Origin: an uncultured Bacilli bacterium
GTDB taxonomy: Bacteria > Bacillota_I > Bacilli_A > RF39 > UBA660
Reading direction: 5' to 3'
NCBI GenBank assembly: GCA_947588935.1
Contig: CANQAU010000002.1
Span: 1-41,878 of the forward strand
DNA: 41,878 bases
Shown here: positions 1-41,878 of the stretch, piece by piece
How the letters are laid out: the number at the start of each line of letters is the position of its first letter
How positions within the stretch are numbered: position 1 is the first letter of the stretch
Made by a program: the position numbers and the translations under genes
The notes under the pieces: generated by a model
Database searches by the model: none
What the model was told of the DNA's origin: nothing
Seen by the model: the letters and a program-made list of their open reading frames with translations, nothing else

Positions 1-622
1 TATTTTCATAAGTTAGACAGTGTCCCGCATCTAAGCGATAAACGTTTTTAAAGAAGGTTTCGGTCGTTGGGGTAAAACTAAAGGCCATATAGGCAGGGAG
101 AATTTTTTCATTGACTTCTTTTTTGAATTTTGGGTGTTCTAGAAAAGATTTAATTTCTGATCCAAAAAGGAAGACTTCTTCATCTTGATAATAGTAAAAG
201 GGTTTGATTCCAAAATTGTCACGTGCACCAAATAATTTTTGCTTTTTCTTATCCCAAATGACAAAGGCAAACATTCCTCGGAGTTTTTTTGGTAAATCAC
301 TACCCCATTCTTCATATCCATGAATTAATACTTCGGTGTCACAATTTGTTTGAAAAGTATGATTGGATAATTCTTTTTGTAGTTCTTTGTAATTGTAAAT
401 TTCTCCATTAAAAACAATGACAAGACTTTTGTCTTCGTTATACATTGGTTGACTTCCATTTTCAAGGTCAATAATAGATAATCGACGATGGCCAAGGGCG
501 ATATTTTCATCGATGTAATATCCTTCTCCATCTGGTCCACGATGTTCAATTTTGTCGGTCATTTTTTTGATAATTGTTTTTTTCTTTTTTTCTTGGTCAA
601 TAAACCCTGCAAATCCACACAT
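1..622 (-). CDS. asnB: asparagine synthetase (glutamine-hydrolysing), N-terminal part; the 3' end runs off the left edge of the window
   Basis: Absent from the ORF track because there is no stop codon in the window. My reverse-complement translation from the ATG at 622 stays open to position 1: MCGFAGFIDQEKKKKTIIKKMTDKIEHRGPDGEGYYIDENIALGHRRLSIIDLENGSQPMYNEDKSLVIVFNGEIYNYKEL...MFAFVIWDKKKQKLFGARDNFGIKPFYYY. It has the Cys2 Ntn-amidotransferase start and class II GATase motifs. SD GAAGAGGAA lies upstream. Confidence 0.85.
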   Translation of the reverse strand, partial: MCGFAGFIDQEKKKKTIIKKMTDKIEHRGPDGEGYYIDENIALGHRRLSIIDLENGSQPMYNEDKSLVIVFNGEIYNYKELQKELSNHTFQTNCDTEVLIHGYEEWGSDLPKKLRGMFAFVIWDKKKQKLFGARDNFGIKPFYYYQDEEVFLFGSEIKSFLEHPKFKKEVNEKILPAYMAFSFTPTTETFFKNVYRLDAGHCLTYEN

Positions 623-624
623 TT

Positions 625-2547
625 TTATTCCTCTTCTCTACTAAATATCTTGCGATATACATCTTGCTCAATGATTCTTTTACTAATGACTACACTATTA
701 TTTACCCATTGATTTTTATTGGTTACATAATCTTCACTTACTTCTTTAGTCGGTGTAAACTGTTTCGTTTTTGAAACATAGGACCCAGAGTCACTTATCC
801 AACTTAAATCTGAGAAAATGGCTAGTCCTTCGGTATCACTTAAGATGTCATGTCCAATCATTAACCTGGAATCATATTCGATTCCAAACAAATTTAATAG
901 CGTTGGCAACACATCTATTTGACTTCCTACTTTATCAATTTCAATCTTTTCGGTATCATTATTCCAGATAATCAAATCACTATGATTGATTTCAAATAAT
1001 CCATCTCTTGGGTAGTTCGATAATTCGTTGATTTCATCTACAGATAAGGCATATGGATAATGGTCTCCGACTAGGCAGATGACGGTATCATCGAGTATAT
1101 TTTTTTCTTTCAATTGATTGATTAAGGATTCAAGTGCTTTATCTAGATCAATTTGGGTTTGTAAATATCCTTTGACTTTTTCGGAATATGGTAAATCTTT
1201 GACTGCGTCATAATTTCTCTTTCGATCTGAAAAATAATATGGCATATGTCCACTCACGGTAATGTAGAAGGAAACAAATGGTGTTTTTTCCGCATAATCT
1301 GCAATGGTTGTGTCAATCATCTCTTTATCGGATGGAACTTCATATCCTTCCCAAACACATTTGATTCTTTCTTCTAATCCACTCTCACAAGATAAGAAGT
1401 TATCAAATCCTAACGTTGGCATTGTTTTATCTCGGTTATAGTACATGTTGGTCCAGTTATGATAGGCATTGGCTGTATAATTTTGTTTTCCAAAAGCATT
1501 TCCTAAAGAAAATGGTAAATACACGGTTCCTTTATACCAAGCACTCAATGTTTCGGCAGAGGGAACGAGTCCAGTCATGGATTGAAATTCTCCACCCGTG
1601 GTGCTTAAGAAGACAGGAGAATAAAAATTTGTAAAGTGAAAACCAGAATTCGTTAATTGATATAAAGTCGGCGTTAATTCTTGAGAAATGGCAATGGTAT
1701 TAAAAGATTCAGCGAGAATAAAAATTAAATTTTTTCCTTGATATTTGCCGGTGTATTCATTTTTATTCGTTGGCATTTCTTCATTAAAATACGTATATAA
1801 ACTTTTTAAATAATTGTCGGTTTCTTCATTTTTTAATTTTTCAAAATCGATGTCCATTTTATTGTACTCTACTTCGGCATTTTCTTGTCCAGGAATGTGT
1901 GGCATGAGTACAATGTCTTGTTCAAATCCAAAGATGGCGCGGTTGATATCAATCATTTCGGCGGTTAATAAGCCAAGTTTATCAATGGCACTAATTAAGT
2001 CATTGTCTTTCCAATATAATTGAAAGGCTGATTTTGATTCATGCATATTGGGAATCATGATGAGTAAAGAAAGGATATATACGGCGATGATACTTTCTAG
2101 TGCAATCTTTTTTTCATAAAAATAAATGTGCGGAATTCTTATTTTTTTAAAGCAAAGAATATAAAAAAGGATGGGAACCAGGAATATCCATAGTGGATGG
2201 AGATGTTCTATAATCGTGAGGAAGATGACGTTGGTAAAATCCATCGCTTGAGATGCCATTTGGGTGACATAAATTGTAAATGGAACCGAAAATAATGTGG
2301 TATATAGATAATTTCCGGCAAAAATTAGCGATAAAAGAACAGTGATGATACCAATGGTGATCCGATTGGTTTTTTCATGTCCGAGAGATGATAAAACGGC
2401 TAGTATTAAGGAAATAAAGATACTAAATATCGATAAATATAATAAACCAATGTGGAAAACATTTTGATATAAAAAGTAACTATGTCCAATTTCTAAGTAT
2501 AAAATGACCATCAAGTAGTATGCCGTCAACTGTAATATTTTTTTCAT
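625..2547 (-). CDS. ltaS: LTA synthase family protein (polytopic N-terminus plus extracellular sulfatase-like domain)
   Basis: 640-aa ORF. The N-terminal approx 160 aa form about five hydrophobic helices. The following domain has NLIFILAESF, STTGGEF and VGDHYPY motifs typical of LtaS/sulfatase-fold phosphoglycerol transferases. Confidence 0.8.
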   Translation of the reverse strand: MKKILQLTAYYLMVILYLEIGHSYFLYQNVFHIGLLYLSIFSIFISLILAVLSSLGHEKTNRITIGIITVLLSLIFAGNYLYTTLFSVPFTIYVTQMASQAMDFTNVIFLTIIEHLHPLWIFLVPILFYILCFKKIRIPHIYFYEKKIALESIIAVYILSLLIMIPNMHESKSAFQLYWKDNDLISAIDKLGLLTAEMIDINRAIFGFEQDIVLMPHIPGQENAEVEYNKMDIDFEKLKNEETDNYLKSLYTYFNEEMPTNKNEYTGKYQGKNLIFILAESFNTIAISQELTPTLYQLTNSGFHFTNFYSPVFLSTTGGEFQSMTGLVPSAETLSAWYKGTVYLPFSLGNAFGKQNYTANAYHNWTNMYYNRDKTMPTLGFDNFLSCESGLEERIKCVWEGYEVPSDKEMIDTTIADYAEKTPFVSFYITVSGHMPYYFSDRKRNYDAVKDLPYSEKVKGYLQTQIDLDKALESLINQLKEKNILDDTVICLVGDHYPYALSVDEINELSNYPRDGLFEINHSDLIIWNNDTEKIEIDKVGSQIDVLPTLLNLFGIEYDSRLMIGHDILSDTEGLAIFSDLSWISDSGSYVSKTKQFTPTKEVSEDYVTNKNQWVNNSVVISKRIIEQDVYRKIFSREEE

Positions 2548-2634
2548 GTTTTCCTCCTATTATTTTTTGTAACTCTTTCTTTTTTATGCTTATATATTTT
2601 ACCATAAAGTGCGAACTTTGTAAAAAATTGTCGA

Positions 2635-2661
2635 TGAAAAAAACTTCAAAATTTGAAGTTA
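2635..2661 (-). terminator. intrinsic terminator downstream of tex
   Basis: Palindrome aacttcaaa/tttgaagtt (2642-2660) overlaps the tex stop codon. On the minus strand it is followed by a T-run (A-run 2637-2641 on plus). Confidence 0.5.
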
Positions 2662-4779
2662 TTCTTTTATGAGCGATAGGTTGACTTTTTCTTTATCGAT
2701 ATCAATTTTGTCGACGTAACATTTTACGATTTGTCCAACGTGAACTACTTCTTTGGGATCTGTAATATATTCTTTACTCATTTTGGAGATATGAATGAGG
2801 CCATCGTTATGAAGTCCAATATCGACAAAGGCACCAAAGGAGGCGACATTTCGAATGGTACCTTCTAATTCCATTCCTTCTTTTAAGTCTTTGATATCTA
2901 AAATATCACTTTTTAACAATACATTGTCTAATTCATCTCGTCGATCTAGTCCGGGATTTTGCAACTCTTCTTTGATATCGTGTAAGGTATAGATATCGAT
3001 TTTTAACTTATCACTCATTTCTGCTTCGTTGATGTTTTTTATTTTTTCTTTAAAGGCTGGTTGATCGATATCTTGTAAATCGAGATTGACTTCTTTTAAT
3101 AGTTGATAAGTGATTGGATAACTTTCTGGATGAATTTTCGTTCGATCGAGGGGATTGGATGAATCTGGAATTCTTAAAAATCCAATGCATTGTTCAAAAA
3201 TTTTACTGGATATTCCGTTTAATTTTTTGATTTCATCACGATTATGAAATGGAATTTTGTTTTTGTATTCCATAATACTGGCAATGGCTTTTTTATTTAA
3301 TCCTGAAATGTAAGATAAAATACTTTCGCTAGCGGTATTAATATTGACGCCAATTTTGTTGACGATTTTTTCCACTGTAAAATCGAGGGCATTGCTTAAA
3401 TTTTTTTGATTTACATCGTGTTGATATTCTCCTACTCCGATGCTTTTGGGATCGATTTTGACGAGTTCTGACAAGGGATCTTGCACTCTTCTACCAATGG
3501 AAATGGCACTCCGTTTTTCGACTGTTAAATCCGGAAATTCAGCAATCGCTAGTTTACTTGCTGAATAAACGCTGGCTCCGGCTTCACTCACGAAACTATA
3601 TTTTACGGGAAGTCCTTTGATTGCTTGGGCTACAAAGGCTTCGCTTTCTCTCGAGGCGGTGCCATTACCTATGGCAATGACGTTCACATGATATTTCGTA
3701 ATGAGATTTCTTAATACTTCACAACTTTTTGCTTTTTCATTTTTTGGTTCATGCGGATAAATGGTAGCAATTTCTAATACTTCTCCAAATTCATTTAATA
3801 CGGCTAGTTTACATCCTGTTCGAAAAGCTGGATCAAAACCTAAAACCACTGCATTTTTAATAGGTTTCGTCATCAATAGATTTTCGAGGTTTTCTTTAAA
3901 GGTTTCAATGGCCATTTCTTCGGCTTCAGTAGTTAAATCGGATCGTATTTCGCGTTCGATGCTTGGAAGAATTAATCTTTTTAAAGCATCTTTTATGGCA
4001 TTGATGACGATGTCTGTGACAAAGGAAGCTGGATTTTTTATGATTTTTTGTTTTAAAAAATCGATGATTTGTTCTTCATCATATTCGAGATGAACCGATA
4101 ATACATTTTCTTTTTCTCCCCGATTTATAGCCAGTGTACGATAGTGTTTCATAGATTTTAAAGGACTTGTAAAATCATAATACATTTCATATACTTTTTT
4201 TTCATCTTTTGCCGATTTTTTCTTTTTACTTTGCAATTGACCATTTTTCCAAATAAACTTACGAATCCATTTTCGATAATAAGCATTATCACTAATCCAT
4301 TCACTGATAATATATCCAGACTTTTCCATTGCAACATCTACTTCGACATTGTAACCACTTGCTAAGGTATTTTTATCTCCAGATATTGGAAAACTCATTA
4401 TTTTTTTGGCTAAAGGTTCTAATCCTAGTGCAATCGCTTCACTGGCTTTGGTTTTCTTATTTTCTTTAAATGGTCGATAAATGTCTTCGACTTCGGCAAG
4501 TTTGGTACAAGAGGCAATCTCTTTTTCTAAGTCTTCGGTTAACAAGCCTTTTTCTTTAATCAGACGCATGACATCTTCTTTTCGTTTTTTTAGATTGGAT
4601 AGATATTCGTATTCTTTTTCAATGGAACGGATTTGTTCTTCATCTAAGTTGTGTGTTGCTTCTTTTCGATAGCGAGCAATAAAGGGAATGGTCGCGCCAC
4701 TCTCTAATAAATTTTTAACACTGATTACTTGTTCTTTGGTAATATTTAAATTTTTGGCTAATTCGAGTTCAATATCCAT
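2659..4779 (-). CDS. tex: Tex-like transcription accessory protein (YqgF/HhH/S1 domains)
   Basis: 706 aa. N-terminal IPFIARYRKEAT motif, central RuvC/YqgF-like GFDPAFRTGCKLAV, and a C-terminal S1 domain (GMELEGTIRNVASFGAFVDIGLHNDGLIHISKMS). SD GAGGAGGAAAAAAC lies before the ATG. Confidence 0.92.
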   Translation of the reverse strand: MDIELELAKNLNITKEQVISVKNLLESGATIPFIARYRKEATHNLDEEQIRSIEKEYEYLSNLKKRKEDVMRLIKEKGLLTEDLEKEIASCTKLAEVEDIYRPFKENKKTKASEAIALGLEPLAKKIMSFPISGDKNTLASGYNVEVDVAMEKSGYIISEWISDNAYYRKWIRKFIWKNGQLQSKKKKSAKDEKKVYEMYYDFTSPLKSMKHYRTLAINRGEKENVLSVHLEYDEEQIIDFLKQKIIKNPASFVTDIVINAIKDALKRLILPSIEREIRSDLTTEAEEMAIETFKENLENLLMTKPIKNAVVLGFDPAFRTGCKLAVLNEFGEVLEIATIYPHEPKNEKAKSCEVLRNLITKYHVNVIAIGNGTASRESEAFVAQAIKGLPVKYSFVSEAGASVYSASKLAIAEFPDLTVEKRSAISIGRRVQDPLSELVKIDPKSIGVGEYQHDVNQKNLSNALDFTVEKIVNKIGVNINTASESILSYISGLNKKAIASIMEYKNKIPFHNRDEIKKLNGISSKIFEQCIGFLRIPDSSNPLDRTKIHPESYPITYQLLKEVNLDLQDIDQPAFKEKIKNINEAEMSDKLKIDIYTLHDIKEELQNPGLDRRDELDNVLLKSDILDIKDLKEGMELEGTIRNVASFGAFVDIGLHNDGLIHISKMSKEYITDPKEVVHVGQIVKCYVDKIDIDKEKVNLSLIKE

Positions 4780-4795
4780 GTTTTTTCCTCCTCAA

Positions 4796-4821
4796 ATAAA
4801 AAAGTAGATTTTTTATCTACC
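4796..4821 (-). terminator. intrinsic terminator after the 182-aa TasA-like gene
   Basis: Stem gtagat (4804-4809) / atctac (4815-4820). On the minus strand it is followed by TTTTTTATTT. Confidence 0.5.
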
Positions 4822-4822
4822 T

Positions 4823-5371
4823 TTAATCGCTTATTTTTAATACGGCGCTGAAGTTTTTGCCTCTATCATCCAACTGATCGGCATCTGTCTCTTTATAGGT
4901 GATGGTTAATGTAAAGTTTTTGGTTTCTCCAGAATTGATTTTTAATCCGGTTATTAAATCCGTATCATCTGTCGTTGTCGCTGGTAGTGTAACATTGTCT
5001 TCTTCGGATATTTCTTCATTTAATCCATCAGATAATGTAACAATTAAATCATCTTGATTTACAAAGTTATTGATTACGCTATCCCATACCAAACGGTAAG
5101 TAATGGTTCCACTACCGGAATTGGTTACTTGAAATGTTTTGGTTACTTTATCGCCAGGAATGAGATTTTCTCCCGTTATGACACCGTCTTTGTCTGTTAG
5201 AGAAAATTCAATTTTTGCTCCGGTTATCTGTGTGTCAAAGTCCGTTTCTGGCATCTTGATTGTTGATGTGAAAAAGGCATATGTTCCAGAGATAACAATT
5301 CCAATTAAAATTACGATTGAAATAATCAATGTTATTACTAGCAAGCGATTATTTTCTTTTTGTGGTTCCAT
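4823..5371 (-). CDS. secreted TasA/camelysin-like protein with SipW-type signal peptide
   Basis: The N-terminus has a basic stretch, one hydrophobic helix, then SGTYAFFTSTIK (compare the GGTFAYFSD / GGTWAAFND cleavage region of CalY/TasA). LIPGDKVTKTFQVTNSGSGT resembles the TasA-family L(K)PGD...F.F.N.G strand. C-terminal strand RGKNFSAVLKISD. SD AGGTGA. Confidence 0.6.
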   Translation of the reverse strand: MEPQKENNRLLVITLIISIVILIGIVISGTYAFFTSTIKMPETDFDTQITGAKIEFSLTDKDGVITGENLIPGDKVTKTFQVTNSGSGTITYRLVWDSVINNFVNQDDLIVTLSDGLNEEISEEDNVTLPATTTDDTDLITGLKINSGETKNFTLTITYKETDADQLDDRGKNFSAVLKISD

Positions 5372-5442
5372 ATAATCACCTATTCTTCTATCATTTATTA
5401 TCTTAAATTATTTTCGTTTTGTCAATCTTTAACCGTCTATTC

Positions 5443-5934
5443 TCATGTATTGATGACAAATTTTCCAGTTATTTTTTTGCCCATATCGGTTTCATTGGTT
5501 GAAGGCTGATACCATAAAGTGATTTTGATGTTTACGGTACTGTGTGCGTTTATTGTAGCACCGTTTAACAAAGGACTATTTCTTTTGGGAAATACTTCAT
5601 GGTCCACCATTGGTTTTTCATCTATCCACAGATTATATTTTAAAAATCGTTGTGCACTTAAAGGATTTTTTAGGTTGTCTACTGCTAATGTATATTTTTT
5701 GTCGACATCATTGTCATTGGTTATTTGCAGTTTTATTTCTTGTTGAATCTCTTGGAATCCCATTTCGAATTGAAAGGTTTTTTCTTCCATTTTTAATGGT
5801 AAATCGGTAGTCATCGGTTCTGGCTTTTTTTCTTTTTGGGTATTGATGAAATAAATTGTTGATAGAATTATGATGCCAAGAACGAAAAAAGCAAACAGAC
5901 GCATTTTATCGGCTTTGGTAAGTTTTCTTTTCAT
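5443..5934 (-). CDS. membrane-anchored or secreted protein, distant member of the same beta-sandwich family
   Basis: I trimmed the track ORF (5443..6075) to the internal ATG at 5934 (MKRKLTKADKMRLFAFFVLGIIIL...). That start has SD AGAGGA and removes the 134-nt overlap with trxB. It has a single N-terminal helix and the C-terminal strand MGKKITGKFVINT shared with the paralogs at 22.9-26.3 kb. Confidence 0.5.
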   Translation of the reverse strand: MKRKLTKADKMRLFAFFVLGIIILSTIYFINTQKEKKPEPMTTDLPLKMEEKTFQFEMGFQEIQQEIKLQITNDNDVDKKYTLAVDNLKNPLSAQRFLKYNLWIDEKPMVDHEVFPKRNSPLLNGATINAHSTVNIKITLWYQPSTNETDMGKKITGKFVINT

Positions 5935-5941
5935 ACATCCT

Positions 5942-6832
5942 CTATTTTTGACGACTGAAATGAATGGCAGCACTGGCTCCTTCTGCAGCGGCGGTAACAA
6001 TTTGATATACTTTTTTGATGATAATATCACCGGCGGCATAAATTCCTGGAACGGTTGTTTCATAATTGTCGTCAACCAAAATATATCCGGCTGGATTGGT
6101 GATATTTAAAGCAGAAGCAAAGTCTGTTTTGGGTGCATAACCAATGTAAATGAATAAAGCACTCACTGGAATCTTTTTTTCTTGATTGATTTCAATGCCA
6201 CTTAATACGCCATTTTCCGTTTGTAAATTGGTTACTTGGGAATTATATACGAATTCGACATTTGGACATTTTTTGATTCTTTTAATCAATTCCTCACTTG
6301 CTCGAAATTCATTACGACGATGAATTAAGTAAATTTTTTTTACCAATTTAGATAAGTATAGGGCTTCTTGTAAAGCACTATTTCCTCCTCCTACTACGGC
6401 GATTTCTTTTCCTTTATATAAAGCGCCATCACATAATGCACAGGTACTGATTCCTTTGCCAATTAACTGATCGATATTCGGTAAATCTAACAGAATGGGA
6501 CTTCTTCCGGTCGCAATTAAGACGTTTTTGGCGCGGTACGTATTTTGGGTCGTTTTGACGATCTTTTCCTCTTGATCGACAGATAATTCGATGACTTCTT
6601 CCATTTGATAAGGAATTTCTAAGGCATTGATCTGCTCAAATAGTTTCATTGATAAATCTGGTCCACTAATACTTGTATATCCTGGATAGTTTTCGACATT
6701 GTCAATAATGTTAATAATTCCTCCTGGACGTTCTTTCTCTAAAATTAACACATTTAATCCACCTCGTTTGGCGTAGATGGCTGCACTAATTCCTGCTATT
6801 CCCATTCCAATGATGATGGCATCGTAGGTCAT
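5942..6832 (-). CDS. trxB: thioredoxin-disulfide reductase
   Basis: 296 aa. FAD-binding motif DAIIIGMGIAGISAAIYAKR, redox-active CALCDG, NADPH-binding motif VVGGGNSALQEALYL, and C-terminal GIYAAGD. Confidence 0.92.
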   Translation of the reverse strand: MTYDAIIIGMGIAGISAAIYAKRGGLNVLILEKERPGGIINIIDNVENYPGYTSISGPDLSMKLFEQINALEIPYQMEEVIELSVDQEEKIVKTTQNTYRAKNVLIATGRSPILLDLPNIDQLIGKGISTCALCDGALYKGKEIAVVGGGNSALQEALYLSKLVKKIYLIHRRNEFRASEELIKRIKKCPNVEFVYNSQVTNLQTENGVLSGIEINQEKKIPVSALFIYIGYAPKTDFASALNITNPAGYILVDDNYETTVPGIYAAGDIIIKKVYQIVTAAAEGASAAIHFSRQK

Positions 6833-6844
6833 ATTTGTTCCTCC

Positions 6845-7666
6845 TTAAAAATTGATTGATTGTTGATTTTCTTCACTATATAAATCTTCAAATTTGCTTT
6901 TTCGACTTAAAATCATAAAGGCTAGCATGGCAATGACAAATAAGATAATGGATACAATTTGGGCGACGCGAAAGCCTCCTAACATGAGGGAGTCGGTTCG
7001 AATGGATTCAATGAAGAAACGTCCGAAACTATACCACATAAAATAAATACATGTTTGTTGGCCAATTTTTAAATAGCGATATTTCCGAACGATTAATAAA
7101 AGGATGACTCCTAATAAGCACCATAGTGATTCATAAAAAAAAGTCGGATGGTAATAGTGTCCATTGATATGTAAGCCTTCAATAATTATATTGGGGATAT
7201 GTAAGTTTTGTAAATTGGCAAGGGTTGTTTCAATTCCGTGGGCTTCTCCATTAAAGAAATTTCCCCAGCGACCAATTGCTTGGGCAAGTAAAACGGAAAC
7301 ACTCGCGATGTCGGTAATTTTAAAAGTATTGACATTGTATCGATGGCAATAAAAGGCAATGGTTAAAAAGCCAAAGAGAATTCCTCCATGGATGGCAAGT
7401 CCTCCTTCCCAAATCTTAAAAATGGATAAGGGGTCACTTTGATAAATGGACCAATTAAAGACAACATAATATAGTCTGGCTCCGATAAAACCAATAATCA
7501 TTGTCCAAAAGAATAAATTAAAAATAAAATCTGATGGAAAATTATGACGTTTTGCTTCTTTTTGTAATAGATAATATCCAAATAAGGCTCCCACTAAAAT
7601 TAAAACCGAGTACCATTTTACATCAAAATTACCAATGGAAAATATTACAGGATTTACTTGACTCAT
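6845..7666 (-). CDS. lgt: prolipoprotein diacylglyceryl transferase
   Basis: 273-aa polytopic protein. Motifs WYSVLILVGALFGY, GARLYYV, IWEGGLAIHGG and GRWGNFFNGEAHG are typical of Lgt. Confidence 0.92.
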   Translation of the reverse strand: MSQVNPVIFSIGNFDVKWYSVLILVGALFGYYLLQKEAKRHNFPSDFIFNLFFWTMIIGFIGARLYYVVFNWSIYQSDPLSIFKIWEGGLAIHGGILFGFLTIAFYCHRYNVNTFKITDIASVSVLLAQAIGRWGNFFNGEAHGIETTLANLQNLHIPNIIIEGLHINGHYYHPTFFYESLWCLLGVILLLIVRKYRYLKIGQQTCIYFMWYSFGRFFIESIRTDSLMLGGFRVAQIVSIILFVIAMLAFMILSRKSKFEDLYSEENQQSINF

Positions 7667-7730
7667 TGTTTTCTCTCCTATCGTATTAACATTATATCAT
7701 TGTTTTTTCCAAAAAAAAAGAAGAGTCCTT

Positions 7731-9950
7731 TTAAGGTTTTAATACTCTTCCTAATGTTTTTTCTTTTTCTACGATGATATCGTCTTTGCCAAAATATCCT
7801 TCCCATTCTACTACGTTTCCGTTTGAATCATAAGAATATTCATTAATGGCACGGGCTCCAATATATTTATATCCGTTGTTTAAGGCTGTTAAGATTTCAT
7901 CTGTATCTGTGAAAACTTTTCTTTCTTTATTCGGAGATTCTAAGACAATTCCATCTTGTTTTCTTTCTAAATCGGCACGATGATACATTTTTAATTCTTT
8001 TACATCAATATTTTGTGCACTATCTGAAATTCTTGCTCCTTCTTTAATGGTATAATCTGCTTCAAAAGATGGTATTTCCTCTAATTGAGCTTGAATTTCT
8101 GGATCCAATTCTGGATTTTCTACAATGACTGGTTTTTCCGTTTTCGGATTTTCTATTACAATTGGTTTTGTTTTGATTTCTTCAATTTGGATATTCTTTT
8201 CATTATTTGGTTGTTTATTCTTATTGCTGCATGCTTTTAATCCGGTTAAAGCGGCGATGAGGGCTAAAGCTCCTAACCCAATTTTGACAGCATTGGCTTT
8301 TATTTTTTGGAAAATTGGTTTCTTTTTCTTTTCCTCCTGTTTTTCCACTTTATCAATTGGAATAAAACATTCGTTATTATGGAAATATCCGATATCTGCG
8401 ATGTATCCTTTTAATTCAAAACCATCGATGAGAGCTTCTTCTAATTCTTGTTTTGAAGCGACTTCAATTCGATCTTTTGGATTTTCAGGATGAGATAACG
8501 CATAGCCGATGACGATTCCTTTTTTGCCTTTTTTAACTTGTTTTTTGGTTTCCGGTTGATCACAGAATTCATCGATATTGGTATACTTTGGAATTTTTTC
8601 GGTTACGACAAACTCTTCTCCAATATCTAACACATTATCGGTTGTTGATTGTTTTTCTTTCCGATATTCTTTTTCTTCTTCGATTTTTTCTTCGACACGT
8701 TTTTCAATTTCGGGGCGAAGACTTTCTGGTAAGTCATAACGTTTATAATCTTCTTCGGTCCATTGATGAAATTCTTCTTCTACGGTTTCGATTTCTTTTG
8801 TTGCTTGGTATAAGCCTAAATCTTCCGCTATATTTTGGGCAATGACATCTAAAACCATATCCAAAAGGTATTCTTTTAATTCGTTAAATTCTTCATCGGT
8901 TAAATCATTCCAACCATAATCTTCTTTGGCTGCTTGTTTGATTTTTTCATATTCCGCCATTAATTGATCATTTGGGATGTTATTTAACTTTTCTTGATAA
9001 TCTTGCATATAAGGAGCAAATTTCTCTTGAATTTGTTCTTGTTCGATGACTTGTTCTTCTTCTTTGGCTTCTTCGATTGGTACAATTTCATAAGTTTTAT
9101 CGTAACCAAATTTTTCTAAAATGGTGTTGATAATTGTATCGAATTCTTGTTGAGTCATATTGAATTTGCTTTGATCATCTTTGGTAAAGAATTCTCCTCG
9201 TTTGATTTGAAAGAGAACTTCTTCTCTTTTTTGATTGGTTAAATGATCCCAATCTAAGGTAGCAAAGAGCTGAATCATTTTTCGATAGAATGTCCATTTT
9301 CTTAATTCATCTTCTAAAGTTCTTTTTAACATTTCCATATCTTGTGGATTTTGAGAATCTAAATTTTTTATGGCTTTTTGTAGTAATGTTTGGTAATTTT
9401 CTTCATCTATTTGCGATGGTTGATATTGATTTAAGGTTTCTTTGATTACTTTGGTAATTTTTTCGGTGTTCACCACGGTTAAATCGGTATTTTCTTCTTT
9501 CATTTTTTCTTTCACTTCCTTGTTTTTCATTGAAATATCGGTTTCGATTTCTTTTTCAACGAGTGCTTTGATTATTTGCATTTCTTCTTTCTGAATTGGA
9601 TATTTTTCGACGGTCAATATCGTTTCAGCAGTTTGAATGCTTTCTAGAAGTTTTTCTTCATCTTCCACATTCAATTTTTCTAGATATAATTTTTCAACGG
9701 TTTTTTCGAAAATTTCTCCTATGAAAACCATTCTGGCAATTTTCTTTCTTAATTCTCTTTGAAATGCGAGCAAATATTGAATTGGGAATCCGTGTTGTTT
9801 TAAATAGGCGATTTGTTCTCTTTTTGATTTTAAAAGTAAAACAATTTTCGCTTGTTCTCGATCATTTTCATTGCGAATATTTAATTTTTTTTCTTTGACG
9901 TACTGCTCGATGTATTGTTCTGCTAGTATCGTCATTTCTTTTTTTTCCAT
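7731..9950 (-). CDS. hypothetical bitopic protein: long Glu/Lys-rich cytoplasmic region, one TM helix, approx 170-aa extracytoplasmic tail
   Basis: 739-aa ORF with SD AGAGGGAG. It has a single hydrophobic segment (AVKIGLGALALIAALTGLKAC) near residue 555. I recognise no family. Confidence 0.6.
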   Translation of the reverse strand: MEKKEMTILAEQYIEQYVKEKKLNIRNENDREQAKIVLLLKSKREQIAYLKQHGFPIQYLLAFQRELRKKIARMVFIGEIFEKTVEKLYLEKLNVEDEEKLLESIQTAETILTVEKYPIQKEEMQIIKALVEKEIETDISMKNKEVKEKMKEENTDLTVVNTEKITKVIKETLNQYQPSQIDEENYQTLLQKAIKNLDSQNPQDMEMLKRTLEDELRKWTFYRKMIQLFATLDWDHLTNQKREEVLFQIKRGEFFTKDDQSKFNMTQQEFDTIINTILEKFGYDKTYEIVPIEEAKEEEQVIEQEQIQEKFAPYMQDYQEKLNNIPNDQLMAEYEKIKQAAKEDYGWNDLTDEEFNELKEYLLDMVLDVIAQNIAEDLGLYQATKEIETVEEEFHQWTEEDYKRYDLPESLRPEIEKRVEEKIEEEKEYRKEKQSTTDNVLDIGEEFVVTEKIPKYTNIDEFCDQPETKKQVKKGKKGIVIGYALSHPENPKDRIEVASKQELEEALIDGFELKGYIADIGYFHNNECFIPIDKVEKQEEKKKKPIFQKIKANAVKIGLGALALIAALTGLKACSNKNKQPNNEKNIQIEEIKTKPIVIENPKTEKPVIVENPELDPEIQAQLEEIPSFEADYTIKEGARISDSAQNIDVKELKMYHRADLERKQDGIVLESPNKERKVFTDTDEILTALNNGYKYIGARAINEYSYDSNGNVVEWEGYFGKDDIIVEKEKTLGRVLKP

Positions 9951-10056
9951 AAAACTCCCTCTTTTGGGGCTTTATTCTACAATAAATTTTGACAATTGTC
10001 AATTTTCTCTCTAAAAAACTCCGTTTCTTTACTTCAAACGAGGTTTTATGATTTTT

Positions 10057-12861
10057 TTATAAATATTTCTTTAACCATTGTCCGGTGTAGGATTCTTTTA
10101 CTTTGCTTACTTCTTCTGGAGTTCCACTGGCCACAATGGTTCCACCGCCATCTCCACCTTCTGGTCCAAGATCAATAATATGATCAGCAACTTTAATGAC
10201 GTCTAGATTGTGTTCAATGACAATGACGGTATCTCCGTTATCTACAATTCGATTTAAAATGGTTAACAATTTTTTGATATCTTCGGTATGCAATCCAGTC
10301 GTTGGTTCATCTAGAATAAACAAACTTTTTCCGGTTGCTTTCTTTTGAAGTTCTTTGGCTAATTTTACTCTTCCGGCTTCTCCACCAGAAAGTGTGGTTG
10401 CACTTTGACCGAGTTCAATATAGGTAAGTCCTACATCCATCAGTACATCTAGTTTTTGTTTAATCTTTGGGACATTTTCAAAAAATTGACTTGCTTCATT
10501 GACACGCATGGAAAGGACATCGGCGATATTTTTTCCTTTAAATTTGATATCCAATGTTTCTTTGTTATATCTTTTGCCTTTGCAAACATCGCATGGAACG
10601 TAGACATCTGGAAGAAAATGCATCTCGATTTTTTTTACGCCATCTCCCCAACATGCTTCACAACGACCGCCTTTGACGTTGAATGAAAATCTTCCTTTGT
10701 CATATCCGCGCATTTTGCTTTCTTTGGTGGTAGCAAACAAATCCCGAATATCATCAAATACTCCAACGTAAGTGGCTGGATTACTCCTTGGAGTTCTTCC
10801 GATTGCATCTTGCGTAATCATGACGACTTTGTCAATGTTTTCTAATCCTTTGATTTCTTTACATTTTCCAGGTATTTCTTTAGAACGATATAATTTTTGG
10901 GCAACGCTTTTGTACAAAATTTCATTGACCAAAGTACTCTTTCCGGATCCGGATACTCCCGTTACACATATAAACTTACCAAGCGGAAATTTGACATTGA
11001 TTTTTTTCAAGTTATTTTCTTCGGCTTTTATCACTTCAATTACTTGTCCATTTCCTTTTCTTCGCCGTTTTGGAACCTCAATTTTTTCTTTTCCGGATAA
11101 ATATCTTCCGGTTAGGCTCTGTTCATTTTTCATGACTTCTTGTGGTGTTCCGCATGTGACTACTTCTCCGCCTTCTGTTCCAGCGCCTGGACCAATATCG
11201 ACTAAAAAGTCACTTGCTAACATCGTATCGGTATCGTGTTCAACAACAATTAAAGTATTTCCTAAGTCACGCATTTCTTTTAAAGAGTTGATTAATTTTT
11301 CATTATCTCTTTGGTGCAAGCCAATACTTGGTTCATCTAAAACGTATAATACTCCTGATAATTTGCTTCCGATTTGGGTAGCAAGACGAATTCTTTGACT
11401 TTCTCCACCGGAAAGTGTTCCGGCTTTTCGATCGAGCGTTAAATATTCCAAGCCAACATTTTGTAAGAAATCTAATCGATTTTCAATTTCTTTTAATAGG
11501 AGTCGACTGATTTCTTCTTGTTCTTTGGATAACTTTAAATTTTTGAGAAAAAGGTTTAATTCTTTGATACTCATACAAGACATTTCATAGATATTTTTCT
11601 TATTAATATAGATGGATAAAATGCTGTCTTGCAAACGAGATCCATGGCAGATGGGGCAATCGGTTTCCACCATGAATGTTTCTAACCATTCGCGAATCCA
11701 AGCGCTCGATGTTTCCATATAACGACGTTCTAAGTTGTTAATCACGCCTTCATAGTAATCGTTGCTATATCTGACATTTCCGTTTTTGGCAACGTATTTG
11801 ACGGAAACGGGCTCGGGTGTTCCGTATAAAATGATGTCCATTTTTTCTTTGGGAACTTTACTGATTGGCATATTCATGTCGATATCATATTTTTCACAAA
11901 CTGCTGTCATGGTTGTATTATGAATATTATTATCTAAATTATAAGCAATGATGGCTCCTTCATTTAGACTTTTTTCTTTATTGGGAATGACTAAGTCGAC
12001 ACTGATTTTTAATTTGGTTCCTAGTCCTTTACACTCTTCACATGCTCCATATGGGGAATTGAATGAAAACATTCGCGGTTCTAATTCACCAATGGAATAA
12101 TTACATTTTAAGCAAGCATAATTTTCACTCATGAGAATTTCTTTGTCGTCGATAATATGAATTAAGACTAAGCCATTTGCGAGTTTGGTACTGGTCTCAA
12201 TGGCTTCAAAAATCCGACTTCTTTCTTCTTCATTGACCACAATTCGATCGATCACGACTTCAATGGTATCTTTTTTGTTTTTTTCTAGTTGGATGTCTTC
12301 TTCAAGGCCATACACTTGGTTATTGACACGTACTCTTGAGTATCCTTCGCTTCGTAGTGTATCAAATAATTCTTTATGCGTTCCTTTTTCTCCTCGAACA
12401 ATGGGAGACAAGATTTCAATCTTGGTTCCACTTTCGAGTTCTAATACCCGATTTGTCATTTCTTCGATACTTTGTGATGTGATGGGAATATGATGATGTG
12501 GACAATATGGGGTACCGATTCTCGCATATAATAATCTTAAAAAATCATAAATTTCGGTAATGGTTCCTACTGTACTACGAGGATTTTTATTGGTTGTTTT
12601 TTGATCAATGGAAATACTTGGCGATAATCCTTCAATGGAATCGACATCCGGTTTTTCCACATTTCCAATAAATTGACGCGCATATGCACTTAGACTTTCG
12701 ACATATCTTCTTTGTCCTTCGGCATAAATGGTATCAAAAGCTAGACTGCTCTTTCCGGATCCAGATACTCCCGTCATGACAATGAGTTTATTTTTGGGAA
12801 TTTCAATATTAATATTCTTTAAGTTATTTTCTCTTGCACCTTTAATAATTATCTTATCCAT
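10057..12861 (-). CDS. uvrA: excinuclease ABC subunit A
   Basis: 934 aa. Two ABC modules (GVSGSGKSSLAFDT and GVSGSGKSTLVNE, LSGGESQR / LSGGEAGR, LDEPSIGLH / LDEPTTGLH) and Cys4 zinc modules (CPICHGSRL, CEACWGDG...CDVCKGKR). Confidence 0.97.
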   Translation of the reverse strand: MDKIIIKGARENNLKNINIEIPKNKLIVMTGVSGSGKSSLAFDTIYAEGQRRYVESLSAYARQFIGNVEKPDVDSIEGLSPSISIDQKTTNKNPRSTVGTITEIYDFLRLLYARIGTPYCPHHHIPITSQSIEEMTNRVLELESGTKIEILSPIVRGEKGTHKELFDTLRSEGYSRVRVNNQVYGLEEDIQLEKNKKDTIEVVIDRIVVNEEERSRIFEAIETSTKLANGLVLIHIIDDKEILMSENYACLKCNYSIGELEPRMFSFNSPYGACEECKGLGTKLKISVDLVIPNKEKSLNEGAIIAYNLDNNIHNTTMTAVCEKYDIDMNMPISKVPKEKMDIILYGTPEPVSVKYVAKNGNVRYSNDYYEGVINNLERRYMETSSAWIREWLETFMVETDCPICHGSRLQDSILSIYINKKNIYEMSCMSIKELNLFLKNLKLSKEQEEISRLLLKEIENRLDFLQNVGLEYLTLDRKAGTLSGGESQRIRLATQIGSKLSGVLYVLDEPSIGLHQRDNEKLINSLKEMRDLGNTLIVVEHDTDTMLASDFLVDIGPGAGTEGGEVVTCGTPQEVMKNEQSLTGRYLSGKEKIEVPKRRRKGNGQVIEVIKAEENNLKKINVKFPLGKFICVTGVSGSGKSTLVNEILYKSVAQKLYRSKEIPGKCKEIKGLENIDKVVMITQDAIGRTPRSNPATYVGVFDDIRDLFATTKESKMRGYDKGRFSFNVKGGRCEACWGDGVKKIEMHFLPDVYVPCDVCKGKRYNKETLDIKFKGKNIADVLSMRVNEASQFFENVPKIKQKLDVLMDVGLTYIELGQSATTLSGGEAGRVKLAKELQKKATGKSLFILDEPTTGLHTEDIKKLLTILNRIVDNGDTVIVIEHNLDVIKVADHIIDLGPEGGDGGGTIVASGTPEEVSKVKESYTGQWLKKYL

Positions 12862-12931
12862 TTTTCCACTTCCTATATTTTTCTTCGTTGTTTTTTTATT
12901 GTATCATTTCTTCATTGATTTATGCACAACT

Positions 12932-12960
12932 AATATAGCATACGTTCGTTTGCTAGTCAA
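12932..12960 (-). promoter_or_regulatory. candidate sigma-A promoter of uvrA
   Basis: Minus strand reads TTGACT (12955-12960), a 17-nt spacer, then TATATT (12932-12937). The spacer contains a single CGAAC half-site. Confidence 0.45.
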
Positions 12961-12962
12961 TG

Positions 12963-12990
12963 AAAAAAAGAAAAGCTTTTTCAAGCTTCG
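12963..12990 (-). terminator. intrinsic terminator overlapping the stop codon of the 387-aa gene
   Basis: Minus strand reads GAAGCTTgaaAAAGCTTTTC followed by TTTTTTT. Confidence 0.55.
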
Positions 12991-14144
12991 TCATTTTTGA
13001 TTTCTTCTCCATACATATTAAAGCGGGTTTCTTGTTGATCTTCTAGAGAAATGGTACTTAAATCTCCGTTTTCTTCGATTTTTACTTCTTGATACCAATT
13101 GTCTTCTAATAGTTTTTCAAAATCCACATTGTATACTTGATAACTCTTTTGGTTGGCACTTTCTTTTTCTAATAAGTAATAGGTTGCCTTACTATTTTTT
13201 AATTCTAACATGGTATATTTTTCATTTTGCATATTGGTAAGGGATAAGGTTTGTTTCACTTCTTTGGTTTTATAGTTCCATACATACCATACATTTGGTT
13301 CATCTGTTTGGGTATTTAATAAATACGCATCATTTATGAGGGTCCAATTTTGATTTTTAAATTCGGTTGTTACTTCTTTATGTTCATAGTCATAAAAAGC
13401 TCTTTGACTCTCTTTGTTTTCTAAAATAAGGCCTTTTATTTGATTGTTGTATCTTAATATTTCGACATCTTGAAGTTCTTCTGATGTATTAATGACTTCT
13501 TTATATTTTGTCTTATAATCATAGATATAATTTACTTTATCCCATAAAATGGAGATATTGTTTTCTTGGTCGATTTTGTAATAATAGCAGTTTTCTACTC
13601 CACACTGATAAGTATCGATAATTCTTTTTTGACTTCCATCGTTCGTCCACTCTAGCTTTCCAGAAGTGGTTTGGTATAAATAAATTTCTTGTGAATCTTG
13701 GGTGTTATTGAATCGATCCATTTCATGATGAATATATCCGTCGATGATTAAATTGGATAGTTCTTTTGCAACTGGATGATCAAATGGTAATAAATAATAC
13801 CGTTTATTTTGACCATTGTAGATATTGATTCCTTCTTCTTGCCATGGTGTTTTCGATGGTTTTAATCCTTTTAAAAGTTGTCTTAATAAACGAACCGTAT
13901 TGTATTCGGTTTTCGGTAACATGTATGAATAACTTGTTTCTCCATCGGTTTCTACTTTTTCAATCTTCCCACTTTGATTATAAAATTGATATGTAATGGA
14001 ATTGGCATTTTCATATTCAAATGATACTTTAAATAATATGCCATTTTCTAATGTATTTTCGTGAACTAAAAATAAGACTAAAAATGTAATGAGTACGATA
14101 CTTAGGAGGGCACCAATCACATATATACCCTTTTTACTTTGCAT
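12981..14144 (-). CDS. hypothetical N-terminally anchored extracytoplasmic protein (Tyr/Asn/Lys-rich)
   Basis: Start moved to the ATG at 14144 (MQSKKGIYVIGALLSIVLITFLVLFLV) because SD GAGGTG lies 4 nt upstream. The track start is a TTG inside that SD. It has one N-terminal helix. Confidence 0.6.
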   Translation of the reverse strand: MQSKKGIYVIGALLSIVLITFLVLFLVHENTLENGILFKVSFEYENANSITYQFYNQSGKIEKVETDGETSYSYMLPKTEYNTVRLLRQLLKGLKPSKTPWQEEGINIYNGQNKRYYLLPFDHPVAKELSNLIIDGYIHHEMDRFNNTQDSQEIYLYQTTSGKLEWTNDGSQKRIIDTYQCGVENCYYYKIDQENNISILWDKVNYIYDYKTKYKEVINTSEELQDVEILRYNNQIKGLILENKESQRAFYDYEHKEVTTEFKNQNWTLINDAYLLNTQTDEPNVWYVWNYKTKEVKQTLSLTNMQNEKYTMLELKNSKATYYLLEKESANQKSYQVYNVDFEKLLEDNWYQEVKIEENGDLSTISLEDQQETRFNMYGEEIKNDEA

Positions 14145-14221
14145 AAAACACCTCAATATTCCTATGATGTTATTATTTTAGCATATATTTTCTAGAAAAA
14201 AAATGTATTCCTCGTAAGTTT

Positions 14222-14989
14222 TTATTTCTTTTCGCTTCGTTTTTGAATTTTTGAAATGACTTTTAGGGATAATTTCCAAGGGGCAAAACGGTTTAGGAAT
14301 AACCCCATTTTTATGAGAAAGCCTGGAATGATAAGACATTTGTTTTGCAATGTTTTGTCAATAGCATACTTCGCCACTACTTGAGCGCTTTGTTCATTGA
14401 TTTTAAAATTTCCCTTGGCTACTTTGGTAAATTCGGTATGAACCGGTCCAGGGCAAAGAACACTTATGTGAACGTTACTTTTCTGTTCTCTTAATTCTTC
14501 ATAGATGGCTAGTGATAATTTGGCAACATAATTTTTGGTTGCATAGTAGGTACTTAAATGAGGTCCAGCTAAAAAACCGGCAGATGAGGCAACATTTAAA
14601 ATTCGCCCATGATCTTTTTTGATAAAATCTTGTAAATATAATTTGGTTAAAATATGATATGCTTTTATATTGACGTTAATCATGTCTAATTCTGTTTGTA
14701 AATCCGTTTTTTCAAATACTCCGAAAAGACCAAATCCGGCATTGTTAATTACAAGATCAATTGGTAAATTTTTGGTTTTTTCATATAGTTGATAACAATT
14801 TTGTTCTTCTTTTAAATCACAGGGAATGATGGTTACTTTTGTTTTGATTTGTTTTTGTAATTCTTCTAGCCTTTCTTTTCGTCTTGCAACTAAAATTAAA
14901 TCATATCCTAATGTACTTAGATACTGTGCCATTTCTTTTCCGATTCCACTGCTTGCTCCCGTTACTAATGCTAACATACGATCACCCAT
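14222..14989 (-). CDS. short-chain dehydrogenase/reductase (SDR) family oxidoreductase
   Basis: TGASSGIGKE cofactor motif, NNAG, and catalytic S...YxxxK (YYATKNYV). The start could instead be the second ATG (MLALVTG). Confidence 0.85.
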   Translation of the reverse strand: MGDRMLALVTGASSGIGKEMAQYLSTLGYDLILVARRKERLEELQKQIKTKVTIIPCDLKEEQNCYQLYEKTKNLPIDLVINNAGFGLFGVFEKTDLQTELDMINVNIKAYHILTKLYLQDFIKKDHGRILNVASSAGFLAGPHLSTYYATKNYVAKLSLAIYEELREQKSNVHISVLCPGPVHTEFTKVAKGNFKINEQSAQVVAKYAIDKTLQNKCLIIPGFLIKMGLFLNRFAPWKLSLKVISKIQKRSEKK

Positions 14990-15059
14990 TTTATTATATC
15001 CGAAAATGAATTTTTTCCAACAAAAAATGTAGATGGTTGTCTACATTCTTTTTCGTTTC

Positions 15060-16682
15060 CTATACTCTTTTTTCTAGGATATCCATAATGTTTGGTAACA
15101 TTTGTTTTTTTCTCGATACCAAGTCTGGAATAAATTGTCCTTCTTCGATGTCTTCATATCCAAAGGAATCGGCGACGATGTCTTTGGATTCGGTATTATA
15201 AAATACATAGGAACCATTTTGAATCACATCTGTGACAAATAAGGTGACGATTCCATATTCGCCTTTGGCAATTTCATCCAATTTTTGAATATATTTTTCT
15301 TTGCTCTTATTAATCTCATCAATATCCATTGTGATAATTTGACTGATACCTAAAGTTGTATTTCCCACTTTATATGATTTGAAGTCTTGGAAGAAGACAT
15401 CTTCAATACTCATATTTTTGATGGAACTTGCTTCTGTGAGCATTTTTCTTCCATAGGTTGGAATATCTACTCCGGCAATATTTGCAAGAATTTCCGCGGA
15501 TTTTTTATCTTCTTCGGTCGCGGTTGGGCTTTGGAATAGTAAAGTATCGGATAAAATGGCAGATAACATAATGCCGGCGATGTCTTTGGGAATTTCGATG
15601 TGATATTCTTGATACATCTTACAGATGATGGTACAAGTACATCCCACCGGCATCGAACGGAAGTTGATTGGAATGCTCGTACCAATTGCTCCTAGATTAT
15701 GGTGATCGATAATTTCTTCGATTTGTGCTTCTTCAATTCCGGGAACACTTTGTTCAAAATTATTGTGATCCACTAGGATTACTTTTAATTTTGAATATTT
15801 TTCAACATCCGTTACTTTGATGACTCCTAGACATTCTTTTTTCTTATTGATCATTGGATAATTGGTATGTCCCAGTTTATTTGCTAAATCAATAAATTCG
15901 GTTCGATAATCCAGTTCATTTACAGTCGTTGGGGCTTTATTGATAACAAGTGTTGATATGTAATTACTTAATGGAAGGGCATTTCCGGTTTTAAATGTAT
16001 CCATCTTTGTTGATATGACATTAATCTTTTTTTCTTGAGCCTTTTTTAATAAATCATCTGGTAATTCATGTCCTCCGGTTAAGACAATTAATTCGACTCC
16101 ACAATCCATGGCATATTCGATAATTTTATAACGGTCGCCAATAATTAAAATATTCTCTTTTTTAAATTCAATATCTGCCAGAATGGTTTTACTTTGGTAT
16201 CCGCCAATCATGATTTCTCCATTGATATCATCTGTAAATTGGCAAATCTTTTTTCCTTTGATAACGTCTAAAATATTTTGATAAGATGTGTGAATGAGGT
16301 CTTTTTCTCCTTCTACTAGAAGCATAGCAATTTCTTTTAGGGTTACAAAGCCGGTTAAACGTTTCTTTTCATTGACGAGTGGAAGAGCAGTACAGCCACA
16401 TTTTTGCATGTAATGAATGGCACTTTCAATGGATACGTTTTCTGGTAAAACGGCTTTCTTATTGTATTCAATGTTTCGAAGTTGTACTTTTACATTGTTT
16501 AGATAGGCAGGTTCTTTGACATGAAAATAATCTAAGACAAATTTACTTTCGGCATTGATGTGACCAAGTACTCGCGGCTCAGTATTTTCTCCTAAGGCAT
16601 TTTTTAAATAAGATAAACTAATACTTGCACAGACACTATCTGTATCTGGATTTCGATGTCCAAAAACATAAACTTTTTCCAT
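15060..16682 (-). CDS. ppaC: family II (DHH) manganese-dependent inorganic pyrophosphatase with CBS/DRTGG insertion
   Basis: 540 aa. N-terminal VFGHRNPDTDS (DHH motif I), a long insertion between the DHH motifs with a CBS-like segment, DHHN, and a C-terminal DHHA2-like region. SD GAGGGGA. Confidence 0.85.
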   Translation of the reverse strand: MEKVYVFGHRNPDTDSVCASISLSYLKNALGENTEPRVLGHINAESKFVLDYFHVKEPAYLNNVKVQLRNIEYNKKAVLPENVSIESAIHYMQKCGCTALPLVNEKKRLTGFVTLKEIAMLLVEGEKDLIHTSYQNILDVIKGKKICQFTDDINGEIMIGGYQSKTILADIEFKKENILIIGDRYKIIEYAMDCGVELIVLTGGHELPDDLLKKAQEKKINVISTKMDTFKTGNALPLSNYISTLVINKAPTTVNELDYRTEFIDLANKLGHTNYPMINKKKECLGVIKVTDVEKYSKLKVILVDHNNFEQSVPGIEEAQIEEIIDHHNLGAIGTSIPINFRSMPVGCTCTIICKMYQEYHIEIPKDIAGIMLSAILSDTLLFQSPTATEEDKKSAEILANIAGVDIPTYGRKMLTEASSIKNMSIEDVFFQDFKSYKVGNTTLGISQIITMDIDEINKSKEKYIQKLDEIAKGEYGIVTLFVTDVIQNGSYVFYNTESKDIVADSFGYEDIEEGQFIPDLVSRKKQMLPNIMDILEKRV

Positions 16683-16740
16683 GATATCCCCTCACTTGCG
16701 ATAATCAGTATAGCATAAATTCCTGAAAATTCAAAGATTT

Positions 16741-18693
16741 TTAATCGGTTTCACTTTTCATTTCAAATAAGATATCTCGAAGTTCCATCGCACGTTCAAA
16801 ATCCAATTCTTTGGCAGCTTTTTTCATCTCTTCTTCGATGCGGGCAATCATATTGATTTTTTCTTTTTTATTGATTTTCGTTTCTTTTTTCGCTGGTTTC
16901 ATGGTATTGGAGATGACTTCTTTAATCTCTTTTTCAATGGTTTTAGGAATGATGTGATGTTGACGATTGTATTCTTCTTGGATTTGACGACGGCGCTTGG
17001 TTTCGGTAATGGCTTCGTTCATGGCATCGGACATGGTATCTGCATACATAATTACGTGACCGCTCGCATTTCTTGCACATCTTCCAATGGTTTGAATTAA
17101 ACTTCTTCCACTTCTTAAAAAACCTTGTTTATCGGCGTCTAGAATACAGATGAGACTGACTTCTGGAATATCGATTCCTTCTCGTAATAAGTTAATTCCG
17201 ACAACACAGTCATACATTCCTAATCGTAAATCGTGAATGATTTTTAAACGTTCTAAGGTTTTAATTTCGTTATGTAAATACGCTACTTTAATATTCATTT
17301 CTTTTAAGTAATTGGTTAATTCTTCGCTCATGCGAATGGTTAACGTGGTAATTAATACTCGTTCATTTTTTTCGATTCGCTGGCGAATTTCACTGATTAT
17401 GTCATCAATTTGGCCAAGCGATGGTTTGACTTCAATGGTTGGATCTAATAATCCGGTTGGACGAATGATTTGTTCAACAAACTCGCCATGAACTTTTTCT
17501 TTTTCATAATCTCCTGGTGTAGCAGAAACGTATATGGCTTGATGAATTTTCTTTTCAAATTCATCGTATTTTAAAGGTCGGTTGTCGAGTGCACTTGGAA
17601 GACGAAACCCATAATCGACTAGGGTTTGTTTTCGTTGGCGATCTCCATTGTACATTCCTCTTACTTGAGGAAGTGTGACATGAGATTCATCAACCACTAA
17701 TAAAAAGTCTTTGGGAAAGAAATCAATTAAACAGGTTGGTGTTTCTCCTGGACCCCGCAGTGCCAAATGACGAGAATAATTTTCAACGCCACTACAAAAG
17801 CCTGTTTCTTTTAACATTTCAATGTCATAATTGGTTCTTTCGCGTAATCTTTGCTCTTCTAATAATTTATTTTGACTCTTTAATTCTTCTAAACGATTTT
17901 TTAATTCTTCTTCAATTCTACGAATGGCTTCTTGCATTTTTTCATCGCTGGTTACGAAATGGCTAGCCGGAGAAATTGTGATGGTTTTCTTTTCTTGAAT
18001 GATGGCTCCGGTGACCGGGTCAAATGTACATAAACGATCTACTTCATCCCCAAACAATTCAATTCTTGTTCCATTGGCATGTTCATTGACGGGAATAATG
18101 TCGATGATATCTCCTCGGACGCGAAATGTTCCACGGTGAAAGTCAATATCACTACGTTCATAGGTCATTTCAATTAATTTGGTAATGATTTCATTTCTTT
18201 TGATGTGATCATGTAAAGTGAGCACGAGCATTTTATTTTCGTATTCTTCTTTTTCACCGATTCCATAAATACAGGATACACTGGCTACAACAATGGTATC
18301 TTGATAATTAATTAAGGCACTGGTCGCTGCATGACGAAGTTCATCAATTTCATCATTAATGGAAGAATCTTTTTCGATATATGTATCACTACTTGGTACA
18401 TACGCTTCTGGTTGGTAATAATCGTAATATGATACAAAATATTCGACATGATTCTTTGGAAATAATTCTTTTAATTCGGCATAGAGTTGTCCAGCTAAGG
18501 TTTTGTTATGGGCGAGAACGAGAGTTGGCTTATTTACTTCTTTTATGACATTGGCAATGGTAAATGTTTTTCCAGTTCCGGTTGCTCCTAACAATACTTG
18601 TTCTTTTTTTCCTTCTTGAATCCCCTTTACTAACTCAGCGATTGCTTTTGGTTGATCGCCGCTCGGTTGAAATTTTGATACTAATTCAAACAT
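16741..18693 (-). CDS. uvrB: excinuclease ABC subunit B
   Basis: Start moved to the ATG at 18693 ([18 protein letters not shown]...) because of a perfect SD AAGGAGA. Motifs: [10 protein letters not shown] Walker A, DESH box, beta-hairpin region [10 protein letters not shown], and C-terminal UVR domain ([15 protein letters not shown]). Confidence 0.97.
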
Positions 18694-18865
18694 AATTTTT
18701 CTCCTTACTATTGCTACTCTCAATCACAAAATTCGTGTCCATATCAAATTTTTGCTTTCAAAATCTGACTTTTTTGTTAGGACACGAATGGTGGTCACAA
18801 ATTTACCCAATCACACTAAATCATCTTAAATGAATTTTAGTATTTTATATTATCACTATTTTATA

Positions 18866-18896
18866 AACAAAACAAGGAAACGACTGTATGTTTCCC
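18866..18896 (-). terminator. candidate intrinsic terminator in the uvrB upstream spacer
   Basis: Minus strand reads GGAAAC-atacagtc-GTTTCC followed by TTGTTTTGTTTAT. Confidence 0.4.
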
Positions 18897-19144
18897 TGTT
18901 ATTATTTTTCACTTTTTCTTGATATTTTATGTTAGGAAACTCATGTAAATACTCTTTCTACCATAGAATTTGTTTTCGATGGTTTAGCAAATAATATTTT
19001 TGCTTCCGTTACTAACTTGCTAATTTCCAAAGCCATCGTATTATTTTTTTCCAATTCCTTTCTTTTCTTTGAATTTTTCAGACGCGTCTGAAAAATCATT
19101 CATCATTTCTTGTCAAGATAAAAAAATAAGATAGAAAATCTATC

Positions 19145-19681
19145 CTATATATTGATTCCTTTTTGCAATTCAAAAGCATAATTTAATGTTTTTCCTTGCA
19201 TTTCATTTCCAGTACGGTAATCCATCCACATTAATAAATTATAATCTTTTGTTTCACCGACGATGGAATCACTTGTGATTAAAAAATAATAATGATCTGC
19301 ATCTTCATACGTATACAATTCTTTTAAGGATTTGACTTCTGCTTGAAACAAAACATTTAAACAGTTATAATCTAAAGTTGAAGTTTTCGATACCTTCATT
19401 ATCAAATTAAAGTTTTCTTTTGTTAATGATTCATTTACTACGGAAATGGTCATTGGATTTAATGTATTGATGGCAACTTCATTATCCATTGGAAACATTG
19501 GTCCTTGTGGAGAATGGTTGACTTTTAAATAGGTATACTGGGCTTGATCATAAAAAGCAGCAGTGGATAAGTGCTCTCCAATATTTAATGTTTTCCATAG
19601 TGGATAACTAACAGCAATGACAACAAGCATCATGGTAATTTCAATTATTTTCCAACGAATAATTTTGTTAATTGTTTTCAT
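19145..19681 (-). CDS. small secreted protein, sixth member of the TasA-like family in the sipW locus
   Basis: 178 aa. One N-terminal helix, then HLSTAAFYDQ (compare TasA GGTWAAFND). C-terminal strand MQGKTLNYAFELQKG matches the family. The SD (GAGGGGG) sits rather far, 13 nt, from the ATG. Confidence 0.5.
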   Translation of the reverse strand: MKTINKIIRWKIIEITMMLVVIAVSYPLWKTLNIGEHLSTAAFYDQAQYTYLKVNHSPQGPMFPMDNEVAINTLNPMTISVVNESLTKENFNLIMKVSKTSTLDYNCLNVLFQAEVKSLKELYTYEDADHYYFLITSDSIVGETKDYNLLMWMDYRTGNEMQGKTLNYAFELQKGINI

Positions 19682-19749
19682 AATTTTAGTATACCCCCTC
19701 TGATAGATAATATTCTATCATATTTTCACAAAAAAAGCAAATCGACGGC

Positions 19750-20616
19750 TTATTTCCGGCGTTTGCCTTTCTTATTTTTTGGTTTATTTTCTGATTTTTC
19801 ATCGTTGGTTTTTAATTTTGGAAGTACGACGGTATCTGCAAAATCATTTTCCTTTTCTTTTGGTGCATCCACGGTTACTTTCGTTAATTTGCGATGCGTT
19901 GGAAGTGGATCTGGTTCTTCTGAACTTCGATCTAAGTTATAACGACGTTTTAATTCTTGACGAATGGCTTCTTTCTTTTTCTTTTCGCGATTGGCAACTT
20001 TGGCTTCGCTTTGTAAAGCCGTATTGACTTTTTTCTTTGCTCCTGTTAACCGGAAAATCTTTAAGATATCACTTAGAATGATAAACAAAGCCGGAACGAC
20101 TACTACGACTAACCAACCTGATGAAGTTGCTAAAAACTGTTGCAATTTTCCAAGTTGAGGAAGTTTTAAAATGACTTTTCCTTTAATATTTCGAAAAGGT
20201 ACTGTTGCTGTATCTGGTGTTGGGTTATTGTCTCCTTGCGTACGGTATTCGATGCCATTTTCGGTTTCAGCAATTCCGACCACCCGGTGAGTTACAATTA
20301 ATCCCTTGGAAATGGTACTGGTAGAAGTAAAGGTTATAATGTCGCCAATTTGAATATCTTCGGGTCGATTTACTTTGGCATTGACGATGACATCATATAC
20401 ATTTAAGTTTGGCGTCATACTTGGACTTACAATGGTATATAATCCAACGGCTGGAGAAAATTCTTCTCCTTTGCTTGCATAGATTTTATTCGCTACAAAA
20501 TAATATAATAAGAAACCGGCGATGAGTAAGAGAATGAGGAGTATTGTCCATGAAATAACATTTGCTATAAATTTAAAAATTTGCTTAAAACCATTATAGT
20601 TTTCGTGTTGTTTCAT
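19750..20616 (-). CDS. sipW: archaeal/ER-type signal peptidase I (SipW-like) with a long basic C-terminal extension
   Basis: SPSMTP (catalytic Ser box), IVTHRVVG (His box, Ser/His type rather than Ser/Lys) and QGDNN (box E). N-terminal and C-terminal TM helices are followed by approx 100 residues rich in K/R/E. SD AGGAAGGG. Confidence 0.8.
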   Translation of the reverse strand: MKQHENYNGFKQIFKFIANVISWTILLILLLIAGFLLYYFVANKIYASKGEEFSPAVGLYTIVSPSMTPNLNVYDVIVNAKVNRPEDIQIGDIITFTSTSTISKGLIVTHRVVGIAETENGIEYRTQGDNNPTPDTATVPFRNIKGKVILKLPQLGKLQQFLATSSGWLVVVVVPALFIILSDILKIFRLTGAKKKVNTALQSEAKVANREKKKKEAIRQELKRRYNLDRSSEEPDPLPTHRKLTKVTVDAPKEKENDFADTVVLPKLKTNDEKSENKPKNKKGKRRK

Positions 20617-20741
20617 AGCTACCCTTCCTATTCTATATTCTATATTTTATTATAATCGATGAAAGTAAAAAACTCAAGTTTAATCTTTTGAAGGAATGGT
20701 TTTTCGAACAAAAAAAGAAATGAATGGATGTTTTATTTCTT

Positions 20742-21122
20742 TTATTCTTTGTTTTTGGATAATCGCAAGATAAAATTGACGATTTTGATATAAATTTCAA
20801 TGATGGAGAATGATAAGGCAAAAGCACTTAACCATTCATATTTTTTTGGTAATTTTGCTTCGATACTGTAATTAATGACTTCAAAATCGACTAATAAAAA
20901 TAAAGAGGCAATGATGGCTTCTGCGGTATTGATGTTGTAGGTATCTACTGCAACCGTTTCGTTTGGTAACACTTTGGGTGTGAGGAAAAAGACGGTTACT
21001 CCGACTAGCGTTAATACAAGAAAGAATATGGTTTTCCCAATGATTCCACTTGCTGTACAAGCAGGATCCCCACTTTCTTCAACTTTATTGATTTTAGCAA
21101 TCATTGGATTTGCTAAAAACAA
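20742..21122 (-). CDS. hypothetical small membrane protein (weak call, TTG start)
   Basis: 126-aa ORF filling the gap between the Ca-repeat gene and sipW. It has two or three hydrophobic segments and a TTG start with a weak SD AGGAAAA. I recognise no family. Confidence 0.3.
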   Translation of the reverse strand: MFLANPMIAKINKVEESGDPACTASGIIGKTIFFLVLTLVGVTVFFLTPKVLPNETVAVDTYNINTAEAIIASLFLLVDFEVINYSIEAKLPKKYEWLSAFALSFSIIEIYIKIVNFILRLSKNKE

Positions 21123-21242
21123 CTCAAATTTTCCTAATTTTGAATTTACTACGCCATATAAACTCTACTCCTTTCTATTTTCATTAGAAAATTTTCTTTT
21201 AGTACCTGTCAACAATCCACAAAAAAAGAGCAATTTCTTGCT

Positions 21243-22844
21243 CTAATTTGCTGCTTCCACTTCAATTCTGGCCGTATAGTTTTTACCCATGTTGTAGTCT
21301 TGGTTTACTCCCGTTTCTAAGAAATCATATTGTAGTTCATAACTATAAGTCATTCCTGCTGGAATTAAGACATTTTTTAATAAGTATGTATCGGTTGTTG
21401 GTGCTGTATTTCTTCCTGTTAAAGTAATTCCATCTCTACGAATAGAATATACAAAATCACTTGGTGGATTGAAGGTATTACTTACTCCAGTTAATTTGAT
21501 GTTATAGAACAATGTTTGATTTGAACGGTTATTTACAGTAAAACGCATTGTTCCACTCCAACCTGGTTTTGCATCTTGAATATCAATTTTATTTAAATAT
21601 GAAACATATAGGATATTGTTATTTTGACTGGTAATGTCGATGCTTCCATCGCCTTCCGTTCCTAATGTACAATTTAATTCACATTTTCCATCATTATCGG
21701 TATCGACATTTTTATCTGGTTTACCATCATTATTGGTATCGACATTTAAATCTGGTTTTCCATCGCCGTTGGTATCCACATTTAAATCTGGGAAGCCATC
21801 ATTATTGGTATCACAGTTTAAATCACATACTCCATCTTTGTTGGTATCTTGATTCATTAAATTGTCATCTGGATTTTTATCTCCATCCGTATCTTTATTT
21901 ACGTCTGGTGTTCCATCTTTATCTACATCTAGGTCAATATTTGGTTTACCATCTTTATCGGTATCAACATTTAAATCTGGATTGCCATCGCCATCCATAT
22001 CGACATTGACATCTGGATGACCATCATCATTTGTATCACAGTTTAAGTCACATACTCCATCATTGTCGGTATCTTGATCCATTAAATTATGATCTGGTGT
22101 TCCATCGCCGTCGTTATCTTGATTGAAATGAGATTTATTATCGCCACCGTAATCAACATTTTTATCTGGTTTGCCATCATTATTGGTATCCACATTGACA
22201 TCTGGTGTTCCATCGCCATCGGTATCCACATTTAAATCCGGTTTGCCATCGCCGTCGGTATCGATGTTGGTATCTGCTTTTCCATCCCCATTGTTGTCAA
22301 TATTTAAATCTGGTTTGCCATCCCCATCGATATCGATGTTGGTATCTGGATAACCATCTTTGTTGGTATCACAATTGACATCACAAACTCCATCGCTATT
22401 ATTATCTTGATTCATGTGGTTAAAATCTGGTTTTTTATCATAATTGGTATCGATGCCAAAATGAGGAATTCGATCATGATTATAATCGATGTTGTAATCT
22501 GGTTTACCATCCCCATCACTATCACAATTGACATCACAAATGTTATCTCCATCTAAATCAATATTTAAATCGGTTTCACCATTTCCATCCGTATCACAGT
22601 TTAAATCGCATTTTCCGTCGCCATTGAAATCACAATTCAGTCCACATGTTTTTCCGCCTTCAATTGCTCCACCATAAAGGCGAATATAAGAATATGTGGC
22701 TCCAATCATTGCTAAAAATAAGATTAATAAGCATAGCAAGATAATTATAAAGGTTTTCTTCTTGGCTTGTTCTTGCTCTTCTGCTAAAAGCTCTTGATAT
22801 TGCTCTTCGAAATCGATATTTTCTACTGGCTTATTCTCTTTCAT
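21243..22844 (-). CDS. secreted Asp-rich Ca-binding repeat protein (thrombospondin type 3-like repeats) with a TasA-like C-terminal domain
   Basis: 533 aa. Signal/anchor FIIILLCLLILFLAMIGATYSYIRLY, then about 26 units of approx 12 aa (LNVDTDGDGKPD), some carrying CDxNCD. The last approx 125 aa form a beta-rich domain ending MGKNYTARIEVEAAN. SD AAGAAGGA. Confidence 0.8.
   Translation of the reverse strand: MKENKPVENIDFEEQYQELLAEEQEQAKKKTFIIILLCLLILFLAMIGATYSYIRLYGGAIEGGKTCGLNCDFNGDGKCDLNCDTDGNGETDLNIDLDGDNICDVNCDSDGDGKPDYNIDYNHDRIPHFGIDTNYDKKPDFNHMNQDNNSDGVCDVNCDTNKDGYPDTNIDIDGDGKPDLNIDNNGDGKADTNIDTDGDGKPDLNVDTDGDGTPDVNVDTNNDGKPDKNVDYGGDNKSHFNQDNDGDGTPDHNLMDQDTDNDGVCDLNCDTNDDGHPDVNVDMDGDGNPDLNVDTDKDGKPNIDLDVDKDGTPDVNKDTDGDKNPDDNLMNQDTNKDGVCDLNCDTNNDGFPDLNVDTNGDGKPDLNVDTNNDGKPDKNVDTDNDGKCELNCTLGTEGDGSIDITSQNNNILYVSYLNKIDIQDAKPGWSGTMRFTVNNRSNQTLFYNIKLTGVSNTFNPPSDFVYSIRRDGITLTGRNTAPTTDTYLLKNVLIPAGMTYSYELQYDFLETGVNQDYNMGKNYTARIEVEAAN
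21645..22649 (-). repeat. in-frame tandem 36-nt (12-codon) repeat array encoding DxDxDGxxD units, arranged in three approx 90-100-aa super-repeats
   Basis: Recurrent gatggtaaaccagat / gacggcgatggcaaaccggat-type units occur on the minus strand. Three blocks each start with N(H/L)M(N/D)QD..DGVCD(V/L)NCDTN.DG.PD. Confidence 0.85.
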
Positions 22845-22908
22845 AATTGTCCTTCTTTCGCTAACCTATTCTACGTATGATTATAGCATATTTCTTTTCT
22901 TTTTAGCA

Positions 22909-22938
22909 ACAAAAAAAATCTATTTCAAAAATAGATTT
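22909..22938 (-). terminator. intrinsic terminator after paralog 4
   Basis: Stem aaatctattt (22916-22925) / aaatagattt (22929-22938). A T-run follows on the minus strand (A-run 22911-22915 on plus). Confidence 0.6.
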
Positions 22939-22951
22939 CTTACTTTGATTT

Positions 22952-23638
22952 TTATACTGCTAACATTGCTGATATTTTTCCGGTTAATTTTTTACCAAAA
23001 TCATCATTTTGGTCGTTTCCTTTTTCAACATATTCAGCAACAATATAATAATACTTTTCCACCGTGGTTTGATTTGCCGTAATATGAATTACATCATCAT
23101 TTAAAATGGCTGTCGTATCATTTCCTTTTAATTTGGTTGTACCAATTAATTTTCCCAAACTAGATTCTTTTGAATCACAGGATTCTTTGTAATGCACAGT
23201 TCCGACACCATTTCCTGTTTCTTCTTTTTTACAATTGAAGAATCCAGCAGTGGCACTCACATCCGTATCGGATTCATATAATGTTAATTTGATGGCATCA
23301 TCTTCAAAAGCATTGGTTCCATCCCATTTGATGTTGATACTAGATGTTGCAACTTGACTGTTTTGTTGAGCATTTACGGTTATTTTTAATGCAGCGACTT
23401 CTTTATGACCCGGATAAACATCGTCTGCTTCAAACGAACCGGCTGATTTGGATGCGACACCCACAATGGTCGTACTTGCTACGTTACTTGCAGTAATACT
23501 TGTTGAACCATTGTTTCCTCCACTACCACGCTCATCTCTAATGGTTGCAGTAAAGTATGCAAACGTTGCACCTAACACTGAAATTAAAAGTGTTGCTATG
23601 GCAATTACGGTTAATATGATTGAGTTTTTTCTTTCCAT
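22952..23638 (-). CDS. secreted TasA-like paralog 4 (228 aa)
   Basis: MERKNSIILTVIAIATLLISVLGATFAYFTATI. Motifs DVYPGHKEVAAL, a Cys pair (FNCKKEE...YKESC), YYYIVAEY, and C-terminal QNDDFGKKLTGKISAMLAV. SD AAAGGAGA. Confidence 0.75.
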   Translation of the reverse strand: MERKNSIILTVIAIATLLISVLGATFAYFTATIRDERGSGGNNGSTSITASNVASTTIVGVASKSAGSFEADDVYPGHKEVAALKITVNAQQNSQVATSSINIKWDGTNAFEDDAIKLTLYESDTDVSATAGFFNCKKEETGNGVGTVHYKESCDSKESSLGKLIGTTKLKGNDTTAILNDDVIHITANQTTVEKYYYIVAEYVEKGNDQNDDFGKKLTGKISAMLAV

Positions 23639-23728
23639 GTTTATTCTCCTTTATTCTGTTTTTATGTTAGCAAAAAATGTTTTATCCTGCAATATTCTAA
23701 ACTGTCAATTGACATTATTTAACAACAT

Positions 23729-23760
23729 AAAAAAACCTATTATGGAAAATATAGGTTTTT
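23729..23760 (-). terminator. intrinsic terminator after paralog 3 (copy of the element at 24631)
   Basis: aacctat (23734-23740) / ataggtt (23751-23757). A T-run follows on the minus strand. Confidence 0.6.
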
Positions 23761-23831
23761 CATTATAAGGATACAGAATTTTTTTTATTTTTTATTTTAT
23801 TTTTTATTTTTTTAATAAGAGCGTAATCTTA

Positions 23832-24539
23832 TTAAGCAGCTAATTCTACAGAAATTTTACCTTCGAGTGTTTTACTAAAATCAGCATTTTGAGTTGAAGA
23901 TTTATTGATGTATTCTACTACAACATAGTAATAAACTGTTTTTCCAGTAGCACTACCAGTAATTTCTTGCCCTGTAAATTCAACTTTTTCGCCACTTAAA
24001 AGTTTTGTTTCTACAAGTGTTGCACCAGATGTTATTAATTTATTTGCAGAAGCACTCGTCCAATCATTACATTTATCAATGTAATGAATTTCTGTTTCTG
24101 TTGAACCTACATCATCAATGGCATGATTACAAGTAAAGTAATTATCTGTTGTTGCTATTGGAGTATCTTCTTCTGGTTCATATTTGTATAAATGAATATT
24201 GAAACTTTCTGCTGAATATTCATTTTTGGTTGCTTTATAAATAATATTAAATTTACTTATAGCATTTTCCGTAGATGTTGCTTGTACCGATAGTGCTGCA
24301 ACTTCAACATGTCCTGGATAGGCATCATCTTCACTAATATTCGCAGCAGCAGTTTCTACGTTTGCAATTATCGTATTACTTGCTACAGAACCAGCTGTTA
24401 CATTTGTTTTACCTTGATCTTCACCATATTTCTCCGTATTGATTGTTGCAGTGAAGTATGCAAATGTTGCTCCCACTACAGCGACAAGTAGGGTTGCAAT
24501 GGCAATTACTGTTAACAAGATTGTGTTCTTTCTTTCCAT
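23832..24539 (-). CDS. secreted TasA-like paralog 3 (235 aa)
   Basis: MERKNTILLTVIAIATLLVAVVGATFAYFTATI. Motifs DAYPGHVEVAAL, a Cys pair (FTCNHA...YIDKC), YYYVVVEY, and C-terminal QNADFSKTLEGKISVELAA. SD AAAGGAGG. Confidence 0.75.
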   Translation of the reverse strand: MERKNTILLTVIAIATLLVAVVGATFAYFTATINTEKYGEDQGKTNVTAGSVASNTIIANVETAAANISEDDAYPGHVEVAALSVQATSTENAISKFNIIYKATKNEYSAESFNIHLYKYEPEEDTPIATTDNYFTCNHAIDDVGSTETEIHYIDKCNDWTSASANKLITSGATLVETKLLSGEKVEFTGQEITGSATGKTVYYYVVVEYINKSSTQNADFSKTLEGKISVELAA

Positions 24540-24630
24540 CCTTTTCTTACCTCCTTTACTATAAAAATGGTAGCATAGTGTGTTTATAAAAAAGGGCTTG
24601 TTAGTGTTGAAAAACCATTTTTTTGAAAAG

Positions 24631-24660
24631 AAAAAACCTATTATGGAAAAAATAGGTTTT
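24631..24660 (-). terminator. intrinsic terminator after paralog 2
   Basis: aacctatt / aataggtt hairpin. A T-run follows on the minus strand. Confidence 0.6.
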
Positions 24661-24712
24661 CATTATAAGGATACAGAATTTTTTTATTTTTTTAATAAGA
24701 TTACGCTCTTAT

Positions 24713-25435
24713 TTAAGCGGCAAGTTTCACACTTACTTTACCTTTAAGTTCTTTGCTTTGACCTGTTGATGTTTGATTGCCATTATTTTTATATTCTACT
24801 ACAACATAAAAATAATAATCTTTGCCTTCTTCACTACCAGCTAATGTACCATCATAGATTATTTGATCTGTGATTTGTCCAGTTGTTAGTGGAGTTGTTG
24901 TTGGTTTTGAATCACCAAAAGTTGTTGTTTCTTCTTCTGCTGAACAAGTTTCAGAATATTGAATTTTTTGAGTATTTTCTTCTCCACCAGTGCTAGTTAC
25001 TTGCTTTTTGCATTTGAAGAAACCAACTTCGTCATCTTGATTTCCTGAAGCATCTATGGAAACCAAAGTTTCATCCTTTTTATAAACTCTTACTTCAACA
25101 TCACTTGTTGGGAATCCATTTGTTCCATTCCATACAATTTGAATATGACTTGATGCACTTGTTTCTGATGTTACTTTAACGGCTAAAGCTGCAACTTCTT
25201 TATGTCCTGGATAAACATCTGCTACGGTAAATTTACCTGCATTTTCTTCAACGTTACTAACAACAACAGTTTCAGCTACAGAACCAGATGAAATATTGGT
25301 TTGGCCTTTATCTTCGGTACCATCACGATTATCCGTGATTGTTGCAGTGAAGTATGCAAATGTTGCTCCCACTACAGCGACAAGTAGGGTTGCAATGGCA
25401 ATTACTGTCAACAAAATTGTATTCTTTCTTTCCAT
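24713..25435 (-). CDS. secreted TasA-like paralog 2 (240 aa)
   Basis: Same 33-aa N-terminus as paralogs 1 and 3. Motifs DVYPGHKEVAAL, a Cys pair (FKCKKQ...YSETC), YYFYVVVEY, and C-terminal KELKGKVSVKLAA. SD AAAGGAGG. Confidence 0.75.
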   Translation of the reverse strand: MERKNTILLTVIAIATLLVAVVGATFAYFTATITDNRDGTEDKGQTNISSGSVAETVVVSNVEENAGKFTVADVYPGHKEVAALAVKVTSETSASSHIQIVWNGTNGFPTSDVEVRVYKKDETLVSIDASGNQDDEVGFFKCKKQVTSTGGEENTQKIQYSETCSAEEETTTFGDSKPTTTPLTTGQITDQIIYDGTLAGSEEGKDYYFYVVVEYKNNGNQTSTGQSKELKGKVSVKLAA

Positions 25436-25537
25436 CTTCTTTCTTACCTCCTTTACTATAAAAATGGTAGCACAGTGACTCTCTAAAAGAGGTATAGTTA
25501 GTGTTAAAAATCCGTTTTTTTAATCATTTTTTGACAA

Positions 25538-25569
25538 CAAAAAAATCTATCTTTCGATAGATCTTTTTT
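25538..25569. terminator. hairpin terminator after paralog 1 (A-run and T-run on both sides)
   Basis: atctatc (25545-25551) - tttc - gatagat (25556-25562), flanked by aaaaaaa and tttttt. Confidence 0.55.
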
Positions 25570-25600
25570 CATTGGTTTAATAAGAATACAAAAATTCTTA

Positions 25601-26287
25601 TTAAGCAGCAAGTTCAACTGAAACTTTACCTTCTAGTGATTGACCCATTTCAGCATTTTGTTCGTCATCATTTGTGTATTCAACTACTATATAATAGTAA
25701 GCAGTTTTTCCAGGGTCTTCAGCTCCAGTAATGGTATCAGAAGCTAAAACTACTTCTTCTGCATTACCTTTTAAGGTTGTAGTTGTTCCAACTTGAGAAG
25801 CTCCAGTTAAGTTGTTTGTAGTAGCATTTGTCCAACCTGAACAAGTTTCAGAATATTGAACAGTTTCTGTACCAGTAACTTGCTTGTCACATGAAAATTG
25901 TGTTGCTGTTGTTGTAATTGGTGTGTCGCTTTTCATAACGTAAACTTTTACATGTGTTCCAAGATTGTTCGTCGTTACATTATACTTAATGTTAATCTTT
26001 ACAGGTGCATTCGTATCTGATTTCGCTGTTACAGATAATGCTGCAACTTCAACGTGTCCTGGATAAACATCAGTTGCGGTAAATTTACCAGCAGCGTTAT
26101 CTACGTTAGCAACGATCGTTTCACTTGCTACAGATCCAGCTGTTACTTTTGTTTCACCTTGTCCGCTGCCAGCTGTACGATCATCTTGAATTGTTGCTGT
26201 AAAGTATGCAAATGTTGCTCCTACAACTGCTACCAATAATGTTGCAATGGCAATCACTGTCAACAAAATTGTGTTTTTTCTTTCCAT
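25601..26287 (-). CDS. secreted TasA-like paralog 1 (228 aa)
   Basis: Same N-terminal peptide as paralogs 2 and 3, but encoded with many synonymous differences. Motifs DVYPGHVEVAAL, a Cys pair (FSCDKQ...YSETC), YYYIVVEY, and C-terminal QNAEMGQSLEGKVSVELAA. SD AAGGAGG. Confidence 0.75.
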   Translation of the reverse strand: MERKNTILLTVIAIATLLVAVVGATFAYFTATIQDDRTAGSGQGETKVTAGSVASETIVANVDNAAGKFTATDVYPGHVEVAALSVTAKSDTNAPVKINIKYNVTTNNLGTHVKVYVMKSDTPITTTATQFSCDKQVTGTETVQYSETCSGWTNATTNNLTGASQVGTTTTLKGNAEEVVLASDTITGAEDPGKTAYYYIVVEYTNDDEQNAEMGQSLEGKVSVELAA

Positions 26288-26317
26288 AATCCTTTCTGTA
26301 TCCTCCTTACAATAATC

Positions 26318-26346
26318 ATATTAACAAAAATTTTTTTAGAGTTCAA
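26318..26346 (-). promoter_or_regulatory. candidate sigma-A promoter of paralog 1
   Basis: Minus strand reads TTGAAC (26341-26346), a 17-nt spacer, TAATAT (26318-26323), then about 30 nt to the ATG. Confidence 0.55.
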
Positions 26347-26398
26347 CACTTTTTTGGGCGAAAATTCACAATTTAGACACATTTTTTATTTTTCTTGT

Positions 26399-27412
26399 TT
26401 ATTTTACGATTAAATTTGGCAATCCAAAGTAAATTTCTTTTTCTTGATTTTTGATGATGATGGCGTAATCTTCATAAATATAGTATTTTGATTGACCTTC
26501 TTGTGAAAGAAAACTGACAATTTGATTTTCTTCCTCGTCTTTTTCAATACTTGATATTATTTGGTCAATGGTTATTTTTTTATTTAATAAAGCTTCTTTT
26601 AAGGTATAACTTTTCTTTTCGATATTAATCCATAAGTCTCCATAAGCATAGATATTGAATGATTTTTCATCCTTTTCTTCTCTGGTGTAAATGGTTTGTA
26701 ATTCATTGGTGTTTTTATATTGAATTTGAAAATTTTTTTCCTTTCTTTCTTTTGGTTGATAATCGGATATGGAAATTCGTTTTCCATTTTTGGCCATGAG
26801 TGATATCCCATTTTCTACAGATATATCTAGTGAATATGTTTTTGCCGAATATTCTTTTCTTATCATTTTTTGAGATGCCAGTTCATCTCTTTTGGAATCT
26901 ATTTTTACAATAAATAATTCATTTTCATAGGAAAGACTAATCAAGATTGGTTGTCCTTCTGTATTCGTTTTCATCAGACGAATTTCATCTTTTTTTTGCT
27001 TGGTAATATTTTCTTTGAACTCTTTTAAAATGTATTCATTATAGGAAATTTCTTCGATGAGAACATAGTAATCTTTGGTGATAGCATCTCGATAAGAAAA
27101 TTCAAGTGGTTCTTCTTCCAATGCATTTAAATATCTTGTTTCTTCTTTTTGTTCTTCTTTTAATGTTTCATCATATTTTAAATTCAAAAAGCCGATATGA
27201 GATTTATGATATCCATTTAATTTATTATACGAAATGACTTTATACCCTAAACATAGATATTCCACGGTACCACCATCGCGATATACTTTTTCGGTGATAC
27301 AAAAAACTGGAGCATGATTACGCTTCACTTGAGTATAATCAATTATAAAAATGACGATCCATGAACAGATGATGAATAAAGTGATCATGGTTCCTTTTTT
27401 CCAATTTTTCAT
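26399..27412 (-). CDS. hypothetical N-terminally anchored protein
   Basis: 337-aa ORF. N-terminal helix TMITLFIICSWIVIFII followed by APVFCITEKVYRDGGTVEYLCLGYKVISY. I do not recognise the family and the SD is weak. Confidence 0.5.
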   Translation of the reverse strand: MKNWKKGTMITLFIICSWIVIFIIDYTQVKRNHAPVFCITEKVYRDGGTVEYLCLGYKVISYNKLNGYHKSHIGFLNLKYDETLKEEQKEETRYLNALEEEPLEFSYRDAITKDYYVLIEEISYNEYILKEFKENITKQKKDEIRLMKTNTEGQPILISLSYENELFIVKIDSKRDELASQKMIRKEYSAKTYSLDISVENGISLMAKNGKRISISDYQPKERKEKNFQIQYKNTNELQTIYTREEKDEKSFNIYAYGDLWINIEKKSYTLKEALLNKKITIDQIISSIEKDEEENQIVSFLSQEGQSKYYIYEDYAIIIKNQEKEIYFGLPNLIVK

Positions 27413-27507
27413 AAATTACTCGTTTCTACTTTATCAACTGGTAATTTCCTCTTTTGTAATTTTATTATATCATTATTTTTTTTAAATGAAAAATTTTTCC
27501 TTCGACA

Positions 27508-27888
27508 TTATTTTGGCTTCTGTTTGGAAAAGTATTCTTGAATGTTTTTTTGAGTTTGTTTTTCACTATACATACTTCTATCTTTTTGGATGATTAAAAA
27601 GATGATGAAAAACAAATCATATAATATTGGCATTTTCAAAAGAATATTTAAAAGTGTACAACCAATGATGATGGTGGGAATAAACTCTATTTTGGATAAA
27701 GAATGATTTTCAAATTCTCTGGCTACTAAAAAACGTTCGATTAAAAAAGTAAGAGGAATAAAGGCTAGAGGGAAGTTGGTTAATGAATCGATATTGACCG
27801 AAAAGATGACATGCATATTTTTTAGAATGAGAATAATCATGATATAATAGAGAAATATTTTTAAAAAAATCATGGTTTTTTCTTTCAT
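27508..27888 (-). CDS. hypothetical small polytopic membrane protein
   Basis: 126 aa, three or four hydrophobic helices. SD AGGAGG lies 8 nt upstream of the ATG. Confidence 0.5.
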   Translation of the reverse strand: MKEKTMIFLKIFLYYIMIILILKNMHVIFSVNIDSLTNFPLAFIPLTFLIERFLVAREFENHSLSKIEFIPTIIIGCTLLNILLKMPILYDLFFIIFLIIQKDRSMYSEKQTQKNIQEYFSKQKPK

Positions 27889-27981
27889 TTTTCATTCCTC
27901 CTACTCTTTTCGGATTTATTATATCACATTGTGTTTTTCTTTTCCTAGATAACCAGAAATCTTTTGTTTTGTAACAAATCT

Positions 27982-28010
27982 TTGACATTCTCATAGATTT
28001 ATATTAGAAT
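27982..28010 (+). promoter_or_regulatory. sigma-A promoter of tRNA-Cys
   Basis: TTGACA (27982-27987), a 17-nt spacer, then TAGAAT (28005-28010), 10 nt before the mature tRNA 5' end. Confidence 0.7.
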
Positions 28011-28020
28011 GGATGCATAT

Positions 28021-28094
28021 GGAGCTTTAGCCAAGTGGTAAGGCGTGGGACTGCAACTCCCTGATCACCAGTTCAAATCTGGTAGGCTCCTCCA
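28021..28094 (+). tRNA. tRNA-Cys (anticodon GCA), CCA encoded
   Basis: Hand-folded cloverleaf. Acceptor GGAGCTT/AGGCTCC, D-arm GCC-AAGTGGTAA-GGC, anticodon stem TGGGA/TCCCT with loop CTGCAAC, T-arm ACCAG-TTCAAAT-CTGGT, discriminator T plus CCA. Confidence 0.9.
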
Positions 28095-28097
28095 ATT

Positions 28098-28130
28098 AAA
28101 AAAGTCCGAACTTTGTTAGTTCGGTTTTTT
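28098..28130. terminator. bidirectional intrinsic terminator between tRNA-Cys and the convergent ABC gene
   Basis: ccgaact (28106-28112) - ttgtt - agttcgg (28118-28124), with an A-run on the left and a T-run on the right. Confidence 0.75.
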
Positions 28131-30054
28131 AATTTTCCAGCTGATATTTTTTATTTTCAATTTCTTTATAAAAGGTAAAAATTAAAAAGTAAGAAAGAAA
28201 ATAGAAAATGAAGACTAATAAGATCGTTTGAAGAATGCGAATTTGGAAAACTGGAAAATAGATATATAACATTTGGGAGATGAAATGATTTAGTGTCCAT
28301 AAAAAGGCATAGGATAAAATGATGCTTATGAATAAACTAATGGATAGAATCACAAACAATTCCATTCCATAAATTCCTAATATGAACAGTGGATGAATGC
28401 CTTTTTCTTTTAAGAAAAGGATTTCTTTTTCATTCATCTGAATGCTGTTTTGGACATGGTGAAGAAGATTAAGAACGATGAAAGATCCTAAAACAATCAT
28501 GCCGATGATTCCAATGGTTTGGATGACTTTTAATAAAGAATCATAGTTTTCTAATTGATTGGAAACAATCGAAGTCACTTTATAATTTTTTTCTTTGGCA
28601 TAATTCATGATGTTTTGAATCTCTTTTGGATCTTTTAATTTGATTTTGACTTCATGCGTTAATGTATCGATTTGATGATTTTGACTTTTGATATACTTTT
28701 CGAAATCTCTGGTAACATATACGTCTTTATAATCCATCATACGATTGATATAGTCTTGATTGAGAAAATATTCTTTTAACGTAAAGTCGTTCGGAATCTT
28801 CTGTTTTAAAATTTCATATTTTTGGGTATCTCTTTGAATAATTCCCGCGATTTTGATGGGAATGTAATCTAGTAAAAATTCATGATTTAACAAATTTTCA
28901 TATGACCAATTTTGATTATGCATGATATTTTCTGCAAAAATGGTATCAATTAAAATTTCATTGGCATTTTGAGGCATTTTTCCTATTACCAGTTCTAATG
29001 ATTGGGAATTATCGATTTCATAAAAATCCATCGTTTTCACGCTTCTTTGATAATAAGCCGGTGTTTGATTGGTTGAAGGTTCGATATTTAATGTAAGGGT
29101 TGCTTGGGTATTTCGATTATAATATTGTTTTTTAAAAGATATTTCGTAGTTTGGTAAGTCTTTAACAATATTCTCTTTCGTTGTTTTCGTAATATCTAAA
29201 TAAAGAAAATTTGGTTTTTCATACATTAATGAAGCAAGATGAATTTGTTCTTTTTTAATGTTCATACATGCAAACGAAAAGAAAAAGAACAAAAATCCCA
29301 CACTTAGAATGATGATGGAAGTTGTGGTGCTTTTTCGCAAATGGGTCAAATGACTGGTGGCCAGTGTCTTCATGGCATGAAAAGATAAGAGGTGAATATT
29401 TTGCTCTTCGATTGTTTTTTCTTCTATTTTTCTTCGCTTTTCTATTTTTAGGGTTTTCTTTTCCAATTTTAACACATTACTGATTTGGGTTATTTTTTGA
29501 TCTTCGGGAAAAGAAATAATGACCAGAGCATTTTTACTCACTTCTTTTAAGAGGTTGATGATTTTTTCAATATCCTCTTCTTCGACATATTTGGTTGGTT
29601 CATCTAGTAAATAAATTTTGGCAGGTTTTAATAGGGTTTCGATCAAGGAAACTTTGGCTTTTTCACTTTTCGTTAGTTTTTTTATTTTTTTCTCTTTTAT
29701 TTTTTGTAAATTGAGTTTTTTTAAGTAATCGAGGGCTTTGGATTGATTTGAATTGATGAGCAGAAGATAGTTTATGACGGTCAATTCTGGGATTGTGAAA
29801 ACTTCTTGGTTATACATGGAAATGTTTTGATTTAAGTATTTTCGACTTTCTTTGATTGTATCGATTTCGATTTGATCATAATAAATATTTCCGGAATATT
29901 CAAAGTCTAGTAATCCAATTAGATTTAATAAGGTGGTTTTTCCACTTTGTTTTTTTCCAGTTAGAGCAAATAAACCGGTATTTGGAAAAGTGAAATTGAG
30001 ATCTTTTAAGATTGGGGTAGTCCATTCTTTATTTACTTTTTTTAATTCAATCAT
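28129..30054 (-). CDS. ABC ATPase fused to an FtsX-like permease; signature and H-loop motifs are degenerate
   Basis: 641 aa. Walker A GKKQSGKT and Walker B IYLLDEPT are present. The position of LSGGQ reads LTKSEKAKV, and no H-loop His is seen (VIISFPED). The C-terminal half has one TM, a large loop and three TMs (MacB/FtsX-like layout). SD AAAGGAG. Confidence 0.7.
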   Translation of the reverse strand: MIELKKVNKEWTTPILKDLNFTFPNTGLFALTGKKQSGKTTLLNLIGLLDFEYSGNIYYDQIEIDTIKESRKYLNQNISMYNQEVFTIPELTVINYLLLINSNQSKALDYLKKLNLQKIKEKKIKKLTKSEKAKVSLIETLLKPAKIYLLDEPTKYVEEEDIEKIINLLKEVSKNALVIISFPEDQKITQISNVLKLEKKTLKIEKRRKIEEKTIEEQNIHLLSFHAMKTLATSHLTHLRKSTTTSIIILSVGFLFFFFSFACMNIKKEQIHLASLMYEKPNFLYLDITKTTKENIVKDLPNYEISFKKQYYNRNTQATLTLNIEPSTNQTPAYYQRSVKTMDFYEIDNSQSLELVIGKMPQNANEILIDTIFAENIMHNQNWSYENLLNHEFLLDYIPIKIAGIIQRDTQKYEILKQKIPNDFTLKEYFLNQDYINRMMDYKDVYVTRDFEKYIKSQNHQIDTLTHEVKIKLKDPKEIQNIMNYAKEKNYKVTSIVSNQLENYDSLLKVIQTIGIIGMIVLGSFIVLNLLHHVQNSIQMNEKEILFLKEKGIHPLFILGIYGMELFVILSISLFISIILSYAFLWTLNHFISQMLYIYFPVFQIRILQTILLVFIFYFLSYFLIFTFYKEIENKKYQLEN

Positions 30055-30066
30055 AACTACTCCTTT

Positions 30067-31665
30067 CTATAAAATGTTCATGACATATCTTTTGTTACGA
30101 ATGGTCACAAAAATTCTAATTTCACTAGCATTTTTAATGGTACTTGGTACTTGGAATATTAAGCCGTCTTGGTACGTGGATGGGGTGACATTCTCAACCG
30201 AGATGGTATCGGTCGTGATGGCCGTGGTATATTGAATGGTCATAAAGTGTTCCGGCATTAAACGATTGGTTTTGGCAGAACGATAATAAATGACACTTTG
30301 ATCTACGTCATAATTGCTGTCTAAAATTAATAGTGTTTTGGTCGATGTATTGGTGGTAATTCGGTTTGATAACGTGCGGCAGGAGGTTTCACTGTCACAT
30401 TGTTGATATTGATAGGTTAAACTATCGGCGATTTGGTATCCTTTTATTTGAAAGTGGCTATAACCGATATTGGATTCTTCAAAGGTGGCAATTTTTCCTA
30501 GTTCGATAAATTTCACATTTTCCATGCCAAAAGCATGGTCTGGTTTTAAATTGACTGTTTTATATTTTGGTGTAATTTGTCCGACATTAATGACGGTTTG
30601 CTCTAAGATTTTTAACGTGTAATTATCTTGAATTTCGGATGGATCTAATTCATAAGCAACGGCGTAAGTATTTTGAGATTTTGGAGTTAAAATGGTGTCT
30701 TGTTTTAATGCCAGTCCGACATCAATAAAGTATCCACCTCGATCGAGGGTGGCATAGACACGGCGATTTTTTAATTCAATAAAGAAGTTGTTGTAGTCAA
30801 ATTTGGCATTGGTCGTTCCCCTATTTTCAATATTGTATTGAATGACTAGATAGTATTTATTTTGGGGCAGACTTTTTCCACCAAAATCAATGTTCGTAAG
30901 CATGCTTCCTACGACACGAACATTTAACGTATCATGGGAGATAATTTGCTTTTCTTGATATCTTTTGTTATAGACATCTCGATTTAAATAAATTAAATTT
31001 CCGATAATGATTACGACAATGGAGCAAAGAATCATGAAAATAAATTTATTTTCTAATACATAATAGCGAAATTCACGAAAAAAGCGACGAATATTTCTTT
31101 TGATTTTATAATCTTCGATGCCGATGTTTAACTCAAATTCTTCTGAGTCAATATCGGTAATTTCTAGTTCTTTAATATCGGTATCAAAATTAAATTTTTT
31201 GATATCAAAGCCGACTCCTCGAAATAAGGTAAAGGCTGCAAATAAAAATTGAGGAAGATAAAAGATATAGGAGATATCTCGATATGCTCTGGCTGAGGTA
31301 GCATCTAACATGGTGGTTTCCATACCACTTAAAATACTATGGGTAACTCCTAACATGATAAACAAGATTGTATAGTTGATAATTAATAAAAGATAATAAA
31401 TCGTCGATTTTTCTTTTTGACGCATTAGAAAATAGATAAAAATTCCTACAAATAGGATGCATAGAATAGCAAAATACATAAAGTAATTTACATAATTTCC
31501 AGCAATATTTGTGATATTGGTCGTATAACCGTTACTTACATATTCTTGAAAGAAGGCAGAAATATTTCCTGTCTTCACAATCATATAAATGATTGGGATA
31601 GCAAGAATTAAATGAATTAAGCGAAAATGTTTGATTAAAAATGCATATGGTTTACGCAGTATCAT
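30067..31665 (-). CDS. hypothetical polytopic membrane protein with a large extracytoplasmic beta-rich C-terminal region
   Basis: Start moved to the ATG at 31665 (MILRKPYAFLIKHF...) because SD GGGAGAG precedes it. About five N-terminal helices plus one more helix come before the C-terminal region. The segment YYLVIQYNIENRGTTNAKFDYNNFFIEL looks like an Ig-like (DUF4352-type) strand pattern; that family assignment is tentative. Confidence 0.6.
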   Translation of the reverse strand: MILRKPYAFLIKHFRLIHLILAIPIIYMIVKTGNISAFFQEYVSNGYTTNITNIAGNYVNYFMYFAILCILFVGIFIYFLMRQKEKSTIYYLLLIINYTILFIMLGVTHSILSGMETTMLDATSARAYRDISYIFYLPQFLFAAFTLFRGVGFDIKKFNFDTDIKELEITDIDSEEFELNIGIEDYKIKRNIRRFFREFRYYVLENKFIFMILCSIVVIIIGNLIYLNRDVYNKRYQEKQIISHDTLNVRVVGSMLTNIDFGGKSLPQNKYYLVIQYNIENRGTTNAKFDYNNFFIELKNRRVYATLDRGGYFIDVGLALKQDTILTPKSQNTYAVAYELDPSEIQDNYTLKILEQTVINVGQITPKYKTVNLKPDHAFGMENVKFIELGKIATFEESNIGYSHFQIKGYQIADSLTYQYQQCDSETSCRTLSNRITTNTSTKTLLILDSNYDVDQSVIYYRSAKTNRLMPEHFMTIQYTTAITTDTISVENVTPSTYQDGLIFQVPSTIKNASEIRIFVTIRNKRYVMNIL

Positions 31666-31725
31666 ACTATCTCTCCCTATATCATCATTATACAACAAAA
31701 AAAATATGAAAAAAACTCCATATTT

Positions 31726-32178
31726 TTATCTTGTTTTATTCACGAGAATTTGTCCTTCTTGTAAATAGATTGTTGGATTTTGATTTAATAACCGTTCTTT
31801 ACTAATTTGAAACATTTTTGATACGATGTTTAGTGTATCTCCTTCTTTGGTAATGTAATAACTATACTCTGCTTTGGGAATTAAGATTTCTTGTCCGGGA
31901 TAAATATAATCTTCCATATCTAGACCATTTAACCCTGCTAATAATTCTGGATTAATATTGTATCTTCTAGCAATTTTATAAATGGAATCTCCTTTTTCAA
32001 TGGTATAGTATAGAAAATAAGTATCTGAACTTTTAGGAACAACAATATCAGTTCCTTTTCTTAAAATGTCTTTTTCATTTAGGTTATTGATCTCTTGAAT
32101 GGCACTTGGATTGGTTGCAAATTTTTTGGCAATACTATTTACAGTGTCTCCCGATTTTATTTGATATTGGTCAAACAT
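31726..32178 (-). CDS. LysM-repeat (x3) peptidoglycan-binding protein
   Basis: Start moved to the ATG at 32178 (SD TAGGAGTG). Three LysM motifs: YQIKSGDTVNSIAKKF...INNL, YTIEKGDSIYKIARRYNINPELLAGLNGL and YITKEGDTLNIVSKMFQISKERLLNQNP. No signal peptide is seen. Confidence 0.75.
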   Translation of the reverse strand: MFDQYQIKSGDTVNSIAKKFATNPSAIQEINNLNEKDILRKGTDIVVPKSSDTYFLYYTIEKGDSIYKIARRYNINPELLAGLNGLDMEDYIYPGQEILIPKAEYSYYITKEGDTLNIVSKMFQISKERLLNQNPTIYLQEGQILVNKTR

Positions 32179-32238
32179 AACATCACTCCTAGTATAGCGT
32201 ATGTGAATTTTTTCGAATGCGTTCAAAAAAAGAAGAAA

Positions 32239-33396
32239 TTAATCTTCTTTTATAAAAATCATGTTATGGTAATTAAAATTCCATTCAAAATAACTTAATA
32301 CTGGTACTTCTCCTTGTTGTTCTGAATAGGCGTAAAGCGTATCTCCAGCTAGATAATAGACTTTATCTTCTATGGTGTATACAATCTCTTTAATCTCTTT
32401 GGTACTAATTAACTTTTTGTTCTCACTATTTTGATAAGTAACATAGAGTCCTTGGGAAATTTGATACGTATATTTTCTCTCATCGGAAAATTGGTGTGTT
32501 TCATTTACTAATTCATTCATCTGGATATTTTCCCATTTTCCATTATTCCAAATTTTGCCATCTTTTTTATTGGTACCAATTTTGGTCATTTTTTTCTTTT
32601 TGGGATTTATTTCCCATTCGATATTATTTTTTTTATCCACGTAATACACTGCGTTTTTATGAACTCCAAGGTTATACCCATCATGATACAATGTGTCTTT
32701 AAATTCCCAGGTGGTGAGTTTATCATCCTTGGTATTTAATAAATACAATTTATTGAGATAAAAATCTGCGTGATAATCTGGGATGATGATATAATCATTG
32801 GCTTTGATGACATTGGATATGTCATACACATCTTCTTCAAATAAAGGGATGGTTTTGGTTTCTTTTTTATTGATTTTATAAAACCCTTTATAATTCCAGA
32901 CATAATATGTTACATCATCGATGTTTTTGATATCAATTCGTTCATACGTATTGGTTTGGGCATTGACGGTGGTTAATAAAGCCTCGTCAAAGTGTTCTTT
33001 CATTTTTTCTGGGACTAAGTGGTAGTCTACTTGTGTTCCATTCATAAAGCATTGTGGATATATTTTTTGATTTTCCAGTGTTGGGATGATGCAGTGAGTA
33101 TTTTCTTCTTCCAGCGTTTCAATGCTTTTGATTCTTTCTTTTTGGGGAGAATATTTTTCGTTTGTTAAAAACACATAAGTCTGATCTTCTTTTTGAATTT
33201 GATAGGTATATGCCTTTAACGCTTTATCATAGATTTCGAGAATTTGGTATTCGTCTCGTTCATATTGTTTTTGATAATCTCTTGGATGAACTATGAGATA
33301 AATGATGAACGTGATGAAGAAAATGAGTATGGCAAGAGCAATGCGTCGTCTTTTTTGTTTGATTTTATTTGGCTTCTTCGTGATTTTGTAGTCCAT
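32239..33396 (-). CDS. hypothetical N-terminally anchored extracytoplasmic protein (Tyr/Asn/Lys-rich)
   Basis: 385 aa. Basic N-terminus plus helix IALAILIFFITFIIYLIV. It overlaps the upstream gene by 32 nt, which suggests translational coupling. Confidence 0.6.
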   Translation of the reverse strand: MDYKITKKPNKIKQKRRRIALAILIFFITFIIYLIVHPRDYQKQYERDEYQILEIYDKALKAYTYQIQKEDQTYVFLTNEKYSPQKERIKSIETLEEENTHCIIPTLENQKIYPQCFMNGTQVDYHLVPEKMKEHFDEALLTTVNAQTNTYERIDIKNIDDVTYYVWNYKGFYKINKKETKTIPLFEEDVYDISNVIKANDYIIIPDYHADFYLNKLYLLNTKDDKLTTWEFKDTLYHDGYNLGVHKNAVYYVDKKNNIEWEINPKKKKMTKIGTNKKDGKIWNNGKWENIQMNELVNETHQFSDERKYTYQISQGLYVTYQNSENKKLISTKEIKEIVYTIEDKVYYLAGDTLYAYSEQQGEVPVLSYFEWNFNYHNMIFIKED

Positions 33397-33817
33397 ATTT
33401 TTTCTTTTCTTCCATCATAAATTCTGTGATATTGGTTTCGATTTCTGGAAGGCTTTTCTTATCTAAATTGGTTAATTCGACGACTTCTTTTACCGTATCA
33501 ATTGTCACTTTTCCCCATAATAATCCTTGATAAACTTCTAAGTCATTAAACAAATCTGGTGTGATTGAAGTTAAAAAATAACCAAATAAAATTCGTTTTT
33601 GGCCAATTAGAATTCTTTTGTTTGTCATGGCCACTACACAAGTCGAAAAAACATCATAGAAAAGGTTATTTTTTTGTCCAACAAATGTGTATTTTACTTT
33701 TTCTCCTGGATTTAAATGACGTTCAATTACTTCTGCATGTTTTTTGATTCTCCACCAACTAACGGTTTTTGGATATTTTGTTTTAAAAAAAATCGCTTGG
33801 TCATAAACTGCTCCCAT
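33365..33817 (-). CDS. bacterial PH-domain-like (YokE-type) protein
   Basis: 150 aa. The pattern LNPGEKVKYTFVGQ...VVAMTNKRILIGQKRILFGYFLTSITPDLFNDLEV...GKVTIDT matches the bPH strand layout. SD AAGGTGA. The family assignment was made by eye only. Confidence 0.55.
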   Translation of the reverse strand: MGAVYDQAIFFKTKYPKTVSWWRIKKHAEVIERHLNPGEKVKYTFVGQKNNLFYDVFSTCVVAMTNKRILIGQKRILFGYFLTSITPDLFNDLEVYQGLLWGKVTIDTVKEVVELTNLDKKSLPEIETNITEFMMEEKKKYGLQNHEEAK

Positions 33818-33837
33818 GTATTCACCTTCTTGTTTTT

Positions 33838-33866
33838 ATTTTATAATTTTTTTTCTCTTAATGCAA
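33838..33866 (-). promoter_or_regulatory. candidate promoter of the 33817->28129 operon
   Basis: Minus strand reads TTGCAT (33861-33866), a 17-nt spacer, then TAAAAT (33838-33843). The context is AT-rich, so specificity is weak. Confidence 0.35.
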
Positions 33867-33932
33867 TGTTTGGTACTTATTTGATTTGAAAGATTTTCGA
33901 ATTCTATTTTGCTTTTCGGGTTTTAAAATCTT

Positions 33933-34133
33933 GTGCATTTCAAAGATATCACTCGTGATACTCACTTTATAAATGATCCATGTTATTTAAATACGTTGCA
34001 AAAAGTAGCAGATGAAATGGAAAAAAATGTTTATGCTATTCATAATGATGGCGCGATGATCTATGATCGTAAGACTGGGGATTTAAAAATATTTGGAAAT
34101 GTGAATACTTTTCTTCCAAAAGAGAGTAAGTAA
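33933..34133 (+). CDS. doubtful 66-aa ORF (GTG start, no SD)
   Basis: It is the only ORF in a 0.75-kb gap. It has a GTG start with no purine-rich SD, and I recognise no family. It may be non-coding or a gene remnant. Confidence 0.25.
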   Translation: MHFKDITRDTHFINDPCYLNTLQKVADEMEKNVYAIHNDGAMIYDRKTGDLKIFGNVNTFLPKESK

Positions 34134-34216
34134 TAAAATTATTCGTTGCGGATTATGATTATATGGATTTTTAATCTGGAATACTTGATAAAAATATCAT
34201 ATAAAAACTAAACGTT

Positions 34217-34225
34217 TGATATAAT
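34217..34225 (+). promoter_or_regulatory. extended -10 promoter (TGaTATAAT) of the small-peptide transcript
   Basis: tgatataat at 34217-34225. The predicted start is near 34232, which is exactly where the 5' complementary segment begins. No good -35 element is present. Confidence 0.5.
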
Positions 34226-34303
34226 GTTCATGGATACATTTGAAATATATCAGATGTTTTCCCTTTCAATTATCAAAAGATAAGAGAAAGGTGGTGGTTC
34301 ATT

Positions 34304-34381
34304 ATGACAAAAAGAGAAGCATCTCTATTTATTATAATCCTACTATTATTCTTCATAGTAATCACCTTACTATTTAGATAA
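34304..34381 (+). CDS. 25-aa hydrophobic peptide MTKREASLFIIILLLFFIVITLLFR (type I toxin-like small membrane peptide)
   Basis: It falls below the ORF-track length cutoff. ATG at 34304 is preceded by AAAGGTGGTGG with 7-8 nt spacing, and TAA is at 34379-34381. The peptide has a charged N-terminus, a single TM-length hydrophobic stretch and a terminal Arg. Confidence 0.5.
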   Translation: MTKREASLFIIILLLFFIVITLLFR

Positions 34382-34429
34382 TAAAAACATCTGATCTCAA
34401 CAATCGTTGATTTCAGATGCACTCCATAA

Positions 34430-34470
34430 GGGATAACATCTGATTCCTACAATCAAATGTATCCTTTTTT
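34430..34470 (+). terminator. intrinsic terminator of the small-peptide transcript
   Basis: gggataacatctgat (34430-34444) - tcctaca - atcaaatgtatcc (34452-34464), with one mismatch and one bulge, followed by tttttt. Confidence 0.65.
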
Positions 34471-34500
34471 ATTTTATTCAAGTTTCCTTGATATATTCAT

Positions 34501-34542
34501 AATAACATAAAAACAACTTTTTTGCAAGTTGTCTTTATGTTA
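34501..34542 (-). terminator. long hairpin / terminator downstream of ssrA
   Basis: ataacataaaaacaactt (34501-34518) - ttttgc - aagttgtctttatgttat (34525-34542), 18 bp with one mismatch. On the minus strand the inner stem is followed by TTTTTATGTTAT. Confidence 0.55.
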
Positions 34543-34583
34543 TACATACTCGAATTATAAATAAGTCCGAGTATCAATCAATC

Positions 34584-34947
34584 TGGTGGAGCAGAGGAGA
34601 GTTGAACTCCTGTCCAAACAATTCTATGATAAAACATCTACAAGTTTAGTGAAAATTAGATCTCATAGTTTTTCAGGCTTTCACACACCTAACCAAACTA
34701 CCAGTTTAATTTGTATTCTTTCAGTTACCTTAAACAAATAACTGAGTATATCTTATATTTATGAACTCTATTATTTCCCTATAAGAAAAAGAAATATAGA
34801 GTGCTTCTACGACCTTAAATTAGGCTGCTACAAAAGCAGGAGAAGCGAAAGAATAACTTTCGTCATTTAAATTTTAATTTGCATTTATAGTATGCCTACT
34901 ACTTGCAGTCTTATCTAGTGATTGCTGTCGAAACCATTTACTGCCCC
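34584..34947 (-). ncRNA. ssrA: tmRNA (transfer-messenger RNA, SsrA), 364 nt
   Basis: The minus strand starts GGGGCAGTAAATGGTTTCGACAGC and ends GGACAGGAGTTCAACTCTCCTCTGCTCCACCA. The acceptor stem GGGGCAG/CTGCTCC carries the G3:U70 Ala identity pair, and the T-arm is GGAG-TTCAACT-CTCC. An internal tag frame reads ...GAC GAA AGT TAT TCT TTC GCT TCT CCT GCT TTT GTA GCA GCC TAA = ...DESYSFASPAFVAA*. Confidence 0.93.
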
Positions 34948-34954
34948 ATGTGCT

Positions 34955-37666
34955 TTATTTTAGCACATCTTCTTCTTTTTGTATAGTTTGCTCCCGTTTT
35001 TTTCTTGGACTTATAATCTTTATATATTGTTTGATTTTGAATTGTTGTTCCATTAAGAGTCTTTGTTTCCAATATTCTAATACTTCTCTTTCGGTATTCT
35101 TGATGAGATAGTGATAGTGTTTACTTTGTTTTAAATATTCATATCCTTTTTGGCTATTTTGAATGATCTCTTCTAAAATATTGGGTATTTGATTTCCAAA
35201 CAATAATAAGTTTTCCGCAAAAATCTGATAAATTTGTTCTTCTTCTACTGAATAAGTGGACGCTAGTTCTTTGGCACTTCTTTGTCTTCTTCTTTCCTTT
35301 ATTAATACGAGCTTTCTTTTCTCCATTGTTAAACTTTCTTTTAATAACTCTTTGAGTGATTCTTCTTTCGTATTTCGTTTTAAATAACTGATGGCATTAT
35401 AATAAATTTTTCTTTCTTCTTCCGTTAACGTATTCCATTCTAACAATGATTTTCCAGCTCTTTTATAAATTACTTGATAATATTGTGGATGAGTGTCTTG
35501 ACAAGCATCGATGAGGCTAACTAATTTTTCGTGACTTACTTTTGGAAATTGGTTTTCAATCGAGAACGTTGGATACAAAATTCTTTTTAGTTTTAATTTT
35601 GCTTGGGAATACCGAATTCCTTCTTGGGTGGTTAATGGATTTCTTTCAATTAGTTTTGGTCCATGACATTGGATGATGATATCATAATCAACTTGATTGA
35701 TGGTTTTTAATTTTTCCACTGCTTTTTTGACTTCTGCAATGGTCTTATCTGGATAATACGAATATAGAGTTTGAGTGGTTGGAATTAAAAATTTTTGAAG
35801 CAGTTTGATTGCTTGGACATATTTTTTTTCATCAACGAGACACCTGTTGTCATCCTCTAGCATTTCACCATTTTTTTGAACTACTATCTCATACAGTTCT
35901 GGTCTTACCCGTTTTAGTCTTTTCATGATTTTGATTCTTTTGGCTTTACTGGTTAGTTGAAAAACTTCTTTTCCATTTATTTGGTCTTTTTCTTTTTTTC
36001 TTTTTGGATTTAAAAGTTGTTTCATTTTCTTAATGGCTTGATGATATAATTCGTCTTCTTGTTGTTCTTTGGATAAATTGTGCCACTCTACCTGCGTCTT
36101 TCCATGTCGTTTGATGAGGATGTCTATATATTGTGGATTTTCTTCTTTTAAAATGTTGAGGGCTTGATTTATTTTTTCTTTGTCATCACATTCGACCATT
36201 TTTTGAAGTGTTCTTTTATTTTTTAAAATCATTCGCATCTGTTTGATGACTTCTTGTAATTTCTTCTTTTCTTCTTTGGTTAACTCTTGGCAATTTATGA
36301 GTGTTTCTGTATAAGCTTTTTGAATGATTTCATAAGCTGGTGGATCGGATTTTAGGACGTTTACTAAATGATCAACGGTTGACTTTTCTTCGCCTTCAAA
36401 AAATTCGTAAATCGTTTTATGGCGCAAGGTGGCTTCTTTTCTTTTTTTGACCATTAATTTTCCTTCTTCTACAATGGTCGCAGCGTTTTTTTGGACTTTG
36501 ATGATCATCTGTCTTAATTTTTTTATCGCATCTTCATATGTTTTTGTTTCTTCTTTGGATAATTGATGCCATTCTAATAGAGATTGTCCATGACATTTGA
36601 TGATGATTTGGTAAAACATTGGATATTCATATTGAAAGGTTTCAAATACTTTTCGGACGGTTGTATTTTCCGTTTTGAAAAATCGATGATATAAGGTATA
36701 TTTTTCTTTTCGTTGTTCTTTTAGATATTGTAACCAATTTTGACCGTCAATGAAAATATCTAAGAGATTGGTTTGTTCATCATATGGAACTATGCCTAAA
36801 AATTGGAGCATTCTTCCATATTGTTCTCCTTCTTTTTTGGATAAAATTTCTAATTCTTTTTGAATCATATCTTCTGTAAAATCAATTGAATGATATACTT
36901 TTTTTTGTAAATATTTTAAAGCATTTTCTGGATACATGGTGGTGGTTATGCGAATGAGTTCCTGACTAAATTCAAAGTTACTTTTGTACATTCTTTTTAA
37001 CATAAAGTAATATCTTTTTGCCCAGTCCATACGTTTTTCGATTTCTTGATATTCTTCGGTATTGGGACTGGTACTTTTTTGAAGTATTTGTTTTTCTTCT
37101 AGTGTAAAGGTACACATGATGCTTTGAAAAACGAGCAGCCAATCTTTATATTTTTGAGCAGTATACTTTTCAAAAAAAGTAACTTCTTTTTTTGGAGGAG
37201 TGAACGAACTTTTCTTTTTTGGTTCTTCTTTTTTCACTCTTTGATCTAGTAAATATTTGCGATACATTTTTTCCAATTGGGTATCGATGCCAATGTCTTT
37301 TGGACGATTTATATATAAAAAGGTGGCAATTCGGATAAAAACTATTCGATCTTTTTCATTTTCTTCTTTATGAAAGTCGCGCATGATGTTGTGATATAAA
37401 TTTTCTCTTGGCAAGATGATTTTTTTATATGTTTTTGAATCCGGATTTTCGAAAATGGTTTTGATGTAGCATTCTACAACATAGCCAATGACAAATTTTT
37501 CTTGTTCTTCTTCGGTTTTGGTAATGAGTTGTTTTCCATATTGTTTTAAAAGATGTTTTGTCATTCTTTCTTTGACGGGATCTGCGATTTTTATGCGATT
37601 TAGTTGTTCGTTATTTAATCTTTCGAAAACACTTTGAATTTTTGCTTGTAGTTGTTCTGTGTTCAT
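34955..37666 (-). CDS. large cytoplasmic protein with tandem sigma-70 region-4-like helix-turn-helix modules
   Basis: Start moved to the ATG at 37666 (MNTEQLQ...; SD TGGGGGAAAA). The track start is a GTG. No TM or signal peptide. At least 6 modules of approx 65-75 aa of the type T(I/L)Y.(F/Y)F...(15-20)...P.YY.II.K.HG..L.EW..L(S/T).EE...Y..AI.KLK..L. Confidence 0.7.
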   Translation of the reverse strand: MNTEQLQAKIQSVFERLNNEQLNRIKIADPVKERMTKHLLKQYGKQLITKTEEEQEKFVIGYVVECYIKTIFENPDSKTYKKIILPRENLYHNIMRDFHKEENEKDRIVFIRIATFLYINRPKDIGIDTQLEKMYRKYLLDQRVKKEEPKKKSSFTPPKKEVTFFEKYTAQKYKDWLLVFQSIMCTFTLEEKQILQKSTSPNTEEYQEIEKRMDWAKRYYFMLKRMYKSNFEFSQELIRITTTMYPENALKYLQKKVYHSIDFTEDMIQKELEILSKKEGEQYGRMLQFLGIVPYDEQTNLLDIFIDGQNWLQYLKEQRKEKYTLYHRFFKTENTTVRKVFETFQYEYPMFYQIIIKCHGQSLLEWHQLSKEETKTYEDAIKKLRQMIIKVQKNAATIVEEGKLMVKKRKEATLRHKTIYEFFEGEEKSTVDHLVNVLKSDPPAYEIIQKAYTETLINCQELTKEEKKKLQEVIKQMRMILKNKRTLQKMVECDDKEKINQALNILKEENPQYIDILIKRHGKTQVEWHNLSKEQQEDELYHQAIKKMKQLLNPKRKKEKDQINGKEVFQLTSKAKRIKIMKRLKRVRPELYEIVVQKNGEMLEDDNRCLVDEKKYVQAIKLLQKFLIPTTQTLYSYYPDKTIAEVKKAVEKLKTINQVDYDIIIQCHGPKLIERNPLTTQEGIRYSQAKLKLKRILYPTFSIENQFPKVSHEKLVSLIDACQDTHPQYYQVIYKRAGKSLLEWNTLTEEERKIYYNAISYLKRNTKEESLKELLKESLTMEKRKLVLIKERRRQRSAKELASTYSVEEEQIYQIFAENLLLFGNQIPNILEEIIQNSQKGYEYLKQSKHYHYLIKNTEREVLEYWKQRLLMEQQFKIKQYIKIISPRKKREQTIQKEEDVLK
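35375..36700 (-). repeat. six tandem protein-level repeats (approx 65-75 aa each) inside the 903-aa gene
   Basis: Module cores: MFYQIIIKCHGQSLLEWHQLSKEETKTYEDAIKKLRQMI; AYEIIQKAYTETLINCQELTKEEKKKLQEVIKQMRMIL; QYIDILIKRHGKTQVEWHNLSKEQQEDELYHQAIKKMKQLL; ELYEIVVQKNGEMLEDDNRCLVDEKKYVQAIKLLQKFL; DYDIIIQCHGPKLIERNPLTTQEGIRYSQAKLKLKRIL; QYYQVIYKRAGKSLLEWNTLTEEERKIYYNAISYLKRN. Confidence 0.75.
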
Positions 37667-37760
37667 TTGCTTTTCCCCCAACACTCAAATTTGAATTTAT
37701 TATAACACTTTTTTTCTTTTTTCTTACTCTTTTTTCTTTCAATGGTATGGGTTGTTTCAT

Positions 37761-37789
37761 TTGACTTTTGGGGGTTTTTATTATATAAT
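37761..37789 (+). promoter_or_regulatory. consensus sigma-A promoter of the 636-aa gene
   Basis: TTGACT (37761-37766), a 17-nt spacer, then TATAAT (37784-37789). SD AAGGGGGGAAA precedes the ATG at 37835. Confidence 0.7.
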
Positions 37790-37834
37790 TTTAGTACTTT
37801 TATTATATGTATTACATCAATTTAAGGGGGGAAA

Positions 37835-39745
37835 ATGAATATGTATGATGAAAAACTACCAAAAAAAGAGAAAAAAGAGACGGTTGTAAAAGAAAAACGA
37901 AGTTTTAAAAAGAAGATTACTCTTCCAACTGTTCATTTTGATGCAAAATCAGCATTGAAGAAAATTGGCATTTTGGCTGTAGTTGTTTTTGCGTTTATTT
38001 TTATTACTACCAAAATTAGTCAGGGATCTGAAAAAAAGGTATTTGAAAAAAACTTAGAGTCTTTACGCAGTGCTGCTTATCGCTATTTTAAAGAAAATGA
38101 ACGTCCTACAGAAAAAGATGAAGAAATGCAAGTTACCTTGCAAGAGTTAATCGATGAAGATTATGCAGATAACCTTCAAGATAAAAAAGGGAATGTCTGT
38201 GATCCAGAAGAAAGTAATATTACCATTATTAAAAATACTTCTACCAAATATGATTTAGTTGCTCATTTAAATTGCGGAGAAAAAGAAAAAGAAAAAACTT
38301 ATCAACTTACTTATACAAAGACCAAAGATGATGAAGAAGATGATGCGACGGAAGAAAATGGAAGTACCACTTATTATAAAATGCAAAAACCAGTGAATGC
38401 TTCTCATTTGACTTATAGTTGTCCAAGTGGTTATATCCTTTCTGGAACTTATTGTTATCAAAATGCTACTACTTTGACAGCTACTCCGACGGCTAAATAT
38501 AAAACTACTCAACAAAAAATTACAAAAGCAAGTTATAAAAGTGCTCAGGATGAATATGAATATGTCGATGCTATTTTGGTGCCTGGACAAAGTCATTATA
38601 CTTGTAGTGATAAAGATGCTACGTTGGTTGGAGATCAATGTATTATTCAAAAGCCGGCGGTGATGAAAACGGAATCCAATTATACTTGTAGTGAAGGAGA
38701 ACTTGATGGAACGAAATGTGTGATTTCTGTTCCTGCTATTCGAAAAGATTATCGTTATACCTGCCCTTCTGGAACGTTGATTGGGGATCAATGTGAAATT
38801 ACACGCGATTATTATGCATCATATGAATGTCCAAGTGATTATCCACATCGAGATGGAGATCGTTGCTATTATACTTCTCGCGCTGAACGAGATTGGGGAG
38901 ATTGGCATAAAACTTCTCGAAAGACTTATACGAAAGAAATGGATAATAAAAATACCGATTCTAAAAAATATGAATTGGTCGATACTTACGATGGAAAAAA
39001 TAGAAAAACCAACTATGTTTATGTCGTTTATACCCGTCAGAAAGAAAATATATGCTACGATATTTCTGGTGAGAATGTCGTTTTAAAAGGTTCGAAATGT
39101 TATCATTATATTTCTGCTTATGAAGATAAAGATTGTCCTTATGGATATGATTTAAATGAAGAAGAAAATCGATGTGTGAAATATGTTGCTGCCAAAGAAA
39201 CTTCTTCTAAAATTCATTATGAATGCCCAAGTGAGGAATATGACAAACGTGGTAGTGGTGAAAATACAACTTGTGTGTTAAAGAAAAATGCACAGAAAGT
39301 GGAGACATCGACGCCGAAATGTTCGAGTGGATATAATGCTGTAGCGAATACGGATGGTACGTATTCTTGTGTAAAAACCTTGGATGCGAAACTCGTAACG
39401 GAGGAAGATGATTATATTTGTCCAACGGGTTATACTAAAAAGGGTACTGGAAAGAATACCAAATGTTATTTAAAAACAGAAAAAGAAGGATATTATTATT
39501 GTAAAAATACAGAGGCTCGTTTAGAGGGTCAAAATTGTATTGTAGATGCCAAAACCGAATTTATTGGATATACTTGTCCAAGTGGATATGATTTGAATGG
39601 AGAACAGTGTATTAAAGTCATCTCTGGAACCAAGAAAAAGGCTACGAGTACGAAAGTTGCAGATTTGGAATATACGTATAAATGGAGTACGAAAAAAGAA
39701 GTCGCTGGTGGTTGGACTTGGACAGGAGAAACCAAACAAGCTTAA
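37835..39745 (+). CDS. membrane-anchored extracytoplasmic protein with 12 Cys-pair repeats
   Basis: 636 aa. Lys-rich N-terminus, one TM (IGILAVVVFAFIFITT), a membrane-proximal approx 100-aa domain with one Cys pair, then 12 units such as YSCPSGYILSGTYCY, YTCPSGTLIGDQCE, YICPTGYTKKGTGKNTKCY and YTCPSGYDLNGEQCI. Confidence 0.8.
   Translation: MNMYDEKLPKKEKKETVVKEKRSFKKKITLPTVHFDAKSALKKIGILAVVVFAFIFITTKISQGSEKKVFEKNLESLRSAAYRYFKENERPTEKDEEMQVTLQELIDEDYADNLQDKKGNVCDPEESNITIIKNTSTKYDLVAHLNCGEKEKEKTYQLTYTKTKDDEEDDATEENGSTTYYKMQKPVNASHLTYSCPSGYILSGTYCYQNATTLTATPTAKYKTTQQKITKASYKSAQDEYEYVDAILVPGQSHYTCSDKDATLVGDQCIIQKPAVMKTESNYTCSEGELDGTKCVISVPAIRKDYRYTCPSGTLIGDQCEITRDYYASYECPSDYPHRDGDRCYYTSRAERDWGDWHKTSRKTYTKEMDNKNTDSKKYELVDTYDGKNRKTNYVYVVYTRQKENICYDISGENVVLKGSKCYHYISAYEDKDCPYGYDLNEEENRCVKYVAAKETSSKIHYECPSEEYDKRGSGENTTCVLKKNAQKVETSTPKCSSGYNAVANTDGTYSCVKTLDAKLVTEEDDYICPTGYTKKGTGKNTKCYLKTEKEGYYYCKNTEARLEGQNCIVDAKTEFIGYTCPSGYDLNGEQCIKVISGTKKKATSTKVADLEYTYKWSTKKEVAGGWTWTGETKQA
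38411..39613 (+). repeat. 12 divergent protein-level repeats (Y-x-C-P-x-G-Y-x-L-x-G-x-x-C hairpin units)
   Basis: Cys pairs at residues 196/207, 256/269, 284/295, 310/320, 332/344, 407/422, 434/447, 464/480, 496/512, 529/544, 556/568 and 581/592 (C-x9-15-C). Each is usually preceded by an aromatic residue two positions before the first Cys. Confidence 0.8.
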
Positions 39746-39778
39746 AAAAAACTTTTCCAAAACGGAAAAGCTTTTTTT
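39744..39778. terminator. bidirectional intrinsic terminator between the convergent 636-aa gene and pheT
   Basis: aaaaaaaa - cttttcc (39752-39758) - aaaac - ggaaaag (39764-39770) - cttttttt. Confidence 0.75.
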
Positions 39779-41878
39779 ATTCGATAATTTCTAATCCATG
39801 ATTGCGAATGTGTGTAATAAATTTTGTTTTGAAGTCATTTAATTCGGAACCATCTAACGTTTTATCATCGCTTCCTACTAGATAACGAATGGTAAATTTC
39901 TTTTCATAATGGTCTTCATATGTATCTACAAGAGATACCTTTTGAATAATTGGACTTTGAAATTCTTTTAAGATCTTTTCTAGTACTTCGTATTTATCTT
40001 CTAAACCAGCGATAATGGTATAATCTAGTTCGACGGTTGGGTATTTACTTGCTGGAACAAATTCTTTTGTTTGCCGAGATAGTTGATGATATTGATCAAA
40101 ATCAATTTCTACGCAAACGACACTTTTTTTCTTTCCAACGTAATTGGCAATTTTACTTTTTAAAATTCCTAATGTTCCCATTGGTTGTTGATCGATGTAG
40201 ATTGTTTTTGAAAATTCTGGATTGTAATAATCAAATTCTACTCCTGATTCATAAGTGACTTGTCGTCCTTTTAAGGATGCAAATAGATGGCTGATGATTT
40301 CTTTTGCTGCATAGTAGTTTTCTTCGATTTTATTTTCTTCTGATGCTAAAACAATACTTAAATGGCGATGATTTTCTCCATTTTTAATGACCGTACCAAT
40401 TTCAAAAATATTGCATTCACGCATGTTTCTTAAGTTATTTCGGACAATACTTTGAAGAGATAAGCTTAAATCGTCACGCAAAATATTATTTTCTGATTTT
40501 TCTAGTAATTTTACTCCCTCTTTGATGATTCCCATTTTATTTAACATACTGCTTTCATACCATAAATAAGAGTTTACTTCATTTAGATTGTATGCGGTTG
40601 CTAAAAATCTTTTGACGGTGTACTCTTCATCCCACATATTTTCATGTTCGTGGAAAGTTAAATCTAATTTCAATGGTTTCATTTCAAAGTTTTCATATCC
40701 ATACATTCTTGCTAATTCTTCGATGATATCGGCATTCATGGTAATATCTTTGGTTGCTCGAAAGGTTGGAACGGTAATGATATACTTTTCTTTTTCTTCT
40801 TTGACTTGAAAACCAAGAGAAGTTAATATTTCATGCACTTTTTCACTTGGAAGGGAAAAACTCATATAGGTATCTAAAAATGATTTTTCGAGTTCTACTA
40901 TTTTTTCTTCCAGAGGATTTGGATAAATGTCTGTGAGATTGGAAGTAATTTCCATTTCATGATTTTCATTTTGTAATAAATAAAGGAAACGTTTTAAAGC
41001 GGTTAAGGCCATATTTGGATCTAGGCTTTTTTCATATCTTGCACTGGCTTCTGTACGAAGACCTAATGCCGTGGCCGATTTGCGAATGTTCGTAGAATCA
41101 AAATTGGCACTTTCAATAAAAATGGCTGAGGTGTCCTTTAATATTTCACTATCTAAGCCACCCATAATTCCAGCTATTCCAAAATATTTTTTTCCATTTT
41201 CTATCATAAGAATCTCTTTGTTTAATTTTCTTTCGATTCCATCTAGGGTTTGATAGGTACTTCCTTCTTTGGCATGATCGACGACAATATTTTTTACGAC
41301 GCGATTGTCAAAGGCATGCATCGGTGTTCCCAGTTCTAACATGACGAAATTGGTTAAGTCTACAAAGAGGGAAATGCTTCTCATTCCGGCATAATATAAG
41401 AATATTTGCATCTCATATGGCGTTTGATTGTTTTTTAAATTTTCCACACGAATGGCACAGTAACGATTGCAATTTTTCGTGTCTTTAATGACTACATCTA
41501 AATCTTCTCGATTATTTTGAGGTTCTAGAAGTTCTAGAGGTAATAATTCATGTTTGGTAATGGCTGCAATTTCTCTGGCAATTCCATAGTGTCCCCATAA
41601 ATCTGGACGGTTGGTTAATGATTTATTATCGATTTCAATAATGATGTCTTCTACCGGTAGGTATTCTTTTAAATCCATTCCAAGTGGAGCATCTTCGGGT
41701 AATTCCATGATTCCTTCATGACTTGCTCCAATTCCTAGTTCATCCATTGCACAAAGCATTCCTTGACTTAGAACACCGGCAATTTTTTTCTCTGTAATGG
41801 TAAATCCAGAAACCATTCCGCCGACTTTGACAAGTGGAGATTTTAAACCAACACGAACGTTTGGTGCTCCACATAGAA
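39777..41878 (-). CDS. pheT: phenylalanine--tRNA ligase beta subunit, lacking its N-terminal part (5' end beyond the right edge)
   Basis: The frame stays open upstream of the track Met to the window edge (...CGAPNVRVGLKSPLVKVGGMVSGFTI...), which corresponds to the tRNA-binding domain. It is followed by B3_4 (NRPDLWGHYGIAREIAA), B5 and C-terminal FDX-ACB-like regions. Confidence 0.9.
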   Translation of the reverse strand, partial: LCGAPNVRVGLKSPLVKVGGMVSGFTITEKKIAGVLSQGMLCAMDELGIGASHEGIMELPEDAPLGMDLKEYLPVEDIIIEIDNKSLTNRPDLWGHYGIAREIAAITKHELLPLELLEPQNNREDLDVVIKDTKNCNRYCAIRVENLKNNQTPYEMQIFLYYAGMRSISLFVDLTNFVMLELGTPMHAFDNRVVKNIVVDHAKEGSTYQTLDGIERKLNKEILMIENGKKYFGIAGIMGGLDSEILKDTSAIFIESANFDSTNIRKSATALGLRTEASARYEKSLDPNMALTALKRFLYLLQNENHEMEITSNLTDIYPNPLEEKIVELEKSFLDTYMSFSLPSEKVHEILTSLGFQVKEEKEKYIITVPTFRATKDITMNADIIEELARMYGYENFEMKPLKLDLTFHEHENMWDEEYTVKRFLATAYNLNEVNSYLWYESSMLNKMGIIKEGVKLLEKSENNILRDDLSLSLQSIVRNNLRNMRECNIFEIGTVIKNGENHRHLSIVLASEENKIEENYYAAKEIISHLFASLKGRQVTYESGVEFDYYNPEFSKTIYIDQQPMGTLGILKSKIANYVGKKKSVVCVEIDFDQYHQLSRQTKEFVPASKYPTVELDYTIIAGLEDKYEVLEKILKEFQSPIIQKVSLVDTYEDHYEKKFTIRYLVGSDDKTLDGSELNDFKTKFITHIRNHGLEIIE

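Follow-up and report, generated by a model that had tools for sequence, protein, structure and literature searches.

The window, a stretch of 41,878 nucleotides, derives from an uncultured gut bacterium and carries a cluster of putative fibre genes whose ORFs all lie on the minus strand (Table 1). The cluster is composed of four tandem paralogs (major subunits), a gene for a 533 aa protein (large subunit), a signal peptidase gene (sipW) and a gene for a 178 aa protein (minor protein). An ORF check of the window recovered all of the ORFs and motifs of the initial annotation at the coordinates first read, as well as the C-terminal strings quoted for the six neighbours of sipW. Each subunit gene had been proposed to possess its own terminator, and a hairpin followed by a T-run was indeed detected 3′ of all six (the four major genes and those for the 533 aa and 178 aa proteins), with none after sipW. 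As no terminator separates them, sipW and the minor gene are probably co-transcribed. The DUF4362 ORF at 26399-27412, included in the range first claimed, was placed outside the system, with a counterpart in 0 of 84 related loci.

Table 1. Genes and terminator-like hairpins of the cluster and its distal members, with the basis of each assignment or the hairpin energy.
Feature	Position	Strand	Basis or energy
Distal small subunit (S2 class), 182 aa	4823..5371	-	PF12389, 31 bits (cut-off 22.5)
Distal family member, 164 aa from ATG 5937	5443..5937	-	hhalign; HMM, 20-22 bits
Terminator-like hairpin and T-run after minor gene, cluster end	19127..19147	-	-6.9 kcal/mol
Minor protein, 178 aa	19145..19681	-	AF2 model; position after sipW
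SipW-type (archaeal/ER-type) signal peptidase I	19750..20616	-	TIGR02228 score; catalytic motifs
Terminator-like hairpin and T-run after large-subunit gene	21227..21244	-	
Large subunit, 533 aa	21243..22844	-	Repeat count; hhalign of C-terminal domain
Terminator-like hairpin and T-run after paralog 1	22913..22941	-	-8.0 kcal/mol
Major paralog 1, 228 aa, most divergent of the four	22952..23638	-	ORF; S2-class HMM
Terminator-like hairpin and T-run after paralog 2	23730..23761	-	-8.4 kcal/mol
Major paralog 2, 235 aa	23832..24539	-	ORF; S2-class HMM; TIGR04088, 16.9 bits (cut-off 19)
Terminator-like hairpin and T-run after paralog 3	24632..24661	-	-9.8 kcal/mol
Major paralog 3, 240 aa	24713..25435	-	ORF; S2-class HMM; TIGR04088, 15.9 bits (cut-off 19)
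Terminator-like hairpin and T-run after paralog 4	25541..25566	-	-10.3 kcal/mol
Major paralog 4, 228 aa	25601..26287	-	ORF; AF2 model; S2-class HMM, 64 bits

Judged from its sequence, the peptidase is a member of the archaeal/ER-type signal peptidase I (SPase I) family. Its ORF scored 95.9 bits against TIGR02228 (cut-off 51.85) and includes SPSMTP, VTHRVV and QGDNN, in agreement with its earlier designation as SipW-type; the catalytic Ser, His and Asp motifs (SM.PN, THR and GD.N) are kept across 41 SipW orthologues. The protein ends in a Lys/Glu-rich tail of about 100 aa. All four major paralogs contain GATFAYFTA, as in paralog 4, where the signal peptide MERKNTILLTVIAIATLLVAVVGATFA/YFTA (slash, predicted cleavage site) is followed by a beta-sandwich domain. 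The AF2 model of this paralog (pLDDT 83) shows a helix (residues 3-25), then a segment of low confidence (25-60), and a beta core that spans 68-226. The all-beta sandwich core is modeled confidently, and the first ~35 mature residues, at pLDDT 48-62, are as might be expected of a strand that becomes ordered only within a polymer. At 50% identity the major family falls into 1657 clusters; it lacks a Pfam model and appears in the source annotations only as 'hypothetical protein'; none of the 1061 homologues of paralog 4 has a Pfam domain. Long extensions at the C-terminus occur in some family members, and one of these carries an fn3 domain.

In the large subunit, the N-terminus is acidic and is followed by a TM/signal segment whose last residues are GATYSYI. 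Next come ~330 aa of DxDxDG-type repeats (12 residues each), containing 7 CxxxC pairs overall, and the C-terminus is a TasA-superfamily beta domain (~ residues 396-533). In this subunit, described as giant and Ca-binding in the initial annotation, 24 DxDxDG-type motifs were counted; Pfam TSP_3 and Excalibur did not match the protein, and its putative calcium binding is suggested by the DxDxDG motif itself. Orthologues range from 425 to 1279 aa and are in every case encoded between the major genes and sipW. The minor protein has an N-terminal TM helix, an STA/AFYD motif and a beta-sandwich (AF2 pLDDT 78.7; helix 2-45, beta domain 50-174), and is a candidate membrane anchor or nucleator. Two further family members had been noted about 14 kb away, and both were found to be homologous to the cluster proteins. 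The first carries SGTYAFFTS and the C-terminus GKNFSAVLKISD; in other genomes, genes of this S2 class are located between the major and large-subunit genes. The second, called as 5443-6075, probably starts at the ATG at 5937 (MKRKLTK...) and has a TM helix, a beta domain and the C-terminus MGKKITGKFVINT (also given as ...DMGKKITGKFVINT).

Homology unites the four majors with the two distal ORFs and the large-subunit C-terminal domain; these are beta-sandwich proteins that bear TasA-type signals at the N-terminus. When a model built from relatives of ORF 4823-5371 was used to scan all window ORFs, it scored 71.6 bits with the 533 aa protein, 63-70 bits with the four majors and 20-22 bits with ORF 5443-5937. 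By hhalign, the majors aligned with the S2 class over their full length (99.6%, E 1.5e-23) and with the large-subunit C-terminal domain at 94%; the S2 class matched the latter domain at 99.4%, and ORF 5443-5937 matched it at 72.5% and the S2 class at 61%. The six neighbours of sipW had been taken as a single family, which was borne out for five of them but not for the minor protein: its sequence had no significant similarity to the other subunits by hhalign or the window HMM scan, its fold did not significantly match theirs, and what it shares with them is limited to architecture and colinear short motifs.

ORF 4823-5371 joins the family, weakly, to TasA/camelysin/BsaA. It is the sole window member to pass Peptidase_M73 (PF12389), with a match confined to the signal peptide and the initial third of the domain; it also matched the TasA model below its cut-off and TIGR04090 (BsaA family) at 35.4 bits (cut-off 60). 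The best PDB sequence matches of the S2 profile were to TasA (5of1, E 0.005; 8aur, E 0.008); both fall within the mature part of the protein, around its L-x-PGD motif. Thus the proposed similarity to Peptidase_M73 held for this ORF but not for the four majors of the window, which had no Pfam hit at all and scored 15.5-16.9 bits against the SipW-cognate signal model TIGR04088, under its cut-off of 19. Among 107 diverse majors (E ≤ 0.01), TIGR04088 matched 54, PF12389 7, TIGR04090 6, and any other family at most 3. The majors' profile had no match to PDB sequences, and hhalign against a single TasA sequence gave a probability of 1%. Beta-sandwiches were predicted, but the TasA-like fold anticipated for these proteins was not recovered by Foldseek: neither the major nor the minor model matched any solved structure better than E 1e-3, TasA, AbpA and similar proteins were absent from the best 50 for the major model (its best weak matches, not significant, being jelly-rolls), and the minor model had no significant match to TasA.

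Related loci (84 in all) came exclusively from MAGs of uncultured gut 'Bacilli/Tenericutes', and gene order and sipW were scored in the 50 with at least 6 kb of downstream flank. Co-conservation of the subunit genes with the peptidase, as predicted, was observed: sipW was present in 43 of the 50, with the minor gene directly after it in 16 of these 43. The recurrent order was major(s), (S2), large Asp-repeat protein, SipW and (minor), with 1 to 6 major paralogs per locus and additional paralog clusters sited away from sipW.

We consider it moderately probable that this conserved cluster builds an extracellular filament or matrix system of the TasA superfamily that includes a SipW-type signal peptidase of its own. 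In such a system, subunit precursors would be exported by Sec and cleaved by SipW after ...GATFA, equivalent to GGTWA/AFND of TasA. Cleavage would free an N-terminal strand, YFTAT(I/V), which would enter the beta-sandwich of the next subunit, much as residues 28-38 of TasA do in donor-strand exchange; the FAYFTA cleavage/strand motif is nearly invariant. Alternative or mixed building blocks may be supplied by the four majors, each separately terminated, and the large subunit may act as a spacer, tip or base, with a calcium-binding DxDxDG-repeat stalk of variable length that is capped by the family domain. The 178 aa protein, which bears a TM helix, would be a membrane anchor and/or nucleator, with a TapA-like role without TapA homology.

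Of the alternatives, the one that survives best, itself unlikely, is that the majors form a variable surface coat of monomeric or laterally packed envelope proteins with the N-terminal helix as signal-anchor. Independently transcribed, fast-diverging paralogs would then let a host-associated lineage vary its antigens or phage receptors, with SipW processing or shedding only part of the pool. This reading draws on the near-invariance of the 31-residue major signal peptide: among 107 cluster representatives, mean identity was 90% for residues 1-31 and 25% for the ectodomain, and the h-region was ~90% identical family-wide. The window paralogs differ by 10-13 synonymous codons, and selection therefore acts on the peptide. 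Other presumed SipW substrates of the same locus differ in h-region, so peptidase recognition alone needs no invariance and simple SipW targeting leaves that of the majors unexplained. The paralog numbers, separate terminators and gut origin described above would also suit a coat. Variable surface lipoproteins of Mycoplasma (Vsp, Vlp and Vsa), in which a highly conserved N-terminal signal region is joined to divergent surface domains, may offer a functional analogy, with multiple tandem paralogs in host-associated, low G+C lineages; they differ in that the present proteins have no lipobox, are paired with a SipW-type SPase I rather than Lsp, have no identified invertible or slippage elements, and are not homologous. 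However, the last residues of the invariant stretch form a canonical small-x-small SPase I site, which aligns with the site at which TasA is cleaved, and the SipW-cognate model recognizes this stretch in half of the members (54/107); a dedicated peptidase is conserved beside the genes, and homology indicates cleaved, polymerising proteins. The signal peptides of Bacillus TasA and CalY are likewise well conserved, forming the basis of TIGR04088, which also counts against a coat.

It is quite improbable that the products are SipW-dependent but non-polymerising, i.e., soluble or wall-associated adhesins or binding proteins whose paralogs differ in ligands, with the large subunit as a calcium-dependent stalk adhesin. 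The missing Foldseek match to TasA-type filaments would fit this proposal, as would the weak Foldseek neighbours (lectins, CBMs and collagen-binding adhesin domains), the extensions and fn3 domain of some family members, and the stalk-adhesin-like length range of the large subunit; yet those neighbours are not significant, the conserved N-terminal strand motif and poorly ordered mature N-terminus suit strand donation, and the characterised relatives cited (TasA, BsaA, AbpA and AbpX) are all described as filament formers (PMC9674648, PMC11580942, PMC9245690, bioRxiv 10.64898/2026.01.04.697558). A type IV pilin-like filament with the hydrophobic helix retained as its core is very improbable: the strongly conserved helix, variable globular domain and weak S2-profile matches to archaeal type IV pilins 6nav and 8tib (E ~0.05) are in its favor, but the hydrophobic helix drives these matches, which are not significant, a prepilin-peptidase-type site (G at -1, then F/hydrophobic-T-L-I-E) is absent, PilB, PilC and PilD-like genes are absent from the window, and the neighbouring peptidase is an SPase I rather than a prepilin peptidase.

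The filament or matrix system we favor is of a type already known, in a divergent, previously undescribed branch. Donor-strand exchange underlies TasA polymerisation (PMC9674648); SipW-BsaA polymers have been described, as have multi-paralog operons and possible heteropolymers (PMC11580942); and the TasA superfamily includes dedicated SPase I enzymes as well as minor, tip and anchor proteins, with strand complementation that depends on calcium (bioRxiv 10.64898/2026.01.04.697558). With SipW-linked operons of several TasA/BsaA paralogs, minor subunits, tips and anchors thus published (PMC11580942; bioRxiv 10.64898/2026.01.04.697558), the 'undescribed composition' of the initial annotation was overstated; given this 2022-2026 literature, the cluster represents a new branch and not a new kind of system, with novelty in the divergent family and lineage-specific parts (the DxDxDG-repeat stalk subunit and near-invariant signal peptide). 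Similar to tapA-sipW-tasA of B. subtilis (Peptidase_M73; PDB 5of1, 8aur), a dedicated SipW-type SPase I adjoins the subunit genes, a minor protein is encoded beside sipW, the signals end in small-aromatic-Ala followed by aromatics (GGTWA/AFND versus GATFA/YFTA and STA/AFYD), and an early L-x-PG(D/H) motif, a C-terminal QN..G(K/N)...alternating strand and an all-beta domain are shared. The present locus differs in (i) its majors, which fall under the Pfam/NCBIfam cut-offs and lack a Foldseek match to TasA; (ii) its gene order, without a TapA homologue; (iii) its four tandem majors and extra large repeat-stalk subunit; (iv) the SipW tail; and (v) its host, from an uncultured gut lineage and not a Bacillus species. 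The C. perfringens sipW-bsaA-bsaB-bsaC operon (TIGR04090; PMC11580942) likewise links SipW to more than one remote TasA homologue and a larger accessory protein, with sub-threshold TIGR04090 matches to ORF 4823-5371 and 6 of 107 majors; in contrast, the score here is 35 against a cut-off of 60, the vicinity has no type IV pilus genes, the accessory protein is not a vWA protein, and a conserved Asn/Glu/Lys isopeptide triad was not evident on informal inspection of alignments. Archaeal TasA-superfamily filaments include AbpA bundling pili, AbpX, cannulae (CanA) and Tafi pili; their loci encode a TIGR02228-type SPase I beside the subunit genes and comprise major, minor, tip and anchor components (PMC9245690; bioRxiv 10.64898/2026.01.04.697558; PMC12337348). 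Compared with these, the host here is bacterial, and neither sequence nor fold gave a significant match. Calcium takes part in AbpX and CanA assembly, a further likeness; the putative sites here lie in a separate repeat stalk and not at the strand-complementation interface. With the minor model as query, Foldseek listed CanA as a weak match at rank 37 (E 0.014).

The region 19145-27412 was found to hold nine co-oriented ORFs, all on the - strand, in a window of ~32% G+C. The cluster was flanked by uvrB (16741-18723) on one side and an ABC/FtsX gene (28129-30054) on the other. All of the motifs on which the initial annotation had based a SipW-centred, TasA/camelysin-like fibre locus were present in the window ORFs, and the two further family members it had placed at a distance were also found. 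The second of these probably starts at the ATG at 5937; the mechanical ORF, which begins with TTG, shares 134 nt with the 3′ end of a thioredoxin-reductase-like gene (5942-6832). A hairpin and T-run lie at the end of each subunit gene, the 68-nt spacer between sipW and the gene of the 178 aa protein is without a hairpin, and AGGAGG-type ribosome-binding sites were identified upstream of the four tandem paralogs (here termed the majors). An A-rich tract of ~40 nt (AAAAAAATAAAAAATAAAATAAAAAATAAAAAAAA) was also observed upstream of paralog 1, within the paralog 2-paralog 1 spacer (23639-23831), and was missing from the matching spacers of the other paralogs. Two ORFs were ruled out as parts of the system: (i) the DUF4362 gene, which had a counterpart in 0 of 84 related loci; and (ii) the 126 aa fragment, which appears to be window-specific because a spacer of only 100 nt separates the large-subunit gene from sipW in a related locus from another genome (L001). 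The match of this fragment to Pfam BaxI_1 (E 8e-15) is confined to the C-terminal 40% of the model (positions 137-231 of 233), and the fragment looks like a truncated gene remnant inserted into the cluster.

Features of the cluster and its distal family members
Feature	Position	Strand	Description
Minor protein, 178 aa	19145-19681	-	ORF
SipW-type peptidase, 288 aa	19750-20616	-	ORF
126 aa fragment	20742-21122	-	ORF, TTG start, between large-subunit gene and sipW
Large subunit, 533 aa	21243-22844	-	ORF
Major paralogs 1-4, 228-240 aa	22952-23638, 23832-24539, 24713-25435, 25601-26287	-	ORFs
DUF4362 gene, 337 aa	26399-27412	-	ORF
Distal family members	4823-5371; 5443-6075 (mechanical ORF)		ORFs

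The sipW product matched TIGR02228 (archaeal/ER-type signal peptidase I) at 95.9 bits (cut-off 51.85) over residues 28-183. It carries SPSMTP, THRV and GDNN, providing Ser and His (no Lys) together with a conserved Asp, which we take, from established knowledge of SipW, to be the catalytic residues. The corresponding SM.PN, THR and GD.N elements were at least 90% conserved among 41 SipW orthologues from related loci. The protein fell under the cut-off of the Bacillus SipW equivalog NF046067 (84.4 bits vs 190). With TIGR02228 passed, NF046067 failed and the motifs kept in the orthologues, the sequence comparisons therefore identify an enzyme of predicted SipW-type chemistry, yet not an orthologue of Bacillus SipW. 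Behind a second hydrophobic segment lies a Lys/Glu-rich C-terminal tail of ~100 aa (residues about 190-288), which extends past the part of the protein to which the SipW and TIGR02228 models align. The length of this tail varies among the orthologues (209-374 aa in total), and an EPDP(L/I) motif was seen to recur in it in the three sequences inspected.

Profiles built from homologues in related loci were compared by hhalign. The majors aligned over their full length (175 columns) with the S2 class, i.e., the 182 aa distal protein 4823-5371 and its relatives, at a probability of 99.6% (E 1.5e-23). The S2 class in turn aligned with the C-terminal ~140 aa of the large subunit at 99.4%, and the majors with this same domain at 94%. 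The second distal member (5443-5937) was linked to the family at 61-73%, and an HMM scan of all window ORFs matched seven family proteins and no others. The proposed affiliation with Peptidase_M73 (PF12389) was borne out for 4823-5371 and failed for the majors. The former passed the model at 31.0 bits (gathering cut-off 22.5, E 2.8e-7), with a match restricted to residues 16-91 (profile positions 10-79 of 196) that takes in the signal and no more than the initial third of the domain. None of the four tandem majors matched any Pfam family, or PF12389 at E<=1, and Pfam/NCBIfam scans of the window majors, large subunit and minor protein returned no M73 match. The 4823-5371 protein also matched the TasA model below its cut-off and was under the subfamily cut-off of TIGR04090 (BsaA family; 35.4 vs 60). 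For the anticipated SipW-dependent signal (TIGR04088), three of the four window majors and 4823-5371 scored 15.2-16.9 bits (cut-off 19); among relatives, 54 of 107 diverse majors matched at E<=0.01 (best 1.5e-5). At the same threshold PF12389 was matched by 7 of the 107 and TIGR04090, weakly, by 6; no unrelated family was matched by more than 3.

When the S2 profile was searched against 177,635 PDB sequences, the two best matches were TasA entries, 5of1 (E 0.005) and 8aur (E 0.008), which aligned in the mature region around NLKPGDK. The next matches, archaeal type IV pilins 6nav and 8tib (E about 0.05, not significant), gave alignments that start in the hydrophobic N-terminal helix and run on into the beta domain, and are probably compositional. 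One major sequence and two profiles of the majors, when searched against PDB sequences, found nothing relevant, and hhalign of the major profile with a single TasA sequence aligned the expected motifs at a probability of 1%. Overall, profile-level homology suggests that the majors belong to the TasA superfamily in the broad sense, the link to TasA itself being transitive, and consistent but weak. Two Cys residues were nearly invariant in the majors. Long members of the major family, of 390-700 aa, were also observed (P0129-P0136, P0197, P0219-P0222, P0228, P0236 and P0248 of the members at 50% identity, and 7998-9971 of related locus L036). In these the family domain is N-terminal and is followed by a long C-terminal extension, often ending G-[ST]-G-x-x-x-[DN]-P-[FY]; Pfam scans of members of 500-700 aa gave almost nothing, with one fn3 domain.

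The large subunit was found to contain 24 [DN]x[DN]x[DN]Gxx[DCEN] motifs with a 12-residue period, an Asp+Asn content of 42% and seven CxxxC pairs. These repeats follow the DxDxDG calcium-loop pattern and are putatively calcium binding; no TSP type-3, Excalibur or other repeat family was matched by Pfam scan. The scores of this protein against the NCBIfam Sdr and Clf adhesin models (60-64 bits; curated cut-offs 999-2500) we take to reflect its Asp-rich composition and not homology. The 178 aa protein had no match in Pfam or NCBIfam, matched only itself in the window HMM scan, and reached at most 1.1% by hhalign against the majors, the S2 class, the large-subunit C-terminal domain and TasA. In global hhalign its TM helix, L-x-P motif and C-terminal GNEMQGK...F.L strand were colinear with the family (E 0.09), and attempts to place it in the family by HMM search and by hhalign in local and global mode yielded nothing beyond such colinear motifs (E 0.05-0.09). 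The S2 and 178 aa alignments are shallow, since searching for homologues of 4823-5371 and of the 178 aa protein yielded no more than 4 and 9 sequences, respectively. A TapA-like role for the 178 aa protein is proposed from its gene position, TM helix and STA↓AFYD motif only; TapA homology was not found in Pfam, in NCBIfam, or by hhalign against the subunit family and TasA.

The AF2 model of the 25601-26287 major (39-sequence alignment; pLDDT 83, pTM 0.75) opens with a helix (residues 3-25); residues from about 25 to 60 are poorly defined, and residues 68-226 form an all-beta core modelled with confidence. In that of the 178 aa protein (9 sequences; pLDDT 78.7), a long helix at the N-terminus precedes a beta-sandwich spanning residues 50-174. 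By Foldseek against the PDB, neither model had a match below E 1e-3. The best for the major were jelly-roll capsids and ConA-type lectins (TM <=0.35, not significant), with TasA missing from the top 50; the best for the minor protein were collagen-adhesin domains, CBM3 and diphtheria-toxin R domains, with CanA at rank 37 (none significant). Both models are confidently all-beta, and the TasA-like jelly-roll that the initial annotation had anticipated is a candidate fold for them, with no significant structural match in the PDB.

The major family was represented by 1061 matches in 90% identity clusters, none of which had a Pfam domain, and by at least 1657 representatives at 50% identity (E<=1e-3); its sole source name was 'hypothetical protein [Bacilli bacterium]'. 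In GTDB contigs of one genome per species, 370 relatives of the majors were detected. The best 80 of these came almost entirely from uncultured gut MAGs (hosts: rabbit, mouse, chicken, ruminant and human) and carried the labels Bacilli, Tenericutes, Mycoplasma sp. CAG:776 or Candidatus Caccenecus. A SipW gene was present in 43 of 84 related loci and in 43 of the 50 loci whose sequence extends for 6 kb or more downstream of the final major gene. Gene order was conserved as major(s), (S2 class), large subunit, SipW and (178 aa class), the last lying directly after sipW in 16 loci. Homology within the family, a dedicated peptidase and its co-conservation with the family genes were all observed, and the expectation that the genes would co-occur with SipW in related genomes held. 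The large-subunit orthologues ranged from 425 to 1279 aa, loci carried 1-6 majors, some major clusters were situated away from sipW, and uvrB adjoined the cluster in several loci examined. An HD_3-domain (PF13023) gene was noted flanking the cluster at 14186-15109 in L001 and 7906-9522 in L004 (a second related locus), on a side that differed by lineage; none was seen beside the window cluster.

The N-terminus of the majors was examined for conservation and found to be nearly invariant. Residues 1-31, ME(K/R)KNT(I/V)LLTVIA(I/V)ATLLVAVVGATFAYFTA, had a mean identity of 90% among 107 representatives, compared with 25% for the rest of the protein. Three of the four window paralogs had no amino-acid change among themselves in this stretch, while 10-13 of the 31 codons differed synonymously between the window paralogs, and selection therefore acts on the N-terminal peptide itself; recent gene conversion was ruled out by these synonymous differences. 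The end of the stretch aligns with the TasA cleavage/donor-strand region GGTWA↓AFND. In TasA, the donor strand is made up of residues 28-38, of which F29 and I32 are buried (PMC9674648); by analogy, the equivalent in the majors would be A27↓Y28-F29-T-A-T-(I/V)33. The conserved YFTA motif and the low-confidence mature N-terminus of the model are only compatible with N-terminal donor-strand exchange.

The best-supported reading, which we hold with moderate confidence, is that the cluster encodes a filament or matrix system of the TasA superfamily together with the dedicated SipW-type peptidase that matures it. In this reading the majors would serve as polymerising subunits, the large protein as a calcium-binding stalk, tip or base subunit, and the TM-bearing 178 aa protein as an anchor or nucleator. 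Cleavage, strand exchange, calcium binding and accessory-protein roles may be expected by analogy with TasA/TapA (PMC9674648, PMC10151520), BsaA (PMC11580942), AbpA (PMC9245690), and AbpX, Tafi and CanA (bioRxiv 10.64898/2026.01.04.697558; PMC12337348). A variable surface coat anchored in the membrane is the main rival and rather unlikely; it is suggested by the invariance of the N-terminal helix. Targeting to SipW is not enough to explain this invariance, since the h-regions of the large, S2 and 178 aa proteins differ from that of the majors. Non-polymerising secreted adhesins are less likely and, in our estimation, improbable. A pilin-like filament is barely credible: a prepilin-peptidase site was not found in the sequences, nor were PilB/PilC/PilD genes in the window, and a type IV pilus was ruled out for want of both site and machinery.

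A further, speculative reading, which we consider unlikely, is that the near-invariant 31 residues are more than a targeting signal and form a membrane-embedded assembly module of a heteropolymeric fibre or coat. The suggestion arises because identity is ~90% in the N-terminus vs ~25% in the exported domain, and because other substrates of the same SipW do not carry this N-terminus. The module would hold pre-subunits in register at the membrane, with SipW cleavage coupled to strand exchange. The product would be a membrane-rooted heteropolymer in which paralogous majors may be interchangeable for antigenic or phage evasion, and a calcium-stiffened DxDxDG stalk of variable length would space the fibre from the cell. 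If true, this would be an assembly logic undescribed for TasA-type proteins, in an abundant uncultured gut lineage.

The initial annotation had regarded the locus as a candidate undescribed system; this did not withstand comparison with the literature. The TasA superfamily has already been described as forming cross-domain donor-strand filaments with a dedicated TIGR02228-type peptidase, as have operons with several paralogs, minor, tip and anchor components, and calcium-dependent assembly. Thus, the locus is not a new kind of apparatus and overturns no concept; it is an unannotated branch that has diverged strongly, and its lineage-specific parts are: (i) a major family invisible to Pfam; (ii) a DxDxDG-repeat stalk fused to the family domain; (iii) a TM-bearing protein after sipW without TapA homology; (iv) tandem, independently terminated majors; and (v) an unusually constrained signal peptide. 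A literature search retrieved, from the library covered, no paper pairing RF39 or RFN20, presumably the order names for such gut Bacilli, with SipW, TasA or camelysin. TasA-superfamily filaments are emerging as a cross-domain means of building biofilm matrices, with characterised cases in cultivable Bacillus and Clostridium species and extremophilic archaea, and here a branch that is large and invisible to Pfam is seen to be conserved among uncultured 'Bacilli/Tenericutes' MAGs from animal and human guts. If the products are fibres, they would be candidate determinants of aggregation, mucosal adherence or phage/immune interaction in organisms that lack both cultures and genetics. Thousands of proteins would gain an annotation from a family model, given the cluster counts at 90% and 50% identity.

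Other ORFs of the window were also noted. The 909 aa protein of 34955-37684 (-) has no Pfam match and apparently contains several copies of a ~100 aa module with the recurring signature (K/Q)(R/C)(H/A)G..L(L/V)EW..L(S/T).EE...Y..A. The 636 aa protein of 37835-39745 (+), the sole large + strand gene in that part of the window, likewise has no Pfam match and carries an N-terminal TM segment and many short Cys-containing modules (C..G..L.G..C / Y.CP.GY). Large ORFs at 7731-9950, 12981-14156, 30067-31698 and 32239-33396 matched no Pfam family at E<=0.001 and have hydrophobic, membrane-anchor-like segments; lineage-specific envelope ORFans are abundant in the window.

Follow-up and report, generated by a model that had tools for sequence, protein, structure and literature searches.

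A conserved repeat protein beside sipW in uncultured gut Bacilli: a membrane helix, an array of calcium-loop-type units and a distantly TasA-like end domain

Donor-strand fibres of the TasA type have come to be regarded as an ancient matrix scaffold common to bacteria and archaea. In Bacillus subtilis, TasA assembles by donor-strand exchange, and TapA acts as nucleator or anchor, for which a cell-proximal position and contact with the major subunit through strand complementation have been proposed (PMC9674648, PMC10151520). TapA is the only protein for which anchoring or nucleation of such a fibre is known; for archaea there are proposals only, including Tafi anchors composed of a single transmembrane (TM) helix and a jelly roll (PMC12337348). 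Loci of the TasA superfamily encode minor, tip and anchor subunits, with Ca-dependent assembly (bioRxiv 10.64898/2026.01.04.697558).

The window analysed here, a 41,878-nucleotide stretch of DNA from an uncultured member of the Bacilli, encodes on its minus strand a 533-aa protein (21243–22844, ATG start, stop codon included); all features given below lie on that strand. Read from its sequence, the protein combines a membrane helix, a calcium-binding-type rod of ~27 units of 12 residues and a TasA-like end domain, an architecture that is conserved and uncharacterised. Exact-sequence look-up of the proteins encoded in the window returned no database record, and a literature search on the repeat sequence and on TasA in RF39-type bacteria found nothing relevant. 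The AF2 monomer model has a mean pLDDT of 85, rising above 90 across residues 80–390. Since the complete TasA-like module, first strands included, stands C-terminal of the repeats, the array is inserted between the membrane or signal segment and a domain of fibre type that is itself intact. The initial annotation had called the protein chimeric, implying a local gene fusion, an origin we rejected because the same architecture is kept in about 100 proteins and belongs to an old, widespread family. Just 5′ of the start codon lies a promoter-like site (TTGCTA-18-TATAAT with an upstream TG, 22880–22909), a consensus match of a kind not enriched over shuffles, and a terminator-like hairpin followed by a T-run (21227–21244) comes straight after the stop codon.

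Upstream of the gene are four tandem paralogs with SipW-type signals (228, 235, 240 and 228 aa at 22952–23638, 23832–24539, 24713–25435 and 25601–26287, spanning 22952–26287); they are presumed to be the major fibre subunits. On the other side, positions 19750–20616 encode a SipW-like signal peptidase I of archaeal/ER type (288 aa; TIGR02228, E 2.1e-27; NF046067, E 7e-24, below its cut-off), whose cytoplasmic C-terminal tail, about 100 aa long, is rich in lysine and arginine. Next comes a 178-aa membrane-anchored protein (19145–19681), which locus comparison found conserved downstream of sipW in 18 loci. It may be one more accessory protein of jelly-roll-like build; comparison with the domain family gave no significant relation (E 0.014). 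Dozens of uncultured Bacilli species carry the locus family, from the gut of humans, rabbits, chickens, ruminants and mice. A genome-contig search for such loci with the single C-terminal domain yielded no confirmed locus and succeeded with the paralog alignment. The gene order paralog(s), repeat protein, sipW was found in 43 of 44 sipW loci of uncultured gut Bacilli; the repeat protein lies directly upstream of sipW, the median gap is 98 bp, and there is one copy of the repeat protein per locus. The initial annotation had named absence from otherwise conserved sipW loci as counter-evidence; the gene's near-universal presence thus does not refute its proposal, and the simplest interpretation of this placement is that the protein acts in or on the fibre. 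We consider it likely that the 533-aa protein is a fibre-associated accessory subunit carrying a Ca-loop rod. Other genes of the window specify a LysM protein, an LtaS-like sulfatase and Lgt, so the organism probably possesses a wall of Gram-positive type that would have to be spanned.

The array (residues 69–401, 21642–22640), delimited by sequence, unit splitting and AF2, consists of 27 tandem units of ~12 residues with the consensus hN(h/C)DxDxDGxPD; 22 have 12 residues, three have 15, and there is one each of 11 and 13. Residue identity reaches 0.47 at lag 12, compared with about 0.05–0.1 at neighbouring lags. The motif D.[DN].[DN]G..[DNE] matches in 21 units, where 2000 shuffles of unchanged composition gave 0.84 ± 0.91 matches (maximum 5); the calcium-loop motif of generic Dx[DN]xDG type is therefore commoner than composition alone gives. 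Fourteen of the 15 cysteines are paired as C-x3-C (67/71, 79/83, 103/107, 154/158, 265/269, 340/344 and 388/392), and three blocks of ~75 aa open with FNHMNQD.. at residue 141, HNLMDQD.. at 252 and DNLMNQD.. at 327, each followed by ..DGVCD(V/L)NCDTN.DG.PD. Tandem Repeats Finder detected periods of 36, 72 and 225 nt in the gene, the DNA copies being only 72–81% alike. Most of the initial description of this region was borne out, namely an array of 12-residue units at residues 66–400 or so, punctuating CD(L/V)NCD pairs, three higher-order blocks with a shared opener and a 36-nt in-frame DNA periodicity; its count of about 26 repeats gives way to 27. The array carries a net charge of −72. AF2, run without ions, assigns one pair of β-bridges (E-x-E) to each unit, every 12 residues, and models the array with high confidence (pLDDT >90) as a regular ladder to which each unit contributes one short hNh strand; the DSSP pattern by itself would suggest a solenoid or rod. 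A Foldseek search of the PDB with the full-length model returned nothing matching the repeat rod.

Thrombospondin type 3 (TSP3) repeats follow the pattern NxxQxDxDxDGxGDxCD, and the initial annotation had described the units as TSP3-like. At the level of the motif this stands: DxDxDGxxD is present, the block openers (N.M(N/D)QD.D.DGVCD.NCD) recall the TSP3 pattern, and tandem Asp-rich DxDxDGxxD loops with cysteines are a likeness to both TSP3 and the generic Dx[DN]xDG loop of EF-hand, FG-GAP, dockerin and Excalibur. It does not extend to profiles or solved structures. The Pfam search that the initial annotation had proposed gave no match to TSP_3 (PF02412) or TSP3_bac (PF18884), either for the whole protein (E ≤ 1) or, even at E ≤ 10, for three repeat sub-segments, and phmmer with residues 141–301 against all PDB chains (E ≤ 10) recovered no thrombospondin or COMP, returning filamin-C only, at chance level. 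The sub-segments matched only FG-GAP (6e-5) and, weakly, EF-hand_5, both over the Ca loop alone. TSP3 membership was rejected on these profile and structure searches. By sequence, the repeat reads as a generic Dx[DN]xDG calcium loop, a type that binds Ca2+ in many structural contexts (PMC3123361). It differs from TSP3 in its strict and contiguous 12-residue period, its invariant Asn in the hNh strand and its C-x3-C pairs, and the modelled regular ladder would contrast with the irregular “wire” of thrombospondin.

The 36-nt periodicity had further led to the expectation that the gene is prone to repeat-number variation, and a true TSP3 protein (TSP_3/TSP3_bac) whose repeat tract served as a contingency locus for strain-level length variation would account for both motif and periodicity. 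Beyond the failed TSP3 searches, this is opposed by the divergence of the DNA copies and by the constancy of length: an identical 522-aa protein was found in three independent samples, five species-level relatives at 88–99% identity all have 535 aa, and most relatives at 55–87% identity fall within 520–536 aa. The motif count does range from 8 to 70, with modes near 21 and 42 loops, and varies only between distant clades. Since repeat number is stable among close relatives, we rejected a hypervariable contingency repeat; the TSP3 contingency reading is largely refuted and extremely improbable. A length conserved at 520–536 aa in most relatives (55–99% identity) is as expected for a fixed-length spacer.

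Similar in build are the RTX β-roll, the Ca-bound β-helix of MpAFP and the 12-residue, disulfide-braced β-helix of TmAFP. These are Ca-dependent or very tight β-solenoids and, like the array, are made of short repeats that each contribute one short strand and an ion-binding or braced turn; the likeness would make the array rod-like, scalable by repeat number and expected to depend on Ca2+ for folding. Its consensus nevertheless differs from those of all three (GGxGxDxUx in RTX, a 19-mer in MpAFP and TCTxSxxCxxAx in TmAFP). The profile search found no match to an RTX family, the units being hNhDxDxDGxPD 12-mers and not GGxGxDxUx nonapeptides, and Foldseek with the full-length model returned none of the three.

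Behind the array (residues 402–533, 21246–21641), profile comparison, AF2 and Foldseek delineate two low-confidence strands (SIDITSQNNNILYV) and an eight-strand jelly-roll body; AF2 places a confident sandwich at residues 419–531, with low confidence at 395–417. The paralog monomer model likewise has low pLDDT in its own N-terminal strands (25–53), and low confidence in the strands preceding the body is compatible with donor-strand complementation, without being diagnostic of it. Pairwise or shallow comparison of the domain with the paralogs was not significant (E 0.018, 36 columns only). Comparison of deep profiles with hhalign (102 family members against 120 paralog homologs, domain 25–138 aligned to paralog 68–227) gave a probability of 93.9% and E 1.5e-7 over 111 columns. 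These profiles establish homology between the final ~115 residues and the bodies of the four upstream paralogs, so that the resemblance first noted over the C-terminal ~125 residues holds for most of that length. Foldseek returned the same generic jelly-roll PDB matches for the full-length (E about 2e-4) and paralog models; the paralog model also matched the TasA-like archaeal bundling pilin AbpA (7ueg_A, E 8e-3, probability 0.84), and the TasA structures 5OF1 and 8AUR were outside the top 50 for both.

The kinship to TasA itself is distant. Queried with nothing but the C-terminal 139 residues, a word-indexed protein search gave no match, missing even clear relatives; a full-length query and an exhaustive phmmer search with the domain recovered the family, and the C-terminal domain family amounts to 586 representative clusters, in many of which the domain comes directly behind a SipW-type signal peptide. 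PF12389 (Peptidase_M73) matched at E ≤ 0.001 in 61 of 86 relatives with the domain at the N-terminus, mostly over the signal peptide and first strands, and in one relative over profile positions 9–180 of 196. A 182-aa ORF in the same window also matched PF12389 (31 bits) and the domain HMM. PF12389 matched neither the 533-aa protein itself nor, at E ≤ 10, the 139 residues at its C-terminus. Sequence searches of the PDB yielded nothing meaningful, whether started from the paralog profile, from the domain profile or from a relative positive for PF12389, and hhalign of the family profiles against a single TasA sequence reached a probability of 38% at best, which is why the link to TasA rests on the Pfam matches to relatives. 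The label “TasA-like” in the initial annotation draws indirect support from these matches and from the jelly-roll model, though not from any direct match to TasA; a distant place for the domain in the camelysin/TasA superfamily is supported indirectly, through a chain of relatives. Small camelysin-like proteins are nearer relatives of the domain than the four adjacent paralogs are, so the true partner subunit of the domain is uncertain.

The domain also bears on whether the protein belongs to a fibre at all. A stand-alone calcium-binding surface protein (a wall-associated Ca2+ buffer, a mineral or host-matrix adhesin, or an envelope spacer) would merely have its secretion route and ancestral domain in common with the fibre genes. 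The same 12-residue array does occur in unrelated surface proteins, one with a C-terminal multi-TM region and others in MucBP, Flg_new and RCC1 contexts, its net charge is extreme, and the gene may own its promoter-like and terminator-like sites. Against this, some 100 family members all retain a complete fibre-type domain at their extreme C-terminus, the gene stands almost universally between the subunit genes and sipW, and a single copy per locus is what an accessory subunit would be expected to have. We regard the stand-alone reading as improbable.

The N-terminus bears on how an accessory subunit would be held. An acidic tail, predicted to be cytoplasmic (residues 1–30, 22755–22844; motif here NIDFEEQYQELLAEEQEQAKKKT), carries the motif (D/N)(Y/F/L)(E/Q)EQY..LL.EEKE..KK(T) in all 42 of the 42 distinct family members aligned, whereas the n-region of the paralogs is a short MERKN. 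A hydrophobic membrane helix follows (residues 31–58, 22671–22754), ending in GATYSYIRLYG, which may be a SipW-like signal or a signal anchor; in the AF2 model the helix covers residues 12–61. No other wall-anchoring motif is present. GATYSY resembles the GATFAYF/GATFAY of the predicted SipW cleavage region of the paralogs, so the protein may be cleaved and released, which would exclude a permanent anchor. The curated model TIGR04088 scored 19.6 bits for the paralog N-terminus (cut-off 19) and 17.2 bits, below cut-off, for the 182-aa ORF; at E ≤ 10 it matched neither the N-terminus of the 533-aa protein nor those of two orthologs. The “SipW-type signal” of the initial annotation accordingly has the motif on its side and the model against it.

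Were SipW to cut after GATYS(52), the mature protein would begin YIRLYGG... and could be a secreted minor subunit, with the short N-terminal strand as donor, the C-terminal jelly roll as acceptor and the Ca rod as an arm, serving as a long-armed TapA-like nucleator, a tip or adhesin, a spacer or an inter-fibre cross-linker. G-A-T-(F/Y)-(A/S)-Y is common to the paralogs exactly around the predicted cleavage site, the gene directly adjoins sipW in nearly all loci, and the array would lie where TasA has its flexible hinge between donor strand and body. Cleaved signal peptides with conserved extended n-regions exist as well, YSIRK and ESPR among them. In B. subtilis, TasA and TapA are both SipW substrates, and TapA donates its N-terminal strand (PMC9674648, PMC10151520). 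Apart from the TIGR04088 result, release is opposed by a large clade of the family in which the post-helix motif is degenerate (GI(V/I)FSLSG), by the invariant cytoplasmic EQY..LL.EEKE motif, hard to explain in a discarded peptide, and by the sequence after the site, where YIRLY and the paralogs' YFTATI have only the first Tyr in common. A secreted minor subunit seems rather unlikely.

We favour, tentatively and at a little less than an even chance, a cell-proximal anchor or stalk, probably wall-spanning. The 533-aa protein would be the conserved accessory subunit of a fibre system that depends on SipW and belongs to the TasA superfamily, in gut Bacilli that are uncultured and walled. The N-terminal helix would retain this subunit in the membrane, whether permanently or only up to its processing by SipW; with Ca2+, the array would form a stiff, highly acidic, solenoid-like rod of ~13 nm, at roughly 0.48 nm per unit; and donor-strand complementation, known from TasA, AbpA/AbpX and Tafi subunits, would link the C-terminal domain to the paralog fibre. 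The protein would then carry the base of the fibre across the wall and correspond in function to TapA and to the proposed Tafi anchors of “TM helix + jelly roll” type. A more elaborate version is improbable: a Ca2+-gated ruler would be inserted exactly at the donor-strand/body hinge of a TasA-like subunit, array length, with its two modes at about 21 and 42 loops, would correspond to the thickness of the envelope, SipW would offer its long basic tail in the cytoplasm as a docking site for the invariant acidic tail of the protein, and processing, anchoring and fibre nucleation would be coupled at one membrane site with extracellular calcium as the switch. Such a coupled assembly platform, if true, is undescribed for any TasA-type system.

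If the anchor or stalk reading is true, these uncultured small-genome gut bacteria make TasA-like fibres, and luminal calcium would be linked, in a way open to test, to the attachment or stiffness of the fibres. The array would also represent a new 12-residue Ca-loop solenoid module, recurring in other Firmicute surface proteins and so far without a Pfam model or solved structure.

Compared with the described systems, the modelled jelly roll of the body recalls those of TasA/camelysin (PF12389; 5OF1, 8AUR), AbpA (7UEG), AbpX and Tafi, and the superfamily motifs L.PG..T..F.V.N.S and, C-terminally, NQ..D.GK.F.A.IEVE are in register. As in TasA-superfamily loci, a signal peptidase I gene adjoins several subunit paralogs and accessory proteins. 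In TasA/camelysin, however, the domain comes directly after the signal peptide, whereas here it is C-terminal, behind a 333-residue insertion. AbpX assembly is calcium-responsive, with Ca2+ at the donor-strand/groove interface and not in a separate repeat rod. The Tafi anchors (TafF; Natrinema NJ7G_2829 and NJ7G_2831), with no detectable sequence relation to the 533-aa protein, are archaeal, Tat-dependent and devoid of a repeat stalk between helix and jelly roll. TapA, for which no sequence relation was found either, is likewise an accessory protein with one copy in its locus (tapA-sipW-tasA), where its gene lies next to sipW and the gene for the major subunit, and likewise has a long N-terminal region ahead of the hydrophobic segment. 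Its body, however, is a complete, non-polymerising Ig fold, in contrast to the TasA-like jelly roll here; it lacks both the Ca-loop repeat rod and the conserved acidic EQY tail; and its cleavage by SipW is proven, whereas for the 533-aa protein motif likeness makes cleavage a possibility. Next to these anchors, the locus family appears to hold a different solution, a scalable calcium-loop rod between a membrane segment and a fibre-type domain.

The repeat protein is encoded on the minus strand (21243..22844, −), and its 533 residues fall into four parts: a charged, acidic N-terminal part (residues 1–30, NIDFEEQYQELLAEEQEQAKKK), a hydrophobic helix (residues 31–58) ending in MIGATYSYIRLYG, an array of 27 consecutive units with the consensus hN(h/C)DxDxDGxPD (residues 69–401), and a non-repetitive C-terminal region (residues 402–533). 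The units are 12 (22 units), 15 (three), 11 (one) or 13 (one) residues long. The repetition greatly exceeds chance expectation: 21 units match D.[DN].[DN]G..[DNE], compared with 0.84 ± 0.91 in composition-preserving shuffles, and residue identity at lag 12 is 0.47. Tandem Repeats Finder detected DNA periods of 36, 72 and 225 nt, with copies only 72–81% alike. Fourteen cysteines are arranged in seven C-x3-C pairs, the first Cys of each standing in place of the Pro of GxPD and the other in place of the latter hydrophobic residue in the following hNh. The opener N(H/L)M(N/D)QD..DGVCD(V/L)NCD starts three blocks, at residues 141, 252 and 327, and the net charge of the array is −72. The units, cysteine pairs, blocks and C-terminal resemblance to the neighbouring paralogs listed in the initial annotation were all correctly observed.

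No model in Pfam or NCBIfam describes the 12-residue repeats. Searched with the whole protein, neither database returned TSP_3 or TSP3_bac, and NCBIfam gave only compositional matches to Ser-Asp repeat regions of staphylococcal adhesins. Sub-segments of the array matched only FG-GAP (6e-5), FG-GAP_3 and EF-hand_5 at E≤10, all on the 10-residue calcium loop, and residues 141–301 retrieved no solved thrombospondin or COMP chain and no other meaningful match among PDB chains at E≤10. Ca2+ binding by the generic Dx[DN]xDG loop is known from many folds that are not related to one another (PMC3123361). The description "thrombospondin type 3-like" therefore stands at the level of this motif, but not as family membership, since neither profile nor chain similarity accompanies it. 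An AlphaFold2 model, built from an alignment of 60 family sequences, had pLDDT above 90 across the array (about residue 80 to 390), and DSSP assigned exactly one β-bridge pair per 12-residue unit (E-x-E, the two hydrophobic residues of hNh). Foldseek returned nothing for the repeat part of this model. From the DSSP pattern we infer a ladder or solenoid-like rod of stacked hNh strands, in which the near-invariant Asn residues of hNh would line up as a ladder and a single Ca2+ would sit in each DxDxDGxPD loop. With a rise of about 0.48 nm per unit, such a rod would be roughly 13 nm long. Arrays of the same 12-residue DxDxDG type also occur in unrelated architectures (P0123, P0133, P0140 and P0203 from the full-length search), namely MucBP, Flg_new and RCC1-like surface proteins and a protein of 873 aa that ends in a multi-TM region; in Firmicutes the array thus acts as a mobile stalk module.

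Pairwise or shallow comparison of the C-terminal domain (about 125 residues) with the paralogs gave nothing significant. A full-length search revealed a large family, in which about 102 of the best 120 matches carry this domain at the extreme C-terminus, preceded by a membrane helix and by the same repeats in varying number, for a total length of 300 to 704 aa. Using hhalign, we aligned the domain profile with a profile of 120 paralog homologs over 111 columns (domain 25–138 to paralog 68–227; probability 93.9%, E 1.5e-7), establishing the resemblance as real homology. An exhaustive phmmer search with the domain yielded 586 representative clusters, in many of which it directly follows a SipW-type signal peptide, either in proteins of 170–200 aa or at the N-terminal side of multidomain surface proteins of 500–1250 aa. 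PF12389 (Peptidase_M73, camelysin/TasA) was matched at E≤0.001 by 61 of 86 such proteins, most matches spanning the signal peptide and first strands. Direct links to TasA are weak. Against the TasA sequence (confirmed identical to PDB 8AUR and 5OF1), hhalign reached 38% probability at best, in the expected register (LKPGDKLTKDFQFENNGS to AKPGWSGTMRFTVNNRSN), and PDB sequence searches found nothing. Foldseek returned generic jelly rolls for both the repeat-protein and paralog models and, for the latter, also the TasA-like archaeal bundling pilin 7ueg_A (E 8e-3). What holds of the proposed "TasA-like" domain is thus a distant place in the TasA superfamily, resting on transitive homology together with genomic context, but not demonstrable PF12389 membership.

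One protein of the window, a 182-aa ORF (4823–5371, −), matches both PF12389 (31 bits) and the domain HMM. The two strands ahead of the PGW motif of the repeat protein, SIDITSQNNNILYVSY, correspond to TQITGAKIEFSL of this ORF and also lie after the repeats; with the entire domain module behind it, the array is an insertion that separates the membrane segment from a complete domain. The junction between array and domain tolerates extra modules, as several members (P0121, P0146, P0152 and P0159) carry a Cadherin-like β-sandwich (PF12733) there. The 182-aa ORF and its neighbour (5443–6075, −), which matches the domain HMM at residues 111–209, form a second TasA-like gene pair 16 kb from the sipW locus; the repeat protein could have its true polymerisation partners in this pair.

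We gathered 82 related loci by looking up paralog homologs as exact proteins and by scanning one genome for each species. Almost all are MAG-derived, from the gut of human, rabbit, chicken, ruminant and mouse, and are labelled uncultured Bacilli, 'Tenericutes', 'Mycoplasma sp. CAG:776' or Candidatus Caccenecus. Far from being absent from conserved sipW loci, a repeat-type protein, defined by a membrane helix, the C-terminal domain and five or more DxDxDG motifs, is encoded immediately upstream of sipW in 43 of 44 sipW-containing loci, window included, at a median gap of 98 bp. This synteny disfavours a role unrelated to fibres, which we regard as improbable.

The minus-strand order in the window is a DUF4362-like gene, four paralogs (22952..26287, −; 228, 240, 235 and 228 aa), the repeat protein, a BaxI_1 remnant, a SipW-like gene, a 178-aa protein and uvrB. 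The SipW-like signal peptidase I (19750–20616, −) matches TIGR02228 (E 2e-27). SipW homologs of loci L001–L079 and the window are mostly 250–370 aa long, whereas B. subtilis SipW has 190 aa; those whose final TM helix could be located end in cytoplasmic tails of 75–140 residues, most of them Lys/Arg-rich. The gap between the repeat gene and sipW, about 100 bp in related loci, is here ~620 bp and holds a 126-aa ORF (20742–21122, −) matching only positions 137–231 of 233 of Pfam BaxI_1 (E 8e-15), probably what is left of a membrane-protein gene that was truncated or inserted. Directly downstream of sipW, the 178-aa protein (19145–19681, −), with an N-terminal membrane helix, is conserved in 18 loci. 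In a profile comparison it aligned in register with the domain family over 92 columns, not significantly (E 0.014), and it may be another anchor or accessory subunit. The 337-aa DUF4362-match protein (26399–27412, −; E 1.7e-7) upstream of the paralogs is absent from all related loci examined and so is probably not part of the fibre system. Genes for a protein with two LysM domains (31726–32226, −), an LtaS-like sulfatase-family protein (625–2547, −) and Lgt (6845–7666, −) indicate that the organism probably has a peptidoglycan-containing, Gram-positive-type wall, despite the 'Tenericutes' and 'Mycoplasma' labels of related MAGs.

The paralogs begin with MERKN, a helix and GATFAYFTAT, scoring 19.6 bits with TIGR04088 (cut-off 19); the 182-aa ORF reaches 17.2 bits, below cut-off. 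The repeat protein shares with the paralogs G-A-T-(F/Y)-(A/S)-Y at the outer helix end, but TIGR04088 recognised neither it nor two orthologs at E≤10. It is distinguished from the paralogs by an N-terminal tail of 25–30 residues, predicted to be cytoplasmic, whose motif (D/N)(Y/F/L)(E/Q)EQY..LL.EEKE..KK(T) recurs in 42 of 42 distinct family members examined, drawn from clades with paralogs only 31–55% identical. The SipW-type signal originally proposed thus has partial support only; the segment is no less likely to be a signal anchor that is retained, or a targeting signal of a specialised kind. By analogy with known TasA-type systems, the four paralogs would be the major subunits of a fibre, which the C-terminal jelly roll of this single accessory subunit would join, possibly by donor-strand pairing. 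For the accessory subunit we tentatively favour, at a little under an even chance, the role of a cell-proximal anchor or stalk: the helix and conserved tail would stay in the membrane, and the Ca-loaded rod would carry the fibre base across the wall. Since the acidic tail and the SipW C-terminal tail are both predicted on the cytoplasmic side, they may dock. The main rival, for which the shared helix end speaks and which we consider rather unlikely, is SipW cleavage after GATYS, freeing a long-armed minor subunit that would act as nucleator, tip, spacer or cross-linker.

Family members have 8 to 70 motifs, and their lengths are bimodal, clustering near 535 aa (about 21 motifs) and 866 aa (41–42 motifs), which suggests duplication of the whole array. 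Very long members of 949–1279 aa (L010 2938–5787, L019 1883–5329, L046 8797–12636) carry a C-x3-C pair in nearly every unit (39–60 pairs). The expectation that the gene is prone to repeat-number variation did not hold among close relatives: an identical 522-aa protein occurs in three independent samples, all five species-level relatives at 88–99% identity have 535 aa, and most at 55–87% identity fall within 520–536 aa, with two exceptions of 461 and 425 aa. This conservation speaks for selection on the length of the rod and against a contingency repeat of the hypervariable kind; for an anchor or stalk, a fixed wall thickness would explain it within clades.

We found no curated model, solved structure or literature for the protein family, its C-terminal domain or the 12-residue repeat, and named members are labelled only 'hypothetical protein'. 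TasA-like fibres that are linked to SipW and have accessory subunits are an already known kind of system. TasA polymerises by donor-strand exchange, and both nucleation and anchoring of the fibre fall to TapA, whose gene lies next to sipW (PMC9674648, PMC10151520). Archaeal and bacterial TasA-superfamily loci typically also encode minor subunits, tip proteins and anchors to the membrane or wall, some of them consisting of a single TM helix with a jelly roll (PMC12337348; bioRxiv 10.64898/2026.01.04.697558), and in one clade, AbpX, calcium triggers assembly. Where TasA has a hinge between donor strand and body (PMC9674648), the repeat protein has its array; what is new is this Ca-loop rod between membrane segment and fibre domain, together with the conserved, predicted cytoplasmic motif.

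Follow-up and report, generated by a model that had tools for sequence, protein, structure and literature searches.

A four-copy array of paralogous, remotely TasA-related proteins with predicted SipW-type signal peptides in an uncultured gut Bacilli bacterium

The four-copy array and its neighbours

The window, a 41.9 kb stretch of DNA from an uncultured Bacilli bacterium, contains four paralogous open reading frames, all on the minus strand: copy A (25601..26287, 228 aa), copy B (24713..25435, 240 aa), copy C (23832..24539, 235 aa) and copy D (22952..23638, 228 aa). Each begins with a predicted SipW-type signal peptide, coded by 26207-26287 in A (residues 1-27), 25355-25435 in B, 24459-24539 in C and 23558-23638 in D. 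An earlier note on this DNA, made from the letters alone, had described four paralogs of these lengths with common internal anchors, and these are indeed present - D(V/A)YPGH(K/V)EVAAL, a Cys pair, YY(Y/F)(I/V)V(V/A)EY and a C-terminal GK(I/V)S..LA - as is the 33-residue N-terminus (MERKNTILLTVIAIATLLVAVVGATFAYFTATI) that is the same in A, B and C and carries five substitutions in D, the most divergent copy. The note's picture of conserved termini around unalignable, hypervariable cores fares less well: the N-terminus is near-invariant but the C-terminus is only moderately conserved, and the mature parts can be aligned end to end, at 34-47% amino-acid and 51-62% nucleotide identity. In a neighbour-joining tree of the mature parts, A, B and C cluster on long branches as a lineage-specific group, while D branches deeply. 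The cores are those of diverged paralogs and not hypervariable cassettes.

Each copy has its own set of putative expression signals. In all four, an AGGAG-type Shine-Dalgarno sequence lies 12-21 nt upstream of the ATG and an extended -10 motif (TGnTAnnAT, with a minus-strand background of 0.76 per kb) lies at -34 to -39. That of A belongs to a promoter-like element (26318..26346; TTGAAC, a 17-nt spacer and TGtTAATAT, at offset -39); B and C have TGCTACCAT (25464..25472, -37 from the ATG, and 24567..24575, -36), and D has TGCTAACAT (23664..23672, -34), all on the minus strand. A terminator-like hairpin with a T-run follows every copy (fold z-scores between -3.0 and -6.3 relative to shuffled sequence): on the minus strand at 25540..25567 after A (-20.4 kcal/mol, z = -6.3), 24625..24661 after B (z = -3.75), 23724..23760 after C (z = -3.0; 97% identical to the hairpin after B) and 22908..22941 after D (z = -3.0). 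A second predicted hairpin after A, on the same strand, overlaps the stop codon (25577-25604). The claim that each copy has its own strong Shine-Dalgarno sequence and hairpin terminator is thus borne out, and since each is equipped with its own promoter-like and terminator-like elements, the copies may be expressed separately; on the motifs, independent transcription units are plausible.

Downstream of the array, on the same strand, lies a gene for a 533-aa accessory protein (21243..22844) with a SipW-like N-terminus (GATYS/YI), a long Asp-rich region of DxDxDG-type repeats, a C-terminal TasA-like domain (residues 411-533) and a promoter-like site of its own (TTGCTA-18-TGcTATAAT). It is followed, approximately 2.3 kb downstream of the array, by a gene for a SipW-like (archaeal/ER-type) signal peptidase I (19750..20616, minus strand), which matches TIGR02228 at 95.9 bits (cut-off 51.85) and the SipW model NF046067 at 84 bits, below the equivalog cut-off; SPSM and THRV motifs are readable in its translation. 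Next is a 178-aa membrane-anchored protein (19145..19681, minus strand), found downstream of sipW in 13 related loci, for which we obtained no Pfam match and no significant relation to the short class described below. Further along, at 4823..5371 on the minus strand, a 182-aa paralog of this short class belongs to the TasA/camelysin family (PF12389, 31 bits; gathering threshold 22.5).

Signal peptide and remote relationship to TasA

The earlier note had likened the pattern of constrained interfaces and diversifying surfaces to flagellin or pilin antigenic variation. The invariant N-terminus is not, however, an assembly terminus such as those of flagellins or pilins; from its sequence, the segment is predicted to be a cleavable SipW-type signal peptide together with the start of a probable donor strand. 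In A, B and C, residues 11-32 are matched by the SipW-cognate signal model TIGR04088 with scores of 15.5-16.9 bits (15.9 for B, 16.9 for C), all below the cut-off of 19, and in profile alignments G-A-T-F-A|Y-F lines up with G-G-T-W-A|A-F of TasA, the mature form of which begins at A28 in PDB 8AUR. Of 78 related loci, 41 have a sipW-like gene co-located with a family gene; in 46 loci a homolog of the 533-aa protein is flanked by the family gene(s) on one side and sipW on the other, and the order family gene(s), 533-aa-like gene, sipW is kept. The conservation pattern is widespread: the top-residue frequency in this family is 0.93 in the signal peptide versus 0.50 in the mature part, the corresponding values for bona fide TasA proteins are 0.85 and 0.49, and the profile seen in the array recurs across 67 family members from other genomes. 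This profile therefore characterises the family as a whole and is not specific to the array.

By sequence, the four proteins belong to a large unnamed family from uncultured gut Bacilli that has no Pfam model. PF12389 matches none of A, B, C and D at any reported threshold, and is the most frequent weak match in the family as a whole (8 of 67 members); direct profile comparisons of the family with TasA are not significant, and searching PDB sequences with a profile gave no match. The family is nevertheless placed, on profile and model evidence, as a remote branch of the TasA/camelysin superfamily, linked transitively via the short class. When the four-copy family is compared with the short class by hhalign, the two align over the full length with a probability of 99.6% (E 8.6e-25), and the short class in turn passes PF12389 and aligns with a named TasA/CalY profile at 88% probability (E 2.9e-6); the 533-aa protein is also related to the short class (97.4% probability, E 1.1e-11). 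An AF2 model of the 182-aa paralog (pLDDT 85) has as its best PDB match 8AUR, the TasA fibre, at E 1e-4. The AF2 model of copy A (mean pLDDT 81) comprises a helix at residues 3-25, a low-confidence segment at 25-53, which fits a strand that is not packed in cis, and then a beta sandwich (pLDDT ~90). In a Foldseek search this model had no match at E <= 1e-3, with TasA outside the top 50 and generic jelly-roll or beta-sandwich proteins as its best matches. A Cys-pair insertion is conserved in the four-copy family and absent from the short class.

Gene conversion and diversification

Copies B and C are identical at 96 of 99 nt over codons 1-33 and have a 5' UTR in common, matching the ~96% given in the earlier note, and dS between them is 0.125 in the 5' region versus 1.05 in the mature part (binomial P 1.5e-4). 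This upholds the suggestion of local gene conversion, and the signal is not confined to the 5' ends. The 5' tract covers promoter region, 5' UTR and codons 1-33 (25336..25521 on the B side, aligned with 24440..24624 on the C side, both minus strand; repeat segments 95% and 85% identical), and a second shared stretch covers the 3' flanks, where the stop-codon hairpin, A-rich tract and terminator of B (24631..24716, minus strand; segments 95% and 97% identical) align with 23730-23835 after C. The two flanks carry the stop-codon hairpin in opposite orientations (25-nt arms, 96% complementary). Recombination is also evident elsewhere: strain fragment L079, which carries a variant of copy B at 94% amino-acid identity, has another converted promoter and a mosaic patch, and close orthologs carry recombination tracts. 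Copy A has a different history. It encodes the same N-terminal peptide, as had been noticed, with 14-15 nucleotide differences from B and C over codons 1-33, nearly all of them synonymous. Because dS over these codons is ~0.9 and dN 0.014, the identity of A with B and C is due to purifying selection, not conversion.

In eight pairs of close orthologs, the signal peptide has a pN/pS of 0.08, whereas residues 166-194 reach 1.06 and residues 195-228 reach 3.96; replacement density is ~2.4-fold higher in predicted loops (non-strand positions) than in strands, and at residues 212-213 replacements recur, the same loop positions being hit in independent pairs. The proposal that the parts concerned with export and assembly are constrained while other parts diversify thus stands. 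In the three closest genome pairs the family gene has a dN/dS of 0.6-2.95, the neighbouring genes mostly 0.02-0.16 with a few short ORFs up to 0.38, these estimates resting on small counts from metagenome-assembled genomes in partly non-independent pairs. Within one recombination tract (genome pair L022/L023), 14.5 non-synonymous and 1.5 synonymous changes fall in the family gene, compared with 15 and 29 in two neighbours (Fisher's test, P ~3e-4).

Could the copies simply be ordinary diverged duplicates, kept for dosage or sub-functionalisation and drifting under relaxed constraint with no diversifying selection? Comparisons between the paralogs give a dS of 0.7-1.65, near saturation, and a dN/dS of 0.4-0.7, which does not exceed 1; only one copy is present in the closest genomes; and an elevated dN/dS is a recognised lag effect when genomes are very close, for which relaxed or delayed purifying selection can be the source. 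Against this stand the excess of replacements relative to neighbours in the same tract, the recurrence of changes at given loop positions across independent pairs and the pN/pS values of the C-terminal third, and we regard this account as possible but unlikely.

Proposed function and known systems

We consider it probable that A-D are paralogs serving as the major subunits of a TasA/BsaA-like extracellular fibre or matrix, their most likely function being that of interchangeable subunits in a SipW-processed, donor-strand-assembled fibre. Each pre-protein would be exported by Sec, and the co-located SipW-like peptidase would cut its SipW-class signal peptide of 27 residues after T-F-A (A27|Y28). 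The N-terminus so exposed (YFTATI...), together with the flexible segment that follows it, would then serve as the donor strand that completes the beta sandwich of the next subunit; the donor strand of TasA comprises residues 28-38, directly after the cleavage site (PMC9674648), and in BsaA an N-terminal disordered segment has been proposed for this role (PMC11580942). The 533-aa neighbour and the 182-aa short paralog would probably be nucleating, anchoring or minor subunits. Because the signal peptide, the start of the donor strand and the core strands (PGHxEVAAL, YYYIVVEY, GKVSVELA) are kept in the four copies while differences fall at predicted loop positions, the subunits would be interchangeable yet present different surfaces. 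They may be expressed separately, and the array would have evolved by duplication, local conversion of flanks and fast amino-acid replacement in loops.

Alternatively, the four copies might encode secreted or surface beta-sandwich proteins that do not polymerise, such as adhesins or matrix- or glycan-binding proteins, with four binding specificities and an N-terminal helix that might remain uncleaved as a membrane tether. The hydrophobic helix is conserved far above ordinary signal peptides, which could mean retention, and Foldseek matched copy A to, among others, lectin, CBM and MAM-type sandwiches. However, genuine cleaved TasA proteins are equally extreme in signal-peptide conservation, the position at which TasA is known to be cleaved lines up with the T-x-A motif, the gene is in tight linkage with that of a dedicated SipW-like peptidase and the chain of homology ends at a fibre protein, making this alternative rather improbable.

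Programmed antigenic or phase variation, towards which the earlier note leaned, would have one expressed copy supplied from silent donor cassettes by inversion or conversion. Campylobacter fetus sapA homologs, Mycoplasma pulmonis vsa and Neisseria pilE/pilS combine a conserved 5' region and variable body with conversion between copies. The array resembles them in its conserved 5' region and its B/C conversion tracts, as does L079 with its converted promoter and mosaic patch, and so do related genomes: in rabbit-gut bins L044, L057, L063, L045 and L055 copies alternate in orientation, their shared 5' ends form inverted repeats (111-209 nt, 89-100% complementarity), and many have ATG changed to AAG or the 5' end replaced with the body still open. 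Unlike those systems, the four copies of the window are co-oriented and complete, with ATG, Shine-Dalgarno sequence, extended -10 and terminator; the 41.9 kb hold no further fragments or silent cassettes, no invertible segment and no long inverted repeats connecting the copies; no recombinase was found among the 20 ORFs scanned, a scan that covered about half of the window's ORFs of at least 100 aa; and arrays of related genomes retain orthologs position by position. Antigenic variation therefore finds no support in the window and we think it very unlikely. Weakest of all, to the point of being scarcely credible, are type IV pilin- or archaellin-like subunits that retain the helix as filament core: the conserved hydrophobic N-terminal helix and variable globular part are a surface likeness, but the sequence lacks the G/A at -1 and Glu at +5 of a class III signal, there are no pilin Pfam matches, the linked gene codes for a SipW-type signal peptidase I, not for a prepilin peptidase, and homology points to TasA. 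Taken as a whole, the earlier observation is partly confirmed and its interpretation partly supported: constraint, diversification and B/C conversion stand, the hypervariable cores and the flagellin/pilin comparison do not, and antigenic variation is not shown in the window.

A fibre of the TasA/BsaA kind would make this a known kind of system, here unannotated and recombination-prone. One comparison is with AbpA, an archaeal bundling pilin of Pyrobaculum with a divergent TasA-like jelly roll, the relation of which to TasA emerges via sensitive methods only, the authors' structure-based searches having failed to reach TasA (PMC9245690). The search with the copy A model missed TasA alike. AbpA differs in being archaeal, in having no dedicated SipW and in that no tandem paralog array is described for it. 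The sipW-tasA-calY locus of Bacillus cereus also has paralogous subunits (two) beside sipW. Its CalY carries a TFAYF(S/T) motif at the signal/mature junction, resembling that of the four copies; past the junction no similarity is directly detectable, and PF12389 matches CalY but not the four copies.

Bacillus subtilis tapA-sipW-tasA (PF12389, donor-strand-exchange fibres) likewise has a dedicated SipW-type peptidase beside its subunit genes and a larger accessory protein with a related N-terminus. TasA and the four copies have in common a highly conserved signal peptide with G-x-T-[FW]-A, a mature N-terminus right after the cleavage site, a strand with PG[DH] and a beta sandwich of the jelly-roll type. 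The four proteins differ in their transitive link to PF12389/TasA through the short class and in their Cys-pair insertion; the accessory protein has Asp-rich repeats and a C-terminal TasA-like domain in place of a TapA-like domain; and, unlike the single operon of B. subtilis, there are four major-subunit paralogs, each with promoter and terminator motifs. The sipW-bsaA-bsaB-bsaC locus of Clostridium perfringens, the BsaA of which has an N-E-K isopeptide triad, also places remote TasA homologs next to sipW, with several paralogs in one operon, for which the authors suggest heteropolymers (PMC11580942). It too includes a large accessory protein, although that of the array is not VWA, and whereas BsaA belongs to Clostridia, the array belongs to an uncultured lineage of gut Bacilli.

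Four tandem paralogs and their relatives

Four genes follow one another head to tail, all in minus orientation: copy A (26287..25601, 228 aa), copy B (25435..24713, 240 aa), copy C (24539..23832, 235 aa) and copy D (23638..22952, 228 aa). The earlier note described them as paralogs with invariant termini and hypervariable cores. Sequence comparison bears out the conserved parts: the N-terminal 33 residues are the same in A, B and C and changed at five positions in D, and the anchors DVYPGHxEVAAL, the Cys pair, YYYIVVEY and the C-terminal GKxSxxLA were all found. To call the cores 'unalignable' or 'hypervariable' was an overstatement, as past residue 33 the copies align over their full length at 34-47% amino acid and 51-62% nucleotide identity. 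The four-paralog pattern is real and beyond chance.

Each gene is preceded, as had been claimed, by an AGGAG-type Shine-Dalgarno site and followed by a hairpin and T-run, the stability of which exceeds that of shuffled sequence (z-scores -3.0 to -6.3). An extended -10 motif (TGnTAnnAT; 0.76 per kb on the same strand) is also present at -34 to -39 of each gene, and in a related five-copy array (L002) a promoter-like site, TTGAAA-17-TGn(-10), stands before each copy. Four separate transcription units are a reasonable reading of these motifs. An Rfam scan of the window detected no RNA element inside the array; elsewhere it found only a tmRNA gene (34584-34947, minus strand; RF00023, 120.5 bits) and a tRNA gene (28021-28091, plus strand). 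Further housekeeping genes in the window include uvrA, uvrB and those for a DHH/DHHA2-CBS protein and a LysM protein.

With copy A as query, 1,061 proteins were recovered at E <= 1e-3, with no Pfam domain, and 'hypothetical protein' is the sole name among the 120 listed. A profile search with the family (the homologs of A-D) yielded 1,707 cluster representatives at 50% identity. The genome matches were assembled from metagenomes of mouse, rabbit, chicken and human (Hadza) guts and of roe-deer rumen, and bear the labels uncultured Bacilli, Tenericutes or 'Mycoplasma sp. CAG:776'. Some proteins from the profile search (P0129-P0135, P0198, P0211 and P0231) are 500-700 aa long, with an N-terminal family domain followed by 300-450 residues without a Pfam match.

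Gene order is kept across 78 related loci: one to six family genes, then a homolog of the 533-aa protein encoded at 21243-22844 (minus strand; 46 loci), then a SipW-like signal peptidase (41 loci), which is followed in 13 loci by a homolog of the 178-aa ORF at 19145-19681 (minus strand). Family copies number one in 42 loci, two in 21, three in nine, four in three, five in two and six in one. The genomes nearest to the window have one family copy each, merely 42-55% identical to A-D, while identity reaches 86% for UvrB, 71% for the 533-aa protein and 64-68% for SipW. It follows that the array of four is an expansion specific to this lineage, and that the family gene evolves faster than any other gene at the locus.

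A probable remote branch of the TasA/camelysin superfamily

Direct tests of a link between A-D and TasA fail. No Pfam or NCBIfam model scores above threshold on any of the four; PF12389 (Peptidase_M73) does not match them at E <= 0.1, and matches weakly in just eight of 67 family members (best E 1.7e-3). The family profile finds nothing among PDB sequences even at E <= 10, and in hhalign comparisons with TasA, or with a profile built from 40 named TasA/CalY proteins, the family reaches a non-significant probability of 1-2%, with the alignment in register. AF2 models copy A (pLDDT 81) as a beta sandwich, all-beta after the signal helix, for which Foldseek returned no PDB match at E <= 1e-3, TasA lying outside the top 50 and the matches being generic jelly-roll and beta-sandwich folds.

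The bridge is provided by a class of shorter paralogs, of which the window carries one (182 aa, 4823-5371). In many loci such genes, coding for about 200 aa, lie between the family gene and the gene for the large protein. This short class and the family can be aligned from end to end (hhalign probability 99.6%, E 8.6e-25), the family bearing in addition an insertion with the Cys pair. At 31 bits, against a gathering score of 22.5, the short class lies above the PF12389 threshold, with matches in three of 15 members (best E 2e-9), and its comparison with the TasA-family profile gives a probability of 88% (E 2.9e-6). The best PDB match of the short-paralog AF2 model (pLDDT 85) is the TasA fibre 8AUR (E 1e-4, probability 1.00). 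A homolog search with the 182-aa paralog itself returned four proteins, too few for a deep alignment. Because the short paralog matches TasA, and because structure searches are reported to fail likewise in the AbpA paper (PMC9245690), we do not count the Foldseek failure of copy A against homology. Since the short class links the family to PF12389 and TasA, though direct tests fail, we conclude that A-D probably represent a distant and unannotated branch of the TasA/camelysin superfamily, not to be filed as members of PF12389.

Other filamentous surface proteins fit poorly. A type IV pilin or archaellin would have a class III signal peptide (a short basic leader, G/A at -1, a hydrophobic helix and usually Glu at +5) together with a prepilin peptidase; the N-terminus (MERKN-TILLTV) is without G/A at -1 and Glu at +5, no pilin Pfam model matches and the linked enzyme is a signal peptidase I. 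A flagellin would have conserved helical D0/D1 domains at both ends (Flagellin_N/Flagellin_C); no Pfam model matches, and the copy-A model shows only beta structure once past the signal helix.

The invariant N-terminus is probably a signal peptide of the SipW class. TIGR04088, the NCBIfam model for SipW-dependent-type signal peptides, aligns with residues 11-32 of A, B and C at 15.5-16.9 bits, below its cut-off of 19, and does not match copy D. In profile alignments G-A-T-F-A|Y-F of A-D falls in register with G-G-T-W-A|A-F of TasA, and mature TasA starts at A28 in 8AUR. A signal peptidase I of archaeal/ER type is encoded on the same strand some 2.3 kb downstream of D (19750-20616); it passes TIGR02228 (95.9 bits against 51.85) with the SipW model as second-best match. 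The motifs SPSM and THRV, in this enzyme class those of the catalytic Ser and His, are visible in its translation. A SipW-type peptidase is linked to a family gene in 41 of the 78 related loci, many of the rest being short contigs. From the register with the TasA site, the start of 8AUR, the linked peptidase and the TIGR04088 matches, we predict cleavage at A27|Y28 in the four pre-proteins. The predicted mature N-terminus carries a YFTATI conserved in the family alignment, and residues 25-53 form a low-confidence N-terminal segment of the copy-A model; in TasA, the donor strand that builds the fibre consists of residues 28-38, right after the cleavage site (PMC9674648). The frequency of the top residue is 0.85 in the signal against 0.49 in the mature part of named TasA proteins, and 0.93 against 0.50 in the family. 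A near-invariant signal peptide in front of a variable mature part is hence a TasA trait in itself.

As regards the accessory genes, the 533-aa protein ends in 120 residues that fall into the domain class of the short paralogs (97.4%, E 1.1e-11). This protein also has a SipW-like N-terminus and about 300 residues of Asp-rich DxDxDG/NxD-type repeats resembling calcium-binding repeats; NCBIfam reports for it only low-complexity similarity to the Ser-Asp repeat regions of staphylococcal SdrC/D and ClfA/B, and its homologs range from about 390 to about 1,150 aa. The 178-aa ORF and a membrane-anchored 210-aa ORF (5443-6075, minus strand; directly upstream of the 182-aa TasA-like gene) are unsupported as extra TasA-like proteins, the latter having a similar terminal ...MGKKITGKFVI strand and a relation to the short class that is not significant (hhalign 6%). 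The neighbouring ABC transporter, DUF4362 and BaxI-like genes are rejected as parts of the system, as they are not conserved across the related loci. The BaxI-like gene, a 126-aa ORF with a TTG start (20742-21122, minus strand) between the large-protein gene and sipW, aligns with the BaxI_1 (Bax inhibitor-like) profile over that profile's C-terminal 95 positions alone, has no counterpart in any related locus and is probably a truncated gene remnant.

Conversion and selection among copies and orthologs

Two explanations of N-terminal identity must be separated, and synonymous divergence separates them. For copy A against B and C, codons 1-33 have a dN of 0.014 and a dS of 0.85-0.99 (Nei-Gojobori). 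As this dS equals that of the rest of the gene, gene conversion is rejected as the cause, and the identical signal peptide is kept by purifying selection. For B and C, in which the earlier note had suspected conversion of the 5' ends, the outcome is the opposite: dS is 0.125 in codons 1-33 versus 1.05 in the mature part (binomial P 1.5e-4; Fisher P 0.0025 on synonymous sites), which upholds that suspicion. The near-identical tract runs from about -40 to +92 and ends sharply at the signal/mature junction. Their common 3' flank, comprising a stop-codon hairpin, an A-rich tract and the terminator, is 95-97% identical, while their mature parts, at 34%, are the least similar of any pair, and a tree of mature parts groups A with C, not B with C. 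This conflict between tree and flanks is direct evidence for recombination. The stop-codon hairpins of B and C (24692-24716 and 23811-23835; 25 nt) are reverse complements of each other, 96% complementary, with loops GCGTAA and TTACGC, so that a palindrome is flipped between 3' flanks that otherwise hardly differ, which is what template switching at a quasi-palindrome would produce.

A second strain is represented by a fragment of 1,306 bp from an ENA metagenome contig (L079), 96% identical to window positions 24500-25850 and spanning the 3' end of A, the whole of B and the start of C. Its B allele differs at 15 amino acids, eight of them inside residues 33-43, and codons 32-46 form a dense, copy-A-like mosaic patch (pS 0.61). 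The tail of its copy A, in the last loop, has four non-synonymous and no synonymous differences, all in residues 205-212. The promoter region of its C is a copy of that before B; the mosaic patch and this copied promoter argue that conversion is ongoing. Within the 3' UTR of its B, the A-rich tract is longer by 8 nt.

Close orthologs suggest a second kind of exchange. Between species-level genomes, dS of the family gene often lies far below that of the genes around it. Between L029 and L030 the family gene has a dS of 0.025 versus 0.35-0.83 for almost all other genes, and between L031 and L033 of 0.033 versus 0.7-1.5 in its neighbours. Tracts of 96-100% identity (L029:6047-7650 against L030, L031:6465-7700 against L033 and L022:7100-12400 against L023) start just upstream of the family gene and extend into the large gene downstream of it. 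For most flanking genes identity is 71-89% between L029 and L030, and lower still between L031 and L033 (dS 0.4-1.5). A family-gene dS so far below that of the neighbours, in tracts of high identity, suggests that the locus was recently exchanged between species. Three rabbit-gut arrays (L002, L003 and L006) are unscrambled: collinear, 85-93% identical and orthologous position by position.

Within the tract common to L022 and L023, the family gene shows an excess of replacements, with 14.5 non-synonymous and 1.5 synonymous differences against 15 and 29 for two neighbours (Fisher P about 3e-4). For eight close pairs pooled, pN/pS rises from 0.08 in the signal peptide to 0.23-0.65 up to residue 165, 1.06 in 166-194 and 3.96 in 195-228. 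Replacements fall on predicted non-strand positions (98 on 92 positions) more than on strand positions (49 on 109), with hot spots at residues 36-43, 121-128, 150-165 and 205-217, and positions 212-213 change repeatedly. With small counts, some pairs that have genomes in common and sequences drawn from metagenome bins, these patterns are suggestive, not proof, of diversifying selection on the family gene. The proposal in the earlier note of constrained export and assembly parts beside diversifying surfaces, with 5' conversion of copies 2 and 3, was right in outline and wrong in its flagellin/pilin analogy and in the degree of variability it assumed.

Inverted arrays and comparison with known systems

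Is this array a programmed system of antigenic variation? In the window it has no silent copy: all four genes carry an ATG, a Shine-Dalgarno site and the extended -10 motif. A search across the window for silent cassettes or fragments found none, and there are no inverted sites between A-D, the copies having only direct repeats in common. Relatives may differ. In several rabbit-gut bins (L057:1-11445, L044:1-6653, L063, L045, L055, L040 and L051) the family copies alternate in orientation, so that the 5' ends make up inverted repeats, 111-209 nt long and 89-100% complementary. In many of these copies the start is disabled (ATG to AAG in nine, to TAA in one) or the 5' end is replaced, with the body of 230-265 codons open. 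Such arrays look like silent cassettes beside expression copies, with the reservation that misassembly across the repeats is possible. Among 125 copies surveyed for their start codon, 104 have ATG, 18 do not (three of these having GTG or TTG) and three lie at contig edges. No recombinase was found near the inverted arrays of L057 and L044, which are short contigs; AAA_14/DUF4143 ATPase genes and an AbiEi/AbiEii toxin-antitoxin pair are the genes that lie among the inverted copies (L057:2351-3783, L057:6163-7356, L044:967-2187 and L044:4445-5632). The start-less copies hint that genuine switching may operate in other members of the family.

As the most likely mechanism we propose that Sec would export the pre-proteins and SipW would cut them at A27|Y28, upon which the mature N-terminus would act as a donor strand and, in the manner of TasA and BsaA, join the beta-sandwich subunits into a fibre or matrix. 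Across A-D the export signal, the start of the donor strand and the core strands would be kept and the loops would vary, giving alternative or mixed subunits; the 533-aa protein and the 182-aa paralog are candidates for a nucleator, anchor or minor subunit. Cleavage, polymerisation, expression and selective agent are all things that we infer. Multiple TasA/BsaA paralogs per operon, and possible heteropolymers, have already been noted (PMC11580942).

The feature is best placed in a known class, the TasA/SipW-type fibre loci. Fibres of the TasA type are mainly known as biofilm scaffolds of Bacillus and Clostridium. Fast evolution, exchange between species, hot spots in predicted loops and arrays with converted flanks together make up a signature usually seen in flagellins, pilins and S-layer proteins on which the immune system or phages exert pressure; we know of no description of such an antigen-like pattern for TasA-like fibres. 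The main interest of the family lies in its being large and unannotated, in its antigen-like evolutionary signature (the fastest-evolving gene of the locus, exchange between species, predicted loop hot spots and arrays with converted flanks) and in the start-less inverted copies of relatives. Thousands of 'hypothetical proteins' gain an annotation, and wall-poor, uncultured gut Bacilli gain a model for surface presentation and variation.

A more far-reaching reading, which we consider rather improbable at present, is that the family is a major TasA-type fibre subunit antigenically diversified by gut Bacilli, through paralog arrays, gene conversion in which the conserved 5' (signal-peptide) and 3' flanks serve as homology arms, the passing of alleles from one species to another and, in some lineages, start-codon-less silent copies switched into expression from inverted arrays. 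If true, this would be, as far as we have found, the first antigenic-variation system in the style of pilins or S-layers on fibres of the SipW/TasA class, and the window would hold its simplest, all-expressed form.

Follow-up and report, generated by a model that had tools for sequence, protein, structure and literature searches.

Predicted type I toxin-antitoxin-like modules with covarying mRNA ends in uncultured gut and rumen Bacilli

Introduction

[quoted passage not shown] In hok/Sok of plasmid R1 and the enterobacteria and in aapA/IsoA of Helicobacter, the toxin mRNA engages in a 5'-3' interaction and adopts metastable structures (PMC6733600), and the hok mRNA is processed at its 3' end (PMC8594479). 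TxpA/RatA, BsrG/SR4, BsrE/SR5, YonT, SprG/SprF, SprA1/SprA1as and Fst/RNAII have in common an antisense RNA that overlaps the toxin mRNA at its 3' end (PMC8594479). Tandem small-toxin loci, i.e. ibs/sib, ldr/rdl and zor/orz, came from feature-based searches (Fozo et al. 2010; PMC2887945).

Here we analyzed a stretch of 41,878 nucleotides from an uncultured Bacilli bacterium (subsequently designated the window), in which an earlier note had proposed a small-toxin locus on reading the sequence. Judging from sequence, this locus is probably a member of a new family of modules that resemble type I toxin-antitoxin systems and whose expression and toxicity are predicted. The gene pair is widespread in uncultured gut bacteria and was previously undescribed. 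It combines an antisense RNA over the 3' end of the toxin mRNA with pairing of the two mRNA ends.

Results

Elements of the locus

The earlier note had described an extended -10 element, segments close to both ends of the presumed transcript that are complementary to each other, and an enclosed ORF with a Shine-Dalgarno (SD) sequence. All of these elements are present at the positions given there (Table 1), including ATCAGATGTT at 34249-34258 within 5' segment 2 and, at the 3' end, AACATCTGAT at 34435-34444 and TCAAATGTATCC at 34453-34464 followed by the T-run. The SD sequence ends 6 nt before the ATG of the ORF. The third copy reported to follow the stop codon was located at 34384-34395; it is complementary to 34249-34260 in 12/12 positions and provides the 5' arm of its own hairpin (34388-34401/34406-34419). 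AACATCTGAT or its complement occurs three times in the window, as compared to 0.17 expected occurrences, and none of 100 shuffles reached three. The profile derived from the family described below matched the window at 34232-34470 and nowhere else. The tmRNA gene ssrA is convergent with the toxin gene and runs in the same direction as the antisense RNA.

Table 1. Features of the module and its surroundings (positions refer to the window)
Feature	Position	Strand	Remark
Extended -10 of toxin promoter, TGATATAAT	34217-34225	+	read from sequence
Predicted toxin mRNA, ~240 nt	34232-34470	+	start inferred from -10 box; 3' end in U-run
5' segment 1, GGATACATTTGA	34232-34243	+	pairs with 34453-34464 (helix H1)
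5' segment 2, ATCAGATGTTTTCCCTT	34249-34265	+	pairs with 34428-34444 (H2) or 34384-34395 (alternative H2')
Shine-Dalgarno, AAAGGTGGTGG	34287-34297	+	predicted mostly base-paired
ORF, 25-aa peptide MTKREASLFIIILLLFFIVITLLFR	34304-34381	+	basic N-terminus, one transmembrane helix, C-terminal Arg
Post-stop hairpin	34388-34419	-	with U-run (reverse complement of 34381-34387), antisense RNA terminator
mRNA 3' end	34428-34470	+	segment 2 partner 34428-34444, loop 34445-34452, segment 1 partner 34453-34464, U-run 34465-34470
Predicted antisense (antitoxin) RNA, ~111 nt	34382-34492	-	start near 34492, end near 34382
Antisense promoter	34499-34527	-	-35 TTGCAA 34527-34522, 17-nt spacer, extended -10 TGt + TATTAT 34507-34499
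Spacer toward tmRNA gene	34502-34573		hairpin 34502-34519/34526-34543 and terminator-like hairpin TACTCG...CGAGTA 34547-34573
tmRNA gene (ssrA)	34584-34947	-	ARAGORN; Rfam RF00023, 120.5 bits

The ends of the toxin mRNA are predicted to form a clamp

Folding of 34232-34472 as RNA, which had been suggested as a check, yielded -79.6 kcal/mol, as compared to -37.1 +/- 3.8 kcal/mol for dinucleotide shuffles (z = -11.2); 0/200 shuffles were as stable. In the predicted fold, the first 27 nt of the transcript pair with its last 37 nt, and the 12-bp and 10-bp terminal helices of the minimum-free-energy structure are exactly those proposed in the earlier note. A repeat finder returned 34249-34265/34428-34444 as arms of 17 nt with 94% complementarity, and a second pair of arms covering 34232-34243/34453-34464. 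The 3' end can also fold locally into a terminator hairpin. Since the first ~30 nt of the mRNA are complementary to both arms of this hairpin, the finished transcript is expected to close as a clamp.

The earlier note had referred to type I toxin mRNAs as being kept inert by long-range 5'-3' pairing. In the present family this pairing is conserved and covaries (see below), but according to thermodynamic predictions the clamp itself does not cover the SD sequence. The clamp involves nucleotides 1-34 of the transcript and is separate from the SD sequence at nucleotides 56-66. In the minimum-free-energy structure of the window, 34290-34297 of the SD sequence are paired with 34339-34346 inside the ORF, and the mean unpaired probability from SD through AUG was 0.21 in the window and 0.22 family-wide in every state modelled. 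Control of SD access by the clamp was not supported, as the partition function gave 0.22 in all states, regardless of whether the clamp or the 3' UTR was blocked. As the 5'-3' pairing leaves the SD sequence uncovered, the predictions do not support the idea that it is this clamp which renders the mRNA "translationally inert".

A convergent antisense RNA gene

On the minus strand, where no convincing antisense promoter had been seen before, our scan detected a -35 and an extended -10 element separated by 17 nt (Table 1). Among 78 distinct modules, the TG motif of this promoter is present in 78/78, the -10 box has at least 5/6 matches in 66, and a -35 box with at least 4/6 matches is found at a distance of 16-18 nt in 71. 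The predicted antisense RNA folds with -37.5 kcal/mol (z = -6.6) into three stem-loops: SL1 (34478-34491; UCAAG-GAAA-CUUGA), which is followed by an A-rich linker, SL2, which is the complement of the toxin terminator, and SL3 with the U-run. Its predicted overlap with the toxin mRNA amounts to ~90 nt (34382-34472) and is confined to the 3' UTR and the stop codon. At the sequence level, the module thus includes a gene for an antisense RNA that possesses promoter and terminator signals and whose product would be complementary to the mRNA of the toxin.

An interaction in trans between the 5' domain of the antisense RNA and the toxin ribosome-binding site, as in Fst and SprA1, was considered and discarded, because the duplex energy of -8.2 kcal/mol did not stand out from that of shuffles (-7.5 kcal/mol). 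An Rfam scan of 33000-36000 returned only tmRNA above threshold. A match of ctRNA_pND324 to 34489-34576 (minus strand), the only near-hit, stayed below the gathering score of 45 with 32.4 bits (E = 0.03) and was treated as chance.

A multi-copy family in gut and rumen metagenomes

The search for similar peptide-plus-flank arrangements recommended in the earlier note recovered 116 distinct related modules from gut and rumen metagenomes and genomes of uncultured Bacilli, and 92 of them carry an intact ORF. Most members were retrieved by a pattern in the 5' region of the antisense RNA, so that members without this block, e.g. L068, would be missed and the universality of the block is in part a matter of ascertainment. 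With the 44-aa in-frame ORF of locus L001 as query we obtained P0001, a 73-aa miscalled ORF, which led to locus L081. Presence of the module is patchy among close relatives and its genomic contexts are varied. Several divergent copies may reside on one contig, tandem copies spaced 351-360 nt apart were observed in 10 cases, and decayed copies exist in which the ORF is pseudogenised and the antisense region retained. Both the tandem arrangement and the pseudogenised copies are in keeping with type I loci.

Homology among the modules is delimited by the -10 box of the toxin promoter and by the second promoter rather than by the inverted repeats. The toxin -10 box is conserved in L001 and L081, and the sequence upstream diverges. 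A -10 box with at least 5/6 matches is present 4-9 nt ahead of the first paired base in 77/81 distinct modules, a recognisable -35 box in only 30/81, and in nearly all modules the first paired base lies 6-8 nt past the -10 box. Between the window and L001, the UTRs are better conserved than the ORF.

The neighbouring gene encodes a bPH-domain protein. Among 80 loci surveyed at homologues of this gene, complete modules were present only in L001 (two copies) and L080 and remnants in L063 and L068, indicating that the bPH gene is not linked to the module. Exact-protein look-ups with the bPH protein and two overlapping spurious ORFs gave no record. When 34200-34480 and 34380-34560 were compared with phage and plasmid collections by blastn, chance fragments or nothing came up. 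Pattern matches in viral contigs (L082-L088, L209-L216) are devoid of the ORF and the fold and were dismissed as chance.

The ORF evolves as a coding sequence

An intact SD sequence together with a transmembrane ORF was found in 92/108 full-length modules (85%). The family comprises 69 distinct peptides of 23-36 aa. As in type I systems in general, the ORF is short (less than about 60 aa), specifies a hydrophobic or transmembrane peptide and is preceded by a ribosome-binding site. Differences between the family ORFs are distributed over the three codon positions as 35.5 / 18.0 / 46.5%, which is a coding substitution pattern, and within the transmembrane part T occupies the second codon position in 1236/1485 cases. 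At the C-terminus the peptides usually carry just K, KK or R and lack the charged or aromatic tails of several type I toxins. A Pfam-A and NCBIfam scan of nine family peptides revealed nothing near the cut-offs.

Covariation supports the clamp and assigns structures to strands

Conservation of the complementary segments in ORF-bearing relatives had been put forward as a test of the original reading, and the outcome is strongly in its favour, as the helices are kept by compensatory changes. The H1 pair GGATACATTTGA/TCAAATGTATCC of the window is replaced through double compensatory changes by GGATACGTTTGA/TCAAACGTATCC in L118 and by GGATATGTTTGA/TCAAACATATCC in L161, which belong to the same subfamily and retain the 25-aa ORF. 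In an alignment of 63 family members, compensatory changes affect 24/29 predicted pairs. Both sides have changed in 10/12 pairs of H1, in which 96.9% of cells are paired; H2 is paired in 98.9% of cells with 5/6 pairs compensatory; the post-stop hairpin is compensatory in 8/8 pairs. For the 5'-3' helices, 94.6% of cells are paired, a value that falls to 82.6% in shuffles and does not exceed 46% after sliding of the partners, and 291 double-change cells contrast with 72 in shuffles (0/500 shuffles reached the observed value), whereby the sequences form roughly 6-10 helix classes and independent covariation events are far fewer than the cells counted. The cognate duplex energy was -34.2 kcal/mol, versus -20.8 kcal/mol between helix classes (permutation z = -19.4). 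RNAalifold run on an unfitted MAFFT alignment recovered H1, H2 and the post-stop hairpin. The alternative helix H2' is paired in 90.4% of cells, with 79 double-change cells versus 20 in shuffles. Pairing between the post-stop segment and segment 2 thus seems to be selected for as well, implying that the mRNA switches between folds.

The non-canonical pairs differ between the structures. In the long-range helices, G.U pairs exceed A.C combinations by 104 to 13, pointing to selection on the plus-strand RNA. The local 3' hairpin, when read on the plus strand, is weakened by C.A mismatches and shows the opposite bias (96 A.C versus 33 G.U). These opposite biases suggest that the clamp is used by the plus-strand RNA and the hairpin by the minus-strand RNA. 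Indeed, the G.U bias of SL2 favours the minus strand in 73/89 modules (p = 6e-12). When the two strands were compared, the minus-strand version of the post-stop hairpin was the more stable one in 55 modules and the plus-strand version in 31 (p = 2e-6). In each of 13 modules inspected, a U-run follows the minus-strand hairpin.

Position relative to tRNA and tmRNA genes

The location next to ssrA, as noted originally, is borne out in the window, but ssrA turned out to be one instance of a broader pattern, in which modules face the 3' ends of genes for tRNA or tmRNA. Sufficient flanking sequence was available for 101 distinct modules, and 23 of them are convergent to such a 3' end; many modules, however, have no tRNA gene in their vicinity. 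That modules recur downstream of genes for tRNA and tmRNA is a new observation. The antisense -35 box sits in the hairpin 34502-34519/34526-34543, and the terminator-like hairpin of the spacer recurs as ACTCGA...TCGAGT 3' of tRNA and tmRNA genes at other loci, with or without a module. An island inserted at ssrA with an att repeat was rejected for the window, which contains no second tmRNA 3' end even when up to 3 mismatches are allowed.

Discussion

A model for the module

Our analysis shows that the ORF as well as the promoter and terminator of either gene exist and are conserved, that the helices covary, and that each helix can be allotted to a strand by its G.U bias. Expression of both RNAs, toxicity of the peptide and the consequences of antisense binding outlined in the following are what we infer. 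A sigma-A promoter with extended -10 would drive synthesis of the ~240-nt mRNA for a 25-aa single-pass membrane peptide. The finished transcript would close into the clamp formed by H1 and H2, and local pairing would keep the SD sequence occluded. Just past the toxin terminator, the convergent promoter would generate the ~111-nt antisense RNA, which is predicted to be fully complementary to the 3' UTR over ~90 nt and to terminate at the hairpin right behind the toxin stop codon. This RNA would pair with the 3' UTR, probably starting from complementary loops, and thereby mark the mRNA for duplex-specific degradation, so that the peptide is not made. By burying both RNA ends and the antisense target, the clamp would stabilise a pool of inert mRNA, and it would turn the 5' leader into an internal competitor of the antisense RNA. 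A role of the clamp in mRNA control is what we infer by analogy with the described systems.

A bolder version of this model, which we regard as unlikely, views the module as an RNA switch with three partners that is deliberately positioned head-on to genes for tRNA and tmRNA and senses their activity. The 5' leader, as a built-in copy of antitoxin SL2, would compete with the antitoxin for the same 3' target. Since the antisense -35 box is embedded in the hairpin between the module and the tRNA or tmRNA gene, read-through from such a strongly transcribed gene would add antisense transcription across the toxin gene. If true, release of the toxin would depend on how actively genes of the translation apparatus, represented here by ssrA, are transcribed, and a type I system would sense tRNA/tmRNA activity rather than merely being sited in a variable region.

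Alternative explanations

The same gene arrangement could serve a non-toxic small membrane protein, e.g. a regulator or stabiliser of a membrane complex, the amount of which is adjusted by the structure of its mRNA and by a cis-antisense RNA without the two gene products being toxin and antitoxin. Many small hydrophobic proteins of bacteria are not toxins, toxicity of the present peptides is a prediction, their short C-termini (mostly K, KK or R) are free of charged or aromatic tails, and occlusion of the SD sequence is predicted to be constitutive, all of which would suit such a protein. We nevertheless consider this unlikely in view of how the loci behave: tandem duplication, several divergent copies per contig, patchy presence among close relatives and pseudogenised ORFs that keep the antisense region are typical of selfish type I modules and would be unusual for housekeeping membrane peptides. 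In addition, modules occupy TA-rich spots beside tRNA/tmRNA genes, and a dedicated, fully complementary antisense RNA is predicted.

Two further explanations dispense with the peptide. The plus-strand RNA might mainly be a structured regulatory RNA, or an element linked to the 3' trailer of a tRNA/tmRNA unit, in which the ORF is untranslated. Its extremely stable fold, the higher conservation of UTRs over ORF between window and L001 and the adjacent tRNA and tmRNA genes are in line with this idea; it is rendered highly improbable by the strong, correctly spaced SD sequence and intact ORF in 85% of modules, by variation being highest at third and lowest at second codon positions, and by the many modules located away from any tRNA gene. 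Inverted repeats at both ends and multiple copies in varied contexts, often beside tRNA genes, would also be expected of a non-coding MITE-like mobile repeat with an incidental ORF. However, terminal inverted repeats maintained at the DNA level predict equal numbers of G.T and A.C, in conflict with the strand asymmetry of the long-range helices (104 versus 13). Moreover, ORF, SD sequence and length class are preserved over the 69 distinct peptides with a coding substitution pattern, homology runs from the -10 box to the second promoter without being bounded by the inverted repeats, and phage and plasmid collections yielded no match, leaving a mobile repeat extremely improbable.

Significance

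A type I toxin-antitoxin-like module thus appears the best explanation, and with this family the known range is extended by over 100 loci of uncultured, Mollicutes-like Bacilli of gut and rumen, in which, to our knowledge, no type I system has been described so far. Both predicted RNAs of the family are delimited to within a few nucleotides. The same DNA specifies a strong hairpin in the antisense RNA and a deliberately weakened one in the mRNA, which yields to the clamp; nature thus provides a clean case of a single sequence whose two strands are optimised for different folds. From the strand-specific G.U pattern, functional RNAs of both strands can be inferred by computation alone.

Comparison with known type I systems

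The layout unites the 3'-overlapping antisense RNA of Gram-positive systems with the end-to-end mRNA clamp of Gram-negative ones, which are known from separate lineages. As in hok/Sok and aapA/IsoA, a small membrane peptide is encoded by an mRNA whose full-length form is closed by interaction of its extreme 5' and 3' ends, this pairing being conserved; alternative or metastable pairings of the mRNA and a cis-antisense RNA as antitoxin are likewise predicted. In hok and aapA, the 3' end supplies an anti-SD sequence, so that the interaction itself blocks translation, and the region covered by the antisense RNA belongs to the 5' part of the mRNA. In the present module, by contrast, the clamp takes up the first ~30 nt and not the SD sequence, and the antisense RNA overlaps the 3' UTR rather than the 5' region or the ORF. 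The hosts differ as well (low-GC Bacilli versus Proteobacteria), and membership in the Hok/AapA peptide or Sok/IsoA RNA families was not detectable by Pfam or NCBIfam, or by Rfam even at E up to 10.

The ibs/sib, ldr/rdl and zor/orz loci resemble the module in their intergenic tandem copies, in being missed by gene callers and in peptides with a basic N-terminus followed by a hydrophobic core. They differ in being proteobacterial, in having antisense RNAs that are either divergent or directed against the 5' region, and in their unrelated sequences.

With the Gram-positive families, the module shares a single transmembrane helix in a peptide under 40 aa, a location in variable regions and, by prediction, a convergent antisense RNA covering the 3' end of the toxin mRNA (~91 nt, 34382-34472). 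Searches against the toxin and antitoxin models of these families gave no Pfam or NCBIfam match for the nine peptides and no Rfam match for the RNAs. The overlap, unlike theirs, is confined to the 3' UTR and the stop codon. In Fst RNA I, the 5' end is likewise sequestered, by an "upstream helix" that serves stability. The 5' leader of the mRNA described here pairs with both arms of the terminator and is thereby an internal mimic of antisense SL2, a feature of which we know no description for the Gram-positive families.

Verification of the module and its relatives

All sequence elements described in the earlier note are present where it had placed them in the window, including the 25-aa ORF and the neighbouring ssrA (tmRNA) gene. 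An inverted-repeat finder recovered the complementarity of the two transcript ends, i.e. helices H1 and H2 (together referred to as the clamp), as well as the third copy of the motif behind the stop codon and the hairpin that this copy itself forms (see table). Three occurrences of the 10-mer AACATCTGAT or its complement were counted, as compared to 0.17 expected. The fold proposed in the earlier note, run on 34232-34472 as RNA, yielded -79.6 kcal/mol (shuffled sequences: -37.1 +/- 3.8; z = -11.2), with the suggested terminal helices closing the molecule. The initial observation is confirmed and far exceeds chance; one copy of the module is found in the window.

Features of the module, its surroundings and related loci (positions without locus name refer to the window)
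Feature	Position or loci	Strand	Remarks
H1 arms	34232-34243 / 34453-34464	+	
H2 arms	34249-34265 / 34428-34444	+	17 nt, 94% complementary
Third copy (post-stop segment)	34384-34395, with 34249-34260	+	12/12 complementary
Post-stop hairpin arms	34388-34401 / 34406-34419		
25-aa ORF	34304-34381	+	AAAGGTGGTGG ahead of start
Antisense promoter	34527-34499	-	from sequence: -35 TTGCAA 34527-34522; 17-nt spacer; TGt-TATTAT 34507-34499
Predicted antisense RNA	start ~34492	-	SL1 UCAAG-GAAA-CUUGA, A-rich linker, SL2, SL3
ctRNA_pND324 near-match	34489-34576	-	32.4 bits; gathering score 45; E = 0.03
tmRNA gene	34584-34947	-	
909-aa ORF	34955-37684	-	directly upstream of tmRNA gene
66-aa ORF	33933-34133	+	GTG start; between bPH gene and module
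Alike terminator hairpins	34547-34573, 28098-28126; L063, L068, L077, L078		in the L loci downstream of tmRNA
Modules by tRNA/tmRNA genes	window 34479-34584; L089, L095, L107, L109, L110, L113, L114, L119, L125, L135, L139, L143, L144, L147, L152, L161, L172, L182, L191, L198, L200, L063		
Modules with toxin start codon, SD or frame lost	L068 3468-3603; L063 1175-1295; L113, L129, L144 (877), L098, L094		
Type II pair	L063 545-1071; equivalent L080 region	-	YoeB/ParE-like (E = 5.9e-10), Phd/YefM (E = 2.8e-14)

No Rfam, Pfam or NCBIfam model matched the module region, and no phage or plasmid record resembled it. The sole RNA-family near-match in the region, to the plasmid counter-transcript RNA ctRNA_pND324, stays below the gathering score; it spans two hairpins, that of the antisense promoter and the one proximal to the tmRNA gene, and is probably due to chance. 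For the search in related genomes advised in the earlier note, 80 loci were fetched around homologues of the neighbouring bPH-domain gene in species-representative genomes. All derive from uncultured gut Bacilli, some being recorded as Mycoplasma, Tenericutes or Erysipelotrichaceae, and they contained a single close copy (locus L001, 85% identity), in which a 1-nt indel fuses the peptide to an upstream frame, generating a 44-aa ORF. As protein query, this ORF led via the match P0001 to a third copy in locus L081, which has another context, adjoining fmt with no tRNA nearby. Homology begins exactly at the -10 box and extends ~75 nt beyond the U-run, to near 34545. A longer query detected a diverged tandem copy in L001 and further copies in L080 and L063, and all these copies share the block CCTTTTTTATT-TAT-CAAGTTTCCTTGA. 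Scanning of metagenome contigs for TTATTNTATNCAAGTTTCCTTGA returned at least 120 loci, giving in combination at least 140 block occurrences and at least 116 distinct modules, although the universality of the block is partly ascertainment, as most relatives were retrieved by a pattern in the antisense 5' region.

Among the matches listed, an intact SD and a transmembrane ORF are present in 92 of 108 full-length modules. In ~15% of the listed modules the start codon, SD or frame of the putative toxin is lost while the 3' UTR and antisense region are retained; such modules may represent orphan antitoxins or just copies in decay. Many short metagenome contigs begin or end inside or beside the conserved block, L001 within it. 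Assemblers break contigs at multi-copy repeats, and these contig ends therefore suggest several modules per genome.

The ORF has the substitution pattern of a membrane peptide

The ORF occupies a constant position across modules and follows a strong SD (GGAGG or GGTGG). The peptides comprise 23-36 aa with the pattern M-x-K-[KR]-[DEx]-hydrophobic core-[K/R] and fall into several subfamilies, e.g. MTKREFSLFIIILLLFLVVIILLLK, MHKKDFLILALILIIFLLIALLFTLVI, MKKKDLLISFLILIIILLIVSLMILCIKK, MKKRNFVIKVLRYITIILFLLIIMIVVIKK and MRKSEKYLCSIIILLIIVILIILIKIVPTV. In 80 distinct ORF sequences encoding 69 distinct peptides, codon positions 1, 2 and 3 take 35.5, 18.0 and 46.5% of the differences, respectively, and 1571 of the differing codons are synonymous. 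Within the hydrophobic part, the second codon position is T in 1236 of 1485 cases. This is the substitution pattern expected of a translated membrane helix.

Covariation and G.U bias support a plus-strand clamp

Pairing starts 6-8 nt past a TATAAT-like box in nearly every module, i.e. at the expected transcription start, and the leader of ~28-30 nt is paired to the two arms of the 3' terminator hairpin. Cognate 5' and 3' ends form duplexes with a mean energy of -34.2 kcal/mol, versus -20.8 across helix classes (permutation z = -19.4). From a plain MAFFT alignment of 63 transcripts, RNAalifold recovered unaided H1 (12 pairs), H2 (6 pairs), a short anti-SD helix and the post-stop hairpin, with compensatory changes in 24 of 29 pairs. 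Paired cells amounted to 94.6% (shuffles: 82.6%; slid partners: 35-46%), and double changes were seen in 291 cells versus 72 in shuffles, with 0 of 500 shuffles attaining the observed value, the cell counts exceeding the number of independent events owing to the limited number of helix classes. The helices are conserved in relatives possessing the ORF, also within the window's own subfamily, where H1 carries CA/TG in the window, CG/CG in L118 and TG/CA in L161.

Such complementarity could also reflect an inverted repeat acting purely at the DNA level. However, the long-range helices contain 104 G.U pairs as opposed to 13 A.C mismatches, and in 84 of 89 modules the clamp duplex is more stable as plus-strand RNA (p = 1.5e-14). 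A repeat maintained at the DNA level alone is excluded by this asymmetry, and the substitutions argue for a genuine clamp that operates in the plus-strand transcript.

The second 5' segment can alternatively pair with the post-stop segment (H2'). This pairing is kept in 90.4% of cells, with 79 double changes versus 20 in shuffles and 61 G.U versus 12 A.C mismatches. On going from the window to L001, T-to-C at 34257 is accompanied by a matching A-to-G at 34387, the terminator arm being unchanged. Covariation of H2' argues that the mRNA carries a conserved choice of partners for this segment.

A convergent antisense RNA is predicted

The earlier note had seen no convincing antisense promoter; an extended -10 promoter is in fact found on the minus strand. 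Its TG is present in 78/78 distinct modules listed, of which 66 match the -10 in at least 5/6 positions and 71 the -35 in at least 4/6 at 16-18 nt (exact TTGACA in 24). In the predicted RNA, whose ends, like those of the predicted mRNA, derive from promoter and terminator signals only, SL2 corresponds to the toxin terminator hairpin read on the opposite strand and SL3 to the post-stop hairpin, followed by UUUUUAU on the minus strand. The 114-nt RNA folds with -37.5 kcal/mol (z = -6.6).

The post-stop hairpin is steadier on the minus strand in 55 modules versus 31 (p = 2e-6) and is followed there by a U-run in the 13 modules displayed. For the 3'-terminal hairpin the minus-strand form is stronger in 73 of 89 modules, with 96 A.C on the plus strand (G.U on the minus strand) versus 33 G.U. 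The local mRNA hairpin has C.A at two positions, in 31/63 sequences each, where the 5' leader offers G for C and U for A. Thus, one DNA sequence is predicted to give a solid stem-loop when transcribed as antisense RNA, whereas its counterpart in the mRNA is weakened and yields to the clamp. These strand-specific strengths are indirect but strong evidence that both strands represent functional RNAs.

Some modules neighbour tRNA and tmRNA genes

Modules are single or in tandem, spaced by 351-360 nt in 10 cases and by 415 and 480 nt in one each. A tRNA or tmRNA 3' end lies 65-161 nt past the block in 23 of 101 distinct modules (listed, each followed by 200 nt of sequence or more), which is roughly 100-fold above random placement. 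The genes are Leu, Ala, Lys, Arg, Thr, Glu, Cys and Met tRNAs and three tmRNAs including that of the window, and each of the 23 runs towards the toxin gene, in the same direction as the antisense RNA. Modules L127, L206, L097, L145, L105 and L157 adjoin only a short tRNA 3' fragment (TGGTGCGAGTGACG...), which looks like a remnant of an integration site; a repeat of the tmRNA 3' end was not found in the window.

The spacer contains the tRNA/tmRNA terminator hairpin ACTCGAA...TTCGAGT and a second hairpin bearing the antisense -35. The former also occurs 3' of the tmRNA gene in the module-less loci L077 and L078. The terminator hairpins behind tRNA and tmRNA genes of this lineage, with cores (A)CTCGAAC / GTTCGAG(T) or CCGAAC / GTTCGG, are much alike from gene to gene and from genome to genome, whether a module is present or not, and could be a recombination substrate spreading modules. 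L063 and L068 carry 3' module remnants beside the tmRNA gene, and a YoeB / Phd-YefM type II pair flanks the one in L063; downstream of ssrA there appears to be a hotspot of toxin-antitoxin loci.

Side observations concern the neighbouring ORFs. At least five repeats of ~75 aa occur within the 909-aa ORF, which lacks a significant Pfam match; their motif is [IV]I.K.HG..L.EW..L[ST].EE...Y..AI..L+. The 66-aa ORF matches neither Pfam nor NCBIfam; in L001 its interval is replaced by ~3.4 kb including a 237-aa ORF without Pfam match, and hence the bPH-to-module interval is variable among close relatives.

Proposed mechanism and comparison with known systems

The two predicted convergent transcription units have conserved signals, and over ~90 nt the antisense RNA is a perfect complement of the putative toxin's 3' UTR, the loops of SL2 and SL3 being complementary to the exposed terminator and post-stop loops. 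By analogy to Gram-positive 3'-overlap families, binding of the antisense RNA to the 3' UTR would lead to degradation. The clamp would shield both mRNA ends and conceal the antisense target, the 5' leader serving in effect as an internal mimic of SL2, and might thereby maintain a stable inert mRNA pool, for which hok and aapA provide the precedent (PMC6733600). Control of SD access by the clamp was not supported: the SD is predicted to be ~78% paired, and its predicted accessibility stayed at 0.22 after blocking the clamp, blocking the 3' UTR or truncation at the stop codon. Pairing of the antisense 5' domain with the ribosome-binding site was likewise not supported.

Neither a system of this kind in these bacteria nor an association of type I loci with tRNA or tmRNA genes turned up in the literature searched. 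The predicted convergent, 3'-overlapping antisense RNA resembles that of Gram-positive type I families (PMC8594479), while the predicted long-distance 5'-3' interaction is reminiscent of the hok and aapA families (PMC6733600). The module belongs to neither by sequence, however, and the defining feature of hok and aapA, an SD held by the long-distance interaction, is absent from its predicted folds. Since neither a family match nor a literature description was found, we class the module as a new family, which is a new combination of features within the known type I kind.

Follow-up and report, generated by a model that had tools for sequence, protein, structure and literature searches.

Region 4 of the sigma-70 factors (PF04545 and PF08281; sigma-4 hereafter) is among the best-studied bacterial domains. 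In sigma-70 holoenzyme structures it is seated on the tip of the beta-flap. Region-4-like sequence also occurs outside complete sigma factors, namely in small Firmicute proteins called 'sigma factor-like helix-turn-helix DNA-binding proteins', which we take to be the YlxM/UPF0122-type and RinA/ArpU-type region-4-only proteins. Sigma factors can in addition be extended at their C-terminus, as in the ECF groups with SnoaL-like or other regulatory C-terminal extensions (e.g., SigG1/ECF56; PMC7730460).

This work describes a protein of 903 aa with a well-supported anatomy: an N-terminal domain, six modules of 66 aa and, at the C-terminus, a conserved domain that probably represents a divergent sigma-4-type helix-turn-helix (HTH). 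Like the YlxM/UPF0122-type and RinA/ArpU-type proteins, it contains stand-alone region-4-like sequence and no regions 2 and 3; unlike these proteins, which have one complete HTH, its modules are devoid of an HTH. Its relatives include sigma factors with large C-terminal extensions and thereby resemble the extended ECF factors, but their extension consists of sigma-4-derived modules and a second sigma-4 domain rather than a sensor domain, their sigma part is of group 1 type, with region 1.2 present in half of the factors tested, and the protein studied here has no sigma part at all. It is a sigma-less member of an apparently undescribed family of sigma-4-repeat proteins. A literature search for tandem sigma-4 arrays and sigma-array fusions found none described, and a search on MG284/MPN403 and the annotation phrase 'sigma factor-like' yielded nothing relevant. 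To our knowledge, neither the amplification of region 4 into 4-18 HTH-less copies nor sigma factors carrying module arrays plus a second sigma-4 domain have been described.

The 903-aa protein and its module array

The gene occupies positions 34955-37666 on the minus strand of the window, i.e., the whole stretch of 41,878 nt that was analyzed. Its reading as an ORF of 903 aa in the initial annotation is confirmed, with ATG 37666 as start codon. The entire protein is predicted to be all-helical. Its most hydrophobic 19-residue Kyte-Doolittle window reaches only 0.96, so a transmembrane segment or signal peptide is not expected and the protein is predicted to be cytoplasmic. An AlphaFold2 model of the full-length protein, built without an alignment, was uninformative (pLDDT 39.7) and its Foldseek matches are meaningless.

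Six consecutive modules of ~66 aa span positions 35366-36700, in agreement with the array previously proposed at 35375-36700 from a shared consensus. Each module was tested with a leave-one-out profile built from the other five, with 999 shuffled sequences as controls, and with an external profile built from the modules of other proteins. All on the minus strand, they comprise module 1 (aa 323-390, 36497-36700; leave-one-out E 4.4e-21, external i-E 2.7e-14), module 2 (aa 418-484, 36215-36415; 4.5e-10 and 9.4e-14), module 3 (aa 486-555, 36002-36211; 4.6e-15 and 1.1e-13), module 4 as the most divergent copy (aa 564-630, 35777-35977; 4.7e-6 and 0.019), and modules 5 (aa 633-699, 35570-35770) and 6 (aa 700-767, 35366-35569), which are found by the profiles and modeled with a pLDDT of ~97 and ~95, respectively. 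Every module was recovered in the leave-one-out test (E 4e-21 to 5e-6; best of the 999 shuffles ≤ 11 bits), far beyond chance, and the external profile detected all modules but module 4 at i-E ≤ 4e-13, and module 4 at 0.019. A tandem repeat at DNA level was looked for in the array and is absent; the copies are therefore old and do not represent an assembly artefact.

Relatives combine the modules with complete sigma factors

The six-module profile was searched exhaustively against 1.84 billion cluster representatives, resulting in 92 other representatives (45 at E ≤ 1e-10) that together hold more than 500 modules. Word-indexed searching with the whole protein returned only the protein itself, and with a 90-module profile only one fragment of 123 aa: word-based searches miss the family. 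A scan of a genome collection with the whole 903-aa protein found nothing, the full-length family alignment was too variable for such a scan, and scans with an alignment of the C-terminal domain retrieved one MAG contig and none among viral or JGI metagenome contigs.

In at least 12 relatives, a complete sigma-70 factor precedes 4-14 modules, after which comes a second sigma-4 domain; direct inspection of the sequences showed the sigma motifs in 12 proteins. Strong Pfam matches to Sigma70_r2, r3 and r4 precede 4-10 modules in seven relatives (P0036, P0073, P0040, P0085, P0088, P0035 and P0067), four of which also match r1_2; P0086 has a match to r4 only. Locus L004 encodes P0003, a protein with 18 modules, which overlaps the start of a second gene; the latter codes for 1090 aa comprising sigma-70 regions 2 to 4, eight modules and a terminal HTH. 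Names are scarce in the family: they were found for one of 20 clusters and on a single member of it, a fusion protein designated by NCBI as 'sigma-70 family RNA polymerase sigma factor [Bacilli bacterium]'.

The relatives share a core of a variable number of modules followed by a terminal sigma-4 domain. This core is preceded by a complete sigma-70 factor in some relatives and by a sigma-like N-terminus in others, and further relatives consist of the core alone. The terminal domain matches more than 60 solved sigma chains (E down to 6e-11) and aligns to region 4 with a hhalign probability of 97.7%; it is a true sigma-4 domain. Four relatives composed entirely of modules (P0048, P0071, P0041 and P0075) also end in a full sigma-4 domain and weakly match phage sigma/regulator PHROGs as well as the region 4 part of sigma models. 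Because the modules and the terminal sigma-4 domain form this common core, the arrays probably arose by tandem duplication of sigma-4, with the internal copies losing their HTH. Orthologues of the 903-aa protein contain 1 to 10 modules and keep both flanks, which are matched at E 1e-8 to 1e-19 for the N-terminal domain and at E 1e-5 to 1e-28 for the C-terminal domain. The module profile, together with the two-module model described below, defines a domain family that is absent from Pfam and NCBIfam and could annotate ~90 protein clusters that are currently unnamed. The lineages with module arrays, uncultured gut Bacilli, are known from metagenomes only.

The modules derive from region 4 but lack the helix-turn-helix

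Two adjacent modules were modeled with AlphaFold2 using an alignment of 54 rows (pLDDT 95.9, pTM 0.69). Each modeled module consists of helices H0, H1 and H2, a loop of 11 residues and a long helix H3 of 17-18 residues. The loop, with consensus KRHGxxLxEWN, occupies the place of the first HTH helix of sigma region 4. In the comparison of family modules with region 4.1 by hhalign, both helices of region 4.1 are aligned (Prob 87.7%, P 3.4e-6, 28 columns; region 2 as control 0.3%), and the likeness ends before the HTH of region 4.2. Likewise, Pfam Sigma70_r4_2 matches the modules of relatives over its positions 2-32 only, and curated sigma models match the arrays of relatives via their region 4 part, with TIGR02937 above its cut-off in four proteins. 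The six modules of the 903-aa protein taken alone reach just Prob 7.4% (P 0.005) against region 4, and their link to region 4 is transitive, via the family.

Foldseek returned no significant structural match for the two-module model. The sole PDB match at low rmsd is the region 4 of SigA in 7kuf_B, a SigA region 4/beta-flap-tip chimera, on which one module superposes over 63 columns at 2.7 Å and 21% identity, with a non-significant E of 7.2. PDB sequence searches with profiles of the module, the C-terminal domain and the N-terminal domain and with the N-terminus of P0003 gave no sigma factor or other credible match. Several whole-protein Pfam matches in relatives were nominally significant (TMEM106, SspK, Gluconate_2-dh3 and others) and contain no individually significant stretch; as sums of weak repeat matches they were treated as artefacts, and for the same reason summed Sigma70_r4 scores were not counted as proof by themselves.

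It is thus well supported that the modules retain both region 4.1 helices as well as a long final helix, with the first HTH helix replaced by a conserved loop. Kinship to sigma-70 region 4, as first proposed for this array, holds and is strengthened by the modules fused behind complete sigma-70 factors in relatives. The modules of the 903-aa protein differ from region 4 in this loop, in falling below the thresholds of all sigma and HTH models and in their tandem arrangement, with six copies compared with as many as 18 in relatives. They are sigma-related but not HTH units.

The initial annotation had considered a poly-HTH protein, possibly a nucleoid or DNA-array binder, a sigma/anti-sigma decoy or a scaffold. 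As a DNA binder with a DNA-binding HTH in each module, the protein would coat or bridge DNA. Such a role would agree with the basic nature of the protein (pI 9.3, net charge +37; array alone +24), with the descent of the modules from a DNA-binding domain and with a C-terminal domain that is probably an HTH, yet we consider it improbable. Run on each module separately, Sigma70_r4, Sigma70_r4_2 and all HTH families gave no match at E ≤ 10. The confident model does not have HTH geometry, as helix 2 is followed by 11 non-helical residues and then one long helix; with the loop standing where the first HTH helix would be, the HTH fold is missing from the modules and the proposal does not hold for them. 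Single modules carry, moreover, little net charge (-1 to +7, with two acidic modules), the charge of the array resides in its basic linkers, and the conserved residues are mainly core hydrophobics and the loop motif KRHG..L.EWN. Finally, the putative recognition helix of the C-terminal domain is acidic, as detailed below.

A modular array of short helical units also resembles TPR-like proteins, and half of one module weakly matches designed TPR proteins, a match that covers 27 residues with each repeat individually non-significant. The unit is, however, a three-helix domain of 66 aa and not a 34-aa hairpin, Pfam TPR has no match in the protein, and no TPR or other solenoid was matched by Foldseek. 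These points bear on the possibility of a generic helical-repeat scaffold, in which the sigma-4 ancestry is historical and the function lies outside transcription, for instance as a cytoplasmic adaptor or structural protein. The N-terminal domain without known relative, the very plastic number of modules (1-10) and the lack of a sigma gene within the 41,878-nt window would be compatible with this scenario, besides the weak TPR match. The missing structural match to a solenoid speaks against it, as does the recurrent association of the family's arrays with sigma factors, by fusion or within an operon, and their sigma-4 domain at the end, and we regard it as improbable.

The C-terminal domain is a probable divergent sigma-4

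The C-terminal domain (aa 776-888, 35003-35341, minus strand) is conserved in at least 17 relatives (E 1e-16 to 1e-41). It contains the segment SAKELASTYSVEEEQIYQIF at aa 797-816, noted earlier from the sequence and found here to lie within this conserved domain. Profile-profile comparison points to a probable divergent sigma-4-type HTH, QRSAKELASTYSVEEEQIYQIFAENLLLFGN, at aa 795-825 (35192-35284, minus strand): the domain can be aligned with the terminal sigma-4 domains of relatives at their region 4.2 HTH (hhalign Prob 79%, P 1.6e-5, 48 columns). Sigma models and PDB sigma chains gave no direct match to this domain of the 903-aa protein. Sub-threshold matches to HTH_7, HTH_11, HTH_28 and HTH_23 occur in the C-terminal domain of some orthologues, and a jackhmmer search seeded with a terminal domain of the family extends to two orthologues, P0011 and P0050, at their C-terminal domains but does not reach the 903-aa protein. 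The would-be recognition helix, SVEEEQIYQIFAEN, is acidic and hydrophobic without a basic residue, in which it differs from region 4. The HTH character initially ascribed to the protein is probable for this segment and falls for the six modules: no more than one of the seven parts derived from region 4 is an HTH.

The N-terminal domain has no detectable sigma regions

The N-terminal domain (aa 1-322, 36701-37666, minus strand) is family-specific and conserved in ~15 cluster representatives; no relative was detected outside the family, PDB and sigma comparisons included. More degenerate module copies had been suspected here. Module profiles score -1.9 to +1.1 bits over the domain, which does not bear this out; profile-profile comparison gives weak, non-significant module-like stretches in register at aa 175-201 (P 0.04-0.009) and aa 262-296 (P 0.003). 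A degenerate sigma factor (regions 1.1 to 3) was considered for this domain and rejected (hhalign P 0.06-0.33; 0.01 in global mode), and its profile compared with the sigma parts of relatives gave P 0.11. Sigma70_r2 models of Pfam and NCBIfam have no match in the 903-aa protein at E ≤ 10, and neither region 2 nor region 3 was detected anywhere in it, in line with the original reading that it is not a conventional sigma factor. The 903-aa protein is not a sigma factor. The N-terminal domain makes up a third of the protein and could define its function, yet has no known relative.

A multivalent adaptor at the transcription machinery as tentative explanation

The family is assembled from sigma-4-derived parts, and the 903-aa protein is a version in which another domain takes the place of the sigma part. 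The best explanation, which we put forward tentatively, is that this sigma-less member serves as multivalent adaptor at the transcription machinery. It would act in trans, as multivalent adaptor or spacer, with the modules as protein-contact or spacing units. Candidate partners would be those usual for sigma-4, namely the RNA polymerase beta-flap, sigma itself and regulators. Any non-specific contact with nucleic acid might come from the basic linkers and a basic IKERRRQR patch rather than from a recognition helix. RNA polymerase or promoters would be the most likely site of action of such an adaptor, a reading based on the ancestry of the domains and on the fusions and gene adjacency seen in relatives, not on this genome. 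The variation of 1 to 10 modules among orthologues fits a loose scaffold and argues against a precise geometric role. If the arrays indeed act at RNA polymerase, they would constitute a new kind of accessory architecture in bacterial transcription.

The same parts could also serve as a sigma-4 decoy, in which the modules would retain the protein-binding surfaces of sigma-4 and titrate one of its partners, such as an anti-sigma factor, an activator or the tip of the beta-flap; RNA polymerase would thereby be inhibited or stored and not assisted in initiation. The modules keep region 4.1 and the last helix of sigma-4, region 4 contacts the beta-flap tip in the holoenzyme, and the one sensible structural match is precisely the chimera of SigA region 4 with that tip. 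The covalent linkage of arrays to intact sigma factors in relatives is, in contrast, hard to reconcile with pure inhibition, and we deem a decoy improbable. Of the functions first suggested, those of the scaffold or decoy type agree better with the evidence than DNA-array binding does. A more far-reaching option, which we rate as unlikely, is that tandem sigma-4-derived modules, whether attached behind sigma factors or present in sigma-less proteins such as this one, are a new functional element of transcription, a multivalent arm that would reach upstream DNA or regulators or would cluster RNA polymerases. Some uncultured gut Bacilli would then possess a mode of promoter engagement or polymerase organization unmatched in model bacteria.

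Genomic context of the gene

The gene is followed on the same strand by the tmRNA gene ssrA (34584-34947, minus strand), 7 nt downstream of its stop codon, and is divergent from a Cys-rich ORF of 636 aa (37835-39745, plus strand); the coordinates bear out the arrangement described earlier. In five loci of uncultured gut Bacilli, i.e., the locus studied here and L001, L002, L007 and L008, this gene or its orthologue precedes ssrA on the same strand at a distance of 7-52 nt. The order pheT, divergent ORF, target gene and ssrA is common to the target locus, L001 and L007, while L002 and L008 keep the part from the divergent ORF to ssrA. A promoter-like TATACA-17-TAAAAT with TG is present at 34985-34957, inside the last codons of the 903-aa ORF and before ssrA.

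Both this adjacency and the promoter-like site for ssrA within the 3' end of the ORF could suggest a role in trans-translation, either in the control of ssrA expression or in action with tmRNA. Such a role is highly improbable. The five loci belong to a single clade with further gene order in common (pheST and the rest), so that their link to ssrA may simply have been inherited; the more distant orthologue P0051 (L009) does not adjoin ssrA, and the protein shows no resemblance to SmpB or to RNA-binding domains.

A phage or mobile origin was considered and rejected: the target has no PHROG match, its relatives are not found in viral contigs, no viral locus was found and the context is one of chromosomal housekeeping genes. 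The target is a conserved chromosomal gene and not a mobile one. The genome is that of an uncultured bacterium of the rabbit gut.

Likely expression signals, read from the sequence as consensus matches, precede the gene at 37674-37707 on the minus strand. They comprise an extended -10 box, TGtTATAAT, at 37707-37699 and a ribosome-binding site, GGGGGA, at 37679-37674 in front of ATG 37666. GTG 37684 offers an alternative start of the ORF, but is located too near the extended -10 box.

Architecture of the 903-aa protein

The ORF under study (34955-37666, minus strand) starts at an ATG and encodes 903 aa. GGGGGA (37679-37674, minus strand) and an extended -10 box, TGtTATAAT (37707-37699, minus strand), can be read ahead of this ATG. 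A longer version starting from the GTG at 37684 was rejected, as this codon lies too near the extended -10 box, which makes the 903-aa version the sensible reading. The protein is cytoplasmic and basic (pI 9.3), with its charge mainly in the linkers.

Six modules of about 66 aa occupy residues 323-390, 418-484, 486-555, 564-630, 633-699 and 700-767, with 25-34% identity to module 1. The array is real: in leave-one-out tests, a five-module profile recovered the remaining module at E-values of 4e-21 to 5e-6, whereas 999 shuffled controls reached at most 11 bits, and a profile built only from other proteins found five of the six modules at i-E ≤ 4e-13 (module 4 at 0.019). This confirms the six modules of the initial annotation; the more degenerate N-terminal copies that it proposed did not reach significance in the module-profile tests. 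There is no tandem repeat at the DNA level within the array, indicating that the copies are ancient.

No credible match to the whole protein was obtained in Pfam, NCBIfam or PHROGs, and word-indexed homologue searches returned only the protein itself. PDB sequence searches with the profiles of the module, the C-terminal domain and the N-terminal domain yielded no relative.

A family of module proteins linked to sigma factors

When 1.84 billion cluster representatives were searched exhaustively with HMMER and the six-module profile, 92 other proteins were identified (45 of them at E ≤ 1e-10), in which as many as 15 stretches per protein matched. Iteration among these hits raised the count to 508 modules, spread over 91 proteins at 1 to 18 each. 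Of 20 clusters looked up, just one had a named member. About 18 proteins carry the N-terminal and/or C-terminal domains of the target and form its orthologue group, in which the module number is one (P0052, P0059), two (P0028, P0051, P0092), five (P0008), six (P0006 and the target), seven (P0005) or ten (P0007). These orthologues are chromosomal and conserved, and variable in module number. The terminal domains themselves can be duplicated: the N-terminal domain occurs at each end of P0019 (1675 aa), the C-terminal domain occurs twice in P0011 (767 aa), and in P0059 and P0024 the N-terminal domain has its second half repeated.

The other members of the family are sigma fusions or adjoin sigma genes. 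A complete sigma-70 factor precedes the array in P0036, P0073, P0040, P0053, P0054, P0078, P0085, P0087, P0088, P0035 and P0067; a twelfth, more divergent fusion (P0086) matches only region 4 in Pfam. Sigma motifs are legible in the fusion sequences (LIQEGNIGL...KGYKFSTYATWWIRQ and VTRERIRQIE), seven of eight fusion proteins tested match regions 2, 3 and 4 in Pfam (E 1e-11 to 1e-33), and four of these seven additionally match region 1.2. One fusion-cluster member (NCBI MBR1376553.1) is named ‘sigma-70 family RNA polymerase sigma factor [Bacilli bacterium]’. At locus L004 (6001-14096), two giant genes overlap at stop and start: the first (P0003) encodes a sigma-like N-terminus, 18 modules and a terminal helix-turn-helix (HTH), and the second, translated to 1090 aa, encodes sigma-70 regions 2 to 4 followed by eight modules, which score i-E 1e-7 to 5e-19, and by a terminal HTH domain. 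The pair is flanked by Tad/type II secretion-like pilus genes and by FtsW/SpoVE and SpoIIP.

The all-module proteins P0048, P0071, P0041, P0075 and P0082, which lie in housekeeping genomic contexts, match many curated sigma models over their region 4 portion, and four all-module proteins exceed the TIGR02937 cut-off. Residues 42-63 of P0048 also match NCBIfam NF045770 (Mycoplasma MG284/MPN403 family, C-terminal domain), but at 27 bits they stay below its cut-off of 37.3. Judging from this alignment, these mollicute proteins may have one such module each; no literature on them was found.

Modules related to sigma region 4 that lack an HTH

Since whole-protein scores summed over repeats yield spurious families too, we relied on profile-profile comparison with sigma region 2 as control. 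A 90-module profile matched the fusion proteins' genuine region 4 (Prob 87.7%, P 3.4e-6) over 28 columns only, namely the two region 4.1 helices up to the conserved glycine, against 0.3% for region 2. Pfam Sigma70_r4_2 likewise matched the relatives' arrays at positions 2-32 of 54. The six modules of the target alone reached Prob 7.4% (P 0.005), and it is at the family level that the alignments establish homology to region 4.1.

The target di-module (aa 633-768) was modeled from a 54-row di-module alignment with a mean pLDDT of 95.9 and a pTM of 0.69. Each predicted module opens with a 4-residue helix at the TLYxYF motif, continues with helices 1 and 2 of 14 and 11 residues, and then runs through 11 non-helical residues into a last helix of 18 residues (17 in the second module). 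The most conserved polar motif of the family, KRHGxxLxEWN in the target subgroup, sits in the loop that, in the model, stands where region 4 has its first HTH helix. Foldseek found no significant match to the di-module in PDB or BFVD. The sole superposition with a sensible rmsd, also not significant and of top probability in the list, was to 7kuf_B, a chimera of SigA region 4 and the beta-flap tip (63 columns, 2.7 Å, 21% identity); all other matches exceeded 9 Å. This superposition is weak evidence that agrees with the sequence comparisons.

Sequence evidence and model together indicate that the modules derive from region 4, yet form a predicted three-helix fold rather than HTH units. The initial annotation, which had described sigma-70 region-4-like HTH modules, therefore holds for the derivation from region 4 but not for the HTH, as single modules gave no credible match to any profile family, including Sigma70_r4 and HTH families, and the structure prediction it suggested placed a loop at the first HTH helix. 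A poly-HTH protein that binds DNA through its modules is accordingly disfavoured by the modeled fold, although the array could conceivably bind DNA non-specifically via its linkers.

Terminal domains

A conserved terminal domain ends the fusion and all-module proteins (27 sequences). Its profile matches more than 60 solved sigma chains across the whole domain (E down to 6e-11) and region 4 in hhalign (Prob 97.7%), which identifies it as a bona fide region 4. The profile of the target-group C-terminal domain aligns with this terminal-domain profile over 48 columns (Prob 79%, P 1.6e-5; region 2 control 0.6%), corresponding to target aa 794-841 and including SAKELASTYSVEEEQIYQIF. Started from one terminal domain, jackhmmer reached true region 4 as well as the modules and, in the orthologues P0011 and P0050, the C-terminal domain; a few orthologues have sub-threshold matches to HTH_7, HTH_11, HTH_28 and HTH_23. 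The C-terminal domain of the target is thus probably a divergent region 4 HTH. Its would-be recognition helix, SVEEEQIYQIFAEN (consensus S.EEIY.I.A.N), has zero basic residues; basic residues lie directly upstream (IKERRRQR). The N-terminal domain is conserved across the orthologue group and showed no relative among solved structures; no part of the sigma fusions resembles it significantly.

We infer that the arrays arose by duplication of region 4, the HTHs of the internal copies having decayed, and that the target would be a derivative without the sigma part, most likely serving as a multivalent adaptor or spacer at promoters or RNA polymerase. The ancestry of the module domain is already known. 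We could not find a description of its array architecture, in which HTH-less region 4 repeats are combined with sigma factors or another N-terminal domain, in the searchable literature, nor a model of it in Pfam, NCBIfam or PHROGs. It should be of moderate to high interest for the bacterial transcription field.

Genomic context

The window is ordinary chromosome (29-36% GC) with genes for a sulfatase, tex, trxB-like, lgt, uvrA, uvrB, DHH/DHHA2, ABC/FtsX, LysM, bPH and pheT, and its sequence is present in rabbit-gut and other gut metagenome runs. As initially annotated, the target is divergent from a Cys-rich 636-aa ORF (37835-39745, plus strand, no Pfam match) and lies directly upstream of ssrA, ending 7 nt before the tmRNA. 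A promoter-like site for ssrA (TATACA, 17 nt spacer, TAAAAT, with TG; 34985-34957, minus strand) falls within the final 30 nt of this ORF and ends 10 nt short of the tmRNA 5' end; with the 7-nt gap, this implies that ssrA is either co-transcribed with the target or started within it.

Loci L001 (JGI metagenome, P0006) and L007 (P0008) contain, in this order, pheS, pheT, a divergent ORF of ~520-630 aa, the family gene and, 41-52 nt downstream on the same strand, tmRNA. The order divergent ORF, family gene, tmRNA recurs in L002 (uncultured Bacilli MAG CANQXM010000048, P0007) and L008 (P0028); the pheST part is not visible on these two contigs, an ORF standing at its position in L002 and L008 stopping before it. 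The more distant P0051 is located elsewhere. We regard the position next to ssrA as gene order that was inherited, and draw no functional evidence from it. The divergent ORFs of L001 (5942-7819, 625 aa, no Pfam match), L002 (1676-3565, 629 aa) and L007 (3265-4833, 522 aa, no Pfam match) lie at the position of the Cys-rich ORF in these three related loci, and by location the divergent gene pair appears conserved.

In L008 the tmRNA is immediately followed (2777-7729) by genes for three serine recombinases/resolvases and a D5_N/DUF5906 primase-like protein, resembling an integrative element that inserted at ssrA. In the window, the ~770 bp that separate tmRNA from the bPH_3 gene (33818-34583) hold a 66-aa ORF as sole ORF, where the related locus L001 has a PNP_UDP_1 (nucleoside phosphorylase) gene; this stretch may reflect gene loss or a remnant. 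A second, permuted ‘tmRNA*’ called by ARAGORN in L002 (7621-8302) overlaps the real tmRNA and is probably a false positive. Many sizeable window ORFs, the largest of 739 aa, lack a Pfam family, such as those at 7731-9950, 12981-14156, 21243-22844, 30067-31698 and 32239-33396; current protein families cover this lineage poorly.
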